This document shows positions 1-64,000 of a stretch of 64,000 nt of DNA, piece by piece. A model generated the notes under the pieces. It searched no databases. It was not told where the DNA came from and was given only the letters and a program-made list of their open reading frames with translations. Origin of the DNA: Clostridia bacterium (GTDB lineage Bacteria; Bacillota; Clostridia; UMGS1883; UMGS1540); NCBI GenBank assembly GCA_045533905.1, contig JAZSIR010000021.1, positions 43,283 through 107,282 of the forward strand, given 5' to 3'. How positions within the stretch are numbered: position 1 is the first letter of the stretch; each line of letters opens with the position of its first letter. Position numbers and translations under genes: made by a program.

Positions 1-120
1 AGCATGCAGCACCGCTTCATACATCTGGCGGCGACTTGCCGTTTCCATATCGCTGCCGAAATGAATTTTCAAATATTCCGAAACTTTATCTTTAAATGTT
101 TCCGAAGAAATGTTTGTCAT
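1..120 (-). CDS. glgP: glycogen/maltodextrin phosphorylase, first 40 codons only (gene runs off the left edge)
   Basis: Hand translation of the minus strand from ATG at 118-120, with a GGAGG-type RBS just upstream: MTNISSETFKDKVSEYLKIHFGSDMETASRRQMYEAVLHA. It lies directly downstream of glgA, as in Firmicute glgBCDAP operons. Confidence 0.5.
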   Translation of the reverse strand, partial: MTNISSETFKDKVSEYLKIHFGSDMETASRRQMYEAVLHA

Positions 121-137
121 ATTTTTCTTCCTCCCCC

Positions 138-1559
138 TTACAGTAATTCCCTATACATCGAAATATATGCATCGGCAGCGCCTCGCCAGCTCACATCCCG
201 CGCCATGGCATTTTTGCGAAGCTTTGTAAAGTGCGGTTTGTTATGGTAAAGCGAAATGGCGCGGCGAACCGCATCCAGCATATCATACGCGTTGTAGCTC
301 TGGAAGGTGATACCGTTCCCTTCTCCCGTCTCGGGGTTATACGCTTCTACCGTATCGCGAAGGCCGCCCACGGTGTGCACAATCGGCACGGTGCCGTAGC
401 GCATCGCAATCATCTGCGAAAGGCCACACGGCTCGGATTTTGAAGGCATCAGGAAAAGATCTGCACCTGCATAAATCTTGGAGGCGAGTGCTTTGGAGAA
501 TTTCACAACGCCGCGCACCTTGTCGTGGCATCTTCCTTCCCACTCGCGCATCATCGTCTCATATTCCCAGCTTCCGGTGCCGAGCACGATAAGCTGCATC
601 GGAAGGGCGGAAAATTCGTCCATAATCTCATAGAAAAGGTCGAGCCCCTTCTGCTTTGTAAGGCGGGTGACCATACCGATAAGCGGCACATTTTCTTCCG
701 TGGAAAGCGCCATCTCTTTCTGGAGCGCGATTTTATTATGCCGCTTATTCTGAAGGGTTGCGGCAGAATAGCGCGTTTTGATTTCGGGGTCTGTACCGGG
801 GTCAAACACTTCTGTATCGAGCCCGTTTACAATGCCGCGGAGTTTATGGCGGCGCGCCCCTAAAATATGATGCAGACCGAAGGAATGCTCGGGCGCAAGG
901 ATTTCCTCCGCATAGCTTTGGCTTACGGTGGAAACGAGGTCCGCCGATTCAATGCCGCCCTTTAAGACATTGACGTCCCCATCATAAAGCATAACGGATT
1001 TCTGCGCTTCCGAAAGGCCGAAAAGCTCGCCTAAAATATACGGGTCAAACTTGCCCTGAAACTCGATATTATGAATAGAAAGCACCGTTTTGATATTCTG
1101 ATACTCTTCGCGGTGGCGGTAAAAAGCATTGAGATACACGGGGACCATCGCCGTATGCCAGTCATTGGCATGGATAATGTCGGGCATAAAGTCAATTATG
1201 GGAAGCACTTCCAAAACGGTTCTTGAGAAGAAGGCGAAAATCTCGCCGTCATCATACGCGCCGTACACACTGTCCCGCTTAAAGTATTGCTCATTATCGA
1301 TAAAATAATAGGTTACGCCGCCCTCTATGGCGCGGAAAATGCCGCAATAGCTTTTGCGCCAGCTGTTTTCGACGGTGATATTCGTTATATATTCCATCTT
1401 CTCGCGCATTTCGGGAGAGATGGCAGAATAGAGCGGCAAAATCACGCGGGCATCCACGCCCATACGGACAAGTTCTTTCGGAAGGCCGCCCATAACATCT
1501 CCAAGCCCGCCGACTTTAATAAACGGAGAAGCCTCTGCGGCTGCAAATAAAATCTTCAT
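138..1559 (-). CDS. glgA: glycogen synthase (ADP-glucose type)
   Basis: 473-aa ORF. N-terminal KVGGLGDV motif and full-length GT5 architecture, in a glg operon context. Confidence 0.95.
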   Translation of the reverse strand: MKILFAAAEASPFIKVGGLGDVMGGLPKELVRMGVDARVILPLYSAISPEMREKMEYITNITVENSWRKSYCGIFRAIEGGVTYYFIDNEQYFKRDSVYGAYDDGEIFAFFSRTVLEVLPIIDFMPDIIHANDWHTAMVPVYLNAFYRHREEYQNIKTVLSIHNIEFQGKFDPYILGELFGLSEAQKSVMLYDGDVNVLKGGIESADLVSTVSQSYAEEILAPEHSFGLHHILGARRHKLRGIVNGLDTEVFDPGTDPEIKTRYSAATLQNKRHNKIALQKEMALSTEENVPLIGMVTRLTKQKGLDLFYEIMDEFSALPMQLIVLGTGSWEYETMMREWEGRCHDKVRGVVKFSKALASKIYAGADLFLMPSKSEPCGLSQMIAMRYGTVPIVHTVGGLRDTVEAYNPETGEGNGITFQSYNAYDMLDAVRRAISLYHNKPHFTKLRKNAMARDVSWRGAADAYISMYRELL

Positions 1560-1647
1560 TTCTGACCCCTCATTTACGAAATAGCCATTGGATATTCCAA
1601 TGGCTATTTCAGTATATCACATATTTTGCTTTTTGCCAAGACCTAGT

Positions 1648-2757
1648 TTACACCGTTTTCCCCTTTTTTATAATAAACGGGCAACTTTCCGTACCGAAAA
1701 GACGGCGACCGGCACCGACGACAACATCCTTGTCCGTAATCACGCTCTCAAGCTCGGTCCCTTCTTCAATCACAGTACCCTGCATAATGATGGAATTTCG
1801 GATACGCGCGCCCTTTTTAATGACCACATCGCGGAAGATGATGCAGTTTTCCACCGTGCCGTCGATAACGGAGCCGTCCGCAACGAGTGAATCGCAGATT
1901 TTGGCTTCCTCGCCGTACATCGTGGGCACAGAGTCCTTAATCCGTGTTAAAATCTGGTTCTTGCCGTGGAAAAGCTCGAGGCGCACATCTTTTTTGAGAA
2001 GCTCCATATTCGTTTTGTAGAAGGTTTCCACGCTGTCAATCACCGAGATGTAGCCGTCTACACGGTAGCCGTAAATGCGATATTCCGAAAAGCCGTGCGC
2101 GATGACATCCTTCTTGAAGGAATACCACCCGTAGGTGATACCCTTTTCGATAAGCGAAATGAGAAGCTCCTTCTTCAGAATCATAAGCTCCAGCTGGGTG
2201 TTCTTCTCCTCCTCGTGCGGATACTGGTGAAACATCGTATCCACCACGCGGCCGTCTCCGTCCAGCATAATCTCAAGATTTCGCGTTTTGGTGTTCCGGC
2301 ACGCATACGCCACGGTAATATCGGCATTTTTCTCTTTATGATATTCCATAAACTTTTTAAGGTCTATGTTCATAACGATGTTAGAGTCGCACAGAATGCA
2401 ATATTCAGGCAGTGCGCTTTTAATAAAATCCATCACGCTGTTTAAGGCTTCGATTTTATTGCCGAAAAAGGCCGTGTCCGCATCGTGGAGGAACGGCGTC
2501 AGGAATTTGATGCCGCCGTTTTTGCGGTTTAAGTCCCAGTCCTTGCCCCAGCCGACGTGGTCCATAAGAGAGCCGTACTTATTTCGCGTGACAAGCCCTA
2601 TCGTATGCACATTGGCCCCTACGAGTGAGGAAAGCGCAAAGTCCACAATTCTGTACCGTGCACCAAACGGAATGGAAGCGAGCGTGCGGCCATCCGCAAG
2701 CTCTGAAAGGTCCAGCTTTTCATAGCTGTCTGCAAAAAGTATACAAAATGCGTTCAT
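1648..2757 (-). CDS. glgD: glucose-1-phosphate adenylyltransferase regulatory subunit GlgD
   Basis: 369-aa GlgC paralog lacking the GGxGxRL loop (IPFGARYRIVDFALSS). It lies between glgC and glgA, as is typical for Firmicutes. Confidence 0.88.
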   Translation of the reverse strand: MNAFCILFADSYEKLDLSELADGRTLASIPFGARYRIVDFALSSLVGANVHTIGLVTRNKYGSLMDHVGWGKDWDLNRKNGGIKFLTPFLHDADTAFFGNKIEALNSVMDFIKSALPEYCILCDSNIVMNIDLKKFMEYHKEKNADITVAYACRNTKTRNLEIMLDGDGRVVDTMFHQYPHEEEKNTQLELMILKKELLISLIEKGITYGWYSFKKDVIAHGFSEYRIYGYRVDGYISVIDSVETFYKTNMELLKKDVRLELFHGKNQILTRIKDSVPTMYGEEAKICDSLVADGSVIDGTVENCIIFRDVVIKKGARIRNSIIMQGTVIEEGTELESVITDKDVVVGAGRRLFGTESCPFIIKKGKTV

Positions 2758-2768
2758 TTCGCTCCCCC

Positions 2769-3980
2769 CTATTCTCTTCCATAGCCGGGCTCAATCATTT
2801 CTCCCGCGCGCACAATCTGTCCCTTTTTTACCACGGCGCCCTGCCCCACAACGGCAATGCCCCATTTTTCCCCTTCCGAAAGGCTTTCGGGCGCGGCACC
2901 GACCACGGCGCCTTCTTCAATCACGGCATCGTCCGCTACAATAGCGTAGCGCACCTTCGCGCCTTCCGCGATGCGCGTATTGCGCATCGCAACGGAGTAT
3001 TCCACCTCAGCACCCGCCTCCACCGAAACATTCGAAAACAAAATAGAGTAATTCAGTTTCCCGTTTACGAAGCAATCCTCCGTAACCATAGAATTGATAA
3101 TTTCCGCATTACTGCTTATGTAATGCGGCGTGGTTACATCGTGGCGGCAGTAAATGCGCCACAGGGGATCCCAGATATTAATGGCGATGCTCGGATTCAG
3201 AAGGTCCATATTGGCTTCCCAGAGATTTTCGATGGTTCCTACGTCCTTCCAGTACCCGTCAAAGGGATAGGCAAACATCCGCTCGCCCGCTTCGAGCATG
3301 GCGGGGATGACGTTTTTGCCGAAGTCATTGGCACTCGCCTCGCCCTTCTCTTCATCTTCAATCAGATACTGGCGAAGCTTTTTCCAGTTAAATATGTAAA
3401 TCCCCATCGAAGCCTTTGTGGATTTCGGTTCTTTCGGCTTTTCCTCAAATTCGAAGATAGAAAGGTCCTCGCGCGTGTTCATAATGCCGTAGCTCGAGGC
3501 CTCGTCAATCGGCACATCCATAACGGCAATCGTCGCATCCGCATTTTTCTCCTTGTGGAAGCGGAGCATCCTGGCATAGTCCATTTTATAGACGTGGTCG
3601 CCGGATAGCACGAGAACATACTCGGGATCATACTGCTCAATGAAGTTCATATTCTGGTACACAGCGTTTGCCGTGCCCTTATACCACGAGGCAGAGGAGC
3701 CCGTGTAGGGCGGCAGAATATATACACCGCCGTGCATTCTGTCTAAATCCCACGGCTGTCCGTTTCCGATATAGGAATTGAGCTCCAGAGGTCTGTACTG
3801 CGTTAAAACACCGACGGTGTCAATCCCCGAATTGGTGCAGTTCGACAGCGTAAAATCAATAATTCTGTACTTGCCGCCAAACGGGACCGCAGGCTTTGCG
3901 CGCTGATTCGTAAGTACATATAAGCGATTTCCCTGCCCGCCCGCAAGGAGCATGGCAATCATTTCTTTTTTCTTCGCCAC
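2769..3980 (-). CDS. glgC: glucose-1-phosphate adenylyltransferase
   Basis: 403 aa. Motifs [10 protein letters not shown] and [11 protein letters not shown], with a C-terminal left-handed beta-helix region. Confidence 0.95.
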
Positions 3981-4003
3981 CTTGGGTTTCCCTCCAAACT
4001 ATT

Positions 4004-5896
4004 TTACTTTTCGCCCTTCTTTGCTGCTTTTTTATAAAAATACATCGTGGAAAATGCGGGAAGCGAGAGCGCCACTGTATACGGCCGCCCGTGCATTTCT
4101 CCCTTTTCCGCGCGCACCTTTCCGTTTATAAGGCCGCTGCCGCCGTATTCTGCGGCATCTGTGGAAAACACTTCCTCATATACGCCGCGGCGTGGCACAC
4201 CGATTTTATAGTTCTCCTGCACTTTGCCGGAGAAGTTGCTGACCGCGAGCAGGAGATTGCCCTTCTTATCCTTCCGGAAGAACGAAATGATGTTATTCGA
4301 ATCATCGTCAAGCGCCGCCCAGTCGAATCCCTCCCACGAGGTGTCCTCCTCCCATAACGGCGCATACTTCTGATAGGTGCGGTTCATAGCCGCCACAAAT
4401 TTCTTATGCTTTTCGTGCGCTTCGAACGAAAGAAGGTTCCAGTCGAGCTCCCGTTCCTCGTTCCACTCGATAAACTGCCCGATCTCCGTGCCCATAAAGA
4501 GAAGCTTTTTGCCGGGATGCGCAAACATATAGCCGAGATAGGCGCGCACATTTGCGAATTTATCCTCGTATCCGCCCGGCATTTTCGATAAAATCGAAGC
4601 TTTGCCGTGCACCACCTCATCGTGTGAGAGGGGCAGAATAAAGTTTTCGGAAAAGGCATATGTTAAAGAAAATGTCAGGTTATTATGGACGCCGCGCCGA
4701 AAAAACGGGTCGCTTTGCATATAGCGGAGGGAATCGTTCATCCATCCCATATTCCACTTGTAGTTAAAGCCAAGCCCGCCCTCACTTACGGGGTGAGTGA
4801 TAAGAGGCCACGCCGTCGATTCCTCCGCAATCATCATAATGCCGGGGAACTCTGCGAACACGCGGGTATTGAGCGCCTGCAAAAAGCTTTTGGCTTCGAG
4901 ATTGCCGTTGCCGCCGTATTCGTTCGGGCGCCACTCGCCATCCTTCTTGCCGTAATCGAGGTAAAGCATCGAGGCGACCGCGTCCACACGGAGGCCGTCC
5001 ACGTGGTATTTGTCAAACCAGAAGGCGGCATTCGAAATTAAAAAGCAGCGGACCTCGTTTCTGCCATAATCAAAAATGCGCGTGCCCCAGTCGGGATGTT
5101 CTCTTTTCAAGGGGTCCGCATATTCATAAAGGCAGGTGCCGTCAAATTCATAAAGGCCGTGCGCATCCTTCGGGAAGTGGGCGGGCACCCAGTCGAGAAT
5201 AACGCCGATGCCGTTTTGGTGGCACAAATCCACAAAATGCATAAAATCCTTCGGGGTGCCGTATCGTGCGGTGGGGGCGTAGTACCCCGTCACCTGATAG
5301 CCCCAGGATTTATCGTAGGGATATTCGGAAACGGGCATCACCTCGATATGTGTAAAGCCCATTTCTTTTACATACGGAATCAGCTCCTCTGCAAGCTTTT
5401 CATAACTGAAGGCGTTGCCGTCGGCATACTTTCGCCACGAGCCGAGGTGCATTTCATATATACTGACAGGCGCGTGGTACGGCGCCTTCCGCGCTTCCAT
5501 CCACTTCTTGTCCTGCCATCTGTAGCCGGCAAGCGTATAGACCTTAGAGGCCGTGCCCGGCTTTTCCTCCGCGTGGAAGGCATAGGGGTCGGCCTTCAGA
5601 AATTCGCGGCCGTCGGCTAAAACAATTCTGTATTTATAACTGTCAAATTCCTTTACGCCTTCGACAACACACTCGAAAACGCCGCCGCCTGTGATGCGCC
5701 ACGCGCGGTTTCTGTAAGAATCCCAATCATTAAAAGAGCCGACAACATACACCTCTGCCGCGTTTGGACACCAGACGCGGAAGGTACACGTGTCGCCCTC
5801 CATATGCGCACCGAGATACGAATAGGCGGTATAATTCGTTCCTTCATGGAATAAATATTCCGCTAAAGCCGTCTCTTCTCTCCCTTTGCTCTCCAT
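4004..5896 (-). CDS. glgB: 1,4-alpha-glucan branching enzyme (GH13)
   Basis: 630 aa. GH13 motifs DWVPAHF, GLRVDAVASM, EESTAWP and LSHDEVVHGK. Confidence 0.95.
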   Translation of the reverse strand: MESKGREETALAEYLFHEGTNYTAYSYLGAHMEGDTCTFRVWCPNAAEVYVVGSFNDWDSYRNRAWRITGGGVFECVVEGVKEFDSYKYRIVLADGREFLKADPYAFHAEEKPGTASKVYTLAGYRWQDKKWMEARKAPYHAPVSIYEMHLGSWRKYADGNAFSYEKLAEELIPYVKEMGFTHIEVMPVSEYPYDKSWGYQVTGYYAPTARYGTPKDFMHFVDLCHQNGIGVILDWVPAHFPKDAHGLYEFDGTCLYEYADPLKREHPDWGTRIFDYGRNEVRCFLISNAAFWFDKYHVDGLRVDAVASMLYLDYGKKDGEWRPNEYGGNGNLEAKSFLQALNTRVFAEFPGIMMIAEESTAWPLITHPVSEGGLGFNYKWNMGWMNDSLRYMQSDPFFRRGVHNNLTFSLTYAFSENFILPLSHDEVVHGKASILSKMPGGYEDKFANVRAYLGYMFAHPGKKLLFMGTEIGQFIEWNEERELDWNLLSFEAHEKHKKFVAAMNRTYQKYAPLWEEDTSWEGFDWAALDDDSNNIISFFRKDKKGNLLLAVSNFSGKVQENYKIGVPRRGVYEEVFSTDAAEYGGSGLINGKVRAEKGEMHGRPYTVALSLPAFSTMYFYKKAAKKGEK

Positions 5897-6040
5897 TTTG
5901 TCACCTGCCTATATATGTCTTTGTATATATTGTATCATATCCGCTTATGTTTGTACAGAACTTTTATAAAAAGTTACCATTTTTGTGCAAATTTTATAGA
6001 CTTCCCGCGTGTTTTTCGTGCTTTTTATGCCCCGGATGTA

Positions 6041-6069
6041 TTGACAAACCGACGTGGGGAGAGTATTCT
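6041..6069 (+). promoter_or_regulatory. candidate sigma-A promoter for the GH13 gene (TTGACA-17-TATTCT)
   Basis: TTGACA at 6041-6046, a 17-nt spacer, TATTCT at 6064-6069. GGAGGG RBS before ATG 6105. Confidence 0.4.
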
Positions 6070-6104
6070 AAATACAAGCCTTACTGTCGGAGGGCACATT
6101 TTAT

Positions 6105-7946
6105 ATGCTGCAAGTTTTTTATGATTCGAAAAACGAAATATGCAAAAAACCGTTCGGCGCCGTGAAAACGGACGAAGCTGTCCGGTTTTCTTTGTATGTC
6201 TCGGGGGACGATTTGCCAAAAGGCGCTGCCTTCATCTATCGGGCGGACGCGTCACCGGATTCCATATATATCCCCATGACGCGCACGGAAGAACGGGAAG
6301 GTGGCGCCGTTTTTACGGCCGAGGTCTCTTTTCCCTGTGCGGATTTATATTTTTACCGCTTTGAACTGCAACGGCGCGAGGATGTTTTCTTTGTGGGCCT
6401 TTCGGGCGGCGTGGCCGCCATCGGCGACTGGCTCGGCGAGTGGCAGCTCACGGTGTACGATGCCGGTTTCCGGACGCCGCATTGGGCACGCGGCGGCATT
6501 CTATATCAAATTTTCCCCGACCGGTTCCGGAAAAGCGACGATTTTTCGCCGCTCCCTTCCAAAAACGAGCGAAAAATGCACGACGACTGGTATGATATAC
6601 CCGAATTTATCTATGACACGCCCGACTATCGCGCGAACGATTATTTCGGCGGCAACATTTTGGGTATTATAGGAAAAATTCCGTATCTGCAGACGCTGGG
6701 CGTGACGGCCATATACCTAAACCCCGTTTTTGAAAGCCCGGAATATCACCGCTACAGTACGGGTGATTACAAAAATATTGACCCCTATTTCGGCACAAAC
6801 GAACAGTTTGAGGCGCTTTGCACCGCGTGCCGCAAGGCAGGAATCCGCGTAGTACTCGACGGCGTTTTCAGCCACACGGGCGCAGACAGCGTATATTTTA
6901 ATAAGTATGGGCATTACGAGAGCGTAGGTGCGGCAAATTCCAAAGACTCTCCTTATTATAACTGGTACTCCTTTATAAAATACCCCGAAACGTACGAAAG
7001 CTGGTGGGGTTTTGAAAATTTACCGAATGTCCGCGAAACACGCCCTGATTATATGGAATTTATTACAGGAGAAGGCGGCGTTCTCTCCTTCTGGCAGGAG
7101 AAAGGCGCCGGTGGCTGGCGGCTTGATGTGGCGGATGAGCTTCCCGATGCTTTCCTCGACAGTCTCTATGCCCGCGTGAAAAAAGAGGACCCCGAAGCGC
7201 TCGTTATCGGCGAAGTGTGGGAGGATGCGACGAATAAATTCGCCTATGGTATCCGCCGCCGCTATCTACTCGGCCGGCAGATGGACAGCGTGATGAACTA
7301 TCCGTGGCGCACCGCCATTTTGGAGTTTGTAAAGGACGGCGATGCCGCGCTTTTCGAAAGCCGTCTCCTTTCTATCCTCGAAAACTATCCCGAGCCTGCA
7401 CTGCACACGCTTATGAACTCCCTTTCGACGCATGACACCGTGCGCGCCATAACGTTTTTTGGCGTGGAGCACGACGTGCCCGACGAAGAGAAGGGCAACT
7501 ATAAAATGACAGAGGAAGAATATCAAAACGGACGCGAAAAGCTCATGCGCGCCGCGTTTTTACAGTTTACGCTTCCCGGTATTCCTTGCATCTATTACGG
7601 GGATGAGGTTGGGCTTTCCGGCTTCCGCGATCCGTATTGCCGCATGGCGTACCCGTGGGGGCGCGAGGACGCGGCACTCTTTACGTTCTTCAAAAGCCTT
7701 GCCGCAGTACGCTCGGCGCACAGGGAGGACTTTTCTTCTCCTTTTAAGCCATATGCAAGAGAAGACGGACTCTACGCCTTTCTTCGCGGCGGTCTCCTCT
7801 GCGCGATAAACGAAGGAAAAGAGGCGGCGCCGCTTCTTTTCCAAGACCGCGAGTGCATATTCTCCCACGGAAAAGTGGAATTTCAAGATGATGGCGCACG
7901 CCTTTCGCCGGGTGCTTTTGTGCTACTTAAAAAGACTGCAAACTGA
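6105..7946 (+). CDS. GH13 alpha-glycosidase (neopullulanase/cyclomaltodextrinase-like)
   Basis: 613 aa. Motifs YQIFPDRF, DGVFSHTG, GWRLDVADE, IGEVWED and LSTHDTVR. Confidence 0.85.
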   Translation: MLQVFYDSKNEICKKPFGAVKTDEAVRFSLYVSGDDLPKGAAFIYRADASPDSIYIPMTRTEEREGGAVFTAEVSFPCADLYFYRFELQRREDVFFVGLSGGVAAIGDWLGEWQLTVYDAGFRTPHWARGGILYQIFPDRFRKSDDFSPLPSKNERKMHDDWYDIPEFIYDTPDYRANDYFGGNILGIIGKIPYLQTLGVTAIYLNPVFESPEYHRYSTGDYKNIDPYFGTNEQFEALCTACRKAGIRVVLDGVFSHTGADSVYFNKYGHYESVGAANSKDSPYYNWYSFIKYPETYESWWGFENLPNVRETRPDYMEFITGEGGVLSFWQEKGAGGWRLDVADELPDAFLDSLYARVKKEDPEALVIGEVWEDATNKFAYGIRRRYLLGRQMDSVMNYPWRTAILEFVKDGDAALFESRLLSILENYPEPALHTLMNSLSTHDTVRAITFFGVEHDVPDEEKGNYKMTEEEYQNGREKLMRAAFLQFTLPGIPCIYYGDEVGLSGFRDPYCRMAYPWGREDAALFTFFKSLAAVRSAHREDFSSPFKPYAREDGLYAFLRGGLLCAINEGKEAAPLLFQDRECIFSHGKVEFQDDGARLSPGAFVLLKKTAN

Positions 7947-7960
7947 TGTTTGCAGTCTTT
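7931..7960. terminator. bidirectional stem-loop between the convergent GH13 and GH43 genes
   Basis: AAAGACTGCAAAC-TGAT-GTTTGCAGTCTTT, a perfect 13-bp stem with A/T runs on both sides. Confidence 0.6.
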
Positions 7961-7963
7961 TGT

Positions 7964-8899
7964 TTATATATGGTTTTCGTATCGTTCGGCCGTGATTTTC
8001 CCGTCTTCTATTATCAAACGGCAAATTCGGGCGGTTCGTTTCTCTTCGTATTCTTGGCCGTATTTAGCGCCGCCCGCAAGGTCACGCGGCTCTCTGCCGT
8101 GATAAAATGCATACCACTCGCCATTATGGAAAAGTACGCTATGGTGCCCCGTGCCTTCCTCAAATTCGTTTTTAATGATAACGGGGGCAAACTCCCCGTT
8201 TTCCGTATGCTTTGTAAATTCCACTTTCGTAAGGTCTGCCTCCGTAGTCTTGGCCGTGGCGTAGCCGATGTGGTACGTATCGTCCTGATAGCAGCCGCCG
8301 CTGTACATAAGGTACTGCCACTCCCCTTTTTGAAACCAGAATGCACCCTCAATCGTGTGCCACGGATTTTTCACGGGGTCATAGTCGGGCGTGAAAATTT
8401 CTTCGTCGAAATCTGCCGCAAGCTTTTCCACGGGCTTATGCTCGGGGGTGTAGGGGTCAAGAAGGCGGTCTACGAAAATACGCGTGCCGATTCTTTCGCC
8501 GTCCCATCTGTTTTCCGAGTGCCACAGGAAAAGACCGGCTTCGGTTTCTACTGCGTGCGAATCAATGGAAAACTCGGTATACAGCTGCTTTTCGTCCCTA
8601 AAAGGTCCAAGCGGTGCGTCGGATTTTGCCACGTGCATATATTCCTGAAATGTGCCTTCGTCATTGCAGGAAACGTAGATATAATACATGCCCTCATATC
8701 GGATAACGGACGGCGCCCAGTAATCGGTTTTTCCTTCGAATTTTGCCACAATGCCGCAGTATTCCCACTTGCCGAAAATATCGGCGGCTTCATACGCTTC
8801 GACGCCCTCCTCCCCCGTTACATAGAGATAAAAGACATCGCCATCTTTAAAAATAAACGGGTCCGGCTGTGTTCTTTCGTTTGTTATGCGAAGCTTCAT
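7964..8899 (-). CDS. GH43-family glycoside hydrolase (5-bladed propeller type)
   Basis: Start moved to ATG 8897-8899 with RBS GGAGGAG. N-terminus MKLRITNERTQPDPFIFKDGDVFYLYVT; also WAPSVIRYEGMYYIYVS. Confidence 0.7.
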   Translation of the reverse strand: MKLRITNERTQPDPFIFKDGDVFYLYVTGEEGVEAYEAADIFGKWEYCGIVAKFEGKTDYWAPSVIRYEGMYYIYVSCNDEGTFQEYMHVAKSDAPLGPFRDEKQLYTEFSIDSHAVETEAGLFLWHSENRWDGERIGTRIFVDRLLDPYTPEHKPVEKLAADFDEEIFTPDYDPVKNPWHTIEGAFWFQKGEWQYLMYSGGCYQDDTYHIGYATAKTTEADLTKVEFTKHTENGEFAPVIIKNEFEEGTGHHSVLFHNGEWYAFYHGREPRDLAGGAKYGQEYEEKRTARICRLIIEDGKITAERYENHI

Positions 8900-9082
8900 C
8901 TCTTCTCCTCCTTGGTATGTACTACCGAAAGTATAGCACACCCGAGAGCCTCTTGGCAAGAGATTTATTTGTCTATTTTAACATTTTTGTAGCACAATAT
9001 CGCTAAAATGAATATATCCTATATTTATTTTGGAGTGATTGTATGTCTTTGAAAAGTGTATCCATACGCATCGAAAAAGAAA

Positions 9083-9099
9083 TGCTCGAAAGGCGAGCA
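9083..9099. terminator. short stem-loop with flanking T/A runs just downstream of the 9104 gene stop
   Basis: TGCTCG-AAAGG-CGAGCA, followed by T runs in both orientations. The stem sequence resembles the hairpin at 22341-22373. Confidence 0.4.
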
Positions 9100-9103
9100 C
9101 TTT

Positions 9104-9157
9104 TTATTCTGTTTTCTCCGCTTCCGAGAATATATTCTCAATAATTCCCAAATCCCA
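9104..9157 (-). repeat. R0: possible degenerate fifth copy of the spoIVB tail, now forming the last ~14 codons of the 9104-10423 gene
   Basis: Hand alignment of 9110-9144 against R1 11290-11324 gives 29/35 identical positions, in frame. The encoded ...GIIENIFSEAEKTE* compares with the tail ...[16 protein letters not shown]. Confidence 0.3.
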
Positions 9158-10423
9158 ACAAAGTCTTGATAAAACATATTTATCTCTTATATCCTTTGTG
9201 GCTTTAAAGGTTATTGGCAAAAGTTCTTCATCGAGTCCTATTTCCGCCATTGTTTTCGGAAGACTGGCCTTGTCAAAAAGATTTTCGAGTTCCGAAAACG
9301 CAGGCAGCTCCTCCTCGATAATTTGCAAAATTGCATCCCACTTGGAAAGCAGTGTCCCAAGTCTTTTTCTGTGACTTTCCAAATTATATTTCTGTTCTTT
9401 CTCTTCGAGCGCAATCATCGCTTCTGCACCTTTGCCGAGAAATTTTCTCAATGTTTCACTCCACGCCGCAAAATCAAACGCTTCCGCATACGCCAAAGCT
9501 TTTTGCCTTTCAGGCGTACAGTTTTTTATTTTCTCATAAAGTTTAACGGCTATCAAAGTACCAACCGCACATTGAATGCCGTGAAATTCTACCGCCTCTC
9601 CGAATTCTACGCCACGCATATCCCAAATATGAGAAAAATAATGCTCAACGCCGGAAGCAGGACGGGACATTCCCGCAAATTTCATAGCAGCTCCGCATAT
9701 AACCAATCCCTCAAATACTGCCTTGACCGCATTTTCATCCCGCTGCAAAAGCCCCTCGGCATTATCAACACACTTCTTTAAAGAACTTCTTACAAGCTCT
9801 GCTACCTTCTCGCAATAATATTCGCCGTTTATAAGATGCGAGATGCGCCATTCACAAATGGAAACATACTTTGCAAGCATATCACCAAGTCCCGAAAGCA
9901 TCATTTTTATGGGGGCATTACACAAAATGTCCGTATCGCCAAAAATCACATCGGCACATTTACTGTCGAGAGAGGTTTTGAGGCCATCCATTGTCATAGA
10001 GGATGTTGCAGAGGCATACCCGTCCATAGAGGGCGCTGTTGCCACTATGATATAGAGCCTTCCGGTAACGTTTGCAACAATTTTGCCAATATCGTTGATT
10101 ACACCCGAGCCGACTGCCAAAATTAAATCACAATCTTTTTTGTAGTGCATAATGGCACTGCCGGTACTTGTTTCGTCCGGATGTAAAATTTCATCCCTGT
10201 AAATGTGGGAAAGTATCTTCGTTCCGGAAGAGGCAAGAATTTTACAAACCGCATCGCCTGCCGCGGTGAATGTGTTTTCATCCGCAATCAAAAACACTTT
10301 TTCCGCATGCAGTTTTTGTAACACCTGCGGCAATTGATGGATTACCCCTTTGCCGACTATCACTTCCGATTCGAATGTGTGTGCTTTTCCGCATGTACAC
10401 TGTTTTGTATGTATCAAATTCAT
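9104..10423 (-). CDS. iron-dependent alcohol dehydrogenase family, sn-glycerol-1-phosphate dehydrogenase (AraM)-like
   Basis: 439 aa. Motifs LILAVGSGVINDIGK, APSMDGYAS and GVEHYFSH. Divergent from a DeoR regulator. Confidence 0.65.
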   Translation of the reverse strand: MNLIHTKQCTCGKAHTFESEVIVGKGVIHQLPQVLQKLHAEKVFLIADENTFTAAGDAVCKILASSGTKILSHIYRDEILHPDETSTGSAIMHYKKDCDLILAVGSGVINDIGKIVANVTGRLYIIVATAPSMDGYASATSSMTMDGLKTSLDSKCADVIFGDTDILCNAPIKMMLSGLGDMLAKYVSICEWRISHLINGEYYCEKVAELVRSSLKKCVDNAEGLLQRDENAVKAVFEGLVICGAAMKFAGMSRPASGVEHYFSHIWDMRGVEFGEAVEFHGIQCAVGTLIAVKLYEKIKNCTPERQKALAYAEAFDFAAWSETLRKFLGKGAEAMIALEEKEQKYNLESHRKRLGTLLSKWDAILQIIEEELPAFSELENLFDKASLPKTMAEIGLDEELLPITFKATKDIRDKYVLSRLCWDLGIIENIFSEAEKTE

Positions 10424-10534
10424 ATCATCACCAATTTAATTTTACCAAATATAGAGAGAATAATCAATACTTGAATATTATCTTGACAAAACAATCATCA
10501 ATTGATTATAATAGTGATTAAATAATAGAAACGG

Positions 10535-11242
10535 GTGATTATTTTGTCGATACATACTAGAGAAGAACTGTATATCAAACTCTTGGCGGAAAGAGAGCAT
10601 ACAGTTCGGGACCTGGCAAATAAACTTTTTGTGAGCGAACCTACGGTGCGGCGTGATATACTTGTTTTGGAAAAGAAGGATATTATCACACGCAAAAGAG
10701 GTAGGGTAAATCTCAAAATAAATTCTGCTGATAAACGCATTCCGTTATTTATTCGCGATATGGAAAACAACCCATCTAAAAGGCAAATAGCGCTTAAGGC
10801 TTTATCTTACATTAAAGATGGCGATACGATTATACTGGATGCCTCCACCACGGCCTACTGCCTGTTGCCGCATCTTGTAAATTTCAAAGAACTTTTCGTA
10901 ATAACGAACGGCGCAAAAACAGCTATTGACCTAGCGGCAATGGGGATCAAAACCATATGCACGGGCGGGGAGCTTACCGAAGAATCCTTTTCGTATGTCG
11001 GAACGGATGCCGAGAGCGTTTTAAGTCGCTATAATGCGGATGTAGCTTTTTTCTCCTGCAGAGGGATAACAGAGGATGGTTTTGTTACAGATAACTCTAT
11101 TTTAGAAAATTCTATGCGAAAAATTATGATAAGGAATGCAAGAAAGAGTTACCTTCTTTGTGATAAAAGTAAGCTTGGAAAAACCTATCTGAATACACTT
11201 TGCCACAAAAATGAACTGGATGGCGTTATAACGGATACGTAA
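10535..11242 (+). CDS. DeoR-family transcriptional regulator
   Basis: 235 aa with a GTG start. N-terminal HTH (TVRDLANKLFVSEPTVRRDILVLEKKDII) and a C-terminal DeoR sugar-binding fold (ILDASTTAY). Confidence 0.85.
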   Translation: MIILSIHTREELYIKLLAEREHTVRDLANKLFVSEPTVRRDILVLEKKDIITRKRGRVNLKINSADKRIPLFIRDMENNPSKRQIALKALSYIKDGDTIILDASTTAYCLLPHLVNFKELFVITNGAKTAIDLAAMGIKTICTGGELTEESFSYVGTDAESVLSRYNADVAFFSCRGITEDGFVTDNSILENSMRKIMIRNARKSYLLCDKSKLGKTYLNTLCHKNELDGVITDT

Positions 11243-11247
11243 TATAT

Positions 11248-11279
11248 AGGGCGTGCCTCACTATATTGAGGCACGCCCT
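11248..11279. terminator. bidirectional stem-loop between the DeoR gene stop and the stop codon of tail copy R1
   Basis: AGGGCGTGCCTCA-CTATAT-TGAGGCACGCCCT, followed by TTTT. Confidence 0.6.
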
Positions 11280-11280
11280 T

Positions 11281-11439
11281 TTACTTATTTGTTTTTCCCA
11301 CTTCCGAGAGCATATTTTCAATAAAAATCCCATACCCGCGCGTGGGGTCATTGACGAAAACGTGTGTTACAGCTCCAATGAGTTTGCCATTCTGAACGAT
11401 TGGGGAGCCGCTCATGACTGTTGTCAATGGGGGACAACA
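11281..11439 (-). repeat. R1: displaced copy of the spoIVB 3' end (11281-11415) plus the 7-7-7 inverted repeat (11419-11439)
   Basis: The minus strand reads [44 protein letters not shown] (stop at 11281-11283). The inverted repeat is TGTTGTC-AATGGGG-GACAACA. Confidence 0.85.
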
Positions 11440-11485
11440 AATTTTGAGGAATTTTCAAATCCAAGTTATGTTATATGTACTTTTA

Positions 11486-12694
11486 TCAATCAACTACACA
11501 ACCATTGGCATCCACCCATTTTTTACTGTCTACGTCAACACAAATCAACAACTTATTTAAATCAGTATCGAAAATCTGCTGTCCAAAAGACGGATAATAG
11601 CTGAGTCTTTCTGCAGTGCTGCAAACAGTTTTGTGGGTCATATTGATTGTGCGAAAGCCTTTACCTGAGCCATTTTCAAAAAGTTTAAAATTGGTTTCGT
11701 TTGTATGATTCCAGTCAGGCTGAAGTGTATATTCAATTCTTCCGCAAAAAGCTCCCGGGTGAATTTCACGCATAACATCCCCGAGTTTTCCTCCGGGGGT
11801 TTGGGTAGCCAAACGTTCGATGTTAAAGCTTATCATAGAAACTTCCTGACCGCCGATTAGAATATTACCATCACGGCCATGGTCACCACATTGATTAAAC
11901 AATGGTAAGTTCACATTTCTTTCGTCGCAACAGTTAATCATGGTGATAGGATGATTGTATCCACAATTAAAATCGTAGTTACCAAAAGTATAGCCATAAA
12001 CATTATGTGCTGCCGCACAATTTAACATAACAACATGTTCTCCGCCCACCTGAATTCCTTCATAGAAACCACCTGATGTAACATTGTCATAGCGAACAAT
12101 AAAGTTATTGCTACCATCGGTCATTGTAAGTCCGATGCAGCCTTCTTTTGCCATATCTGTTACACCCAAATATGTATTATCACGCTTTCCGCGAAGTCTG
12201 ACATTTTTCATCTGAACGCGGTCGCAACGACGCAAATCTATGCAGCGAACAGCTTTCTGATTATGCGCCAATGTCATAGTAATATTTTCGAGATTCAGAA
12301 CCGCTCCGCTATATAAACCTCTGTTTTTCCATTCGGTACGAAAAACAGAATATTCACCTTCTTCTATTTTAGAAAGTGCTTCCTCAGAAACATCAATCTG
12401 TACGCCCTCACGATTTTGTTCGAAGCTGAACGATTGTCCGATAATTGCAATTTCCTTATATAAAGCAGGTATCCTAATAGCTGCCATGGGTCCGCCATCT
12501 TCAAAATCATAAAAATCATCTACACAGTAAACACCGTTCAAAAGATAAACATTCTTTCCTTCTTCTGCGGCAGTCTTAATAGCTTTGTTTATCACAAGTT
12601 CATCATTTTTCCCTGAACAAACAAAATCAATGCCATCCTTTTCATTAAATTTTGAATTCGATGCAGCAACAGTTATAAAAGGTGAAAAACTCAT
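11486..12694 (-). CDS. right-handed parallel beta-helix (pectin-lyase fold) protein, probable glycan-degrading enzyme
   Basis: 402 aa. Repetitive beta-helix turns (NLENITM, RCDRVQMKNVRLRG, GLTMTDGSNNFIVRYDNV, VVMLNCAAAHN). No signal peptide. Confidence 0.5.
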   Translation of the reverse strand: MSFSPFITVAASNSKFNEKDGIDFVCSGKNDELVINKAIKTAAEEGKNVYLLNGVYCVDDFYDFEDGGPMAAIRIPALYKEIAIIGQSFSFEQNREGVQIDVSEEALSKIEEGEYSVFRTEWKNRGLYSGAVLNLENITMTLAHNQKAVRCIDLRRCDRVQMKNVRLRGKRDNTYLGVTDMAKEGCIGLTMTDGSNNFIVRYDNVTSGGFYEGIQVGGEHVVMLNCAAAHNVYGYTFGNYDFNCGYNHPITMINCCDERNVNLPLFNQCGDHGRDGNILIGGQEVSMISFNIERLATQTPGGKLGDVMREIHPGAFCGRIEYTLQPDWNHTNETNFKLFENGSGKGFRTINMTHKTVCSTAERLSYYPSFGQQIFDTDLNKLLICVDVDSKKWVDANGCVVD

Positions 12695-12733
12695 AAAATC
12701 TACTCCTTTTTAATTTTTATTCGGGTTAATACC

Positions 12734-13582
12734 TTAAATATTTAAAAATACTATGGATGCAAGTCCTGTTAAGAAACCTGCAAACTGTATTTTTGTCAGT
12801 TTTTCTTTATAAAATACTTTTGAAACAACATATGTAACAATAATTCCCCCTGCCGAAATCAGCGGAAACATAACGGATACAGCCATTGTTCCCGATAACA
12901 CCATAACAAGCAAATTAACAATACCATTCATAGCACCGGAAGCAACAGTAATAAACCGAGCATGATAAAAATTGCTTTTGAAATTATCTTTATTTGTTAC
13001 CAAAGTGGCTACTGCAAAAATCAAAAACACAATTGCGAGAGAAATTATCATAAATTCATTTTTGTATTCACCGTCGAATTTAATTTGTTGCATTTTCTGA
13101 ACGGTTGTACAAAGACCATTGCCGGCAAACGAAAGAAAAACAAATAAAAGCCATTTTGGTGTAATAGGACACTTGTCATTATTCTTGTTCACAAGGAAAA
13201 GCGAAATCGCAAGCAATCCAAGACCAATTATAAAATATATGCTTATTGGTTCCCTGAGAAAAGCAATTCCGTAAAAGGTTGGAATCATAAGTGAATATGA
13301 AATCATAAGTGACGAAAGTGACAAAGAACCATTTGCAATAGCAAGCATACCAGATAGTGAAGCGGTTGAAAATGATAAGGCAAAGGCTATCGAATATGGA
13401 ACAATCCCGGGATTCCAGCTAATATTCTTTGAAGTAACAAGAAAGAACATCATTGAAAAAAGCGCTGTAAGGGATAAAAAAAGATATGTACCATTTGTAC
13501 CTGTCTTTTCTGTATAGAATTTTTTAGCAATGCTCTGACCGGAAACGCCGGCTATTATAATTATCAAATATATAATGTTCAT
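12734..13582 (-). CDS. DMT/EamA-like 10-TM membrane transporter
   Basis: 282 aa. Entirely hydrophobic segments in a two-fold 5+5 pattern. Confidence 0.6.
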   Translation of the reverse strand: MNIIYLIIIIAGVSGQSIAKKFYTEKTGTNGTYLFLSLTALFSMMFFLVTSKNISWNPGIVPYSIAFALSFSTASLSGMLAIANGSLSLSSLMISYSLMIPTFYGIAFLREPISIYFIIGLGLLAISLFLVNKNNDKCPITPKWLLFVFLSFAGNGLCTTVQKMQQIKFDGEYKNEFMIISLAIVFLIFAVATLVTNKDNFKSNFYHARFITVASGAMNGIVNLLVMVLSGTMAVSVMFPLISAGGIIVTYVVSKVFYKEKLTKIQFAGFLTGLASIVFLNI

Positions 13583-13739
13583 ACGTTATGGCTCTATTTT
13601 CATCTGATACTACAAACAATCCCCATCAACTATATAAATTGTACCACTACATATTAATTTTTGTAAATAAATTATATTCTTTAAATATTGCAATATCTTC
13701 CCAACTATTATATAATATTGTTTAGAGGAGGCGTTAAAA

Positions 13740-14546
13740 ATGATTATAAAATACAATACAGAAAAGTTGCGACGTATTATAACCGATATAACCACCTTGA
13801 CTGGAATAAGCGTAGCCGTATTAGATACAGACTATAGCACCATAATAAGAGGACCACAGAGTAAAGAGTATTGCTCATTGCTGCAAACAATAGAAATTAA
13901 AAAAAAGCATTGCAAACAGTGTGATACAAGAATCTTAAACCGATGCCGTTCCTCTAAAAATTTGGAAAGTCACATATGCAGTGCGGGTCTTTATGATTCT
14001 GCAATGCCCATTATAAAAGACGATAACATCGTCGGATATGTCATAATGGGGCAGGTACGTTCTATGGACTCTCCTGCTCTGCCTAAATATTTACCTGATA
14101 CAGATCCTCAAACACTTAAAAAGTTAAATAAAATCTATGAACAAACTCCATTTATTTCAAAAAATCAATTGGAAGCACTGTATGATCTTCTGCCTCATAT
14201 TCTATTTGATAGTGCGATTGAGTTTGTGTACGATCCTGTTGCAATTGATATACTTAAGTTTATTGATGCAAATTTGCAAGCGGATTTAAGTATAAAACAG
14301 CTATGTGAAAGATTTTATATATCAAAAAACCGATTATATGAAGTTTTTCGGAACAATCTAGGATGCACCGTTACAGGATATATTAACGAACAACGCATCA
14401 AGCAAGCAAAAGAATTACTTAAACAATCAGACGATTCTATCTGTAATATTGCCGAAAAGGTAGGTATTTACAATTATACATATTTCTGTAAACTATTTAA
14501 AAAGCTCAGTGGAGTCACACCCACTGAATACAGAAAAAAGCCATAA
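13740..14546 (+). CDS. AraC-family regulator with an N-terminal PocR-type sensor domain
   Basis: 268 aa. PocR-like segment with a Cys-rich stretch (CSLLQ...HCKQCDTRILNRC...HICSAGLYDSAMPII...GYVIMGQV) and a C-terminal AraC HTH (GIYNYTYFCKLFKKLSGVTPTEYR). Confidence 0.8.
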   Translation: MIIKYNTEKLRRIITDITTLTGISVAVLDTDYSTIIRGPQSKEYCSLLQTIEIKKKHCKQCDTRILNRCRSSKNLESHICSAGLYDSAMPIIKDDNIVGYVIMGQVRSMDSPALPKYLPDTDPQTLKKLNKIYEQTPFISKNQLEALYDLLPHILFDSAIEFVYDPVAIDILKFIDANLQADLSIKQLCERFYISKNRLYEVFRNNLGCTVTGYINEQRIKQAKELLKQSDDSICNIAEKVGIYNYTYFCKLFKKLSGVTPTEYRKKP

Positions 14547-14561
14547 AAGGTTTACGTAAAA

Positions 14562-14590
14562 ATGCTCACTTATGAAATATAAGTGAGCAT
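14562..14590. terminator. stem-loop between the AraC stop and the R2 stop codon
   Basis: ATGCTCACTT-ATGAAATAT-AAGTGAGCAT, a 10-bp perfect stem. Confidence 0.5.
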
Positions 14591-14595
14591 TAATG

Positions 14596-14751
14596 TTATT
14601 TAATTTTCTCCGCTTCAGCCAGCATATTCTCTATAAATATCCCATATCCACGTGTCGGGTCATTTACAAAAACGTGTGTCACAGCTCCAATGAGTTTGCC
14701 ATTCTGAACGATTGGGGAGCCGCTCAAGACTGTTGTCAATAGGGGACAACA
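14596..14751 (-). repeat. R2: displaced copy of the spoIVB 3' end (14596-14724) plus the 7-7-7 inverted repeat (14731-14751)
   Basis: The minus strand reads [42 protein letters not shown]. The inverted repeat is TGTTGTC-AATAGGG-GACAACA. Confidence 0.85.
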
Positions 14752-14753
14752 AA

Positions 14754-16949
14754 TCAGATAAGTTTTTCTAACTCTGCCAGAATTCTATCGGCAATATTCT
14801 TCATCCCAATATCTCCGGGATGGTTTGCAACACCCTCGTGGCTAAATAATCCTATTGCTTTCATTTCATTAAGTTCACCCAGGTCTCCAAGTTCAATACA
14901 GGTCAAATTATTTTCTTTTGCATATTCTAAAATGATTTTATCACCGGGATGTTTCCAAAATCCTGTTGTTAATATAACTTTGGCCTTTAATGATTTGTTT
15001 AAATAGTCAAGCAGTTCTCCCAGTTCACGTTTGAATATTTCACAGTCAAATTCATTTTGCGGACAATTTTCAATAAAACGCATCACGATAATATCAGCAT
15101 CAAAGCTGCGGGCTTCTTCAAAGAGATAATGTTTGGTTGAGCCATTTTTATATTCCATTTCCCATTCCGCAACCTGACAGATGCAAAACGCCGCATCGGC
15201 TGATTTTTCCGAAACCGCAGACATCACACGATGAACATAGTCGTTTTCGGGACAGGAAGCCGCCATTCCGCATTCGTTGTACCAGCCTATCTGCGGGCGG
15301 AAGCCGTGGAGTGTCATCGAATTTCCCACAAACATCACTCGTTTACCTTTGCCATTCAAATTAAAAAATCGAATATGCCCACTATTATTGAGTTGATGAC
15401 CGGCACAAACCGTATTTTTCTGAAGTTGTTGGTATTCAGATGTTTTATAACAGATATTCTGCGTAAACTCTCCTGTAACGAATTGGTTCTCGTCAAAGTT
15501 TTTAAGAAGTTCTTGGTTCCAATACAAATTCTCAATCAATATATCTTTGGTTTGGTGGGTATCATCATAACCTTTGAAATATAGCGTTGGCTTTTGGCGA
15601 CCAAAGAGGTGAATGTTACTGAACAACATATTTCGATTGATGCCTCTGCGTGTGCCACCAGCAGAATACTCATGATGGAAACTGCTGACAATATGTATAA
15701 GATCAGGTGCATAATCTAAATTGGTGTTTTGATATGTTTCTGAATCTTTATTTTGAATAACACCTATTGGAATCACATCATCGTACTCTATATTTATATT
15801 TTTATACACCACATCATGCACATCGGCATAATCCACGTTGGAGCAGTCAAGTACATGACCGGTAACGTGTATGATGTTGCAGTTCTTAAAAACAATATTG
15901 CTTATTTCTTCCGCCCTTGTTTCTGCCCCGATTTCAAGACTTTTTCCCCAGTCGTTCCATATGGTGCAATTTTTTATAACTGTGTTCTTAAAAACATCGT
16001 AAGCTTTTCCTTTACGATACATTGCCTCTTTTACCGCTTTTTCAACATCATCTTCATGATAGCAATCAAAGCCTTTTACACAGATTGAATCATCAAAGGT
16101 TCGTAAAAAGCAATTATCTATAACAACATCTTCGCAATTGTGCATATCAATACCGTCTGAATTGTAACGCCAGCAACCAATAATTTTAACATTTGAAATA
16201 TGCATATTTTTGCAACCGATTGGTCTTATATTATAAACCAATGAATCGCGGATGGTGATGCCTTCAATTTTAATATTGTTACAATATTCAAGTTGAACTG
16301 TGTGCTCTCGTTTTGCATTATTGACTGCCGAAATATTATTTTCTGCATTATACTCAAAAAGTATTTTCTCAGTGTTTTTACTGTTGTCAAGAATACCTCT
16401 GCCCAAAATTTTTATGTTTTCGGAATCTATTGATTTTACACAGGCATAAACCACCGCACCTTCGTCAATAAACAATGTCTGATTGCTTTTTAATACAATT
16501 TCTCCGGCATAGTGTTCACCTTTGCCGAAATATATAACATTAGTATTGTTATAATCAATGTCATAGCAAGGTGTGGGATCAGAAAAAATATGAAGTGCAT
16601 TATTTCTGCCATACGGCTCAACGGTAAAATAAGCAGGCTTTTCAAGAGTAAATGTGATTTTTCCGTCTTTGATTTCCGGTGTTATACCCAATGACAACGG
16701 GCGTATAATAACTTCCTCAAAGGGATTTTGAGGAATTATTTCAAAAGACACCGATTCATCTGAAGAAAGTGAAAGGAAATTAACAAGTTCGGTTTGAGCT
16801 TTACTACGCTGATGCCCCGGCCAGCGACGGTTAAAAGGGAATGCAGACACACGGGCAGTATCAAGTGTTACCGGTTGTCCGTTCACTTTAACCTTATAAT
16901 TTTCTATGTGGTCTTTGGTTTGTGTTACAGGATAAATATTTATCGACAT
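14754..16949 (-). CDS. GH28-like beta-helix glycosidase fused to a C-terminal SGNH/GDSL-type esterase domain
   Basis: 731 aa. [32 protein letters not shown] resembles the GH28 NTDGID/DDC motifs. The C-terminus has [12 protein letters not shown] and [13 protein letters not shown] (SGNH blocks I and V). Confidence 0.65.
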
Positions 16950-17101
16950 ATCTTTGACTCCTTGTATTTTAGAATTACTATGACAATTATAATATTAAAG
17001 CAAGTAGAAAAATAGGTAATTTTTTAATATTAAAGGTATATATTTATTGACATTTTTGAGGATGCAATATATAATAGTCGTTATAAAAACCCCAAAGGAG
17101 T

Positions 17102-18004
17102 TTGATATGTGTGTATGTTTATAAAATCAAAATAAATTGTTTGCCAAAACTAATATGGGCTTGCGAAGTTACTGTTGAAAACTATGAATGGAGAAATCGC
17201 AATAGCAAAGATGTGTTGGAAATTTCGTATTCAAAATTTGACACAAAATCTGTTACCCTTAATAACAATAACTTTCTACTGAAAAACAACACTCTATCCT
17301 GCATAGTGGCTGATGAAAACCGTACAGCCTCCTGCAAATCGGGAAAGCCAATAACAATTGTATCAGTTGCTGTTAGTTTAAGTGATTTTAAATACCAACC
17401 ATGCGAACTTGTTGAAGCTGACTTGAGTGATGAAACAGTTCTTATATTGCCTTTTTATTTGGAAGAGTTGCCAATTAATTATGAACTTGAAATAATAAAG
17501 AAACTTCATGAAATCATTAAACTATCTTCCGCTGATTCGGAAAACAGAAAGATTGCTTTAGCATCTGCATTCTTTAACCTGATATGTGAGATTGATAAAA
17601 TAACACGAAATAATATCTGCAGCCAAAACAACAGCGTCAATTATTATGTAAAAAAAATTGATTACATTATCGAATCCAGATATAATGAGAAAATCACTCT
17701 CCAGTCAGTTGCATCAGAGTTGAATATATCACCGGTTTACCTGTCAACCATTTATAAAAGCATAACCGGTATAAATTTTTCGGAGCAACTTCTTATTGTG
17801 CGGATGAAACACGCAGAAAATTTATTGTTTGATCAAAATATTTCCACAACAAAGGTTGCAGAACTTTGCGGATTTTGCGATGAAAATTATTTCAGGAAAA
17901 GATTCAAACGTTTTTTTGGTATGAATGTAAGCGAGTGCAGAAAAATCAAAAACGGATTAACGCTCTACCACGAAAAACCTCAAAGAAAAAATGACAGCTG
18001 CTAA
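17102..18004 (+). CDS. AraC-family transcriptional regulator
   Basis: 300 aa; the start may be GTG 17111 after RBS AAAGGAG. C-terminal HTH: ISPVYLSTIYKSITGINFSEQL...CGFCDENYFRKRFKRFFGMNVSECR. Confidence 0.8.
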   Translation: MICVYVYKIKINCLPKLIWACEVTVENYEWRNRNSKDVLEISYSKFDTKSVTLNNNNFLLKNNTLSCIVADENRTASCKSGKPITIVSVAVSLSDFKYQPCELVEADLSDETVLILPFYLEELPINYELEIIKKLHEIIKLSSADSENRKIALASAFFNLICEIDKITRNNICSQNNSVNYYVKKIDYIIESRYNEKITLQSVASELNISPVYLSTIYKSITGINFSEQLLIVRMKHAENLLFDQNISTTKVAELCGFCDENYFRKRFKRFFGMNVSECRKIKNGLTLYHEKPQRKNDSC

Positions 18005-18020
18005 ATTTAGCGGCTGTCAT
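17991..18020. terminator. stem-loop overlapping the AraC stop, immediately before the R3 stop codon
   Basis: ATGACAGCTG-CTAAATTTAG-CGGCTGTCAT with one mismatch, followed by TTTT. Confidence 0.45.
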
Positions 18021-18026
18021 TTTAAA

Positions 18027-18203
18027 TTAAAAATTTTCTGAATTCTTTTCTTCAATGCTTCGTGCAGCCGCTAACATATTTTCAATAAATATCCCATAAC
18101 CTCTTGTTGGATCATTTACAAATACGTGTGTCACAGCTCCCACAATTCGGCCATTTTGCAGGATGGGTGAACCAGACACGAGTGTTGTCAATATGGGACA
18201 ACA
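18027..18203 (-). repeat. R3: displaced copy of the spoIVB 3' end (18027-18176) plus the 7-7-7 inverted repeat (18183-18203)
   Basis: The minus strand reads [49 protein letters not shown]. The inverted repeat is TGTTGTC-AATATGG-GACAACA. Confidence 0.8.
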
Positions 18204-18217
18204 ATTTTTTATATTTT

Positions 18218-19027
18218 TTATAATTTACGCATTTTTCCGGGTGTTATTTTATAAACATTTTTAAAAGTGTTCGACATATGAGACTGTGAATAGAATCCGC
18301 ATAGGTGTGAGATTTCGGAAATTGAAATATCCGTTGTGAGTAACATTTCTCGTACTCTTATCAATCTTTGTTTTGTAATATATTTATGTAGCGTTATCCC
18401 TTCGTTTTTTACAAAAACTTCATTAAGATAATATGGATGATAGTGCAATTTATCTGAGATTTCCTTTATATTTACAGATATGTTATTTTCAACGATTTCT
18501 TTAATTTTTTCACATAGAGGTACTTTGTGTTGATTGTTTTCTTTGTTTCTCGACAACTTTAACAAAATTATATTCAAATACAAATTTTCTATATCTTGTT
18601 TTTTTGTGCTTTTTTTACTTTCATTGTAAATGCTTTCTATATCGTTCCCTATTTCTTTTGCATTATTTACATATATTACATCAGAAAAAATATCTGGAAT
18701 TTCAGCATTATACCGAAATATAGTGTCATAATTAAACTCACCCGCTTTTTCCGGTACCATTACTCCTATATGCGAAAACTCTTGCGTAAAATCAAAGTTA
18801 ACTGTATAAAATATTATGGTTTCATTTGAATGAATATGATAGGGAAACCCTGAAGGATAATAAATTAGAGTATTTTTACAAAGAGGGTATGTTTTATTGT
18901 TACATTCAAAAACACCATTACCACTCAAAATATAAATCATACGGCAATCCCTCGCAATTACCATGTTATCTATAAAATATTTTGTTTTTGCAATATATCT
19001 TACAAAAGGCTCATAATACAAAGGCAT
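18218..19027 (-). CDS. AraC-family regulator (cupin sensor plus HTH)
   Basis: 269 aa. N-terminal cupin-like region ([17 protein letters not shown]) and C-terminal HTH ([25 protein letters not shown]). Confidence 0.8.
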
Positions 19028-19127
19028 ACAACCAACTCATTTCTTTGTTTTTTGATAAAATAACTTCGTTATATGCATTGATTATAACATAATTAAATAT
19101 TATAATCAAGAAAAATAATAAAAGAAG

Positions 19128-21431
19128 GTGCTTTTTGTGAAAAATCCATTAATTACAATGTCAGCCGTTACAGGAAGGCCATCATTGAGTTTTGTCCAAA
19201 ATTATATGAAATCTCTTAAGGAAAATGGTATTGAACAAGTTATGATTTACCCGAGGTCAGGATGTGAGCTTGAATATTTAAGCAACGACTGGTTTAAGAC
19301 GGTAGAATACTTTTTAAAGTGTGCAAAGCGGTTGGATATGAACATATGGTTATATGATGATTTTAATTGGCCGTCAGGGGATGCGGGCGGAATGGTTTCA
19401 AAAAAATATATGTTGAAATCAATTACAACAGTAGGGAAAAATATAGGTGAAATCAGTACATATTCAGAGCATAATGGTAAGATTTTCGGAATAAAATCTT
19501 TTCCCGATTTGCTGTCTTTTGATGCTGTTGATTACTTTATAAACATCACTCACGAGCAATATTATAGACATTTTAAAGAATATTTTGGAAACACAATAAA
19601 AGGTATTTTCACCGACGAGCCAAGCATTGGATATTGCTGCAACAATTCATCTGTGCCATATTATGAACAGCTCCCCGATGATTATAAAAGCTTGTGCGGA
19701 GATGACTTTTATGATGATATGGAGCTTGGCAGAGACAAGTTTTACGAAACCGTTATGCTTGCAGTGGCAAACAGGTTTAAAGCATGCTATGTTGATAAAA
19801 TACGCAATTGGTGCGAGGAACACTCAATAGATATGTGTGGTCATATGATATATGATCACGAGCCTTGCGCTGCAACCCGAAATAACGGCAATTTATTGAC
19901 AATGCTTTCGTCATTCTCTATTGCGGGAGTAGATGAAATTAACACCAATCTAAATGATTCCACTCTCCTTTCTCTTTTCGGTGCTGCCCAATATGCAAGA
20001 AAGGGTAATTATGCTATGGCAGAATTATTTGCATTAGGACCGTGTGATATGTCATATACATTAAGAAAAAGTATGATTTTTTATTCTGCCTGCTTCAAAA
20101 TAAACCTTTACTTTCTGGCAGTTTCTCATATGGATATGAGAGGAAATACCGCAATACTTGATTATTTTAATGATTTCTCAATTTCTCAGCCGGATTTTTC
20201 AGGAATGAAGCTTTTGGCACAAGAGGCACAGTTAGCGGCTGAATATGCAGATAAGGATTTTACACCCGATGTATATATTGAATATCCTTCAGAATTATGT
20301 GCCGGTAACTTGATGAATAAAAATTTTAATACCAATATTTTTATAGCTCTTTTAAAACGACTTACCTACTATCAGATACAGTGGAAATTTATCGATAAAG
20401 GTGATGATACAAACAATATTGAAGTAATCAGACTTACAAAGGATAATACCTTAAAATACGCACATATCACAACAACCGATATAGATGAAATATGCAAAGC
20501 CCTTGCACAAAAACCGCTTGTTATCAATATTAACGGTGAACTGTGTGAAAATATTTTTGTGCGAAAATTTGATGATGGCAGCTTTGTTGTAATTAATCTT
20601 GATGCCGCACCGTCAAAATATATTATAAACCGCATTGATAAAGAGATTGACGGTTTTGGTGTAGTAACTGACAAGGATGTAATTCCTACCGAGTATAAAA
20701 AAGTAAAAGCTGAAATTCATGATTTTAATGTAAATTACTGCAATAAAAATATTATTCGTTGTATGTATGTTAATTCACAAGATTCAGCAATCATTAAAAG
20801 CAACTCAAATCAAACAGTTGAATTTGTTTTGAGAAACGATGCAAAAGCATATATTGACAATGAAATCATTACTGCACAAAAATTTTGCACCGACATTCCG
20901 TTTGGAATGCAATGTCTTTACAAATCATCAGAATCCATAACACTTTGTAATGGCAGCTTTGTTGTAACATCAAGCAGCGATTATAAATATATGCCAAGTG
21001 TTCTTATAAAGGGCGACTTTGACGCAGAAAGTATAAGCGGAGATGTTTGTCAAATCAATCTTTCTCCACGAAAAAACACACTTTGTATCGGTGATTATAT
21101 AAGCAGTTTTGGGAAAATTGAACTTTCTCAAAAAGTGTTTGTTCCGAAGGAAGCAAAATTTTTAGAGTTAAAAGGAACAACGCTTTATACCTGTGTATCA
21201 ATAAACGAAAAACCGGTAGGCGAGAGAATATGCTCTCCGTATATTTATAAAATTGACAGTAAATATTGCGATAGATTTGTGGATTTAAAAATAGTACAAT
21301 ATTCAAGCATTGCACCTATTTTTGGTGATGTGGAATATTGGGACAAGCATTCCAAAAATGTGTCGTGGAAAGGCATTAAATCACCACAAAAAACCAATTT
21401 CGGAGTAGCAGGAGCAGAGTGGTTGGTATGA
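19128..21431 (+). CDS. large uncharacterised protein, probable glycoside hydrolase (family not assignable by eye)
   Basis: 767 aa, no signal peptide. The N-terminal segment NIWLYDDFNWPSGDAGG resembles motifs I associate with sugar hydrolases. Divergent from an AraC gene. The start is uncertain (GTG 19128, GTG 19137 or ATG 19158). Confidence 0.35.
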   Translation: MLFVKNPLITMSAVTGRPSLSFVQNYMKSLKENGIEQVMIYPRSGCELEYLSNDWFKTVEYFLKCAKRLDMNIWLYDDFNWPSGDAGGMVSKKYMLKSITTVGKNIGEISTYSEHNGKIFGIKSFPDLLSFDAVDYFINITHEQYYRHFKEYFGNTIKGIFTDEPSIGYCCNNSSVPYYEQLPDDYKSLCGDDFYDDMELGRDKFYETVMLAVANRFKACYVDKIRNWCEEHSIDMCGHMIYDHEPCAATRNNGNLLTMLSSFSIAGVDEINTNLNDSTLLSLFGAAQYARKGNYAMAELFALGPCDMSYTLRKSMIFYSACFKINLYFLAVSHMDMRGNTAILDYFNDFSISQPDFSGMKLLAQEAQLAAEYADKDFTPDVYIEYPSELCAGNLMNKNFNTNIFIALLKRLTYYQIQWKFIDKGDDTNNIEVIRLTKDNTLKYAHITTTDIDEICKALAQKPLVININGELCENIFVRKFDDGSFVVINLDAAPSKYIINRIDKEIDGFGVVTDKDVIPTEYKKVKAEIHDFNVNYCNKNIIRCMYVNSQDSAIIKSNSNQTVEFVLRNDAKAYIDNEIITAQKFCTDIPFGMQCLYKSSESITLCNGSFVVTSSSDYKYMPSVLIKGDFDAESISGDVCQINLSPRKNTLCIGDYISSFGKIELSQKVFVPKEAKFLELKGTTLYTCVSINEKPVGERICSPYIYKIDSKYCDRFVDLKIVQYSSIAPIFGDVEYWDKHSKNVSWKGIKSPQKTNFGVAGAEWLV

Positions 21432-21934
21432 ATATTTTTGCATGGACAAGTGGTATTCTCGGAATAACTGCAAATGTGATAATCTATCAGCAAGAAAGCG
21501 GTAAACGAGTTTTGATATACAAGCTTATTTCTGATTTTATATGGGTTTTTCACTATTATACACTTAACGCATATTCGGGGATGGCGGTAGCAATGGTAGG
21601 TATTTTAAGAGAAATTGTTTTCTTAACCCAACAAAAAACGGAAATATCAAAAATCTGGCTGATAATTTTCATGGGCGTTGCGATGGTATGTGCATCCTTC
21701 ACATGGAAAGGTGTAATAAGCTTTCTGCCCGCCACAGCTTCTGTTTTGTCGGTTATAAGCTTTTGGAAAGCAAATCCGGTATTTACAAGAATAATTGCCT
21801 ATCCTATTTCTATTTGTATGTTAACATACGATATTGTATATAAATCATATACAGGAATTACTAACGAAGTATTAACTTTTATTTCATCTACAATAGGTAT
21901 AATACGAATGCGTAAAAAGGTAAATTTAATATAA
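21419..21934 (+). CDS. YgjV-family small inner-membrane protein
   Basis: 171 aa with ~5 TM segments. Overlaps the preceding gene by 13 nt. Similar in architecture to the backbone gene at 43494-44024. Confidence 0.5.
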   Translation: MVGMNIFAWTSGILGITANVIIYQQESGKRVLIYKLISDFIWVFHYYTLNAYSGMAVAMVGILREIVFLTQQKTEISKIWLIIFMGVAMVCASFTWKGVISFLPATASVLSVISFWKANPVFTRIIAYPISICMLTYDIVYKSYTGITNEVLTFISSTIGIIRMRKKVNLI

Positions 21935-22039
21935 AGGGGTAATAACAATGAGCGAATTAAGAATGGGTGTAATTAATTAGGAAAGAACTTTAATACGCTA
22001 TTGATGCCGGGATTATGAAAAAAATGGCCTAACAGATTT

Positions 22040-22276
22040 TCCTGAAGATACCGGTATCAGGGTTATACAAAGACAGAGTGTATCCCCGGTCCAACAAATC
22101 AGGAGTTAAAAGATGGTGCTGATATGTTTTGCAGATGGATGGAAGAAAATATAAGCTATATGAAAAGGATGCATATCCTGACATTTGCATGGAATGAATT
22201 CGAAGAAGGAGCATGGCTGTGCCCCACATGTATTGATGACTCAAGTATAGACGATAGCCGTATTAAAGCATTTTAA
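22040..22276 (+). pseudogene. frame-disrupted C-terminal remnant of a GH99-like/WbsX-family gene
   Basis: Hand translation gives ...DGADMFCRWMEENISYMKRMHILTFAWNEFEEGAWLCPTCIDDSSIDDSRIKAF*. The AWNEFEEGAW segment resembles the WNEW.EG motif. Upstream frames are broken by stops. Confidence 0.3.
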
Positions 22277-22340
22277 AATATTGTAAAAATGTGGAAGTCA
22301 AAGCTTGGGTAAGCTTTTATATAAATATTAATATGTGATA

Positions 22341-22373
22341 AATATGCTCGCCTTTAATAAAGACGAGCATATT
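22341..22373. terminator. stem-loop immediately before the R4 stop codon
   Basis: AATATGCTCG-(13 nt)-CGAGCATATT, a 10-bp stem. Confidence 0.4.
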
Positions 22374-22374
22374 A

Positions 22375-22530
22375 CTATTTAATCTTCTCAGCTTCGGAGA
22401 GCATATTCTCAATAAATATCCCATACCCACGGGTTGGGTCATTTATAAAAACATGAGTTACTGCACCAACTAACTTGCCATTTTGCAGGATGGGTGAACC
22501 CGACACGACTGTTGTCAATAGGGGACAACA
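22375..22530 (-). repeat. R4: displaced copy of the spoIVB 3' end (22375-22503) plus the 7-7-7 inverted repeat (22510-22530)
   Basis: The minus strand reads [42 protein letters not shown] (TAG stop). The inverted repeat is TGTTGTC-AATAGGG-GACAACA, and the activase gene ends inside it. Confidence 0.85.
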
Positions 22531-23396
22531 TTTTTCACACCGATGGCTTTGATTTTTTCTGCAACCAATGCAATTTCATCCTTTGTAGGTAATGGAACCA
22601 TTGACAAAGGATAACCAAGCTCCATACACTCATATTTTCTTTCCGCATAGTTGTGATAAGGCAGTATCCGCAGTACTTTTACGGATTTTAAATCTTTAAC
22701 AAAGGCTGCAATTTTCTCCGCTTCACCGTCATTCATTGTTGGTATGTATGGATATCTTATTTCTATAGGGATACGCAGAGAATCGATATATTTTATGTTT
22801 TCAAGTATCTGTTTATTTGATACTCCTGTGCATTTTGTGTGAATATCCTCATTGATAGCCTTTATATCAAAGAGAAATGTGTCGGTATAGGGGATGATTT
22901 TATCAAAAGCCACTCTGTTTACAAATCCGCTGGTGTCCACGGCAATATTTATATCGTGTTCTTTCAGAAGCTTTGCAATTTCTACGCAAAAGTCCGCCTG
23001 CATAAGCGGTTCACCACCGGAAAAGGTTACACCTCCGCCACTGCCTTTCATAAATATTTCGTCTTTAAGAACTTCTTTTGCTATTTCCTCTGCAGAAGAT
23101 GTTTTACCTGAAATTTCGAATGCATTATTGGGACAGATATCTTCACATTTCCCGCATAACGTACATTTTTCTTTGATAAACATATGCTTTTCGTCTTTGA
23201 TTACATTTGCCTCACATATTTTGGTGCATCGCATACAATTACCGCAAGCAGTTTTGTCAAAAAGTATTTCTTTTTCAAAGGAAAATGATTCCGGATTGTG
23301 ACACCATTTACATCGGAGGGGACACCCCTTGAAAAATACAGTTGTTCTTATGCCATCGCCGTCGTGAATTTCAAAAGGCTTTATAGCAAAAATCAT
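22515..23396 (-). CDS. glycyl-radical enzyme activating protein (radical SAM)
   Basis: 293 aa. [12 protein letters not shown] (CxxxCxxC) plus two ferredoxin-type clusters, [11 protein letters not shown] and [16 protein letters not shown] motif present. Confidence 0.9.
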
Positions 23397-25594
23397 TAGC
23401 CCGACACCTCACATTGCTTTATAAACATATCTTGTTTTACTTTGCTGAGCTTTACAAAATATTCATTCCAGCCACATACCCTTACCTGAAGAGTTGAATA
23501 TTTTTCAGGATATTTCTGAGCTTCAATCAAAGTCTCTCTTTTTACTATATTTCCCTGCATTGCAAATCCGCCATTATCGAGGAAGATTTTGATAAGAGAA
23601 ATAAAGTCCTCAAGACCTTTTTCGCCTTCAACGGCAGAAGGATGTAATATAAAATCAAACGGTACTCCGTCTACAAAAGATGCTGAGTCAATTTTCAATA
23701 CAGATTGCATATATGCGGTAATACCGCCCCTGTCCATTCCGTCGGATGCACACAGATTTTTGGAAATCGGTTTTTTTGCATTTCTTCCGTCAGATGTAGC
23801 AGATGTTTTTTCTCCGTGTTTTATACAATGATATACCGAATCAAGTCCAAGACGCACCTTGCCGCCTCTTTCGAGATTCTTGTTGCAATAACGATTGGCA
23901 AGATTTTCTAAAATGTCGGTCATTATCTTATCGGGAATGGTCATATTATTTCCATACTTTTCTTTGTCGTTGATAATTCTCTTTTGCAAATCTTCAAACC
24001 CTTTCCAGTCTGACAAAAGAGCTCTTCTCATATCGTCAAGTGAAATTTCCTTAAGGTCAAATACATATTTTTTTATTGCAACAAGAGAATCCACCGTAGT
24101 TGCAAGACCGTGATGCTTTAAAGATAAATTATTATACTTCAAAGGATATTCGTGCACATCCATACCTTTTTCAATACATTCTGAAAAACTACTCGAATAT
24201 ATAGGCGAAGGATTAATAAGTGTACTGTATTCTCCTTGCTTTTCAATGAAATCCAACGCAAAGTCGGTGCAGTAATTCAGTTGTTTTAAGTAGATGTCAA
24301 AAAACTCCTCAAAACTTTTAATATCTGTTTTACTTTCATATCCAACCTGAGAATCTGTCATAATATCTCTACCGCCATTTATAGCAAATTCAACACATTT
24401 TACCGTATTAAAACGAAGTGCCGAAATTTCACCTTCTTCCAATCCCATAATAATAGGCTCATAACAACCAAGTATAACATAGTTCTGTGAATCTTCTTTA
24501 GGTATGCCGATTTTTTCGTATGCATCAAATACCGCTTCGTCATTAATAAGACATATACTGCTGTGTCCGCCTCTTATCATTAAAGCGGCTTTTCTTATGA
24601 TTTTTTCGTCTATGTTTTTATGACATCTTATGTGAATTTTGGGGTCATAAATGCCCATTTCATCATATACGTTTAAAATAAGATGACTGAGCTCATTAGT
24701 GTAATCATTTCCGTCCTTGTCAGAACCGCACATGGTAAATGGTTGTTCAGCAAATCTTTTTGCCGCTGTGAAATGAATGAAATAATACCTGAAGAGCTCT
24801 TTAATTTCTTCTTCTGTTTTTCCTGTTGCCTTGTCTTTTTCAAAATATGGAAAATACATTCTGTCAATGGGCCCGAGTGTTCTGGCTTTTTCGACTCCGA
24901 TTTCCTCAAAATAAAGATAGAGTATGGAAAATTGCATTACCTCATACAAATTTTCGGGTGGCTTTGTCATAAGATTTTTTATGCACCTTGAAAACTCCGG
25001 CACATTGAATTTAAGTGAATATGTGTATATTCTGTCAAGAAGTCTTAAAATTGCATTATAGCATATTAATACAGAGTCAAGAAAAACAATTTGTTTATCC
25101 AGATAGTTTCCGCTTGCTATAAGCTTTTCTTTTGAATTTTTAACGTTTTTAATAATTCCTGCAAAACCATTTTCCAATAGATATGACCAGTTGGGAACAG
25201 TATGAATAAAATCAACCATCATCCAATCAAGACCAACATCTGCAAATTTTTTAAATTTTTCATATTCTTCAGGGAGCTTTTTTTTGCGAATTTTTTCTGT
25301 TTGCGAATAAAAAGCTTTACAAAAAACAGTATCTGTAGCAAAATAAGAATAGTCAATTCCAAGGTTTAGTTTTACCGAAAATGGTGTATGCTCATTGATT
25401 TCCAGTTGCAGATTATCCAAAAGATACGAATATGCATTTGCGCACACAATTTCCCTGGGTAATTCTGTTTCGTAATTTTGAAATTCCTGTAGCTTTGATA
25501 ATAAGATTTTGGGTGAAAGTCCTGTGGATTCATCCCAGATTGCTTGTTCAAATCCATTTTGTATGAAGTCTCTGTTTTCTTTGAATTTTTGCAT
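23396..25594 (-). CDS. glycyl-radical enzyme (PFL-fold), unknown substrate
   Basis: 732 aa. C-terminal glycyl-radical fingerprint TLQVRVCGWNEYFVKL and a mid-protein LGCYEPII Cys loop. Overlaps the activase start by 1 nt. Confidence 0.85.
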   Translation of the reverse strand: MQKFKENRDFIQNGFEQAIWDESTGLSPKILLSKLQEFQNYETELPREIVCANAYSYLLDNLQLEINEHTPFSVKLNLGIDYSYFATDTVFCKAFYSQTEKIRKKKLPEEYEKFKKFADVGLDWMMVDFIHTVPNWSYLLENGFAGIIKNVKNSKEKLIASGNYLDKQIVFLDSVLICYNAILRLLDRIYTYSLKFNVPEFSRCIKNLMTKPPENLYEVMQFSILYLYFEEIGVEKARTLGPIDRMYFPYFEKDKATGKTEEEIKELFRYYFIHFTAAKRFAEQPFTMCGSDKDGNDYTNELSHLILNVYDEMGIYDPKIHIRCHKNIDEKIIRKAALMIRGGHSSICLINDEAVFDAYEKIGIPKEDSQNYVILGCYEPIIMGLEEGEISALRFNTVKCVEFAINGGRDIMTDSQVGYESKTDIKSFEEFFDIYLKQLNYCTDFALDFIEKQGEYSTLINPSPIYSSSFSECIEKGMDVHEYPLKYNNLSLKHHGLATTVDSLVAIKKYVFDLKEISLDDMRRALLSDWKGFEDLQKRIINDKEKYGNNMTIPDKIMTDILENLANRYCNKNLERGGKVRLGLDSVYHCIKHGEKTSATSDGRNAKKPISKNLCASDGMDRGGITAYMQSVLKIDSASFVDGVPFDFILHPSAVEGEKGLEDFISLIKIFLDNGGFAMQGNIVKRETLIEAQKYPEKYSTLQVRVCGWNEYFVKLSKVKQDMFIKQCEVSG

Positions 25595-25728
25595 AATTTA
25601 ATCACCTCTTGCAATGTATTATACCTTTGCTTTAACGCGAAGTAAATGCATTATAGAGTCAAATAGATGTAAAAATCCGTCATTGACATTTATGGATATT
25701 TATTGTATAGTTTAATTGGTGATGATTT

Positions 25729-26499
25729 ATGAATGATATATGTATCAAAGAAATAGTCAATGTTTACCACAGGAATAAAATCATGTGGAGAAGAAATTCT
25801 TTTGCTCCACGTGCTTTCGATGCTGTTGTTTTATTTACACACGGAGAAATAGAATATAAATTTTCTGACAAAACCTTTGTTGCAAAAAAAGGTGATTTTC
25901 TATTGTTGCCGTGCGATATTGCATATTCAGGAAAAATGCATACTGATAATGCTTCTTATTATGTAGTAGACTTTAGGTGTTTATGTGCTGACGAATTTAA
26001 AAATTATATAGCACCGGGTGTTTTTAAAACAGAAAATTTTGGTTTGTTTGTTTCTAAATTTGAAAATGCAGTGAAATCATGGGATGTTCACACACTCAAT
26101 GCAAATCTCAAAATCAAATCATTACTTTATTCTGTGCTTGCAGAATTCCAAAAACAGAAAGAAATGAATTTTAAAACAACAAGTATTTATGATATTATAG
26201 AATACATATCTGATCATATTGGTGATTCAAATCTTAATGTAACAGAGTTATGCAGACTGTTTCATATATCGGATTCTCAACTCAGAAGAAATATTTTAAA
26301 AAATACCGGCTTATCTCCAAACGAATATATATTTACAATAAGAGTGAACAAAGCAAAAAACGAACTCTCGTACACCGATAAACCGATTCAAATGATTTCT
26401 TACGAATGCGGCTTTTCATCACCATATTATTTCTCAAGATGTTTTTCCAAAAGTACAGGAATGTCCCCCTCAAAATACAGAACACTCACCCGTACATGA
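25729..26499 (+). CDS. AraC-family regulator (cupin plus HTH)
   Basis: 256 aa. C-terminal HTH CGFSSPYYFSRCFSKSTGMSPSKYR. Divergent from the GRE operon. Confidence 0.85.
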   Translation: MNDICIKEIVNVYHRNKIMWRRNSFAPRAFDAVVLFTHGEIEYKFSDKTFVAKKGDFLLLPCDIAYSGKMHTDNASYYVVDFRCLCADEFKNYIAPGVFKTENFGLFVSKFENAVKSWDVHTLNANLKIKSLLYSVLAEFQKQKEMNFKTTSIYDIIEYISDHIGDSNLNVTELCRLFHISDSQLRRNILKNTGLSPNEYIFTIRVNKAKNELSYTDKPIQMISYECGFSSPYYFSRCFSKSTGMSPSKYRTLTRT

Positions 26500-26511
26500 G
26501 CAGGTGAGTGT
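26482..26511. terminator. stem-loop overlapping the AraC stop, 12 nt from the spoIVB stop codon (serves both convergent genes)
   Basis: ACACTCACC-(12 nt)-GGTGAGTGT, followed by TTT. Confidence 0.5.
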
Positions 26512-26522
26512 TTTCGATTCTG

Positions 26523-27722
26523 TTATTTAATTTTCTCCACTTCCGCTAGCATGTTTTCAATAAATATCCCATAACCTCTTGTTGGATCATTCACAAAAAC
26601 GTGAGTTATTGCACCAACGAGTTTGCCGTTTTGGATTATAGGCGAACCCGACATACCTTGCACGATGCCGCCGGTGAGCCGCAAAAGGCGCTCGTCCGTG
26701 ATTTTCAGGACCATACTTTTTCCGTTTCCGCTGCGGCGCGAAAGTTTTTCGATTTCGACGGTGTACGCCTTTTTCTCGCCGTCAATACTGCTGAAGATGA
26801 CGGCATCGCCTTTTTGTACCTGTGTGCTCGCAGCAATGGGGACGGAGATGCCGTCCTTTCCCATTTCGCTTTTGCCGAAGAGGCCGACGGCCTCATTTTT
26901 CAAAATGGTGCCCACATCCGCTCCGAACACGCCGCGCACCGCGCCGGGAACGCCGTTCTCCCCTTTATCGATCTGTACGATTTCGCACGCGGTGATGCTG
27001 CCGTGCGCAGGCGGCACGGCTTCTTCGGTATCGGGGTCGAGAATCGCGTGGCCGAGGGCCGCGTAGGTGCCGTCCTCGGGAATGTAGAAGGTGACGGTGC
27101 CGATACCGGCTGTGCTCTCGCGCACCCAAAGGCCGAGCTTGTAGGCGCCGCCATCGGCGTACCAGACGGGTGTGATTTCCGCATCCCACTGCTTTTCCCT
27201 GCGGCAGACCGTGAGCGTCATCGCTTTGCCGCCGCTTTTTACAACGGCCTCCTCGAGCATATCGCTCCCCGAAAGGCGTGCGCCGTTCACGGCCACGATT
27301 CTGTCGCCCGCACGGATGCCGGCTTCCTTCCCCGGGGCGCGGCCTGTTTGGGGAATTTCGGAAAGGCCGATGACGAGAACACCGTCCATATACAGCTTAA
27401 TGCCGACTGCCTCGCCCCCTAACGTGACGTTTCTGCCCTCCACCACGCTTACGGCGGCCGTCCGCCGCCAAAGGCCGAAGGCGGAAAGGTCCATCGTATA
27501 CGCGCCGGCCTTTTCGGGCGTTACCAGAAAGCGGTTGTCTTCTTTTGTAAAATGAAAATCGCCTTCGGAAGCGATGGGCGCAACGAAGGCGGGCAGGGCG
27601 TGCTTTTCCCCGCGGAGCATCACAAACTCCGAAGGCAGAAGCGTGCCGTAAAAATAACAAAAAATCAAGGAAACAGAAAGCGCGCCGACAGCGAGACGGC
27701 GCGCGTATTTTTGCCTCTTCAT
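26523..27722 (-). CDS. spoIVB: SpoIVB sporulation signalling serine peptidase (S55), PDZ domain plus peptidase domain
   Basis: 399 aa. N-terminal TM segment, PDZ (GIRAGDRIVAVNG), and active-site region [42 protein letters not shown]. Confidence 0.9.
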   Translation of the reverse strand: MKRQKYARRLAVGALSVSLIFCYFYGTLLPSEFVMLRGEKHALPAFVAPIASEGDFHFTKEDNRFLVTPEKAGAYTMDLSAFGLWRRTAAVSVVEGRNVTLGGEAVGIKLYMDGVLVIGLSEIPQTGRAPGKEAGIRAGDRIVAVNGARLSGSDMLEEAVVKSGGKAMTLTVCRREKQWDAEITPVWYADGGAYKLGLWVRESTAGIGTVTFYIPEDGTYAALGHAILDPDTEEAVPPAHGSITACEIVQIDKGENGVPGAVRGVFGADVGTILKNEAVGLFGKSEMGKDGISVPIAASTQVQKGDAVIFSSIDGEKKAYTVEIEKLSRRSGNGKSMVLKITDERLLRLTGGIVQGMSGSPIIQNGKLVGAITHVFVNDPTRGYGIFIENMLAEVEKIK

Positions 27723-27780
27723 TTTCTCACCTCGGCTTTAGTTTTGCCGAATGTGGCGAGGATATAAGAATCAATTTTTG

Positions 27781-29145
27781 TTAATTTAAATGCGCGTATT
27801 TTGCATATACTTTTTTACGGACAATGCGGTAACAAATGAAATGTGCCGTGCCTGTTAAAATCCAGCTGATGGGATAGGAAATGAAAAGCCACCCGATCGT
27901 GTGATGGTGCTGAAACACCGTAAGCACCCAAAGTACGCGGAATGCACACGCGCCAAGAAGCGAAACGCACATCGGCAAAATGGAATAGCCAAGGCCGCGC
28001 ACGGTGCCCATTGTCGTTTCCATAAGGCCCACAAGAAAATACGGCATAGCAATATACAAAAACCGCTGACAGCCGTAACGGATAACCTCGGGTTCCGTAG
28101 AATAGATAGAGAGTAGCGCTTCGTCAAAAAGCACCACGATACCGCCGAGGGCAGCGCCGATGACGGCAGCTGTGAGCGCGGCTACGCGAAGACCCTTATC
28201 AATACGGTCAAACTGCCGCGCGCCGAGGTTTTGCCCCGTTAAGGTCAGCATCGTCTGGTAAATGGCGTTCATGGCCACGTATACAAAGCCTTCGATATTG
28301 GCCGCAGCGGCGTTGCCGGCCACAATGGCCGTGGAACCAAAGGAATTGATAGAAGACTGGATGAGCATATTGGAAATTGAGAAGAGCGAACTCTGGATAC
28401 CTGCCGGAAGCCCGATTTTGACCATCGTAATTGCTTCTTCCTTGCAAAGGCGCACGCGGCTCGGCACAAGGCGCACTTCGCTTTCCTCATGGATAAGACA
28501 AAGAAAGACAAGCGCGGCGGAAATGAACTGTGCCGCGGCGGTAGCAATGCCGACACCGACAGCGCCGAGATGAAAGCCAATAACGAGGATAAGGTTTAAA
28601 ACGACATTGACAATACCTGCAATGATAAGGATATATAAGGGACGCATCGTGTCGCCCTTGGCGCGGAGAATGGCTGTGCCGAAGTTATAGATAATGCTTG
28701 CAGGGATACCAACCGCATAGGCGCGAAGATAAGAAACGGCGCTATTCAGAATCGCATCGGGCGTATCCAGAAGACTTAAAAGACCTTCCGCCAAAAAGAA
28801 CATAGCCACGCCGGCGAGTAAACCCGATACAATGGAGATGAAGACAGCAGTATGTACCGCGCGTTCAATCCCGGCGCGGTCACGCGCGCCGATATATCTT
28901 GCGACGAGGACGTTTGCACCAATCGAAAGACCAATGCAAAGGTTTACGATGAGGTTTATCGCAGCGCCATTGGAGCCTACGGCCGCAAGCTCCGTCTCCC
29001 CCGCAAAACGGCCAACGACAATGACGTCTGCCGCATTAAAGAGAAGCTGCAGGATGCTGCTTATAATAATTGGTACAGAAAACAGGAGAATATTCTTTAA
29101 AAACGGGCCTTCGAGAAGGTTTCCGTTTGGTATTCTCGCTCGCAT
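27781..29145 (-). CDS. MATE-family efflux transporter
   Basis: Start moved to ATG 29143-29145 (MRARIPNGNLLEGPFLKNILLFSVPIII...). 12 TM segments; motif FNAADVIVVGRF. Confidence 0.85.
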   Translation of the reverse strand: MRARIPNGNLLEGPFLKNILLFSVPIIISSILQLLFNAADVIVVGRFAGETELAAVGSNGAAINLIVNLCIGLSIGANVLVARYIGARDRAGIERAVHTAVFISIVSGLLAGVAMFFLAEGLLSLLDTPDAILNSAVSYLRAYAVGIPASIIYNFGTAILRAKGDTMRPLYILIIAGIVNVVLNLILVIGFHLGAVGVGIATAAAQFISAALVFLCLIHEESEVRLVPSRVRLCKEEAITMVKIGLPAGIQSSLFSISNMLIQSSINSFGSTAIVAGNAAAANIEGFVYVAMNAIYQTMLTLTGQNLGARQFDRIDKGLRVAALTAAVIGAALGGIVVLFDEALLSIYSTEPEVIRYGCQRFLYIAMPYFLVGLMETTMGTVRGLGYSILPMCVSLLGACAFRVLWVLTVFQHHHTIGWLFISYPISWILTGTAHFICYRIVRKKVYAKYAHLN

Positions 29146-29270
29146 ACGCTCGCCCCCAAAGGAAGATTTTCTAAAAAATACTGTACCACAGCACCCCTTT
29201 TTTGTCAATAGGCACTTTGGAAAAAATATTTTGACTTTTCCTACAATATATAGTATAATGTTATAATAGG

Positions 29271-31244
29271 ATGGTGATATTTATGGCCGAATACGGAAAC
29301 GAGAGCATTTCCTCATTAAAAGGCGCGGACAGGGTGCGAAAGCGCCCCGGTGTTATCTTCGGGTCAGACGGGCTCGAGGGTTGTGAACATGCCGTTTTTG
29401 AGATTGTTTCAAACTCCATAGACGAAGCACGCGAAGGCTACGGCAAGGTCATTGAGGTTACCCGTTTTCGCGACAAGTCCATTGAAGTGCGCGATATGGG
29501 CCGCGGCATTCCTATGGACTATAACCCGAAGGAGGAGCGGTATAACTGGGAGCTCGTCTTTTGTGAAATGTACGCAGGCGGCAAGTATGATAACAATTCC
29601 GGCCAGAATTATGAATATAGCTTAGGTCTCAACGGTCTCGGCAGCTGCGCCACGCAGTACGCTTCCGAATATATGGAAGTTACCGTACAGCGTGACGGAT
29701 ACCGTTACCAGCTCTTTTTTGAAAAGGGCGAAAATCAGGGCGGTTTATATAAAGAACAGGTACGCTATCGCCACACGGGAACGACGATTAAATGGCGACC
29801 GGACCTTGAGGTATTTACGGACATTGATATCCCCCTCTCCTATTTTCAGGAAATGCTCCGCAAGCAGGCCGTTGTAAACGCCGGCATCACGTTTAAGCTT
29901 AAGAACGAAACGCCGGAGGGTATGGAGGAATTTACCTACTTTTACGAAAACGGCATTACAGATTATCTCAAGGAATGCTGCGGTGCCGAAGCTTTTACGG
30001 GTATTGCCCGCTATGAGGCGGAGTGCATGGGGCGTGACCGCGAGGATATGCCGGACTATAAGCTCCGTATGCAGGTTGTTTTCTGCTTTAACAATACACA
30101 CACGCTTCTCGAATATTACCACAATTCCAGCTTTCTCGAGCACGGCGGCTCGCCCGACAAGGCGGTGAAAAGCGCCTTCGTTTCGGCGCTGGATGCCTAC
30201 ATCCGCGCACAGAACAAATACCAGAAGGGTGAATCGAAAATCACCTTTGTGGATGTGCAGGACAGTCTTTGCCTTGTTATGAACTCGTTCTCGACGATGA
30301 CGAGCTACGAAAACCAGACGAAAAAATCGATTACGAACAAGTTTATTGCTTCGGCTATGACGGATTTTCTCCGCGAAAAGCTCGAAATATACTTTATTGA
30401 AAACAGAATTGAAGCGGAAAAGATTGCCGAGCAGGTGCTTCTCAATAAGCGCAGCCGCGAACGCGCGGAAAAAACGCGTGTGGACCTTAAGAAGAAGCTT
30501 GCAAAGAATATTGACGTGACGAACCGCGTGCAAAAGTTTGTAGACTGCCGCACGCGCGACACGGAAAGACGCGAGCTGTACATCGTGGAAGGTGACTCGG
30601 CTCTCGGTTCTGTAAAGCTTGCACGAAACGCAGAATTTCAGGCGATTATGCCGGTACGCGGCAAGATTTTGAATTGCCTTAAAAGTGACCTTACCAAAAT
30701 TTTCAAAAGCGATATTATAATGGACCTTATGCGCGTGCTCGGGTGCGGCATTGAGGTGAAAACGAAGGATTTCAATGCCTTTGAACTTGAAAATCTTCGT
30801 TGGGACAAGATTATTATCTGTACCGACGCGGATGTTGACGGCTACCAGATCCGCACGCTGATTCTGGCAATGATTTACCGCCTCACGCCGACGCTTATCC
30901 GCGAAGGGCGCGTGTATATCGCCGAATCGCCGCTTTTTGAAATTACCACAAAGAATGACACGTATTTTGCCTATACCGAACGCGAAAAGGCACAGATTCT
31001 TGCAGAGCTCGGGAATACGAAATGCACCATTCAGCGCTCGAAAGGTCTTGGTGAAAACAACCCCGATATGATGAGTAAAACCACGATGAACCCCGAATCG
31101 CGCAGACTTATCCGCGTACTTCCCGAGGAGGCGGAAAAGACGGCGGCGGTGTTTGACCTTCTTCTCGGGGATAATCTCCAGGGGAGAAAGGATCATATTG
31201 CCGAATGCGGGGCGCAGTATATTGACCTCGCAGACGTTATGTAG
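29271..31244 (+). CDS. type IIA DNA topoisomerase subunit B (GyrB/ParE family)
   Basis: 657 aa; an alternative start is ATG 29283. Motifs VRKRPGVIFGS, the GHKL ATPase region, Toprim YIVEGDSALGS, PVRGKILN and DADVDGYQIRTL. Confidence 0.85.
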   Translation: MVIFMAEYGNESISSLKGADRVRKRPGVIFGSDGLEGCEHAVFEIVSNSIDEAREGYGKVIEVTRFRDKSIEVRDMGRGIPMDYNPKEERYNWELVFCEMYAGGKYDNNSGQNYEYSLGLNGLGSCATQYASEYMEVTVQRDGYRYQLFFEKGENQGGLYKEQVRYRHTGTTIKWRPDLEVFTDIDIPLSYFQEMLRKQAVVNAGITFKLKNETPEGMEEFTYFYENGITDYLKECCGAEAFTGIARYEAECMGRDREDMPDYKLRMQVVFCFNNTHTLLEYYHNSSFLEHGGSPDKAVKSAFVSALDAYIRAQNKYQKGESKITFVDVQDSLCLVMNSFSTMTSYENQTKKSITNKFIASAMTDFLREKLEIYFIENRIEAEKIAEQVLLNKRSRERAEKTRVDLKKKLAKNIDVTNRVQKFVDCRTRDTERRELYIVEGDSALGSVKLARNAEFQAIMPVRGKILNCLKSDLTKIFKSDIIMDLMRVLGCGIEVKTKDFNAFELENLRWDKIIICTDADVDGYQIRTLILAMIYRLTPTLIREGRVYIAESPLFEITTKNDTYFAYTEREKAQILAELGNTKCTIQRSKGLGENNPDMMSKTTMNPESRRLIRVLPEEAEKTAAVFDLLLGDNLQGRKDHIAECGAQYIDLADVM

Positions 31245-31261
31245 AGGGGAATGTAAAAAAA

Positions 31262-31785
31262 GCGCAGACCGCAAAAAGGAAAACTAAATATTGACGAAGT
31301 ATTTTTGTTTATCTGTCGTAACTTCGTACGGGTAGGGACTCTCAAATCTTGAGAGTCCCTTTGTTCTTGTTCCTTTTTGCTACACCAAAACTCCACCGCT
31401 TGCGGTACGCATGTACAGCTGCGGGTGGAGTTTTGGCGTTCTGCATCTTTTTTTCCGATTCCCCTCCGCAGCTTTGCAAAAGAAAAATAAGTAACCGAAG
31501 GGCACAGACCGCAAAAGGCAGGGGAAAATATATCTTAGTCCGTGTGCTGACAAAAGACAGTACAAATGGGCAGGGACTCTCAGGCGTGAGAGTCCCTTTG
31601 TTTTCATGCCTTTTTGCTATGCGAAAACTTTGCCCATTATACGGGGCCCCCGAAAGGCGTAAGCGCCTTTTGGGGAAGAGGAGAAGCAAGGAAGCAGAGC
31701 TACGTTTTCGCCGATGCGGCGAAAACAGGGTGGGCGGACTTTGCTTTGACGAGTTCTGCATCTTTTTTCCGATCCCCCTCCGCTT
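31262..31785. repeat. two tandem, diverged copies of a ~240-290 bp intergenic repeat unit
   Basis: Three blocks are shared between the two units. GCRCAGACCGCAAAAGG occurs at 31262 and 31501. The hairpin AGGGACTCTCA-N5-TGAGAGTCCCTTTGTT occurs at 31334-31360 and 31572-31597. TTCTGCATCTTTTTTTCCGATYCCCCTCCGC occurs at 31439-31469 and 31754-31783. Confidence 0.7.
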
Positions 31786-31904
31786 CAGGAAAAACCCCAC
31801 ACTTTACCGGCTGCGCACAAGTGCGCTTTTTATCGGCCTGCCAGGCTCGCATCTGTTCCTTTATTGAACCGCGCGACTGTCGCGTGGTTTTCGTTATACA
31901 ACAA

Positions 31905-31937
31905 GAAAGAGCTCCGGGAAATTCCCGGAGCTCTTTT
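31905..31937 (-). terminator. terminator of the SLH-protein gene
   Basis: AAAGAGCTCCGGG-AAATT-CCCGGAGCTCTTT. A T-rich tract follows on the minus strand. Confidence 0.6.
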
Positions 31938-31949
31938 CAAAAGCTATTC

Positions 31950-34900
31950 TTATCTGTTGCGGCCGTCAGTATATTTGATAGTCATCTGCGTCTTAAGGTC
32001 GCCATTTACGAGGAGGAGAATTACATCATCCACTTCGAGATCGCCTACAGATATCGTATCAAACTTCTTCGTTCTGGTGTTCCATTCAACACATACGCCA
32101 CCGCCTACACTGTAGATACCCGTATTGGCTGCAGAACCCGGATCTGCCGGCAGGAAGCCTGTCTTGCTCTTACCGATTACAGTTTCAATCGTGTAACCGC
32201 TGCTACCGAGTCTCTGAACAGTACCGAAGAGCATAGACGGGTCAGAGGTATAGAGCGCTTCCTTAGTAAGTGCATCAATATAGTCACCATACTGTGTGGT
32301 TCTGAAGCCCATTCTATAAATAACTTCTTCTTCACCTTCCATTACGACATATTCCGAATAGTTGACACGGAAGTCAACTCTACCTACAGTAAGCTCACCC
32401 TTGCCGTTGGACTTGTAGCTGATAACGTCACCGGCATCAAGGTCCTGCGGATCCAGATACATCGTCGGACGCTGTGTGCTTCTTGCATTGAAGATAGAAT
32501 CGCGATCGTCGCCTTCAATTCTTTCACCGTTTCCTGCAAGGCCGTACCAATCCGGGTCAGAGAGAGCGTCCGCATTTGCCTTGTGGTAGAAGAGCTGGGA
32601 ATCTTCTGTAACGATAATGCTCTTTTCACCGTCTGTGCTGAACACCTTAATTACATCATAAACTTCGCCTTCTTCATCACGCATAGAGCCAATACCTGTA
32701 ACGAGCGCGAAGAAGCCGGTATCTACCGGTGCCTTCGTTGTAACGCCGCCGCCATCTTTTTGACCGAGAAGGTCACGACGCCATACAACGGCACCTGTCT
32801 GGAAGTCTTCGTTTACATCGTAGAAGGAGAGACATGCCTTTTCACGGAGTTCATCAACATTTTTGATGCCGCTTGTAGCCTTCATTACTTCGTAGCCCTT
32901 TTCATCAGAAAGGTCTTCCGGAACGACAAACATAATTGCTTCGGAGATATATACACGGCCGAATACGGTGCCGCCCATATACTGGGTAATACCACTTGCA
33001 CCTGTACCTGTGTGTGTACCTGTGAATGTGGAAACCTGACCGGAAGATTTTGCGCTATTCGCACTGTTAATATACCAGTCCATACTGAAGTTGGAGCTGT
33101 CAGTTCTGATTTCGTCGCTAAGGTTGTTGGCGGTAAGGTTTTCAGCCGTCTTGATTTCGGTGATGAAGCCTTCCTTGCCTTCCTTATACACAATAAGCTG
33201 CGGAACGATTTCGCCTGCACGGTTTACGAGAGTCGGCTTGTTGCCTACGCCCCAAAGATCAGATTCTGCATTTGCAGCATCCATAATGTCTTCAGCCAAT
33301 GTCGCTGTGTTGCTGTTGAACTTAACCTTTTCGTCCAGCTTGAGGGTGACCCATTCGCCGTCAGAATTAAAGATTTCCATATAGTATGTGGTTCTTGTAC
33401 CCTTTACTTCCGGAACGAAATCCTTCAGCCAGCCGTAGGTGAGGTCGCCAATTTCAGCGCCGCCTGCAACAACTTCGTTGAGTGTTGCCTTTGTGGCTAC
33501 GATAGCGCCTGTGCAGTCGAGGTAGAATTCGCCTGTGGCGCCGGTAGCTACTGTGCCGCTCAGAACGGTGTCAGCTACTGCATATTCTTTGTCATCGATT
33601 GTAGCAAAGCCATCGCGGGTTTCGCGAACGGTGCCTTCGATGATTTCGGTGGAAACGCGAACGCGGATAACGTTGCCGTCAGCACTGCTTGCAATGGAGA
33701 GAACGTTCCATTCTTCCAGATCGCCAAGCTCTACTGCTTCGCCTTCAGCGTCTGTGATAACAATTGCCTTTGTCTTGTCCTCAACGTCAAGTGTGAGGCC
33801 TGTACCGTCTTCAAAAACAACTCTGTTGGTTCTTTCGTTAACGGTCTTGACAAGCTGATTTACATATTCTTCAACGATGATATACTGATATGCCTTGCCT
33901 GTGTTGCGGATAAGGCGGACAGCGCCGATTGCCGGGAGGATGTCAGCATCCGTGGGAGCTGCAATCTTGCGGCCGTTCTTTACAACAACAGCGCCTGTGA
34001 TATCTTCTTCCACAACCTTGCCGTCTTCGTTTTCATATGCGAATACGCCTTCGGCGAGGGAAACTTCAGCGGCTTCGATAGCCTGTGCAGTTACATCGAG
34101 AACATCGGTGGTTGCACGCGGAACAATAGCGAGAACAACCGGTTTGCCGGTAAGTTCATCTTCGCGGGCATAGATTTCTACGCGCTGGCCGAGGAATTCC
34201 TGTGCATTGGATTCGCCTGCCATCATAACAGTAGTGCCTGCAACGAGCTCGTCACTCCTAAGGGACGGTGCTGCAGCGATTACGCAGCCCATGGGAGTTG
34301 CATTGATCACTTCTGTGTAGTGCTGTGCCTTGAGGTAATAGGTGAGAAGTGTAACATCTTCATCTTCACTGAACTCAAGCTTTGCATCGCCGTAGCTGGA
34401 CTGGATGGAAAGCTGTGTGTTCAGCGCGTTGTAAAGGAGAATAGCCATGTCGCCACGGTTCATTTCGCCTTCAACCTTGATGTTCTTCAGAATGTCAAGC
34501 TGTGCAGCCTTGGAAAGGTAACCGGACGGATAACCGCCGGCAGCTTCTGCCTGTACGCCGTAGCCGAGAGCGGCTACAACCATTTTAACAGCCTGTTCAT
34601 CCGTAACCGGTGCATCGGGTGCAAAGATTGTTGCGCTCATACCGTTGATAATACCAAGCTGGTATGCTGCTGCAACGTTTGCATATGCCCAGTGGGATGC
34701 AGGAACGTCTTCAAAAATTGCCTGACCCTGTGCGCCTTCTTCCATATTCATAGCACGAAGGATAATAGTGGCCATTTCTGCTCTTGTTAAAGAACCGTTC
34801 GGCTCATACTTGCCTTCTTCACGTCCTTCAACGATACCGAGACCAGCCAGAACATTTACGGCAGCCTCGCACTTTTCGCCAACTACGTCGGTTAAAACCG

Positions 34901-34976
34901 GAGTAGCGGCACTGGCTGTTACTACTGTCGTAAGAAGCATTACTAAGGTGAGTAACAGGGTGATGGATCTTTTCAT
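31950..34976 (-). CDS. large secreted cell-surface protein with N-terminal SLH domains
   Basis: 1008 aa. Signal peptide MKRSITLLLTLVMLLTTVVTASA, and SLH-type repeats (LAGLGIVEG..., FEDVPASHWAYANVAAAYQLGIINGMS, AALGYG...). Confidence 0.8.
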   Translation of the reverse strand: MKRSITLLLTLVMLLTTVVTASAATPVLTDVVGEKCEAAVNVLAGLGIVEGREEGKYEPNGSLTRAEMATIILRAMNMEEGAQGQAIFEDVPASHWAYANVAAAYQLGIINGMSATIFAPDAPVTDEQAVKMVVAALGYGVQAEAAGGYPSGYLSKAAQLDILKNIKVEGEMNRGDMAILLYNALNTQLSIQSSYGDAKLEFSEDEDVTLLTYYLKAQHYTEVINATPMGCVIAAAPSLRSDELVAGTTVMMAGESNAQEFLGQRVEIYAREDELTGKPVVLAIVPRATTDVLDVTAQAIEAAEVSLAEGVFAYENEDGKVVEEDITGAVVVKNGRKIAAPTDADILPAIGAVRLIRNTGKAYQYIIVEEYVNQLVKTVNERTNRVVFEDGTGLTLDVEDKTKAIVITDAEGEAVELGDLEEWNVLSIASSADGNVIRVRVSTEIIEGTVRETRDGFATIDDKEYAVADTVLSGTVATGATGEFYLDCTGAIVATKATLNEVVAGGAEIGDLTYGWLKDFVPEVKGTRTTYYMEIFNSDGEWVTLKLDEKVKFNSNTATLAEDIMDAANAESDLWGVGNKPTLVNRAGEIVPQLIVYKEGKEGFITEIKTAENLTANNLSDEIRTDSSNFSMDWYINSANSAKSSGQVSTFTGTHTGTGASGITQYMGGTVFGRVYISEAIMFVVPEDLSDEKGYEVMKATSGIKNVDELREKACLSFYDVNEDFQTGAVVWRRDLLGQKDGGGVTTKAPVDTGFFALVTGIGSMRDEEGEVYDVIKVFSTDGEKSIIVTEDSQLFYHKANADALSDPDWYGLAGNGERIEGDDRDSIFNARSTQRPTMYLDPQDLDAGDVISYKSNGKGELTVGRVDFRVNYSEYVVMEGEEEVIYRMGFRTTQYGDYIDALTKEALYTSDPSMLFGTVQRLGSSGYTIETVIGKSKTGFLPADPGSAANTGIYSVGGGVCVEWNTRTKKFDTISVGDLEVDDVILLLVNGDLKTQMTIKYTDGRNR

Positions 34977-35142
34977 CTCGCATTCTCCATTCTTTGAGTA
35001 AATTTATACAGGTACTTTATAGAAGAGAACACTCTCCTATGATACCTATATCTCTATTATTCTAACACACATACTTTTCTCTGTCTATATAAAAAAGTGC
35101 TCTATTTTTTGTAAAAAAGTGCGAATTTACAGTCCCGCAAAT

Positions 35143-35172
35143 AAGAATGTGCAGAAGCTGGTGCTTCTGCAC
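35143..35172 (-). terminator. terminator of the hit gene
   Basis: AATGTGCAGAAGC-TGGT-GCTTCTGCACATT, a 13-bp perfect stem. Confidence 0.6.
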
Positions 35173-35187
35173 ATTTTGAACCTTATA

Positions 35188-35529
35188 TCAACCGGGAGGC
35201 CACGCCAGTGCACGCCCGCCGAGAAGGTGGAAATGCAGGTGTCCGACCGTCTGCCCGCCGTCCTCACCGCAATTATTTACAACGCGGTAGCCCTTCTCCG
35301 CAAAACCGAGCTCGCGAGCGAGCTTTGCTGCCACCGCGAAGATATGCCCGACCACATCGGCATTTTCCGCCGAAAGCTCGTTTGCGGAAGCGATGTGCGC
35401 CTTCGGCACAATCAGAATGTGCACGGGCGCGGCGGGTGCGATATCGTGGAAGGCGTAGACCTTTTCGTCCTCATACACTTTATTGGAAGGAATTTCTCCC
35501 TTTATAATTTTACAGAAAAGACAATTCAT
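35188..35529 (-). CDS. hit: HIT-family (histidine triad) nucleotide hydrolase
   Basis: 113 aa. CLFCKII and the HLHFHLLGG triad. Confidence 0.9.
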   Translation of the reverse strand: MNCLFCKIIKGEIPSNKVYEDEKVYAFHDIAPAAPVHILIVPKAHIASANELSAENADVVGHIFAVAAKLARELGFAEKGYRVVNNCGEDGGQTVGHLHFHLLGGRALAWPPG

Positions 35530-35543
35530 TTTTGTCCTCCTTA

Positions 35544-38192
35544 TTATTTGAGCTGTGCGGCTACCACACTTGCGACTGCCGAAAGGGCTTCCTCCGCCTT
35601 TTCGGGCTGCTTGCCGCCGGCCTGTGCGCTATCGGGCTTACCGCCACCACCGCCGCCTGCGATTTTCGCAACCTCGCGGACAAGGTTTCCGGCGTGTACG
35701 CCGCGGGAGACGGCTTCCTTTGTAGCCATTGCTACGAAGGTGACCTTGCCTTCTGCGGTGCCTGCGATGACGAGAACGCCCTCGCCCATCTTCGATTTTA
35801 CATTGTCGCCGATGGCGCGGAGTGCATCTGCATCCATACCGTCGAAAAGCCCTGTTATAACCTTTACGCCGCCGACCTCGGAAGCGTTTTTGAGAAGCGC
35901 ATCAATCTGGCTGCCTGCGCTTTTCAGTTTGACTTCTTCAAGTGTGCGCTGGAGGTTTTTCACTTCTTCCATCACAGCGCCGCCCTTTACCGCGATATCG
36001 GCAGGGCTTGTTTTGAGTGCCGCGGCCGTCTCTGCGATAAGCGCATCGCGTTCTGCGAGAAGAGAAAGGATTCTTGTGCCCGTTACGGCTTCGATGCGGC
36101 GTGTGCCGGAAGCGACGGAGCTTTCCGATACGATTTTGAAAAGACCAATCTCGCTTGTATTATCTACGTGTGTACCGCCGCAAAGCTCGATGCTGTAGTC
36201 GCCCATCTTGACAACGCGGACTACATCGCCGTACTTTTCGCCGAAAAGTGCCATAGCGCCGAGTGCCTTGGCTTCTGCCTGCGGCATTTCGCGCTTATCT
36301 ACGGAAAGTGCTGCCACAATCGCGGCGTTTACTTTCTTTTCTACCTCTGCAAGCTCCTCGGGCTTTACAGCTTCAAAGTGCTGGAAGTCAAAGCGGAGTC
36401 TCTCGGGGTTTACGAATGAACCTGCCTGGGTAACGTGGTCACCCACAACCTCGCGAAGTGCTTTCTGCAGAAGGTGTGTGGCGGAGTGGTTCTGCGCCGT
36501 GGCACGGCGGCTTTCCTTGCAGTATGCCGAGGTGAACACATCGCCTGTGCCGATTGCGCCGCTTTCTACCTTAATAAAATGTACAATCTTGCCGTCGGCA
36601 AGTTTCTTTGCATCGGTTACGATAGCTTTTGCCGTTTTACCGGAAAGCGTGCCGCGGTCACCCGTCTGGCCGCCGCTTTCGCCATAGATAACGGTTTTAT
36701 CGAGGATTACGGCGCCTTCTTCGCCTTCGCCGATGGCCTCTGCAATTTCGCCGCCGGAAATGACTGCCAAAACGCGGCCTTCTGCCGTTTCTTCGGTGTA
36801 ACCTGCAAATTCTGTTTTAATGGATTTATCGAGTTTTGTATATACGTCTTCACTCCAGCCTGCGCCCTCGCCTTCTTTTCTGGCATCACGTGCGCGGGTT
36901 TTCTGTGCTTCCATTTCGGCGCGGAAGCCTTCTTCGTCAACAGAAAGACCGCGCTCGCCTAAAATTTCAATCGTTAAATCAATCGGGAATCCGAAGGTAT
37001 CGTAAAGCTTGAACGCATTTTCACCCGAAAGCACGGTTTCGCCGCTCTTTTCGAGTGCTTCGATATGCGTATTCAAAATAGCAAGACCCTGATCGACCGT
37101 TTCGTCAAACCGTTCTTCCTCGATACGGATCATCTTGCAGATATAGTCCTTCTTCTCGATGAGTGCCGGATACGCCTCGCCGGATTCGCGAATAACCGTT
37201 TCGGCTATTTTATAAAGGAAGGGTTTTTTAATGCCGAGGAGTTTGCCGTGGCGTGCCGCGCGACGGAGAAGTCTGCGCACAACGTAGCCGCGGCCTTCGT
37301 TCGAGGGCACGATAGAGTCGCTAATCATAAACGTGGTGGAACGGATATGGTCGGTAATAACACGAAGGGAAATGTCCGACTTTTCGTTCTCGCCGTATTT
37401 TACACCGGCCACATCGCTGATGGCAAGCATAATATTGCGCACGGTGTCTACCTCAAAGAGGTTATTTACGCCCTGCATAATTGCCGCGAGGCGTTCAAGA
37501 CCCATACCTGTATCAATATTCGGATGTGCGAGGCGGTTGTAGTTGCCTTCTTCATCCTTATCAAACTGCGTGAAAACAAGGTTCCAGAATTCCACGAAGC
37601 GGTCACAATCACAGCCGAGCTTGCAGTCGGGGCTGCCGCAACCGGCTGCCTCGCCGCGGTCAAAGTAAATTTCCGAGCAGGGGCCGCAGGGACCTGTGCC
37701 GATTTCCCAGAAGTTATCTTCCTTGCCCATACGAACTACGCGGTCGGGTGCAACGCCGATTTCCTTCGTCCAGATATCAAACGCTTCATCGTCATCAAGA
37801 TATACCGTAACCCAAAGCTTGTCCACCGGCATTTCCATAACCTTCGTTACAAATTCCCATGCCCAGGAAATGGCTTCACGCTTGAAGTAATCCCCAAACG
37901 AGAAGTTGCCGAGCATTTCGAAGAATGTGCCGTGGCGTGCCGTTTTACCAACGCGCTCAATATCGGGCGTGCGGATACATTTCTGGCATGTGGTTACGCG
38001 CTTTCTCGGCGGCACCTCCTTACCCGTAAAATACGGCTTTAAGGGGGCCATACCGGCGTTAATCAAAAGAAGGCTGGCATCGTTTTGCGGCACGAGCGAA
38101 AAGCTCGGCAGGCGCAGATGCTCCTTCGTTTCGTAAAACTGTAAAAATTTCTCGCGGATTTCATTTAAACCTAATTTTTTCACGAAAACCAT
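35544..38192 (-). CDS. alaS: alanine--tRNA ligase
   Basis: 882 aa. Class II core (TTCQKCIRTPDIERVG), editing-domain HSATHLL, and C-terminal DHHA1 GGGGGKPDSAQAGG. Confidence 0.97.
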   Translation of the reverse strand: MVFVKKLGLNEIREKFLQFYETKEHLRLPSFSLVPQNDASLLLINAGMAPLKPYFTGKEVPPRKRVTTCQKCIRTPDIERVGKTARHGTFFEMLGNFSFGDYFKREAISWAWEFVTKVMEMPVDKLWVTVYLDDDEAFDIWTKEIGVAPDRVVRMGKEDNFWEIGTGPCGPCSEIYFDRGEAAGCGSPDCKLGCDCDRFVEFWNLVFTQFDKDEEGNYNRLAHPNIDTGMGLERLAAIMQGVNNLFEVDTVRNIMLAISDVAGVKYGENEKSDISLRVITDHIRSTTFMISDSIVPSNEGRGYVVRRLLRRAARHGKLLGIKKPFLYKIAETVIRESGEAYPALIEKKDYICKMIRIEEERFDETVDQGLAILNTHIEALEKSGETVLSGENAFKLYDTFGFPIDLTIEILGERGLSVDEEGFRAEMEAQKTRARDARKEGEGAGWSEDVYTKLDKSIKTEFAGYTEETAEGRVLAVISGGEIAEAIGEGEEGAVILDKTVIYGESGGQTGDRGTLSGKTAKAIVTDAKKLADGKIVHFIKVESGAIGTGDVFTSAYCKESRRATAQNHSATHLLQKALREVVGDHVTQAGSFVNPERLRFDFQHFEAVKPEELAEVEKKVNAAIVAALSVDKREMPQAEAKALGAMALFGEKYGDVVRVVKMGDYSIELCGGTHVDNTSEIGLFKIVSESSVASGTRRIEAVTGTRILSLLAERDALIAETAAALKTSPADIAVKGGAVMEEVKNLQRTLEEVKLKSAGSQIDALLKNASEVGGVKVITGLFDGMDADALRAIGDNVKSKMGEGVLVIAGTAEGKVTFVAMATKEAVSRGVHAGNLVREVAKIAGGGGGGKPDSAQAGGKQPEKAEEALSAVASVVAAQLK

Positions 38193-38216
38193 CCTTTATA
38201 TATAAACTTACCCTTT

Positions 38217-38245
38217 ATTATACCCGTTTTGGTGTATCTTGTCAA
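38217..38245 (-). promoter_or_regulatory. candidate sigma-A promoter of alaS (TTGACA-17-TATAAT on the minus strand)
   Basis: The reverse complement of 38240-38245 is TTGACA and that of 38217-38222 is TATAAT, with a 17-nt spacer. It lies ~25 nt upstream of the start codon. Confidence 0.5.
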
Positions 38246-38330
38246 GAGATTTTGCGCGTTCCAAATGCAAAAGAGGACCGCGTACGGCCCCCTTCTGAAA
38301 AAGAGATATGCAAAATGAAGTAATTTTTCT

Positions 38331-38780
38331 TTATTTTGTGCCCGTGGACCCAAAGCCGCCTGCGCCGCGCGCGGTGTCTTCGAGTGTATCCGCCTCGCAA
38401 AATGCGGCTTTCAGATACGGGGCAATCACGATTTGGGCAATGCGCTCGCCGTTTTCCACGGTCTGCACCTCGGGAGACTGGTTATAAAGTGCCACCATCA
38501 CCTCGCCGCGATAGTCGCTGTCAATTACGCCCACTTTATTGGCAGGGGCAAGGCCGCGCTTTACACTTATCCCGCTTCGCGCATAGATAAGCCCTACAAA
38601 CCCCTCGGGGATTGCAAAGAAAAGACCTGTGGAGATAAGCTTCGTTTCACCGGGCGAAAGCGTGACGGCACCCTCGGGAAGAAAGGCGTGTAAATCCGCG
38701 CCCGCGGCGTGTTCTGAGCCGTAGTGCGGAAGAAGCGCTTCGGGATGCAGTTTTCGAACAAGTACCTCTGCTTTTTCCAT
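38331..38780 (-). CDS. dut: dUTP diphosphatase
   Basis: Start moved to ATG 38778-38780 with RBS GGGGAGGGG. Motifs ARSGISVKRGL, GVIDSDYRGEV and GGFGSTG. Confidence 0.9.
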   Translation of the reverse strand: MEKAEVLVRKLHPEALLPHYGSEHAAGADLHAFLPEGAVTLSPGETKLISTGLFFAIPEGFVGLIYARSGISVKRGLAPANKVGVIDSDYRGEVMVALYNQSPEVQTVENGERIAQIVIAPYLKAAFCEADTLEDTARGAGGFGSTGTK

Positions 38781-38866
38781 TTTCCCCTCCCCTTTCCTTT
38801 TTAGTATACCAATATATTGTACATTTGTCAAGAGGCAAAACGATATATGGGCCGAAAACAAAACAC

Positions 38867-38895
38867 TTGCAATCTTTTGGAAACTATGGTACAAT
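38867..38895 (+). promoter_or_regulatory. candidate sigma-A promoter of tyrS (TTGCAA-17-TACAAT)
   Basis: TTGCAA at 38867-38872, a 17-nt spacer with TGG before the -10, and TACAAT at 38890-38895. Confidence 0.45.
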
Positions 38896-38928
38896 GATAG
38901 AAACTTATCCTGAAAGGAAGAACGTACA

Positions 38929-40146
38929 ATGGAAAATGTTTTTGATACCCTCTCGGCGCGTGGTCTCATCGCGCAGGTAACCCACGAGGAAGAAATTCGA
39001 AATCTCCTTGGGAATGAGAAGGTTTCCTTTTATATTGGCTTTGACCCGACTGCGGACAGTCTCCACGTAGGGCACTTTTTGCAGATGGTGGTTATGCGCC
39101 ACATGCAAAACGCAGGGCACCGTCCCATCGCCCTCGTCGGCGGCGGCACGGGTATGGTAGGTGACCCGTCCGGCAGAACGGACATGCGAAAGATGATGAC
39201 ACCGGAAACCATTCGCCACAATTGCGACTGCTTCCGCCGTCAGCTCGCTTCCGTGATTGACTTTTCGGACGACCGCGCTATTATGGTGGACAACGGCGAC
39301 TGGCTTTTAGGCCTTAACTACATCGAGTTCCTCCGCGAGGTGGGCAGCTGCTTCTCCGTAAACAAGATGCTGACAGCTGAGTGCTTTAAAACACGTCTTG
39401 AAAAAGGCCTTTCCTTTATTGAATTCAACTATATGCTCATGCAGAGCTATGACTTTTTACAGCTTTACAAGAACTACGGCTGCAAGCTCGAGCTTGGCGG
39501 TGACGACCAGTGGAGCAACATCCTCGGCGGTATTGACCTTGTCCGCCGCAAGGAAAATGCACAGGTCTACGGTATGACCTTCACGCTCCTTACAAACAGT
39601 GAAGGCAAGAAGATGGGCAAAACCGCAAACGGTGCGCTCTGGCTTGACCCTGAAAAGGTTTCGCCGTACGATTTCTACCAGTACTGGAGAAACGTGGATG
39701 ATCAGGACGTTTGCCGCTTCTTAAAACTCCTCACCTTCCTGCCGCTTCCTGAAATTGCGGAATACGAAAAACTTGAAGGGCAGGCCATTAACGAAGCAAA
39801 AACACGCCTTGCCTTTGAAGTTACAAAGCTTGTACACGGTGAAGAAGAAGCCACAAAGGCAAACGAAGCGGCGAAGACGGTATTCGCGGCAGGCGGCATT
39901 TCCGCCAATATGCCGACGGCGGAAGTTACCGCGGAAGACGCCGCAGAAGGACTTCTTTCGATGCTCGTGAAAATCGGCTTCATTCCGTCAAAATCCGAAG
40001 GCAGACGTCTTCTCCAGCAGGGCGGCCTTACGGTAAACGGCGAAAAGGTGACGGCGGACGGGCCCGTCGAGAAAGAATCTTTCGGCGAAGAAGGTTTAAT
40101 CGTAAAACGCGGCAAGAAAGCTATCATCAAAATTACACTCGCATAA
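38929..40146 (+). CDS. tyrS: tyrosine--tRNA ligase
   Basis: 405 aa. HIGH-type motif [20 protein letters not shown]-type KKMGKT, and a C-terminal S4 domain. Confidence 0.95.
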
Positions 40147-40203
40147 AACATCGGGCGCGGGGAGGTTTCTCCCGCGCCCGTACTTACAAAAGGAGTTTTT
40201 CAT

Positions 40204-40884
40204 ATGATTGGAATTATCGTAGCCATGGAAAAAGAGATGCAGGCGCTCGCGATTGAAAATGCAAAAAAAGAGATGCACGGCGGCATCACGTTTACACGCG
40301 GGCTCGTCGGCGGCAAAGAAATCGTGGCGGCCGTGTGCGGCATCGGCAAGGTATTTGCCGCCATCTGCACGCAGACGATGCTTCTCGTCTACGCCCCCGA
40401 GCTACTCATAAACTGCGGTGTTGCCGGCTCTCTTTCTGAAAAATTACACGTATTTGATATTGCCGTAGGTACGGGCGCGGTGCAGTATGATATGGACACG
40501 ACGCCGCTTGGCGACCCGCGCGGTCTCATTTCGGGCCTTGACATTGTGGAGATGCCGACAGATGCGGCCCTTTCGGAAAAACTTCTCGCCGCGGCCGAAA
40601 GACTTGGTCTTTCTGCGCACGCGGGCCTTATCGCCACGGGGGACCGTTTTTGTGCCTCCGCCGCAGATAAAGATGCCATTTTAAAGGACTTTCCCGCCAT
40701 TGCCTGCGAGATGGAGGGCGGCGCGGTGGCGCAGGTATGCACAGCCGCAGGCGTTCCCTTTTGCCTCTTCCGCGCAATTTCGGACGCGGCGGACGGCGAA
40801 GCGCCTGTCTCATACGACACCTTCGTGATAGAAGCGGCAGAAAACGCAGGAAAGCTGATGACCGCGTTTTTAGAAAATCTTTAA
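40204..40884 (+). CDS. mtnN: 5'-methylthioadenosine/S-adenosylhomocysteine nucleosidase
   Basis: 226 aa. MIGIIVAMEKEM, GIGKV and EMEGGAVAQVC. Confidence 0.9.
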   Translation: MIGIIVAMEKEMQALAIENAKKEMHGGITFTRGLVGGKEIVAAVCGIGKVFAAICTQTMLLVYAPELLINCGVAGSLSEKLHVFDIAVGTGAVQYDMDTTPLGDPRGLISGLDIVEMPTDAALSEKLLAAAERLGLSAHAGLIATGDRFCASAADKDAILKDFPAIACEMEGGAVAQVCTAAGVPFCLFRAISDAADGEAPVSYDTFVIEAAENAGKLMTAFLENL

Positions 40885-40892
40885 AGATACAA

Positions 40893-40925
40893 AAACGGCA
40901 GAAACATTTCGTTTCTGCCGTTTTA
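40893..40925. terminator. bidirectional terminator between mtnN and ybaK
   Basis: AAAACGGCAGAAAC-(5 nt)-GTTTCTGCCGTTTT. Confidence 0.65.
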
Positions 40926-41396
40926 TTATACAGTTAAGGATGCGACCGTGGCTCTCACAAATTCCGCTAAATCCCCGGGCGGCATAATAAGCTGCCCGCC
41001 GCGAACGCCTGCGGAAAATGCAATTTTCTCTTGCGACATGGCGCTTTCGTCTAAAAACGTGGGGTACTGCTTTTTCATGCCTATGGGACTGCAGCCGCCG
41101 CGGATGTATCCTGTCAGCGGCAAAAGGTCTTTTACCGCTATCATTTCGAGCTTTTTGTTCCCCGAAGCCTTTGCCGCCTTTTTAAGGTCCAGCTCCAAAT
41201 GAACGGGAATACAAAGGACGATGATGCCCGTCCTATCGCCGCGCGCCACAAGCGTTTTAAAAACGCTCTCGTACGGCATACCTACCGCATCGGCCACATG
41301 GGTGCCCGAAAGGTCGTTTTCGTCCACGGGGTATTCCGCCGTTTTGTATGCGATTTTTGCTTTATCGAGAATCCGCATTGCATTTGTTTTTTGCAT
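40926..41396 (-). CDS. ybaK: Cys-tRNA(Pro)/Cys-tRNA(Cys) deacylase YbaK
   Basis: 156 aa. TNAMRILDKAKIAY, and the YbaK/EbsC fold motif GGCSPIG. Confidence 0.85.
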   Translation of the reverse strand: MQKTNAMRILDKAKIAYKTAEYPVDENDLSGTHVADAVGMPYESVFKTLVARGDRTGIIVLCIPVHLELDLKKAAKASGNKKLEMIAVKDLLPLTGYIRGGCSPIGMKKQYPTFLDESAMSQEKIAFSAGVRGGQLIMPPGDLAEFVRATVASLTV

Positions 41397-41405
41397 AGCT
41401 TTCTC

Positions 41406-43484
41406 CTATTCAAAAAGCATATCGGCATAGGTCGGGAACGGCCAATGTGTCGCCGCCGTCATCTTTTCACCTTCGTCTGCCGCTTTTCTCACTTCGTCCA
41501 TCGCGCGGCATACAAAGTCCTTATAAAATACGGCCGCTTTCTGCCCTGCGCCCATTTTTTCGGCTTCCGCGACAAGCTCCGCAAGGTCCTCAGTTTTTGC
41601 ATAGAGCGTGTCGACGATGCCGTAATACTTTGTAAGCTGTGCACGTCTTGCACCGCCGCCCTTTGCGATTTTCTCGCGGGTCAAAACGCTATCGGCCAAG
41701 GTTTTGGCATACGTATCCATCGCAGGCAAAATCGCACGGCGGGACATTTCAAGCATTGTGAGTGCCTCAATGTGAAGCGTGTTGCAGTATTCCTCCGTCT
41801 GAATTTCATAGCGGGAACGAAGCTCGTCCTCCGTGAAAATGCCGTGACGGCCAAAAAGGGCAAGGTTTTTGTCGCTTACGAGGTACGGAAGTGCCTCGGG
41901 CGTGGTGCGAAGGTTGAGTAGTCCGCGTACGGCCGCCTCGTTCTCCCATTCCTTTGCGTAGTTATCGCCGTTAAACACAATGCGGCGGTGCGCACGGTAT
42001 GTTCTGCGGATAAGGCGCTGTACATCCTCTTCAAAGTCGGTAGACTTTTCGAGAATATCGGCAAATTCCGAAAGGGCATCTGCCACAGCGGTATTCATAA
42101 TAATATTCGCTTCCGCAATCGACGCCGAGGAGCCGAGCATACGGAATTCGAACTTGTTTCCTGTGAAAGCGAGCGGCGAGGTGCGGTTACGGTCGGTCGT
42201 GTCGCGCGTCAGCGTCGGCAGAACGCTTACGCCTACCTCCATCGTTTCCTTCTCGCGCGCATCGATGGCTTCCTTCTTCTCCATGGCATCGAGTATCCCT
42301 GTAAGCTCATCGCCGAGGAAAATCGAAAGGATTGCAGGCGGCGCTTCCGCGGCGCCGAGGCGGTGGTCGTTCCCCGCGGTGGCTACGGAAATGCGAAGGA
42401 GATCCTGATACGTATCTACTGCTTTTATAACAGCGGCGAGGAACAGAAGGAAACGGGGATTATCCTGCGGTGCCTTGCCGGGGTTTAAGAGGTTTTCGCC
42501 GGCAGCTGTGGAAAGCGACCAGTTATTGTGCTTGCCGCTTCCGTTTACGCCGCGAAACGGCTTTTCGTGAAGAAGGCATACCATACCGTGCTTTTCGGCA
42601 ACCTTTTTCATCATCTCCATCGTGAGCTGGTTATGGTCGGTTGCGGTATTGACAGAGGTGAACACCGGCGCAAGCTCGTGCTGCGAGGGTGCCGCCTCAT
42701 TATGTTCGGTTTTAGCAAGTACGCCAAGTTTCCAGAGCTCCGCGTCAAGGTCTTTCATAAACGCCAGTACGCGCGGCTTGATGGTGCCGAAATAATGGTC
42801 ATCCATCTCCTGCCCTTTCGGCGCGGACGCGCCGAAGAGCGTGCGGCCTGTAAAGACGAGGTCGCGCCGTTTTTCGTACATTTTCTTATCAATTAAAAAG
42901 TATTCCTGCTCGGCACCTACTGTGGGCGTAACGCGCCCGGTTTCCGTATCGCCGAAAAGACGGAGAATGCGACGAGCCTCACGGCTTATCGCTTCCATAG
43001 AGCGGAGAAGCGGCGTCTTTTTATCAAGGCACTCGCCGTGATAGCCGTAAAATGCCGTGGGAATACAAAGGGTATTGTCTTTAATAAAAGCATAGGAAGT
43101 GGGGTCCCACGCCGTGTAGCCGCGCGCTTCAAACGTGGTGCGAAGCCCGCCCGACGGGAAGGAAGAAGCATCGGATTCGCCCTTTAAAAGCTCTTTCCCC
43201 GAAAACTCCATAATGACACCATCACCCTCGGGGGAGAGGAAGCTATCGTGCTTTTCGGCGGTGATGCCCGTCATCGGCTGGAACCAGTGTGTATAATGGG
43301 TGGCGCCGCGCTCCACTGCCCAGTCGCGCATAGCGGCGGCTACCTCTTTGGCAATGCCCGGGTCGAGTGCCTTGCCTTCCTCCACCGTTTCGCGAACTGC
43401 GCGGTAGACATCGGCAGAGAGGCGTTCCTCCATAACTTTATCGTTAAAAACACAGCTTCCGAAAATTTCTGCTATTTTCGTCAT
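41406..43484 (-). CDS. glnA: glutamine synthetase, type III
   Basis: 692 aa, the length and layout typical of GSIII. Segments HYTHWFQP, EQEYFLID and NGSGKHNNWS. Confidence 0.85.
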   Translation of the reverse strand: MTKIAEIFGSCVFNDKVMEERLSADVYRAVRETVEEGKALDPGIAKEVAAAMRDWAVERGATHYTHWFQPMTGITAEKHDSFLSPEGDGVIMEFSGKELLKGESDASSFPSGGLRTTFEARGYTAWDPTSYAFIKDNTLCIPTAFYGYHGECLDKKTPLLRSMEAISREARRILRLFGDTETGRVTPTVGAEQEYFLIDKKMYEKRRDLVFTGRTLFGASAPKGQEMDDHYFGTIKPRVLAFMKDLDAELWKLGVLAKTEHNEAAPSQHELAPVFTSVNTATDHNQLTMEMMKKVAEKHGMVCLLHEKPFRGVNGSGKHNNWSLSTAAGENLLNPGKAPQDNPRFLLFLAAVIKAVDTYQDLLRISVATAGNDHRLGAAEAPPAILSIFLGDELTGILDAMEKKEAIDAREKETMEVGVSVLPTLTRDTTDRNRTSPLAFTGNKFEFRMLGSSASIAEANIIMNTAVADALSEFADILEKSTDFEEDVQRLIRRTYRAHRRIVFNGDNYAKEWENEAAVRGLLNLRTTPEALPYLVSDKNLALFGRHGIFTEDELRSRYEIQTEEYCNTLHIEALTMLEMSRRAILPAMDTYAKTLADSVLTREKIAKGGGARRAQLTKYYGIVDTLYAKTEDLAELVAEAEKMGAGQKAAVFYKDFVCRAMDEVRKAADEGEKMTAATHWPFPTYADMLFE

Positions 43485-43493
43485 ATCCGTTTC

Positions 43494-44024
43494 CTACCTC
43501 GCTTCTTCGTTTTTCTTTCTGTCATGTAAAAGCATACCTGCCACTGTAAAGACCAAAAGGATTACGTGGGTAATAAGGGGACCGTGTGCCGGGCGGAGAA
43601 GGTCATACGTGCACCAAAGCACCATGTTAATAACCGTCCAGCTGCGGTATCTTGCGCCCGTCTTTTGCCCGACGCACATAATAAAGGTGAGCGATGCGAT
43701 GATGGCAATGACATCGACCGGCACCTGGAATACAAGAAGATTTGCTACGATGAAAGCCGCGGCATATGCCGTGATGAGCCACTTCGGAAGCGGTTTTCCC
43801 TTTGCATCATAAAAGGAATTGATAATCGCCTGCGCGGCGCCGATGAAGCAGGAAACCGCACCTGCGCCCTGCCCGTCGATTAAATAACTCGTTGCCACGA
43901 GGAAGTTACCGAGGAAAACAAAAAGCAGGATTTTTTTTATATTTTTGCCTTTTAAGAGGGACGAAACAATCATAGAAATAAGGCCTAAAATGCTCAGCGT
44001 ATACGCCAAGGCGAACACCTCCAA
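43494..44024 (-). CDS. YgjV-family inner-membrane protein
   Basis: 176 aa with ~5 TM segments. Confidence 0.5.
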   Translation of the reverse strand: MEVFALAYTLSILGLISMIVSSLLKGKNIKKILLFVFLGNFLVATSYLIDGQGAGAVSCFIGAAQAIINSFYDAKGKPLPKWLITAYAAAFIVANLLVFQVPVDVIAIIASLTFIMCVGQKTGARYRSWTVINMVLWCTYDLLRPAHGPLITHVILLVFTVAGMLLHDRKKNEEAR

Positions 44025-44133
44025 AGCTTAAAATCTTTACAAACAGAAAGTATATCATAAAATGGCGGATTTTGCAAGGATTTCTTTCCAAAAAACCGCC
44101 GTGCGGCACTTCGGAACGAAACAAAAAGAGTGC

Positions 44134-44162
44134 TTTACTTTCCTCTTTATATGTGATATAAT
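44134..44162 (+). promoter_or_regulatory. candidate sigma-A promoter of typA (TTTACT-17-TATAAT with a TG-extended -10)
   Basis: TTTACT at 44134-44139 and TATAAT at 44157-44162, preceded by TGTGA. Confidence 0.45.
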
Positions 44163-44200
44163 ATAGTTTTGAACAAATGCTTTATACGGGAGAGGATACT

Positions 44201-46018
44201 GTGGACAGACAAAATATACGAAATATCGCCATCATCGCACACGTTGACCACGGCAAAACCACGCTTGTGGATGCTATGCTTCGCCAAAGCGGCACATTCC
44301 GCGAAAACGAGCAGGTTGCCGAGCGCGTTATGGACTCGGATGCCATTGAACGTGAGCGCGGTATTACCATTTTAGCGAAAAACACCGCCCTTTTCTATAA
44401 GGACGTTAAAATCAATATTATCGACACACCGGGGCACGCCGATTTCGGCGGCGAGGTGGAGCGCGGCCTTAAAATGGCCGACGGTGTTCTGCTTTTAGTC
44501 GATGCCTTTGAAGGCTGCATGCCGCAGACGCGGTTTGTACTGAAAAAAGCGCTGGGTCTTGACCTTCGCCCCATTGTTGTTATCAATAAGGCCGACCGCC
44601 CGAATGCAAGACCCGAGGCGGTAGCCGATGAAGTTCTTGACCTTCTTATCGACCTCGGTGCCGATGACGAACAGCTCGAAGCACCGTTTATCTACGCTTC
44701 GGGGCGTGACGGCTGGGCCAGTACCGACCCGCACACAAAAGGCGAAAACCTCGGCGTTTTATTTGACCTTATTTTGGATACCATCCCCGCGCCGAGCGGC
44801 GAAGAGGATGCCCCCTTACAGATGCTCATCTCGAATATTGATTACGATACATACACAGGGCGCATTGCCATCGGCAAGGTGCAGCGCGGGCAAGTGCGCG
44901 TAGGCGCAGCCGTAAGTGTTTCTTGCCTCGGGCAGGATGGCGTTCGAAATGCAAGAGTCAACACGCTTTACACCTATGCGGGACTTGGAAAGGCGGATGC
45001 CGAAGTCGTTTCGGCGGGTGACATTGCCGCGATTTCCGGCATTACCGACATTAACATCGGTGAAACCGTTTGCGCGCCGGAAGCTGTGGAACCCCTTCCG
45101 TTTGTGGAAATTGACCGCCCTGTTTTATCTATGACATTCTCGGTAAATGACAGTCCCTTTGCAGGTAAAGAAGGGAAATTTGTTACAAGCCGCCATCTTC
45201 GCGCAAGACTTTATAAGGAGCTTGAATCGAACATCAGCCTTACGGTGGAAGACACCGATACAACGGAAGCCTTCATCGTATCAGGAAGAGGCGAACTCCA
45301 TCTTTCCGTTTTAATTGAAAACATGCGTCGCGAAGGATATGAATTCCAGGTTTCGGGGCCGAAGGTTATTACCAAAACGATAGACGGCGTTCTTTGCGAG
45401 CCGATTGAATACCTCATGGTGGACGTGCCTGACGAATATACCGGCGCCGTTATGGAAAGTGCCGGTCTTCGAAAGGGAACGCTTGTGAATATGGCACCGG
45501 GCGCTACGGGATATTCCCGTCTTGAATTTCGCATTCCGGCGCGCGGCCTTTTAGGCTACCGCAGCCAGCTTCTCACGGAAACGCGCGGCACGTGTGTTAT
45601 AAACCACGTTTTTGATTCGTTTGAGCCCTTTAAAGGCGCGCTTCCTACGCGTACGCGCGGCTCGCTCGTCGCGTTTGAAACGGGCGAAGCAATCTCCTAC
45701 GGTCTTTTTAACGCCCAGGACCGCGGCACAATGTTCATTTCCCCCGGCGACAAGGTGTATGAAGGCATGGTCGTTGGCGAAAACAGCCGCGCCGATGATA
45801 TTGTAGTAAACGTATGCAAGCGCAAGCACGTAACGAATATGCGCGCCGCAGGCAGCGACGAAGCGCTTCGCCTTGTGCCGCCGCGGAATTTAAGCCTTGA
45901 ACAGCATATCGAATTTTTGGCGGACGATGAGCTTCTCGAAATCACCCCCTCTACGCTTCGCATCCGTAAACGTATTCTCGATAACAGCCTTCGCGCCAAG
46001 AAAAACGCAAATAAATAA
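44201..46018 (+). CDS. typA: translational GTPase TypA/BipA
   Basis: GTG 44201 after RBS GGGAGAGG is preferred over ATG 44177. Motifs [33 protein letters not shown] and NKADR. Confidence 0.93.
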
Positions 46019-46037
46019 ACTTTTCTGTATTTTTCTA

Positions 46038-46066
46038 TTGACTTTATCGTATTACTGTGCTATCAT
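46038..46066 (+). promoter_or_regulatory. candidate sigma-A promoter of the his operon (TTGACT-17-TATCAT)
   Basis: TTGACT at 46038-46043, a 17-nt spacer, and TATCAT at 46061-46066. Confidence 0.45.
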
Positions 46067-46099
46067 ACTAAAGTGATAAAGCGAAAAGGAGAGAATTCT

Positions 46100-47215
46100 A
46101 TGCAAATCAGCGGTGCTATTTTGCGAAATGATGAAAAGGCCATCTTTGGTCTTCGCGCGCTGTACCAAAAATACGGGTACTCGCAGTATAAAATGAGTAA
46201 GTTTGAGCCGTACGACCTGTATGTGCGAAATAAAGACTTTCTCATTTCCGAAAATGTAATTACCTTTACGGATCTTGACGGAAAGCTTCTGGCACTAAAG
46301 CCGGACGTTACGCTTTCCATTATAAAGAATAGTCCCGATGCGGCGGAATTTACGCAAAAGGTCTATTATAATGAAAATGTATACCGCGCCGAAAAGGGCG
46401 GCAGCGGCTACCGCGAGATTATGCAGCTGGGGCTCGAATGCATCGGCAAAACCGATACATACGCGATGGCAGAGGTTATGATGCTTGCGGCAGAAAGCCT
46501 TGACTTTATCGCATCTGACTTTGTGCTTGACATTTCGCATATGGGCATCATCTCCCCCATTTTGGATAGCCTCGGCGCTTCGCATACCACGCGCCAAGAA
46601 ATTCTCAAATGCCTTGGCGAGAAAAATGCACACGGCATCACGCGTGCATGCCGCGCGGAAAATATTTCCGCCGACATGCTCACCGCGCTCGTTTCTTTAT
46701 ACGGGCCGGCGGCAGAGGTGCTTCCGAAGCTTTCGGAAGTCACAATCCCCGAAAACGAAGCGGCCATTTCTGCCCTTTGCGATGTGGCACGTATTTTGGA
46801 AGGCTGTGGCTTTGGCGATAAAATCCGCATCGATTTTTCTGTAATCAATGACATGAATTATTATAACGGCTTCGTATTCACCGGCTTTATAAAGGGGCTC
46901 TCTTCGGGCATCTTATCGGGTGGTCAGTACGACAGACTTATGGAAAAAATGGGCAAAAAGGCAGGTGCCATCGGCTTTGCCATTTATCTCGACATGCTCT
47001 CGTCGCTTCCCTCGGATGAAGCCGAATACGATGTAGATACTGTTCTTTTATACGATGAAAACGCCGACATGCGCGCCCTTTGCGAGGCGGTGGGTCTTTT
47101 AACCGCAAACGGAAAGAGCGTTTCCGCGCAGCGCAGTGTGCCGGAAAAAATCAAATACAAACAGCTTTTGAAATTACAGGAGAGAGGGGTTGAAATCATT
47201 GAAAACCATGCTTAA
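46100..47215 (+). CDS. hisZ: ATP phosphoribosyltransferase regulatory subunit
   Basis: Start at ATG 46100 after RBS AAAGGAGAG. HisRS-like fold without an anticodon domain. First gene of the his operon. Confidence 0.85.
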   Translation: MQISGAILRNDEKAIFGLRALYQKYGYSQYKMSKFEPYDLYVRNKDFLISENVITFTDLDGKLLALKPDVTLSIIKNSPDAAEFTQKVYYNENVYRAEKGGSGYREIMQLGLECIGKTDTYAMAEVMMLAAESLDFIASDFVLDISHMGIISPILDSLGASHTTRQEILKCLGEKNAHGITRACRAENISADMLTALVSLYGPAAEVLPKLSEVTIPENEAAISALCDVARILEGCGFGDKIRIDFSVINDMNYYNGFVFTGFIKGLSSGILSGGQYDRLMEKMGKKAGAIGFAIYLDMLSSLPSDEAEYDVDTVLLYDENADMRALCEAVGLLTANGKSVSAQRSVPEKIKYKQLLKLQERGVEIIENHA

Positions 47216-47837
47216 TGTGGCGCTTCCTAAGGGAAGACTCGGCGAGAAGGTATACGCCATGTTTGAAAAAGCCGGCTTTCCGTGTCCCTCCATTTATGAA
47301 AATAACCGAAAACTCATTTTCGAAAACCCCGAAAAGGGCGTACGCTACTTCTGGGTAAAGCCTTCCGACGTTGCCATTTACGTAGAACGCGGCGCGGCGG
47401 ATATCGGCGTTGCCGGAAAAGATATTCTTCTTGAATACGAGCCGGACGTGTATGAGCTTTTAGACCTTGACATCGGCAAGTGCCGCATGGCCGTGGCCGC
47501 CCAAAAAGGCTGGCGCGATAACCCGCAGAAAACACTTCGCGTGGCCACCAAATTTTCGAACATTACGAAAAATTATTACGCCGGCAAAGGGCGCGACATT
47601 GATATTATTCATTTAAACGGCTCCATCGAAATTGCGCCGATTCTCGGCCTTTCCGATGTAATTGCCGACATTGTGGAAACGGGCACCACCTTAAAGGAAA
47701 ATAACCTCGAAGTCATTGAAACCATCGTGCCTATAAGTGCACGCCTTATTGCAAACAAGGCAGGGTTTAAGTTCAAATCCGCCCAGATCGAAACGCTGGT
47801 AGCGGCGCTCGCCGCAGACGGAGGCAAAAATGATTAA
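47208..47837 (+). CDS. hisG: ATP phosphoribosyltransferase (short form)
   Basis: MLNVALPKGRLGE... An alternative upstream start is 47190. Overlaps the hisZ stop. Confidence 0.9.
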   Translation: MLNVALPKGRLGEKVYAMFEKAGFPCPSIYENNRKLIFENPEKGVRYFWVKPSDVAIYVERGAADIGVAGKDILLEYEPDVYELLDLDIGKCRMAVAAQKGWRDNPQKTLRVATKFSNITKNYYAGKGRDIDIIHLNGSIEIAPILGLSDVIADIVETGTTLKENNLEVIETIVPISARLIANKAGFKFKSAQIETLVAALAADGGKND

Positions 47838-49110
47838 GATTTTAGAATACGGCAAAGTGAAAACGGAAGAAATTTTCTCGCGCGTAGTGCCGAAAACCGA
47901 CGTTATGGGCATTGTCGAGGGCATTATTGCCGCCGTACGAAGTGAAGGCGATGCCGCCCTTATCCGCTACGCAAAGGAATTTGACGGCGCCGCGCTTTCT
48001 TCCCTTCGCGTCACGAGCGAGGAAATCGAAGCGGCGGTAGAAAAGGTGGAGCCGCGCTTTCTCGAAATTCTCGAAAAAGCGGCGAAAAACATTCGCAAAT
48101 TTCACGAAAAACAGGTACGCACCGGTTTTATTTTAAATGATGAAAGCGGCATTGTGATGGGGCAGAAGATTATCCCCGTGGACCGCGCAGGTCTCTATGT
48201 GCCGGGCGGTACTGCCGCCTACCCCTCCACCGTTTTGATGGACGCGATCCCCGCTAAAATCGCAGGCTGCCCTGAGGTTGTTATGGTAACGCCACCGCAA
48301 GCGGACGGCACGATAAACCCCGTAATCCTCGCGGCGGCAAAGGTGGCAGGCGTTGATAAAATCTTTAAAATCGGCGGTGCAGGTGCTGTGGCCGCACTCG
48401 CATACGGTACAGAATCTGTGCCGAAGGTAGATAAAATCGTAGGCCCCGGTAACGCCTTTGTGGCGGAAGCCAAGCGGCAGGTGTTCGGCGAGGTTTCCAT
48501 TGATATGATTGCAGGCCCGAGCGAAATTTTAATTATCGCAGATGAAACGGGTGACGCCTCCATCATCGCGGCGGACCTTCTCTCCCAAGCCGAGCACGAC
48601 CGCCTTGCAAGTGCCGTTTTAATTACCACTTCTTCGAAACTTGCCGAAGAAGTGCAGTCTGCACTCGAAGAGCAGATTCCGCGCCTTCCGCGCGCCGAGA
48701 TTGCCCGCACTTCGATTGACGAAAACGGCAAAATCATAGTTGTACCCTCGCTTTCAGAAGCAATTGCAATTTCAAACGAGCTTGCCCCCGAGCATCTCGA
48801 GCTTTTTGTAGATAACCCCTTTGACTATCTCGATGCCATCCGCCATGCAGGCAGTATCTTCCTTGGCAAAAACTGCCCCGAAGCACTTGGCGACTATATG
48901 GCAGGCCCGAACCACACCCTGCCCACAAGCGGCACGGCCAAATTTGCAAGTCCCCTTTCTGTGGATGATTTCATAAAGAAAACACAGTACACGTATTTTA
49001 CGCGTGAGGCACTTTCGCGCTACGCGGGTGATGTGGCATTCTTTGCAGAAAAAGAAGGCCTTACGGCACATGCCGAGAGCGCACGGTGCCGAACGGAGGA
49101 GAAAAAATGA
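47830..49110 (+). CDS. hisD: histidinol dehydrogenase
   Basis: 426 aa. Motifs GPGNAFVAEAKR and SQAEHD. Confidence 0.95.
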   Translation: MIKILEYGKVKTEEIFSRVVPKTDVMGIVEGIIAAVRSEGDAALIRYAKEFDGAALSSLRVTSEEIEAAVEKVEPRFLEILEKAAKNIRKFHEKQVRTGFILNDESGIVMGQKIIPVDRAGLYVPGGTAAYPSTVLMDAIPAKIAGCPEVVMVTPPQADGTINPVILAAAKVAGVDKIFKIGGAGAVAALAYGTESVPKVDKIVGPGNAFVAEAKRQVFGEVSIDMIAGPSEILIIADETGDASIIAADLLSQAEHDRLASAVLITTSSKLAEEVQSALEEQIPRLPRAEIARTSIDENGKIIVVPSLSEAIAISNELAPEHLELFVDNPFDYLDAIRHAGSIFLGKNCPEALGDYMAGPNHTLPTSGTAKFASPLSVDDFIKKTQYTYFTREALSRYAGDVAFFAEKEGLTAHAESARCRTEEKK

Positions 49111-50168
49111 GCCGATTTTTTTCCGATAAATTCGCGCTTCTTTCCCCCTACACCCCGGGCGAGCAGCCGAAAACAAGAAAATTTATAAAACTCAATACAA
49201 ACGAATCGCCATTTCCGCCATCTGCGCGCGCGATAGAAGCGGCGACGGAGGCGGCGAAAAGCCTCGAACTTTATTCTGACCCCGAGTGCCGCGCCCTTAC
49301 TGAGAAAATGGCCGAGACGCTTGGTGTAGCCTATGAAGAAGTTTTGATGACCAACGGGTCGGACGAGATCCTCAATTTCGCCTTTATGGCGTTTTGCGAT
49401 GCGGCGCATCCCGCAGTGTTTCCCGACATCACCTACGGGTTCTACCCCGTTTTTGCAAATCTTTCGGGCATTCCGTACGAGGAAATTCCTTTAAAAGACG
49501 ATTTTTCCGTGGATGTAGATGCCTTTTGCGGTATACATAAAACGATTTTCATTGCAAACCCGAACGCGCCGACGGGTCTTCTCCTGCCGCTTTCGGATAT
49601 CGAGAAAATTGTGGCCTCGAACCCCGACAATGTGGTAGTCATTGACGAAGCGTACATTGATTTTGGGGGCGAGAGTGCCGTACCGCTTATAAAGAAATAC
49701 GATAACCTCTTAGTTACACAAACTTTCTCGAAATCGCGTTCGATGGCAGGCGCGCGCCTTGGGTTTGGCGTGGGCAATGCCGCACTCATCCGTGACCTTA
49801 ACACCATCAAGTATTCCACAAACCCTTATAATGTAAACGCCATGACGATGGCGGCAGGCCTTGGCACGCTTTCCGATGCCGCATACACCGAGAGAAACTG
49901 CCGCACCATCTCGGAAAACCGCGCGTATACGGCCGAAGCGCTGAAGAAACTCGGCTTTACGCTGACCGACAGCCGCGCAAACTTCCTGTTTGCAAAGCAT
50001 CCGCGTCTTTCGGGCGAAGAACTCTATGCGGCGCTTCGCGAAAAAGGCATCCTCGTACGGCATTTTAAGAAAGACCGCATTTCTGACTTTTGCCGCATCA
50101 CGGTAGGAAGCCGTGAGGAAATGGAAACACTTGTAAAAACGATTACTGAAATATCGGAGGGAAAATAA
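49107..50168 (+). CDS. hisC: histidinol-phosphate aminotransferase
   Basis: Start at ATG 49107 after GGAGGAG. Motifs LNTNESP and the PLP lysine region TFSKSRSMAGARLG. Confidence 0.93.
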   Translation: MSRFFSDKFALLSPYTPGEQPKTRKFIKLNTNESPFPPSARAIEAATEAAKSLELYSDPECRALTEKMAETLGVAYEEVLMTNGSDEILNFAFMAFCDAAHPAVFPDITYGFYPVFANLSGIPYEEIPLKDDFSVDVDAFCGIHKTIFIANPNAPTGLLLPLSDIEKIVASNPDNVVVIDEAYIDFGGESAVPLIKKYDNLLVTQTFSKSRSMAGARLGFGVGNAALIRDLNTIKYSTNPYNVNAMTMAAGLGTLSDAAYTERNCRTISENRAYTAEALKKLGFTLTDSRANFLFAKHPRLSGEELYAALREKGILVRHFKKDRISDFCRITVGSREEMETLVKTITEISEGK

Positions 50169-50759
50169 ATGAGAACTTCTGAAATCAAAAGAACAACTGC
50201 GGAAACCGACATTATGCTCTCGCTTACGATTGACGGCACAGGGAAAAGTGAAATCAATACAGGCTGTGGCTTTTTAGACCATATGCTGACGCTTTTTGCC
50301 CGCCACGGCCGCTTTGACCTTACCGTTTCGGCCACGGGCGACACCTATGTGGACGACCACCACACGGTAGAAGACGTGGGCATTTGTCTCGGGCAGGCTT
50401 TCCGCGAAGCACTTTCCGATAAGCGCGGCATCTGCCGCTACGGAAGCTGCACCCTCCCGATGGACGAGGCGCTTATTTTAGCCGCCACCGATCTTTCCGG
50501 CAGAAGCTTTCTCGGCTACGCGCTCGACATTCGCACCGAGAAAGTGGGCACGTTTGACACAGAGCTTGTGGAAGAATTCTTCCTCGCTTTCACGCGCGAG
50601 GCGGCGTGTAACCTCCACCTTCGTTCCCTTGCCGGCCAAAACTCGCACCACATCATCGAAGGGGCGTTTAAGGCCTCGGCCCGCGCACTTCGCGATGCCG
50701 TGAAAATTGATCCGGACTATAAAGATGAAATCCCCTCTACCAAAGGAGTACTTTCATGA
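50169..50759 (+). CDS. hisB: imidazoleglycerol-phosphate dehydratase
   Basis: 196 aa. Motifs GFLDHML, DDHHTVED and HHIIEGAFKA. Confidence 0.95.
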   Translation: MRTSEIKRTTAETDIMLSLTIDGTGKSEINTGCGFLDHMLTLFARHGRFDLTVSATGDTYVDDHHTVEDVGICLGQAFREALSDKRGICRYGSCTLPMDEALILAATDLSGRSFLGYALDIRTEKVGTFDTELVEEFFLAFTREAACNLHLRSLAGQNSHHIIEGAFKASARALRDAVKIDPDYKDEIPSTKGVLS

Positions 50760-51370
50760 TAGCCATTGTAGACTACGGCGTTGGGAACCTCTTTTCCCTA
50801 AAGAGTTCCCTTGCCGCCATCGGGGCGGACGCCTTTGTAAGTAAAAATCCAGACGAGATTGCGCGTGCGGAAAAAATCATTCTGCCGGGCGTAGGCGCTT
50901 TTCCCGATGCTGCGAAAAAGCTTTCGGAAGCCGGCATGACCGACATGCTTCGCCGCGCAGCAAACGAAGGAAAGCCGCTTATGGGCATTTGCCTTGGGAT
51001 GCAGCTTCTCTTTGAAAAAAGCTATGAATATGGAGAATGTGCGGGGCTCGGGCTTATCCCGGGCGAAATTCGCCCCATTTCTGAAAAAATTCCAAAAGAC
51101 CTGAAAATTCCGCATATTGGCTGGAATGCGCTCAATTTCACAAAACCTTCCCGCCTTTTCCGCTATATAAAGGACGGCGATTTTGTATACTTTGTGCACT
51201 CGTTTTCGGCTACGGAAAGCGACGCGGTGATTGCCACCTCGGAATACGGCGCACCGCTTGTGGCGGCGGTTGAGTGCGGCAATGTGTGTGGCTGTCAGTT
51301 CCATCCCGAAAAAAGCGGTGATGTGGGCCTCGCCATTTTGCGTGGCTTTTGTGAGGAGGTGACGGTATGA
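50756..51370 (+). CDS. hisH: imidazole glycerol phosphate synthase, glutaminase subunit
   Basis: 204 aa. Motifs GICLGMQLL and FHPEKS. Confidence 0.95.
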   Translation: MIAIVDYGVGNLFSLKSSLAAIGADAFVSKNPDEIARAEKIILPGVGAFPDAAKKLSEAGMTDMLRRAANEGKPLMGICLGMQLLFEKSYEYGECAGLGLIPGEIRPISEKIPKDLKIPHIGWNALNFTKPSRLFRYIKDGDFVYFVHSFSATESDAVIATSEYGAPLVAAVECGNVCGCQFHPEKSGDVGLAILRGFCEEVTV

Positions 51371-52080
51371 TTCTTTTTCCTGCAATTGACCTTTTTGAGG
51401 GCAAAGCCGTACGGCTTCTTCGCGGCGAATATGATAAAATGACCGTGTATAGCGAAAACCCCGCGGAAATTGCCGCGGATTTTAAAGCGCAGGGTGCCTC
51501 GCACATCCACCTTGTGGACCTTGAAGGCGCCAAAAGCGGCGACACACCGAACCTTTCTGTGGTGACGCGCATCAAGGAGACCTCGGGTCTTTTCTGCGAG
51601 ATTGGCGGCGGCGTACGCCGTATGGAAACGGTGAAAAAATACATCGATGCCGGCATGGACCGCGTAATTTTAGGCACGGCGGCGGTGGAGGACGAAGCGT
51701 TTCTCCGCGCGGCGGTAGAAGGCTACGGCGAGAAAATCGCGGTAGGTGCCGATATTAAAGACGGCTTTGTGGCCACACGCGGCTGGACGGAAAAATCGGC
51801 CTTTGCGTGCTTTGATTTTTGTGAGAAAATGCAAAAAATCGGCGTTAGAACCTTAATTTGCACGGACGTATCAAAAGACGGCGCCATGCAGGGCACAAAC
51901 CGCGAGCTTTACCGTGACCTTTCCGAGAAATTCTCGATGCAGATTGTAGCCTCGGGCGGCGTATCCACGATGGACGATATTCGCCATCTTCGCGCGCTTT
52001 CTTTATATGGCGCGATTATCGGCAAAGCGTACTATACGGGCGCAATTTCGCTTCGGGAAGCAATTGAGGTGGCCAAATGA
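51367..52080 (+). CDS. hisA: ProFAR isomerase
   Basis: 237 aa. Motifs PAIDL..GKAVRL and GGGVR. Confidence 0.93.
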   Translation: MILFPAIDLFEGKAVRLLRGEYDKMTVYSENPAEIAADFKAQGASHIHLVDLEGAKSGDTPNLSVVTRIKETSGLFCEIGGGVRRMETVKKYIDAGMDRVILGTAAVEDEAFLRAAVEGYGEKIAVGADIKDGFVATRGWTEKSAFACFDFCEKMQKIGVRTLICTDVSKDGAMQGTNRELYRDLSEKFSMQIVASGGVSTMDDIRHLRALSLYGAIIGKAYYTGAISLREAIEVAK

Positions 52081-52835
52081 TTACAAAACGAATTATTCCG
52101 TGCCTGGACGTTCGCGACGGGCGCGTTGTGAAAGGCGTAAATTTTGAGGGACTTTCCGATGTTTCCTCCCCCATCGAGCTTGGGCGCTACTATAGCCGCG
52201 CAGGCGCCGATGAACTTGTTTTTTATGATATTACCGCATCCGCCGAAGGGCGCGCCCTTTTTACCGACATTTTGTGCGAAGTGGCGCGCACCATTTTCAT
52301 TCCGCTCACTGTCGGCGGCGGCATCAATACCTTAGAAGATTTCGACCGCGTTTTAAAATGCGGGGCCGACAAGGTAAGCGTAAACTCGGGCGCGATTAAA
52401 AACCCGAACCTCATTTATGAGGCGGCCAAGCGCTACGGCGACCAATGCGTCGTTTTATCGGCGGACGTAAAGCGTGTGGACGGCGTATTTCGCGTGTTCG
52501 CGAAGGGCGGACGGGAAAACACCGGCATGGAAGCCATCGAATGGATAAAAAGATGTGTTTCGATGGGTGCGGGCGAAGTCGTTGTAAATTCCATTGATAC
52601 GGACGGTGTAAAAAAAGGCTTCGACCTTCCGATGCTCGAAGCTGTGTGCAACGCCGTTTCGGTGCCCGTAATTGCCTCGGGCGGCGCAGGGTGCAAGGAA
52701 GACTTTACCACGCTTTTCAAATCCCTTCCCAAGGTAGACGCGGGTCTTGCCGCTTCTATTTTCCACTTTGGGGAAGTGGATATTTGTGACCTTAAGAAAA
52801 CACTTGCCGCGGAAGATATCCCGGTACGACTTTAG
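52077..52835 (+). CDS. hisF: imidazole glycerol phosphate synthase, cyclase subunit
   Basis: 252 aa. Motifs KRIIPCLDV, TVGGGI and ASGGAG. Confidence 0.95.
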   Translation: MITKRIIPCLDVRDGRVVKGVNFEGLSDVSSPIELGRYYSRAGADELVFYDITASAEGRALFTDILCEVARTIFIPLTVGGGINTLEDFDRVLKCGADKVSVNSGAIKNPNLIYEAAKRYGDQCVVLSADVKRVDGVFRVFAKGGRENTGMEAIEWIKRCVSMGAGEVVVNSIDTDGVKKGFDLPMLEAVCNAVSVPVIASGGAGCKEDFTTLFKSLPKVDAGLAASIFHFGEVDICDLKKTLAAEDIPVRL

Positions 52836-52847
52836 GAGGTTTTAACA

Positions 52848-53498
52848 ATGCTGAATATCGATAGCTTGAAATTTGACGAAAAGGGGCTCATCCCCGCCAT
52901 TGTGGTGGACGCGGAAACGAAAAAGGTGTTAACACTTGCCTATATGAACCGCGAAAGCCTTATGATTTCGATGGAAGAAAAGAAAACGTGCTTTTTTAGC
53001 CGTTCCCGTCAGGAACTCTGGCGAAAGGGCGAAACAAGCGGCAACTTCCAGCACGTCGTTTCGATTACGGCCGACTGCGATAACGATGCACTCGTAGTAC
53101 TTGTTGACAAGGAAGGCCCTGCCTGCCATGAGGGTACGGATTCCTGCTTTACGCACCCTGTTTTTGAAAATGACGAGCGCTCCGCTTTCTCTTTAGAAGC
53201 TTTAATGACGCTCATCGAAGGCAGAAAGACAGAGAAGAAGGAAGGCTCCTACACCACATACCTTTTTGAAAAGGGACTTGATAAAATGCTTAAAAAGGTT
53301 GGCGAGGAATGCACGGAAGTTATCATCGCCGCAAAGGACGATGACAAGAAGGAAACGATTTACGAAATTGCAGACCTTACCTACCACGTGATGGTTATGA
53401 TGATTGAAATGGGCATTTCGCTCTCTGACATTCACCGTGAGCTTGCCTCCCGCCATGTGATTGACCACAAGGTAAAGCAGGAGAAAATGACGAAATGA
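52848..53498 (+). CDS. hisIE: bifunctional phosphoribosyl-AMP cyclohydrolase / phosphoribosyl-ATP pyrophosphatase
   Basis: 216 aa. [18 protein letters not shown] (HisI part) plus the C-terminal HisE helix bundle. Confidence 0.93.
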
Positions 53499-54280
53499 TG
53501 GATTTTCACGTGCACACCACGTTTTGCGACGGCGCAGCTTCGCCGCGCGAAATGGTAGAAGCCGCCATCAAACGCGGTATGGAGGCTATCGGCTTTTCTT
53601 CCCACGCGCACACGGGGTTTGATGCGGACTACTGCCTTAAAATAGAAAAAACCGAGGAATACCGCCGCGAGATTTTGGCGCTTTCCGAAGAATACAAAGA
53701 CCGCATCCGCATTTACTGCGGCATGGAGGCGGACCTCTACGGTGATACGCCGCTCTCCGGTTTTTCCTATGTAATCGGCTCGGTGCACTACGTGGAAAAG
53801 GACGGCGTGTATCTTTCCGTGGACCACTCGCCCGAAGTTTTCAAAAAGAATGTGGAAACGCATTTCGGCGGCGACTACTACGCCTTTGCCGAACGCTATT
53901 TTGAAGCGGTGGCAACCGTTCCCGCTACGCTTCATCCCACCTTTATCGGGCACTTTGACCTTGTTTCGAAATTCAACCGGGGCGGCGCGCTTTTTGACGA
54001 GGCGCATCCGCGTTACCAAAAGGCGTGGAAAACGGCGCTTTCTGCGCTTTTAGAAAGCGGTCTTCCCTTTGAGGTAAACACAGGCGCCATCTTCCGAGGG
54101 TATCGGGATTTCCCCTATCCCTCGCGCGAGCAGCTCGAGATGATTCGAGACAGAGGCGGCCGCGTGCTCCTTTCGGGCGATGCACATACGCCCTCCTCCC
54201 TCTGCTTCGAGTTTGAAAAGTGGGAGCCTATGCTTCGAGAGATGAAAATTTCCATCATCACAGCTGAAGAACTACTATAG
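53495..54280 (+). CDS. histidinol-phosphatase, PHP family
   Basis: 261 aa. [12 protein letters not shown] and GSVHYV. Last gene of the his operon. Confidence 0.85.
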
Positions 54281-54286
54281 AAAATT

Positions 54287-54323
54287 AAAAGAGCAGTAAA
54301 ACAAAAGTTTTACTGCTCTTTTT
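54287..54323. terminator. hairpin copy 1 (AAAAGAGCAGTAAAAC-AAAA-GTTTTACTGCTCTTTT), bidirectional terminator
   Basis: Perfect 16-bp stem, lying between the his operon stop and the stop of the convergent SLOG gene. Confidence 0.7.
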
Positions 54324-54837
54324 AGTAATGGCCCAGCATCTCTGCCGCATTAAATATGGAACGTCCCTTTCGCTCTGCATACAAATAAGCAATTTTTGTA
54401 CCGCTTTTTGGCATTTGTTGCGAATTCTTCGGGAGCGCATACTGCACATCATAATAGAAAACACAGAATGCACATGTATCTATCATTTCAAAATTTCTTT
54501 TTATATAGACGCCTCGCCCTGCAGCATGTACGCTTTGGGGGAAGTAGGTATCTTCATATCCTTGCAGGAGATATGCTCTATATTCTTCTCCTATATATGG
54601 AAATTCCGCCCTCACATACACTCTCTGTATGTGGGGGTATTTTTCTTTTAGAGAAGTAACAACGCGATAGCAAATTTCGTCAAACTGACTTTTACTGCCA
54701 AACAAAAAAGTACTTACTGCCTTTTCCGTAATCAAATGCTCAATATGGCGATGCAGTATTTGCCAAAGAGCCTCTGTTTCTTTCACATTGCGGTGCCCCA
54801 AAAAACAACAACAGGAACTTTTTTCTGTTTCGTACAT
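54322..54837 (-). CDS. SLOG-fold / DUF1273-like protein
   Basis: Start moved to ATG 54835-54837 with RBS GAGGGGAG. CCCFLGHR near the N-terminus, FLFGSKSQFDEICYRVV, and YIKRNFEMID, as I recall for the DUF1273/YpsA-like family. Confidence 0.55.
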   Translation of the reverse strand: MYETEKSSCCCFLGHRNVKETEALWQILHRHIEHLITEKAVSTFLFGSKSQFDEICYRVVTSLKEKYPHIQRVYVRAEFPYIGEEYRAYLLQGYEDTYFPQSVHAAGRGVYIKRNFEMIDTCAFCVFYYDVQYALPKNSQQMPKSGTKIAYLYAERKGRSIFNAAEMLGHY

Positions 54838-54948
54838 ATTCTCCCCTCTTTCGACCAGTATAGCGGACAATATTTTCTGTAATTATATCATACAATATAC
54901 TTGATTGCAACCGATACTGGTCAATTATGAACTTTGGGGGATGTATGT

Positions 54949-55188
54949 ATGGAGCAGAAAATAAGGAGAGACCTAAACATTGGCGACAATATAAGAAGGC
55001 TTCGTCTCGCGCATGATATTTCGCAGGAAAAACTTTGCGCGGAGTTACAACGGCGCGGATGCGACATTGGCAGAAGCACCTATGCAAAGTATGAAAACGG
55101 GGAACTAAACGTGCGCGTGAGCGTCCTCGTAGAACTCCGCAAAATCTACGATTGTGCATATGACGAGTTCTTTCTAGGACTAGAGTAG
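54949..55188 (+). CDS. XRE-family helix-turn-helix regulator
   Basis: 79 aa from ATG 54949 with RBS GGGGGA. IGDNIRRLRLAHDISQEKLCAEL...STYAKYENGE. Confidence 0.8.
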   Translation: MEQKIRRDLNIGDNIRRLRLAHDISQEKLCAELQRRGCDIGRSTYAKYENGELNVRVSVLVELRKIYDCAYDEFFLGLE

Positions 55189-55190
55189 AC

Positions 55191-55228
55191 AAAAAGAGCA
55201 GTAAAACTTTTGTTTTACTGCTCTTTTT
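55191..55228. terminator. hairpin copy 2, the same 16-bp stem with loop TTTT (the exact reverse complement of copy 1)
   Basis: AAAAAGAGCAGTAAAAC-TTTT-GTTTTACTGCTCTTTTT, directly after the XRE stop. Confidence 0.65.
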
Positions 55229-55589
55229 GCTGATGTCGTTTTGCGCGTAGGCGTAAAAAAGCTTTTTAGTAAAGTTCTCTTTTTGTAGGGGCGTTATGTG
55301 ACGCCCCTACCACCCCCACAGGGCGCGCTTCGCTAAAAGGCTTTCGCCTTTTGCCGCCTTTCCGCTCGAAAGCCTTTTCTCTCGAAAAGTCTTCCTCGTC
55401 TCTCTCAGGCAAGCCGCCGCACTTTTTGCGCCGTCTTCCTTCGAATCGGCGGCACGCTCCGTAAAGCGCCCGTTTTGGAAAGTACGGAAAAGGAGTAAAC
55501 AACCAAAAGCGAGATTTGCGACATCTGCAAGTGGTGAAGTTTTTCCCTTCTGCATCTTTTTTTCCTATCCCCGTTAATGGATCGAACTC

Positions 55590-55625
55590 AAAAGAGCAGT
55601 AAAACATAAGTTTTACTGCTCTTTT
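55590..55625. terminator. hairpin copy 3, the same stem with loop ATAA; terminator of ftsK
   Basis: AAAAGAGCAGTAAAAC-ATAA-GTTTTACTGCTCTTTT, 6 nt from the ftsK stop. Confidence 0.65.
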
Positions 55626-55630
55626 CCATG

Positions 55631-57889
55631 TTACTCTTTTGAAGGCTCGTCATCTGTATGCATTTTCATTTCGTAGTACTGTTGTTTTGTGATGAGTACC
55701 TGCCGCGGTTTTGCGCCTTCGTGCGGCCCGATAATGCCGCGTGCTTCCATCTGGTCAATAATGCGGCCGGCGCGGCTATAGCCTACTTTGAGTCTTCTCT
55801 GAATGAAGGAAACGGAAGCTTGTCCGCTTTCTACAACGGTTTCGATGGCTGCGGGGAGAAGCTCGTCGCTATCGCCCGGATCGTCTTCCTCCTCGGTGTC
55901 ACCGCGTTCGAGTTTTTCCATAATCTCCTCGTCATACACGGCTTCCTCCTCGCCCTTTACGAATTCCACAAGGCGTTCCACTTCGCTGTCGGAGATAAAC
56001 GCGCCCTGCAGACGAATCGGTTTTGACGCGCCAAACGGCAAATAGAGCATATCGCCTTTCCCAAGCAAACGCTCCGCGCCCATCATATCGAGAATCGTGC
56101 GGCTATCAATTTGGCTGGCAACAGCAAAGGCAATGCGCGAAGGAATGTTTGCCTTAATAAGGCCCGTGATAACATCCACACTCGGACGCTGGGTAGCGAT
56201 AACAAGGTGAATGCCGGCCGCACGCCCCATCTGCGCGAGGCGGCAAATCGCATCCTCCACCTCGTGGGGCGCCGCCATCATAAGGTCGGCAAGCTCGTCC
56301 ACGATAATGATGATGGATTCCATCGTCTTTTCGCCTTCGCTCACGAGATACTCGTTATAGCCTGCGAGGTTTCTAACATTACTATCCGAGAAAAGCTGGT
56401 AGCGGCGAAGCATTTCTGTAACGGCCCAGTTTAAGGCACCTGCCGCCTTTCGCGGGTCGGTAACTACCGGAATTAAAAGGTGCGGAAGACCGTTATATAC
56501 TTTCAGCTCTACCACTTTCGGGTCAATCATCAAAAGGCGCACATCTTCGGGCGCCGCCTTATAGATAAGGCTTGCAATGAGGGTGTTAATGCAGACGCTC
56601 TTACCCGAGCCCGTGGCACCGGCAATGAGAAGATGCGGCATCTTTGAAAGGTCCGCCACCATCGTCTGCCCGGAAATATCCTTGCCGACAGCAAACGCCG
56701 TTTTGGCTTTGAAATCCCGAAACTCGGGCGTCTCCAGCATTTCGCGAAGCGTTACCGTGGCGGCATTTGCGTTCGGCACCTCAATGCCAACCGCGGCCTT
56801 TCCGGGGATAGGTGCTTCGATACGTACAGCCGTTGCGGCAAGGTTTAAAGCGATATCATCGGCGAGATTTACGATTTTACTAACCTTTACACCGGCGGAA
56901 GGCTGCAGCTCATACCGCGTGATGTTCGGCCCCTTTGTAACTTCTAAAATTTTGGCGCCTACGCCAAAACTTTGGAGCGTTTCCACAAGCTTTTTCGCAT
57001 TTTCGCGGAGGTCCTCCGCCTTTTCGGGGCGGTTTTGCCGCGGCATTGCGAGTAGATCCGTCGAAGGAAATACGTATATGCGCTCCTCCCGTCTTTCCGC
57101 AATTTCCTCTTCAATTTCCGAAACGGCAACGGGCGGGCCGACCTCTTCCTCCTTTTCGGGCGTCTTCGGCGCTTCTTCCGCCGCTTTCTCCTCTTCGGGC
57201 ACATCGTGCACGGAAATCTGGTCGTGCGCAATAATCTTTATTTTCTCAAAATCAAACGGTTCCTCGTCCTCTTTCTTTTCGGCCTTTGCCGGCTTTTTCT
57301 TCTCTTCCGGTGCCGGTGCTTCCTTCCTCACTTCTGCACGCGGCGCCTTCTCGCGCGCGGCAAACTTCGCGCGGACCGCTTCCAGAATATCCGACACGGA
57401 AATGTTCGTAATCCATACGCCTAAAAGAAGCAGAACACCGATTAAAATGACGGCCGAAACGGCTTTCGTGGAAAGCTTTACGAGCGCGGTGGCAAGTACG
57501 CCGCCCAGAAGGCCGCCTGCCATATGGTCATAGTAAAAAGCATCAAAGCTCCACATATGTACGCCGCGGAAAACGTGCACCAAAGAGGAAAGGAGCACAA
57601 GAATAACAAGCGCCAGAATGTAGTTTCTTTTATAGGCCGCGATGTTTCGTTTTATCAGATAATGCACCCCGAACACGACGAGATAGAGAGGCAGCACATA
57701 CCCCATCACGCCAAAGATGCCAAGGCCGAGGCCGTTCACAATTTTACCGAGCGGTGAGATGCGCGCCTCCGTATAAAAGCAAAGGGCCATAATAATGCCG
57801 ACGGCAATGAAAATCATTGCCCACATTTCTCGCGAGGGTGCCTCCTTTTTCGGAACACTCTTTGCGGGAATCCGTTTACGCTGCGCCAT
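55631..57889 (-). CDS. ftsK: DNA translocase FtsK/SpoIIIE
   Basis: 752 aa. N-terminal TM segments, a charged linker, Walker A GATGSGKSVCIN, and a C-terminal gamma domain (SVSFIQRRLKVGYSRAGRIIDQME). Confidence 0.93.
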   Translation of the reverse strand: MAQRKRIPAKSVPKKEAPSREMWAMIFIAVGIIMALCFYTEARISPLGKIVNGLGLGIFGVMGYVLPLYLVVFGVHYLIKRNIAAYKRNYILALVILVLLSSLVHVFRGVHMWSFDAFYYDHMAGGLLGGVLATALVKLSTKAVSAVILIGVLLLLGVWITNISVSDILEAVRAKFAAREKAPRAEVRKEAPAPEEKKKPAKAEKKEDEEPFDFEKIKIIAHDQISVHDVPEEEKAAEEAPKTPEKEEEVGPPVAVSEIEEEIAERREERIYVFPSTDLLAMPRQNRPEKAEDLRENAKKLVETLQSFGVGAKILEVTKGPNITRYELQPSAGVKVSKIVNLADDIALNLAATAVRIEAPIPGKAAVGIEVPNANAATVTLREMLETPEFRDFKAKTAFAVGKDISGQTMVADLSKMPHLLIAGATGSGKSVCINTLIASLIYKAAPEDVRLLMIDPKVVELKVYNGLPHLLIPVVTDPRKAAGALNWAVTEMLRRYQLFSDSNVRNLAGYNEYLVSEGEKTMESIIIIVDELADLMMAAPHEVEDAICRLAQMGRAAGIHLVIATQRPSVDVITGLIKANIPSRIAFAVASQIDSRTILDMMGAERLLGKGDMLYLPFGASKPIRLQGAFISDSEVERLVEFVKGEEEAVYDEEIMEKLERGDTEEEDDPGDSDELLPAAIETVVESGQASVSFIQRRLKVGYSRAGRIIDQMEARGIIGPHEGAKPRQVLITKQQYYEMKMHTDDEPSKE

Positions 57890-57892
57890 AGC

Positions 57893-58717
57893 TTATCCTC
57901 CGAAATACAGAATGAATGACAAAATACCTGCAAAAAGGCAGTAATACGAAAAATAATGGAACTTGCTGTTTTGCACCAGCTTTAAAAGCCAGCGGATGGC
58001 AAAAAAGCCGGAGATGGCCGCCACCGCCATACCAACGAGTGCAGGAAGTACGGCGATTGCCGCCGCCTCACCCGTGATAATATCCAAGACATCCAAAAGC
58101 GCGGCGCCGAGGATTGCGGGAATGGAAAGGATAAAAGAAAACTTTACTGCAAATTCCCGCGTGTAGCCTGCCGTGCGCGCACCCACAATGGTAGAGCCCG
58201 AACGGCTGATGCCGGGCAGAATCGCAAAGCCCTGGAAAAGACCAACTAAAAACGCGGACGGGAGAGATGCTGTCTCCATCGTCTTACCCCCTTCGGGGAG
58301 CCTGTCGGAAATCCAGAGAAGAATCGCCGTTACAAAAAGGGCGATGCCGATGGCAAAAAGCGGAAGCGTGCTGATAGCGTCTTTGAAGAAAACGCCCACA
58401 ATGCCCGCGGGAATACTGCCGATAATGACCATCAGGACAAAGCGGCGGTACGGCGACTTGAAATCAGGCTTCCCGCGAAGGACATCCCACACCATCAGGA
58501 AAAACTCACGGATAAGGGCCCAGATATCTTTGTAGTACACAAGGAACACGGCGAAAAGCGTGCCCACGTGCAGAAGAATGTCAAGCGTGAGCGTGGTGGT
58601 AAGCGCGTCTGCCCCGAGAATTTCTTTGAAAATGGCAAGATGCCCGGAGCTGGAAACCGGCAAAAACTCCGTAAGCCCCTGCACGAGACCTAAGATCGCG
58701 GACTGTAAATATTCCAA
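57893..58717 (-). CDS. uppP: undecaprenyl-diphosphate phosphatase
   Basis: 274 aa. Motifs LTEFLPVSSSGHL and PGISRSG. Confidence 0.93.
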   Translation of the reverse strand: MEYLQSAILGLVQGLTEFLPVSSSGHLAIFKEILGADALTTTLTLDILLHVGTLFAVFLVYYKDIWALIREFFLMVWDVLRGKPDFKSPYRRFVLMVIIGSIPAGIVGVFFKDAISTLPLFAIGIALFVTAILLWISDRLPEGGKTMETASLPSAFLVGLFQGFAILPGISRSGSTIVGARTAGYTREFAVKFSFILSIPAILGAALLDVLDIITGEAAAIAVLPALVGMAVAAISGFFAIRWLLKLVQNSKFHYFSYYCLFAGILSFILYFGG

Positions 58718-58799
58718 ATGCGTCGCCTCCTGTTTTTTTCATATCATTATAAGTATAGCACAGACCGGATAAAAATGCCAGTCTTTTTTTGCAAATGAA

Positions 58800-58830
58800 A
58801 AAGCTGTCACCCGAAAAAGATGACAGCTTT
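58800..58830 (-). terminator. terminator of the NlpC/P60 gene
   Basis: AAAGCTGTCA-(11 nt)-TGACAGCTTT. A T run follows on the minus strand. Confidence 0.55.
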
Positions 58831-58833
58831 ACC

Positions 58834-59535
58834 CTATTCGAAAATTCTTCTCGCCGTTACGAAGGTTCCTGCATAATAGCCCGACTGCAGTGTGGTGATT
58901 TTGACCACATCCCCCGTCTGCGGGGCGTGGATAAAGTTACCGTCTCCCACATAGATGCCTACGTGGTTAATACGGGTGTATTTACTCGTGTTGTGGAAGA
59001 ATACAATGTCACCGGGTTTTAGGTTTTCGCGCGTTACCGGTATGCCGTGCGCCGTCTGGTCCGCCGCAACGCGATTTAAGGAAACACCGAGCTCGCGGAA
59101 CACATACTGCACAAGACCGCTGCAGTCAAACCCTGCGGGCGTGGAGCCGCCATATACATACGGAATGCCGAGGTATTTTGAAGCGGTGGCCACAACAAGC
59201 TGCCCCTTCTCCGTGCCCTCTGCCGTCTGGATGGACATATCTGCCGTTTTATCGTACACTACGGGCGTGCCGGCGCGGCTGTCGGCCACATAGTCGGCGT
59301 GCACATACCCGATGCCGCCTTCAAACTCAATCTTAAACCATTCGCCGCCGGTTTTCGTAATAATATTCATTTTCTGGCCGCTATAAAGCTGCCCCATAAC
59401 GCCTGCATCCATAGAAGGCGCCACGCGCACATTAAGTGATGTGGCATCCACCGCGCCAACGGCATTCGTATCTGCCGAAGCCGCCAGAGGGATGAGAAGC
59501 AGAGCTAAAATGCAAAAAGCAAGTTTTTTCTTCAA
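58834..59535 (-). CDS. secreted SH3b plus NlpC/P60 cell-wall endopeptidase
   Basis: 233 aa. Signal peptide, SH3 region (LNVRVAPSMDAGVMGQL), and GIPYVYGG...FDCSGLVQYVF. Confidence 0.88.
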   Translation of the reverse strand: MKKKLAFCILALLLIPLAASADTNAVGAVDATSLNVRVAPSMDAGVMGQLYSGQKMNIITKTGGEWFKIEFEGGIGYVHADYVADSRAGTPVVYDKTADMSIQTAEGTEKGQLVVATASKYLGIPYVYGGSTPAGFDCSGLVQYVFRELGVSLNRVAADQTAHGIPVTRENLKPGDIVFFHNTSKYTRINHVGIYVGDGNFIHAPQTGDVVKITTLQSGYYAGTFVTARRIFE

Positions 59536-59552
59536 CGTATATCTCTCCTACG

Positions 59553-60092
59553 TTAGATTTCGTACACTGCACGGCTGCCGCCGATAAATTTCGGGCGTGT
59601 TTTTGCAAAGGTTACGTGCGCCTCGCCAATCTTCGAAACGGGAAGTCTTACAGGCACCGCCACGTGGCGAAGGTGCATCCCGATAAACGTATCGCCGATA
59701 TCCATACCGGCGTGGCAACGTGCAAATTCTACCGCAACAGCATCGGGGATTCTCTTGTATGCCGCCGTGGCTGCGCTGCCGCCTGCCTTCGGCCGGGGGA
59801 TTACAGAAACGATTTCAAAGCCGTATTTTTCCGCCGCTTCTCTTGAGAGAATTACGGCGCGGTTTAAGTGCTCACAGCACCCCACCGCGAGATAGACCCC
59901 GAGCGGCTCCAAAACGGAAAGCGCCGCGGAAATTATGGCATCGCCCACATCCGGCACCGAGCCTTTTCCGATTTTCTCGCCCACAACCTCACTCGTGCTG
60001 CAGCCGAGAATCACAATTTCACCTTTTTGTATATTGGCCTCTTTTGTGAGCGCTTCCAACGCGGTCACAACAGCCTTTTTAATCTCTTCCAT
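59553..60092 (-). CDS. UPF0340/TIGR01440-family protein (YwlG-like)
   Basis: Start at ATG 60090-60092 after GGAGG. Motifs ILGCSTSEV and AVGCCEHLNRA. Confidence 0.7.
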   Translation of the reverse strand: MEEIKKAVVTALEALTKEANIQKGEIVILGCSTSEVVGEKIGKGSVPDVGDAIISAALSVLEPLGVYLAVGCCEHLNRAVILSREAAEKYGFEIVSVIPRPKAGGSAATAAYKRIPDAVAVEFARCHAGMDIGDTFIGMHLRHVAVPVRLPVSKIGEAHVTFAKTRPKFIGGSRAVYEI

Positions 60093-60180
60093 TTTTGCCT
60101 CCACAAGGTTTGTTATCTTTTAGTATACGCGTTTTTCCGCCATTTGTCAAGTCCGCCCCCAAAAAAGCGGCAAAACCCGA

Positions 60181-60209
60181 TTGACAACGCCGCATTTTTA
60201 GGGTATACT
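60181..60209 (+). promoter_or_regulatory. near-consensus sigma-A promoter (TTGACA-17-TATACT) driving the tRNA-Arg transcript
   Basis: TTGACA at 60181-60186, a 17-nt spacer, and TATACT at 60204-60209. Confidence 0.55.
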
Positions 60210-60218
60210 ATCGGTATG

Positions 60219-60241
60219 CCCTCTTAGTTAAGTGGATATAC
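60219..60241 (+). repeat. exact 23-nt duplicate of the tRNA-Arg 5' portion (acceptor 5' strand plus most of the D arm)
   Basis: GCCCTCTTAGTTAAGTGGATATA is identical to 60395-60417. It diverges afterwards and cannot close a D stem. Confidence 0.8.
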
Positions 60242-60394
60242 GAACCGCACGCCGTTTCCAAAATCACAGATTTTGACGGCTGGGCGAACCGTGTTATTCG
60301 CTTCGCTCATAATAACAAGCCTCCATTGCACTTAGGAGGGGCTTGTTTTGGTTCTTCTTGCCCTCTGCAGAAAAACTTAAATATACGCATATTC

Positions 60395-60469
60395 GCCCTC
60401 TTAGTTAAGTGGATATAACAAGCCCCTCCTAAGGGCTAGTCACGCGTTCGACTCGCGTAGAGGGTGCCA
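60395..60469 (+). tRNA. tRNA-Arg (anticodon CCT)
   Basis: Hand-folded cloverleaf: 7-bp acceptor stem (G1:U71 wobble), D stem GTTA/TAAC, anticodon stem AGCCC/GGGCT with loop CT-CCT-AA, T stem ACGCG/CGCGT with loop TTCGACT, and an encoded CCA. Confidence 0.85.
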
Positions 60470-60472
60470 ACA

Positions 60473-60503
60473 AAAAAGACTTGCCGGAAGGCAAGTCTTT
60501 TTC
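60473..60503. terminator. bidirectional terminator after the tRNA-Arg gene and the convergent GH43 gene
   Basis: AAAAAAGACTTGCC-GGAA-GGCAAGTCTTTTT. Confidence 0.7.
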
Positions 60504-60511
60504 TATCTCTC

Positions 60512-61405
60512 TTATCTTTCGGGTTTTCCGAAAACGGGCAAATCGTCCTCGTCCCAGAAAATTTCCTGCGCCCACACACTTCTCCCGTGCCAGCCGGAGC
60601 CGGACTCGAGATTCGCGTGGTATACGATATAGTCTGCCTCCCGCCCATCCTCTGTAACCGTTGTAAAGGAGCAGTGCCCGGGGCCGAAAATATCTTCCGT
60701 TTTTTCGAAAAAAGCGCGGTTATGCTTCGTCCAGTTCTGCATATCCGAAATATCACCGCCGCAAAACGTCATAACGCCGAGGCAGTATTCGTCATACCGG
60801 CTGTCGTTCGCGCTGAACACAAGATGGATTTTCCCGTTATGCCGTAGGATTGCGGGGCCCTCATTTACAAGCCCTTCCCGTGTTTCAAAAGGAAGCTCGG
60901 GCTTCATAACGGAAATAAACGGCTTTTCGATGCTATCAGGGGACGACATTTTCGCCATAAACATTTCCTTGCACTTCGTCCATATAAACCACCGGTTGCC
61001 CTCGTGTTCCAAAAGGGTGCCGTCGATGCTCCATTCGCCTTCAAGCCCCTTTATAATACCGAGGCTTTGGAAGGGGCCGAAAGGGTCCTCCCCCTTTCTT
61101 TCAAGCACACACATCGTGTGAAGCCGTTCCCCGTCCACAAGGGGCGCGGCGTAAATGTACCAGTTTCCGTCCAGAAGATGGAGCTCCGGTGCAAACCAGG
61201 CCGTGTACCCTGCGGCATCCGGCACGGTATATACGCGGCACTTCTCGCCTTCACCGATTTCCCAGAGGTTCTTTGCCCGCGCGAGATACACACCGTCTCC
61301 CGCCTCGTAGCAGTGGTAATAATAGCCGCCGTATCTTGTCACGTGCGGATCGGCCGTGCGGCCGCCTCTTTCGGTCTGAATAATGGGGTTTTTGAAGCTT
61401 CGCAT
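60512..61405 (-). CDS. GH43-family glycoside hydrolase
   Basis: Start moved to ATG 61403-61405 with RBS AAAGGAG. MRSFKNPIIQTERGGRTADPHVTRYGGYYYHCY..., WFAPELH and GPGHCSF. Confidence 0.75.
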   Translation of the reverse strand: MRSFKNPIIQTERGGRTADPHVTRYGGYYYHCYEAGDGVYLARAKNLWEIGEGEKCRVYTVPDAAGYTAWFAPELHLLDGNWYIYAAPLVDGERLHTMCVLERKGEDPFGPFQSLGIIKGLEGEWSIDGTLLEHEGNRWFIWTKCKEMFMAKMSSPDSIEKPFISVMKPELPFETREGLVNEGPAILRHNGKIHLVFSANDSRYDEYCLGVMTFCGGDISDMQNWTKHNRAFFEKTEDIFGPGHCSFTTVTEDGREADYIVYHANLESGSGWHGRSVWAQEIFWDEDDLPVFGKPER

Positions 61406-61523
61406 CCACGACACTCCTTTCTTCGGCTTTATTATAGCATACCGCTTTGTAAAAAGCAATAGAAAGACGCAAAAACAGCATCGAAAGCTTTCGATGCTGT
61501 TTTTGCTTTTGATTGACGGAATG

Positions 61524-62297
61524 TCAAACCTTGTACGGCTCGAGTTTTTGGGGAAAGAGACGCAGCGCATTATCACGGAGGATATTGACCTTATCCTTTT
61601 CCGAGATTCTAGCATACACTATGCGACCATATTGAGACGCGGAGGAATATGTGTCCGTGCCGAAAAGAATCTTTTCGGACCCGAGCTTTTCTGTAGCATA
61701 TTCAATGATATTGTTCGAAAAGCTGCCACTGCCGGACGTGTCGACATAGATATTTTTATGCTTCGCCCCAAGCGCTGCATCTACATGCCCCTTGCCGTAT
61801 ACATGGGCAATTATCAATTTCATTTTGGGGTACTTATCGGCAAGCTCTGCAAGGGAATCGAGACACTGCGGATGCATGACCACCGCAGCCTCCTTCTCAT
61901 TTGCATACCCGAAAATTTTGTCCCCATAGGCACGGATATCGTACCCGTGTGCGCCGGGATGAATCTTAATCCCGAGGCACTTTTCAGAAGAAAGCATTTT
62001 GTCTGCCTGTAAAAACGTATCGTCCTGCCGTGGCTCGATCACCACCCATTGGTACACACGCGGATTTTCTTTCGAGAGTGCATACATATAGTCATTCTCC
62101 GCACACACCACGCGGTCGGAAATTACGCCGGCAAACGTCGAAAACGCGCCGCAGGCGATATTGCAGGCATCGTATTCCCGAAGAAGGAAGTCGAGCGTGC
62201 AGTTATACGATTCTTCGCGCCCCGCCATGCTTGTATCAAACGGCGAGCCGTGGTTTATATGGGTATGAATATCAATTGCTTTTACAGTTTCGAGCAT
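61524..62297 (-). CDS. amidohydrolase-superfamily metal-dependent hydrolase (TIM barrel)
   Basis: 257 aa. The N-terminal IDIHTHINHG metal-binding motif. Confidence 0.7.
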   Translation of the reverse strand: MLETVKAIDIHTHINHGSPFDTSMAGREESYNCTLDFLLREYDACNIACGAFSTFAGVISDRVVCAENDYMYALSKENPRVYQWVVIEPRQDDTFLQADKMLSSEKCLGIKIHPGAHGYDIRAYGDKIFGYANEKEAAVVMHPQCLDSLAELADKYPKMKLIIAHVYGKGHVDAALGAKHKNIYVDTSGSGSFSNNIIEYATEKLGSEKILFGTDTYSSASQYGRIVYARISEKDKVNILRDNALRLFPQKLEPYKV

Positions 62298-62307
62298 TTC
62301 TTACTCC

Positions 62308-63270
62308 TTATTTTTTACGGATGGTAAAGCGTGTGCCGCCATCCTCTGTGTAGTATTCCATATCGAAATCGAAGCCTGCTTCTTCTGCCGCGGTGCGGTA
62401 CACCGTTCTCGTTTCCTCCACGTAGTGCTTCGTGGGCTCCTGATGGAGTGAGCGCATGTAGGCTACTACAGGGCACTTCGAAATGGTTACCGTGAGCTTG
62501 TCATCCGTAAGCTCGGTTGTTAAAACGTCGGAAGCTTCTTCCACTTCGTATGTCTTTTCAATCCACTCTTTGAAAGCTACAAGGCCGCGTGCCTTTATAT
62601 CTTCAATCTGCGGCGCATAGAATTTCTTGGTGAAATTCGTAAGAAAAAGCACAACCTCTTCGTCACCAAACTGCTCACCGCAGTAGCGAAGGGCAAGGTC
62701 GCCGGAAACGTGGAAGTCGCGGTGGAGGTACTTATTGTCCTCCGGCTTCAAATCCTCCACGATCTTCGTGTCGTCAATGCGCATAGCAGATTCCTTGTCT
62801 ATACCGGTTTTGATATCGTATAGGAAGGACGAGCACTCTGCATTGTCGATTTTAGAAAGGTCCATCTCATGCATGATGCCGTATCGATCCAGAATGTGCT
62901 GGTAAATGATATCGCAATGGCCGCAGTAGTCATAATACGGTTCGATATGCTTTAAAGCATTCAGTCTGCCGCGCGAAGGGCAGTGGCGCATATGGCTATA
63001 CGTGCATTTATTCTTGAGGTCATGCACCTTCAACACATCGCTCGCTTCTTCTGCCAATGTATGCTGCCAGTACTTTACTGCGCCGTAGTACGCATCGCCT
63101 TCTTTTTCTCTTTCTACAAAGGAAATGAGGCTATTCGGGTTCGTTTTGTCACCGATGCCGTTATCGGCAATGTAGTACCAGTATTTGAGTACGGCATCAT
63201 GGCCGCCCTTTTCATCCAAAAACCAGAAGAATTCACTATAAAGCGGGATAAACTCTGTGCAAGAAATCAT
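62308..63270 (-). CDS. hypothetical protein (His/Cys-rich segment, family not recognised)
   Basis: 320-aa ORF with backbone-like composition, tightly packed in an operon. Contains HMRHCPSRG...YDYCGHCDIIY. Confidence 0.5.
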   Translation of the reverse strand: MISCTEFIPLYSEFFWFLDEKGGHDAVLKYWYYIADNGIGDKTNPNSLISFVEREKEGDAYYGAVKYWQHTLAEEASDVLKVHDLKNKCTYSHMRHCPSRGRLNALKHIEPYYDYCGHCDIIYQHILDRYGIMHEMDLSKIDNAECSSFLYDIKTGIDKESAMRIDDTKIVEDLKPEDNKYLHRDFHVSGDLALRYCGEQFGDEEVVLFLTNFTKKFYAPQIEDIKARGLVAFKEWIEKTYEVEEASDVLTTELTDDKLTVTISKCPVVAYMRSLHQEPTKHYVEETRTVYRTAAEEAGFDFDMEYYTEDGGTRFTIRKK

Positions 63271-63282
63271 CGTTTTTCCTCC

Positions 63283-64000
63283 TTAAAGTTCGCCAATTTT
63301 CTTCATAAAGTTCGTAATAGCTTCTACTTCGCCGGGCAGAGGCGGCAAAACATGGTAGCCTTTATGGTACTCGCCGGAAAGCCCGAGGAGATTCATGGCG
63401 ATTGTATATCCCGGCCAGAGGCCGTTTTGGAACATAAGGTCGCGAAGGTCTAAAATATTATCGAGTGCGATGCGGCAACCCTCAATGTCCCCTGCCTTTT
63501 GGCAGCGTACAAATTCGGCTGCGTTTTTCGGCGTGCAGGTGAACATACCGTCAAGGAAATTCGGAATGCCATATGCCGCGCCGACATCAAAAACATCCAG
63601 GTTCGAGTAAAATACAGCGAAGTCCGGATAATCGCGGAGAATTTTGCGAACGAGAACGGTGTCGGGCGTCTTCATACCCTTGATATTCGGATGCTTTACA
63701 AGCTCCTCGACCATCGGCCACGTAATCTTATTCTGTGTTACGCCCGGAAGGTCATAAAGATATACGGGCTTCGGCGAAATATCGGCTACTGCGCGGAAGA
63801 AGGATAAAAGTGCGCCGTCCGACTCTTTGCCGTAAAACGGAGCTGTCACTACAACGCCGTCGAAGTCAAGGTCGCCTATCATATCGAGGCGTTCCTTTAC
63901 GCGGTATACAGACGGGTCCATAACGCCGATAAAAAGCGGAACGCGGCCGGCCACTGCCTTTACCGCAACTTCTGCGGTTTTCTTGTATGTTTCTTTGGAA
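63283..64000 (-). CDS. DapA/N-acetylneuraminate-lyase family aldolase, C-terminal ~238 codons (the N-terminus lies beyond the right edge)
   Basis: The frame stays open to position 64000 (…KETYKKTAEVAVKAVAGRVPLFIGVMD...). The GRVP.IaGv and TAPFY segments are typical of the DHDPS family. Confidence 0.65.
   Translation of the reverse strand, partial: SKETYKKTAEVAVKAVAGRVPLFIGVMDPSVYRVKERLDMIGDLDFDGVVVTAPFYGKESDGALLSFFRAVADISPKPVYLYDLPGVTQNKITWPMVEELVKHPNIKGMKTPDTVLVRKILRDYPDFAVFYSNLDVFDVGAAYGIPNFLDGMFTCTPKNAAEFVRCQKAGDIEGCRIALDNILDLRDLMFQNGLWPGYTIAMNLLGLSGEYHKGYHVLPPLPGEVEAITNFMKKIGEL

Follow-up and report, generated by a model that had tools for sequence, protein, structure and literature searches.

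A chimeric spoIVB gene and its tandem cassettes: spoIVB as a probable attachment site of serine recombinases in gut Clostridia

Results

The live spoIVB gene joins a host 5' part to an AT-rich 3' end at the catalytic serine

The window, by which we mean the whole 64-kb stretch of DNA that was analyzed, contains on its minus strand a 399-aa spoIVB ORF (26523-27722) adjoined upstream by a MatE transporter gene; the order parE/gyrB-like, MatE, spoIVB is common to the window and its relatives. The protein has the full-length domain of the S55 peptidases (Peptidase_S55, PF05580, 256 bits, positions 2-210 of 210), a PDZ domain, and the catalytic serine within a GxSGSP stretch. GMSGSP corresponds to residues 356-361, with the SGSP codons at 26651-26640, and 43 residues run from Met357 to the C-terminus. 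The catalytic serine of B. subtilis SpoIVB is Ser378 (PMC6581720, PMC12502668), which maps to the first serine of MSGSP (counted on PDB chain 9lnf_A; alignment E = 5.7e-67), as an earlier reading of the window from its letters alone (the sequence-only reading) had assumed. The parts of the gene are listed below.

26655..27722, minus strand: spoIVB 5' part of host origin (signal, PDZ, and most of the S55 peptidase, with the His236 and Asp363 equivalents); GC 0.60, GC3 0.71; nearest nucleotide relatives L066, L065, and L064
Last ~24 nt of the host 5' part, minus strand: B-arm of the attachment site, ACCGGCGGCATCGTGCAAGGTA, which fits the live-gene consensus ACNGGNGGNATNNTNCARGGNA followed by TG
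26652..26653, minus strand: TG of the Met357 codon, putative 2-bp crossover; the only dinucleotide invariant in all attB-type and attP/attR-type sites
26523..26651, minus strand: element-supplied 3' module with the catalytic Ser codon TCG (26651-26649), the Thr393 equivalent, and the stop TAA (26525-26523); GC 0.38; assigned by identities and change-point

The sequence-only reading had placed an abrupt break in composition and codon usage near 26654. Maximum-likelihood change-point analysis along the gene, with permutation of the codon order (n = 5000), located such a break at 26640-26660: from 5' to 3', GC falls from 0.596 to 0.347 with the change-point at 26640, and GC3 falls from 0.71 to 0.33 with the change-point at 26660. 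The observed likelihood ratio was matched by 0 of 5000 permutations. In 100-nt windows, GC is at least 0.55 above 26650 and 0.35 to 0.39 below it. The junction itself falls exactly on the TG of the Met codon (26653-26652), which directly precedes the SGSP codons, and homology with the downstream copies (R1-R4) begins at the Met/Ser codons, at the break as had been claimed. The NTG-to-stop distance is 132 nt in live spoIVB, R4, and R2, which equals 117 nt past the Pro codon with the stop included; the SGSP coordinates and the 117-nt spacing of the sequence-only reading were thus both reproduced. Since the junction precedes the Ser codon, the equivalents of His236 and Asp363 are host-encoded, while that of Ser378 is element-encoded.

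Comparison with orthologs separated the two parts of the gene. The 5' part has about 68% nucleotide identity to the syntenic orthologs L066, L065, and L064 and groups with them, while the 3' module groups with cassette-borne fragments of unrelated hosts, to which it is 84 to 86% identical, and has only 59% identity to the 3' end of L066, an ortholog without the island whose spoIVB end is native and GC-rich. The C-terminal ~43 residues are therefore discordant with the rest of the protein, as the sequence-only reading had suspected, and live spoIVB is a chimera of a host 5' part and a foreign AT-rich 3' end that starts at the catalytic-Ser codon. ATG-Ser-Gly-Ser-Pro reads across the junction in 32 of the 32 live spoIVB genes examined, which agrees with the earlier proposal that every integration rebuilds the active-site region in frame. 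An attachment point inside an active site is indeed unusual, yet the choice makes sense, as no other stretch of spoIVB is so strongly conserved.

Displaced spoIVB 3' ends bound five cassettes

Downstream of live spoIVB lie five displaced 3' ends, four of them complete and the fifth partial, which bound five cassettes of 2.3 to 4.3 kb each whose cargo consists of AraC or DeoR regulators plus enzymes. In cassettes D, C, B, and A, the spoIVB 3' module is on the left and an arm, here called the P-arm, is on the right. The spoIVB 3' fragments of the window are 65 to 88% identical to each other. GC is host-like (0.50-0.51) on both flanks of the island and again about 0.5 below 9000.

22507..26522, minus strand: cassette D, cargo and right-end arm (Pfam/NCBIfam, motif); GC 0.345
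25729-26499, plus strand: cassette D, AraC regulator (Pfam/NCBIfam)
23396-25594, minus strand: cassette D, glycyl-radical enzyme (Pfam/NCBIfam)
22515-23396, minus strand: cassette D, radical-SAM activase of the glycyl-radical enzyme (Pfam/NCBIfam)
22538-22507, minus strand: cassette D, P-arm (A-tract, inverted repeat, and AGTC; motif)
22375..22506, minus strand: displaced 3' end R4, GTG and SGSP... to TAG, 43 residues (alignment, coordinates)
18180..22374, minus strand: cassette C, cargo and arm; GC 0.329
21419-21934, plus strand: cassette C, YgjV-like membrane protein
19128-21431, plus strand: cassette C, 767-aa protein without family match
18218-19027, minus strand: cassette C, AraC
18211-18180, minus strand: cassette C, P-arm (motif)
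18027..18179, minus strand: displaced 3' end R3, GTG and SGSP..., tail diverged, stop at 18029-18027 (alignment)
14728..18026, minus strand: cassette B, cargo and arm; GC 0.354
17102-18004, plus strand: cassette B, AraC
14754-16949, minus strand: cassette B, GH28-like (polygalacturonase-like) 731-aa enzyme
14759-14728, minus strand: cassette B, P-arm (motif)
14596..14727, minus strand: displaced 3' end R2, TTG and SGSP... to TAA (alignment)
11416..14595, minus strand: cassette A, cargo and arm (motif); 97-100% identity to the first cassette behind L037 spoIVB
13740-14546, plus strand: cassette A, PocR/AraC regulator
12734-13582, minus strand: cassette A, EamA transporter
11486-12694, minus strand: cassette A, 402-aa protein without family match
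11447-11416, minus strand: cassette A, P-arm (motif)
11281..11415, minus strand: displaced 3' end R1, ATG and SGSP... to TAA (alignment)
9160..11280, minus strand: cassette Z, cargo, right-end arm lost; GC 0.41
10535-11242, plus strand: cassette Z, DeoR regulator
9104-10423, minus strand: cassette Z, glycerol-1-phosphate-dehydrogenase-like Fe-ADH
9104..9159, minus strand: oldest remnant R0, incomplete, with roughly 18 terminal codons (...GIIENIFSEAEKTE and stop) that continue the Fe-ADH ORF in frame at its end; distal island edge (repeat search, alignment, translation)

The sequence-only reading had interpreted the downstream ends as former spoIVB 3' ends, and each of them indeed adjoins the conserved arm at the right end of its displacing cassette. 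This arm, and the lack of recombinases in the modules, had escaped that reading. It had listed R4 to R1, which stand as the complete ones, but the count has to be extended by the partial fifth at 9104-9159. Its picture of older ends pushed downstream also holds, but the order D, C, B, A may differ from the order of arrival in this host, as arrays could move as a block.

A Pfam scan found no recombinase, relaxase, or other transfer gene in cassettes D, C, B, and A. On ORFs of at least 180 aa (island and both flanks, excluding 46073-54870), Pfam likewise detected no recombinase in the cassettes and no tyrosine recombinase in the scanned window ORFs, and tblastn with three large serine recombinases (LSRs) found no LSR in the whole 64-kb window. 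Motif regexes for serine and tyrosine recombinases gave no match at any locus, but they were too strict and missed the LSRs of L002, so tblastn took their place. In 25 complete cassettes of other genomes, the 25 most frequent of 75 matched Pfam families included no recombinase. The sole tRNA of the window lies at 60395, far from the island.

A conserved arm ends at an invariant TG before the catalytic-Ser codon

A conserved 25-nt motif, TTGTTGTCCCCTATTGACAACAGTC, precedes each of the four full displaced copies and is found nowhere else in the window, where 0 occurrences would be expected by chance. It belongs to a P-arm of about 32 bp that contains an A-tract and the inverted repeat TGTTGTC-N7-GACAACA and ends at the invariant TG before the catalytic-Ser codon. 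Conservation of the arm ends about 35 nt upstream of the TG, which is the size of an LSR half-site. The TG is shared by all sites even where the next base varies (AGC versus TCN Ser codons), and it is the only such dinucleotide. The base before it is A in 32 of 32 live genes and G, C, T, or A in remnants. At one locus (L145), CA replaces TG after the arm; here the insertion is inverted, and the arm is joined to the reverse-complemented B-arm. That the central dinucleotide sets the orientation is a known hallmark of serine integrases of the phiC31/Bxb1 type. Judged by its sequence, the site appears to have the architecture of an LSR attachment site, in which half-site arms of about 25-30 bp flank a 2-bp crossover that is common to attP and attB and sets the orientation, and the crossover is probably the TG of the Met codon.

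Other roles for these features were also considered. A Xer/dif-like or tyrosine-recombinase core centered on the inverted repeat does not fit, as the repeat is complete in the remnants but entirely missing from the live gene, and a target-site duplication was ruled out by flanking fragments that mostly differ by 20 to 35%. As a promoter or terminator, the inverted repeat would have a weak stem with no downstream T-run on the sense strand (judged by eye only), and it is not a known RNA, since Rfam (E up to 0.1) gave no match over the island. HUH/Y1 hairpin transposition (IS200/IS605-type), in which elements with subterminal hairpins at both ends insert 3' of a short target and do not restore the gene end, was rejected: the sole Y1_Tnp found, that of L066, has its own unrelated hairpins and follows a native GC-rich spoIVB end, and the cassettes carry the inverted repeat at one end only.

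Relatives encode recombinase triplets next to the arm

In public Clostridia genomes, 61 of 64 arm-motif matches were followed by an in-frame (V/L/M)SGSP... fragment, and the architecture is present in more than 60 representative genomes and in many human and animal gut metagenomes. In six loci (L002, L067, L068, L069, L070, and L071), there are three tandem LSRs (Resolvase, Recombinase, and Zn_ribbon_recom), the third of which ends about 27 nt upstream of the arm; beyond the arm come a displaced fragment with SGSP or SGCP and, after it, genes of the host. LSRs were also present in metagenome loci L072-L151. Homologs of the third LSR (49-99% identity) had an SGSP fragment at most 300 nt downstream in 60 of 75 assessable metagenome loci and within 1.6 kb in about 8 further ones, and the arm consensus is kept across the LSR clade. 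L002, L067-L071, and L072-L151 thus encode the LSR that marks an autonomous element, while the window cassettes encode none. None of 80 loci has a SpoIVB N-part in the 10 kb that precede the LSRs; the autonomous elements reach more than 10 kb upstream of the LSRs, beyond the stretch covered, which does not extend to their left end (attL). The arm motif was on no viral contig, and neither for the LSRs nor for the element did the searches yield a close relative among annotated phages or plasmids.

Cassettes are recently shared between unrelated hosts and partly reshuffled

Cassette A is 97 to 100% identical in L037, an AT-rich unrelated host (host GC3 of 0.70 in the window versus 0.23 in L037), where it holds array position 1 instead of position 4. 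Two other loci, L050 and L051, have 100% identical terminal blocks in common. The right boundary of shared cassettes is exactly at the border between arm and NTG. The co-inheritance test of fragment and cargo had a mixed outcome, so that the left crossover was not locatable by it: in two near-identical cassette pairs, the fragment left of the cargo had a separate history, with only 78-80% identity as far as the stop codon. We attribute this uncoupling to gene conversion between the repeats, since adjacent fragments share 100%-identity tracts; alternatively, there may be a second recombination point near the stop codon. One genome (L021) has a GC-rich, native-looking live 3' end despite a cassette downstream. 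The uncoupled left fragments are not predicted by a pure LSR model, and the L021 end also counts against it.

At third codon positions, remnants and live ends do not differ in bias, a sign that the remnants have spent little time displaced. Relative to the Ser codon, the change-point lies at -3 codons in the window, 0 in L044, and +6 in L004 among GC-richer hosts, and at 0 in L020 and +6 in L038 among lower-GC hosts.

Discussion

We consider it likely, at a rough probability of 80%, that LSRs integrated the cassettes at the TG of spoIVB, that these non-autonomous cassettes were mobilized in trans, and that their repeats were reshuffled by homologous recombination or gene conversion. spoIVB would be the dedicated chromosomal attachment site of an LSR clade that is encoded as a tandem triplet on large mobile elements of gut Clostridia. 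The site of the element would comprise the ~32-bp P-arm (A-tract, TGTTGTC-N7-GACAACA, NTC, N), the TG, and an element copy of the last 42 spoIVB codons; the autonomous elements presumably bear such a 3' module of their own. Integration would join the host B-arm to the element 3' module and the element P-arm to the old 3' end, which would be left downstream as a silent remnant. Because the right half-site of the element is another spoIVB 3' end, the product in the live gene would resemble a fresh attB and the arm with its remnant an attP, and this would allow repeated insertion at one point and hence tandem arrays. The standard LSR model, in which a site of one P-type and one B-type half-site is auto-inhibited, speaks against this explanation, and so does the lack of an LSR in the 64-kb window. 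For the five modules of the window, with both site components and without a recombinase, insertion in trans by LSRs of this kind is most likely; their ~130-bp repeats would then let fragments and cargo be shuffled through homologous recombination and gene conversion. The reaction may also be reversible without a directionality factor, and the arrival order may follow the array.

An account without any site-specific recombinase, in which circles with a ~130-bp spoIVB 3' fragment integrate by a RecA-dependent Campbell-type single crossover at any point of the homology, leave via the direct repeats, and carry the arm for another role, would suit cassettes that lack recombinases. It could also draw on the 100%-identity tracts and mosaic cargo, which indicate that homologous recombination acts here, on the frequent uncoupling of fragment and cargo, and on the native-like L021 end. 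We nevertheless regard it as improbable, because the arm keeps a fixed distance to the TG across the whole LSR clade and lies directly downstream of LSR genes, shared cassettes end exactly at the arm, and change-points in GC-richer hosts cluster at the Ser codon and are not spread over 43 codons. Fragments of only 65 to 88% identity are moreover a poor RecA substrate, and the inverted CA variant cannot come from homologous recombination. Alternatively, the cassettes might not be mobile but decayed stumps of successive autonomous LSR elements (classical CIME formation), or the whole array might have been acquired as one block. This is the textbook origin of CIMEs (PMC5704250), the autonomous elements use the same site, and the arm of cassette Z was lost through deletion. 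Such a history is unlikely in view of the compact, intact regulator-plus-enzyme units, of the lack of any LSR pseudogene fragment (tblastn, E < 1e-5) in the window and in 60 of 62 motif loci, of the same cassette at position 4 here and position 1 in the very different host L037, and of the codon-position bias of the remnants, which points to brief displacement.

That the break is an artefact, either of chimeric metagenome assembly at a conserved stretch or of ordinary compositional heterogeneity in the gene, is barely credible. The window seems to be of metagenome type, with one contig of 108,953 bp as the record of the SpoIVB protein, and repeats could mislead an assembler; yet the repeats here are too divergent to collapse, GC of 0.50-0.51 resumes on both sides of the island, the upstream synteny is common to relatives, more than 60 independent assemblies from different studies have the same architecture, and none of the 5000 permutations reproduced the break.

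Beyond integration by LSRs followed by reshuffling, spoIVB could be an integron-like gene-capture platform run by serine recombinases, in which cassettes or blocks are excised, reordered, and reinserted by LSRs alone. We hold this to be possible but would not expect it. The attL would then be equivalent to attB, and every arm with its remnant to attP after insertion, and the three LSR paralogs might each serve one half-site type (P, B, and B'=P'). If true, gut Clostridia would have a reversible, species-crossing pool of regulator-plus-enzyme (and defence) cassettes.

Several known systems resemble parts of this arrangement. In SCCmec and ccr-less pseudo-SCC of staphylococci, the LSRs CcrA and CcrB insert cassettes in the 3' part of a housekeeping gene (rlmH, or orfX), the end of which is rebuilt; with repeated insertion, composite islands arise in tandem with direct repeats at their borders, many cassettes have no recombinase and presumably rely on one supplied in trans, and the cargo is adaptive. 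Here, too, several LSRs per element (a triplet, as against the pair of CcrA and CcrB), a conserved target gene with a rebuilt end, tandem islands, recombinase-less cassettes, and adaptive cargo are found. Unlike SCC, the target is spoIVB and not rlmH, the hosts are anaerobic gut Clostridia, and the crossover is 42 codons from the stop at the catalytic-Ser codon, so that ~130 bp of coding sequence and not a few codons are replaced. The LSRs match the NCBIfam CcrA/CcrB models at only 45 to 101 bits against cut-offs of 700 to 900, ccrAB/ccrC and rlmH do not define this island, and most of the cargo consists of a regulator combined with catabolic enzymes, next to which toxin-antitoxin and defence genes occur. 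LSR-type elements within a sporulation gene are also known from skin in sigK and SPbeta in spsM (LSR SpoIVCA/SprA), which split the gene until timed excision in the mother cell restores it. spoIVB is a forespore-expressed gene, and unlike those genes it is not interrupted, since the lost end is replaced by that of the element; L145 alone is similar to the splitting type. With integrons, the island shares a fixed insertion point by a conserved platform and the serial capture of small recombinase-less cassettes that end in an inverted-repeat site, probably with the newest nearest the platform, but there is no adjacent IntI tyrosine recombinase, attI, attC, or single-stranded folded site. Each cassette moreover has several genes with a regulator among them, and the LSR would be encoded on a separate element.

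CIMEs that accrete in tandem with ICEs and IMEs (e.g. those related to ICESt1 at the fda 3' end) keep att sites, lack integration and transfer genes, and stack at the 3' end of the target gene, where newcomers enter the att site that holds the gene end; they are mobilizable in cis with an autonomous neighbor (PMC5704250). The window cassettes are likewise flanked by att-type sites and without integration or transfer genes. They differ in that ICE/CIME systems use tyrosine integrases with short identity segments (PMC5704250), and in that CIMEs are described as decayed ICEs/IMEs, whereas these cassettes are compact, shared intact between hosts, without LSR remnants by tblastn, and greatly outnumber autonomous elements (about 60 of 62 motif loci). 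Streptococcus ICEs have three tandem LSR genes at one extremity and integrate site-specifically in mutT, traG, and hsdM, which are disrupted (PMC4701971). Three tandem LSRs at one element end and a protein-coding target are common to both, while spoIVB, another target gene in another host class, is rebuilt by an element-borne 3' module except at the inverted L145.

Within the papers searched, we found none on spoIVB as an integration target or linked to serine recombinases. The results define a widespread insertion hotspot and a cassette family in uncultured gut Clostridia, by which glycyl-radical enzymes, pectin-type hydrolases, transporters, and toxin-antitoxin and defence genes move between species, each cassette with its own regulator; this is a plausible route to rapid adaptation to gut niches. 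For annotation, it matters that many SpoIVB proteins owe their last 42 codons to a mobile element, which distorts phylogenies, and that remnants may be miscalled as genes. The natural LSR clade, with its predicted attB/attP and TG crossover and a natural orientation-switch variant, could serve the engineering of spore-forming anaerobes. Finally, an attP right half that copies the attB right half and three recombinases per element pose questions on how LSRs act.

The live spoIVB gene carries a foreign 3' end

The live spoIVB gene borders a low-GC island (about 9100-26650) in which GC is 0.33-0.41, as against 0.50-0.51 in both flanks. A sequence-only reading had placed an abrupt compositional break within the gene at about 26654, beside the SGSP codons. 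These codons are found at 26651-26640, and change-point analysis along the gene put the break at 26640 for GC (0.596 to 0.347) and at 26660 for GC3 (0.71 to 0.33). Since the observed likelihood ratio was reached by none of 5000 permutations, the break is real and sits where it was claimed.

The C-terminus also proved discordant with the rest of the gene in the comparison that the sequence-only reading had suggested. The nearest nucleotide relatives of the 5' part are syntenic orthologs (L066, L065, and L064, loci from other genomes; about 68%), while those of the 3' module are cassette fragments of other hosts (84-86%); identity of the 3' module to the native L066 end is just 59%. In the proteins, identity over the last 43 residues averages 86% among homologs with N-terminal parts that match the window protein at only 42-72%, and the noncatalytic tail ...EKIK was found again in 41 of 119. 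Judged by these relationships, the 3' module is foreign, and the earlier interpretation of the live gene as a chimera broken at the serine codon region is supported.

Displaced 3' ends follow a conserved arm

The last ~130 nt of spoIVB are repeated downstream; the copies reported earlier (R1-R4) are all present and full, and there is an additional partial one (R0).

Live spoIVB and its displaced 3' ends
26523-27722, minus strand: spoIVB, 399-aa ORF with a full-length Peptidase_S55 match and a PDZ domain
22506-22375: R4, full copy
18179-18027: R3, full copy
14727-14596: R2, full copy
11415-11281: R1, full copy
9159-9104: R0, partial copy

Every full displaced copy retains an open, near-consensus reading frame and has 5' of it the motif TTGTTGTCCC(C/A)(T/C)ATTGACAAC-A(G/C)TC, a 7-bp inverted repeat with a 7-nt spacer and an A-rich tract before it (the arm). 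The motif is absent elsewhere in the window (expected matches, 0), and the corresponding stretch of the live gene is ordinary GC-rich coding sequence. Among remnants, a set selected by protein pattern and biased towards intact ones, 71% of the differences fall at third codon positions and 77% are synonymous, nearly as among live ends. This pattern argues that the remnants diverged while they were live ends and would have been displaced only briefly.

The repeats delimit five modules of 2.3-4.3 kb.

Cargo of the five modules, from the one nearest the live gene
Module D: AraC regulator, glycyl-radical enzyme, its activase
Module C: AraC regulator, 767-aa protein without a family match, YgjV-like membrane protein
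Module B: AraC regulator, GH28-like enzyme
Module A: PocR/AraC regulator, EamA transporter, 402-aa protein without a family match
Module Z: DeoR regulator, glycerol-1-phosphate-dehydrogenase-like enzyme

No recombinase, transposase, or transfer gene was found in the modules or, by Pfam, in the remaining scanned ORFs (180 aa or more) of both flanks outside 46073-54870, and tblastn with three large serine recombinases (LSRs) detected none in the whole 64 kb.

Several features of the cargo and flanks were recorded alongside. The 767-aa (19128-21431, plus strand) and 402-aa (11486-12694, minus strand) proteins match no Pfam or NCBIfam family; both are cassette neighbours of an AraC regulator and of a transporter or membrane protein, suggesting uncharacterised catabolic enzymes. 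The glycyl-radical enzyme and activase (22515-25594, minus strand) are most similar in NCBIfam to sulfopropanediol dehydratase, hydroxyproline dehydratase, and CutC, all far under the equivalog cut-offs, and glycyl-radical enzymes are cargo again in about nine other loci. In module Z, the Fe-ADH ORF (9104-10423, minus strand) takes its last ~18 codons from a spoIVB 3' remnant (...GIIENIFSEAEKTE*); apparently, this cargo gene and the oldest remnant were fused by a deletion in which the cassette's arm was lost. The distal flank (138-7946) holds a glycogen/starch cluster with a glgA-like starch synthase, a glgB-like branching enzyme, an alpha-amylase-family gene, and two glgC/glgD-like nucleotidyl transferases. 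In Bacillus, spoIVB is followed by spo0A; in the window it is not.

A probable crossover at a TG before the catalytic serine codon

The catalytic residue of Bacillus subtilis SpoIVB is Ser378 (PMC6581720), which maps to the first serine of MSGSP if residues are numbered backwards from Ser426 in PDB 9lnf_A, whose mutated chain has GMAGAP for the motif; the catalytic serine is thus in the SGSP stretch, as the sequence-only reading had it. The host-encoded part of the protein holds His236 and Asp363, and the element-encoded part holds Ser378 and Thr393, the latter a proposed third catalytic residue (PMC12502668). Because Ser378 is element-encoded, each insertion exchanges the catalytic serine codon and the frame must hold, which bears out the claim that every integration has to rebuild the active site in frame.

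A|TG precedes the serine codon in 32 of 32 live genes; in remnants, TG is preceded by G, C, T, or A. TG is the sole dinucleotide common to every site and is constant even when the partners differ in serine codon (AGC versus TCN, for example R2 versus R3). On the element side, conservation ends ~32 nt upstream of TG, a length that corresponds to an LSR half-site. At one locus (L145, 4440-5851; metagenome contig JAEIGA010053596.1), an LSR-triplet element of the same clade occupies the same spoIVB position with CA, not TG, after the arm, and the arm abuts the host 5' half-site (B-arm) in reverse complement, so this element was inserted in the opposite orientation. Here spoIVB is split after ...TGGIVQGM and not rebuilt, leaving a truncated protein (...TGGIVQGM-GVCYNRDNTVKLE*) without the catalytic serine. 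As read from these junctions, insertion orientation depends on the central dinucleotide; a nonpalindromic central dinucleotide that dictates orientation is characteristic of serine integrases of the phiC31/Bxb1 class. The split gene resembles those interrupted by skin and SPbeta, with the difference that spoIVB is expressed in the forespore.

The pattern recurs in gut Clostridia

An exact search of one genome per species found the arm at 62 loci, nearly all in Clostridia MAGs from animal and human guts. Three variable bases, an NTG codon, and an in-frame spoIVB fragment starting with V, L, or M come after the motif in 61 of 64 occurrences, and at 26 loci spoIVB, or as much of it as the locus contains, is found 1 to 7 kb upstream in the same orientation, separated from the motif by cargo. 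The 25 complete cassettes carry diverse cargo (AraC regulators, FAD oxidoreductases, glycyl-radical enzymes, Phd/YefM antitoxins, DUF4417, ImmA/IrrE-type peptidases, and AbiEii), with no recombinase family among the 25 most frequent of 75 matched Pfam families. In an unbiased comparison of the closest SpoIVB homologs on long contigs (four cases), upstream synteny was conserved (parE/gyrB-like gene, MatE, spoIVB); downstream, content was variable and of low GC in three of the four. The fourth, L066, has a native GC-rich spoIVB 3' end followed by host-like GC and was therefore taken as the unoccupied reference.

Individual loci showed further features. Directly 3' of the native spoIVB, L066 has a 247-aa Y1_Tnp (IS200/RAYT-like) gene (11190-12060) with hairpin repeats of its own on either side (GACAGGGGACGGTTCCCTGTC), one overlapping the last spoIVB codons; these are unrelated to the cassette arm. 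A DUF4417 protein (~220-250 aa) with two small ORFs, one with a toxin-like N-terminus (GAGNSGLYNNTKGSK...) in the loci inspected, is recurrent cargo (L006, L010, L014, L017, L021, L038, L040, and L057) and may be a toxin-immunity or defence module. At L019 (~1700-2100, original coordinates; motif 1872-1892, minus strand), the arm is followed by non-spoIVB sequence (CTG GCA GGT AAG CCT...), which may reflect insertion at a secondary site or deletion of the remnant; there, as at L009, the gene that ends at the arm encodes a Schlafen AlbA_2/HATPase_c_4 protein. The live spoIVB of L021 (3549-4788) has a GC-rich 3' end with a nonconsensus tail (GC3 0.58; ...FAELMMDKTEKISD), and a cassette, arm, and remnant are present downstream. 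Simple replacement at TG would not produce such an end, which may instead stem from gene conversion by the native remnant. In several MAGs, two different contigs carry the motif, often at their ends (L013/L026, L015/L023, L012/L045, L047/L048, and L028/L059). Assemblies probably break inside the arrays, which contain repeats, and MAG-based counts of arrays are therefore likely too low.

A clade of serine recombinases is associated with the arm

An LSR lies directly upstream of the motif in two of the 62 loci (L002 and the edge of L046). The contexts of close homologs contain three tandem LSRs (554, 573, and 535 aa); upstream of these are genes of the kind usual in conjugative or plasmid-like elements (RecD2-like helicase, DUF3854, ParM-like ALP_N protein, HTH_3, sigma70_r4, HTH_16, and DUF6870). 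The third LSR (LSR3) stops ~27 nt upstream of the arm, after which come a displaced SGSP or SGCP fragment and, beyond it, host genes; at least two different hosts show this arrangement, as does a 60%-identical relative with a variant arm. Scanning metagenomes with aligned LSR3 homologs as query gave 80 loci (49-99% identity). An SGSP fragment was present within 300 nt of the LSR stop in 60 of the 75 assessable loci, and slightly further away in about eight more. The arm consensus common to the clade is aaaaaaTGTTGTCCCTATcTTGACACAnCC-N-TG, of which the perfect inverted repeat of the window is one subfamily variant. The adjoining fragments and the clade-wide arm argue that these LSRs are dedicated to the spoIVB site.

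Cassettes without recombinases are shared between hosts

Cassette A, fourth in the window array, is the first behind spoIVB in L037, with 97-100% identity over ~3.1 kb, and the GC3 of spoIVB is 0.23 in L037 versus 0.70 in the window. Likewise, the spoIVB 5' parts of L050 and L051 are ~50% identical, and these loci have a common cassette with 100% identical terminal blocks. Such identities between hosts demonstrate, on comparative grounds, that cassettes lacking a recombinase were shared recently. In both pairs identity ends on the right exactly at arm|NTG, as predicted, and the fragment left of the cargo was not co-inherited (78-80% identity up to the stop codon); it was co-inherited in a trio (L044, L049, and L054). 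Adjacent fragments within arrays have 100%-identity tracts at either end, a near-identical prefix of at least 30 nt occurs in 11% of adjacent versus 0.3% of interlocus fragment pairs, and the cargo itself is mosaic. From the uncoupled left fragments, shared tracts, and mosaic cargo, we conclude that gene conversion and homologous recombination between repeats were probably superposed on the site-specific events.

Mechanism and relation to known systems

At the level of sequence, our results establish a chimeric gene, a conserved arm-TG-fragment junction, and an LSR clade tied to that junction. We infer that LSRs drive the accretion of nonautonomous cassettes at the catalytic-serine codon of spoIVB. 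Cassettes would be inserted in trans by LSRs of the arm-associated clade or carried in cis beside an autonomous element. Because the right half-site of the element is a spoIVB 3' end, attL would be equivalent to attB and each arm-plus-remnant to attP, which would explain serial accretion and might permit excision without a directionality factor. The proposal that the newest module, D, supplied the current C-terminus holds for the foreign end; D would be the newest unless the array arrived as a block. Cassette accretion at this sporulation protease gene is widespread in gut Clostridia.

By their membership features, the spoIVB cassettes are not an integron, an SCC element, or an IS200-type element. 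In the paper library searched, we found no relevant paper on spoIVB as an integration target, none pairing it with a serine recombinase or with conjugative integration, and no mention of it among the integrase/attB matches listed. The closest functional analogue is SCCmec with ccr-less pseudo-SCC cassettes at rlmH, and the closest concept is that of CIMEs (nonautonomous, cis-mobilisable elements) and the accretion model (PMC5704250). Streptococcal ICEs also have LSR triplets, but their targets are disrupted (PMC4701971).
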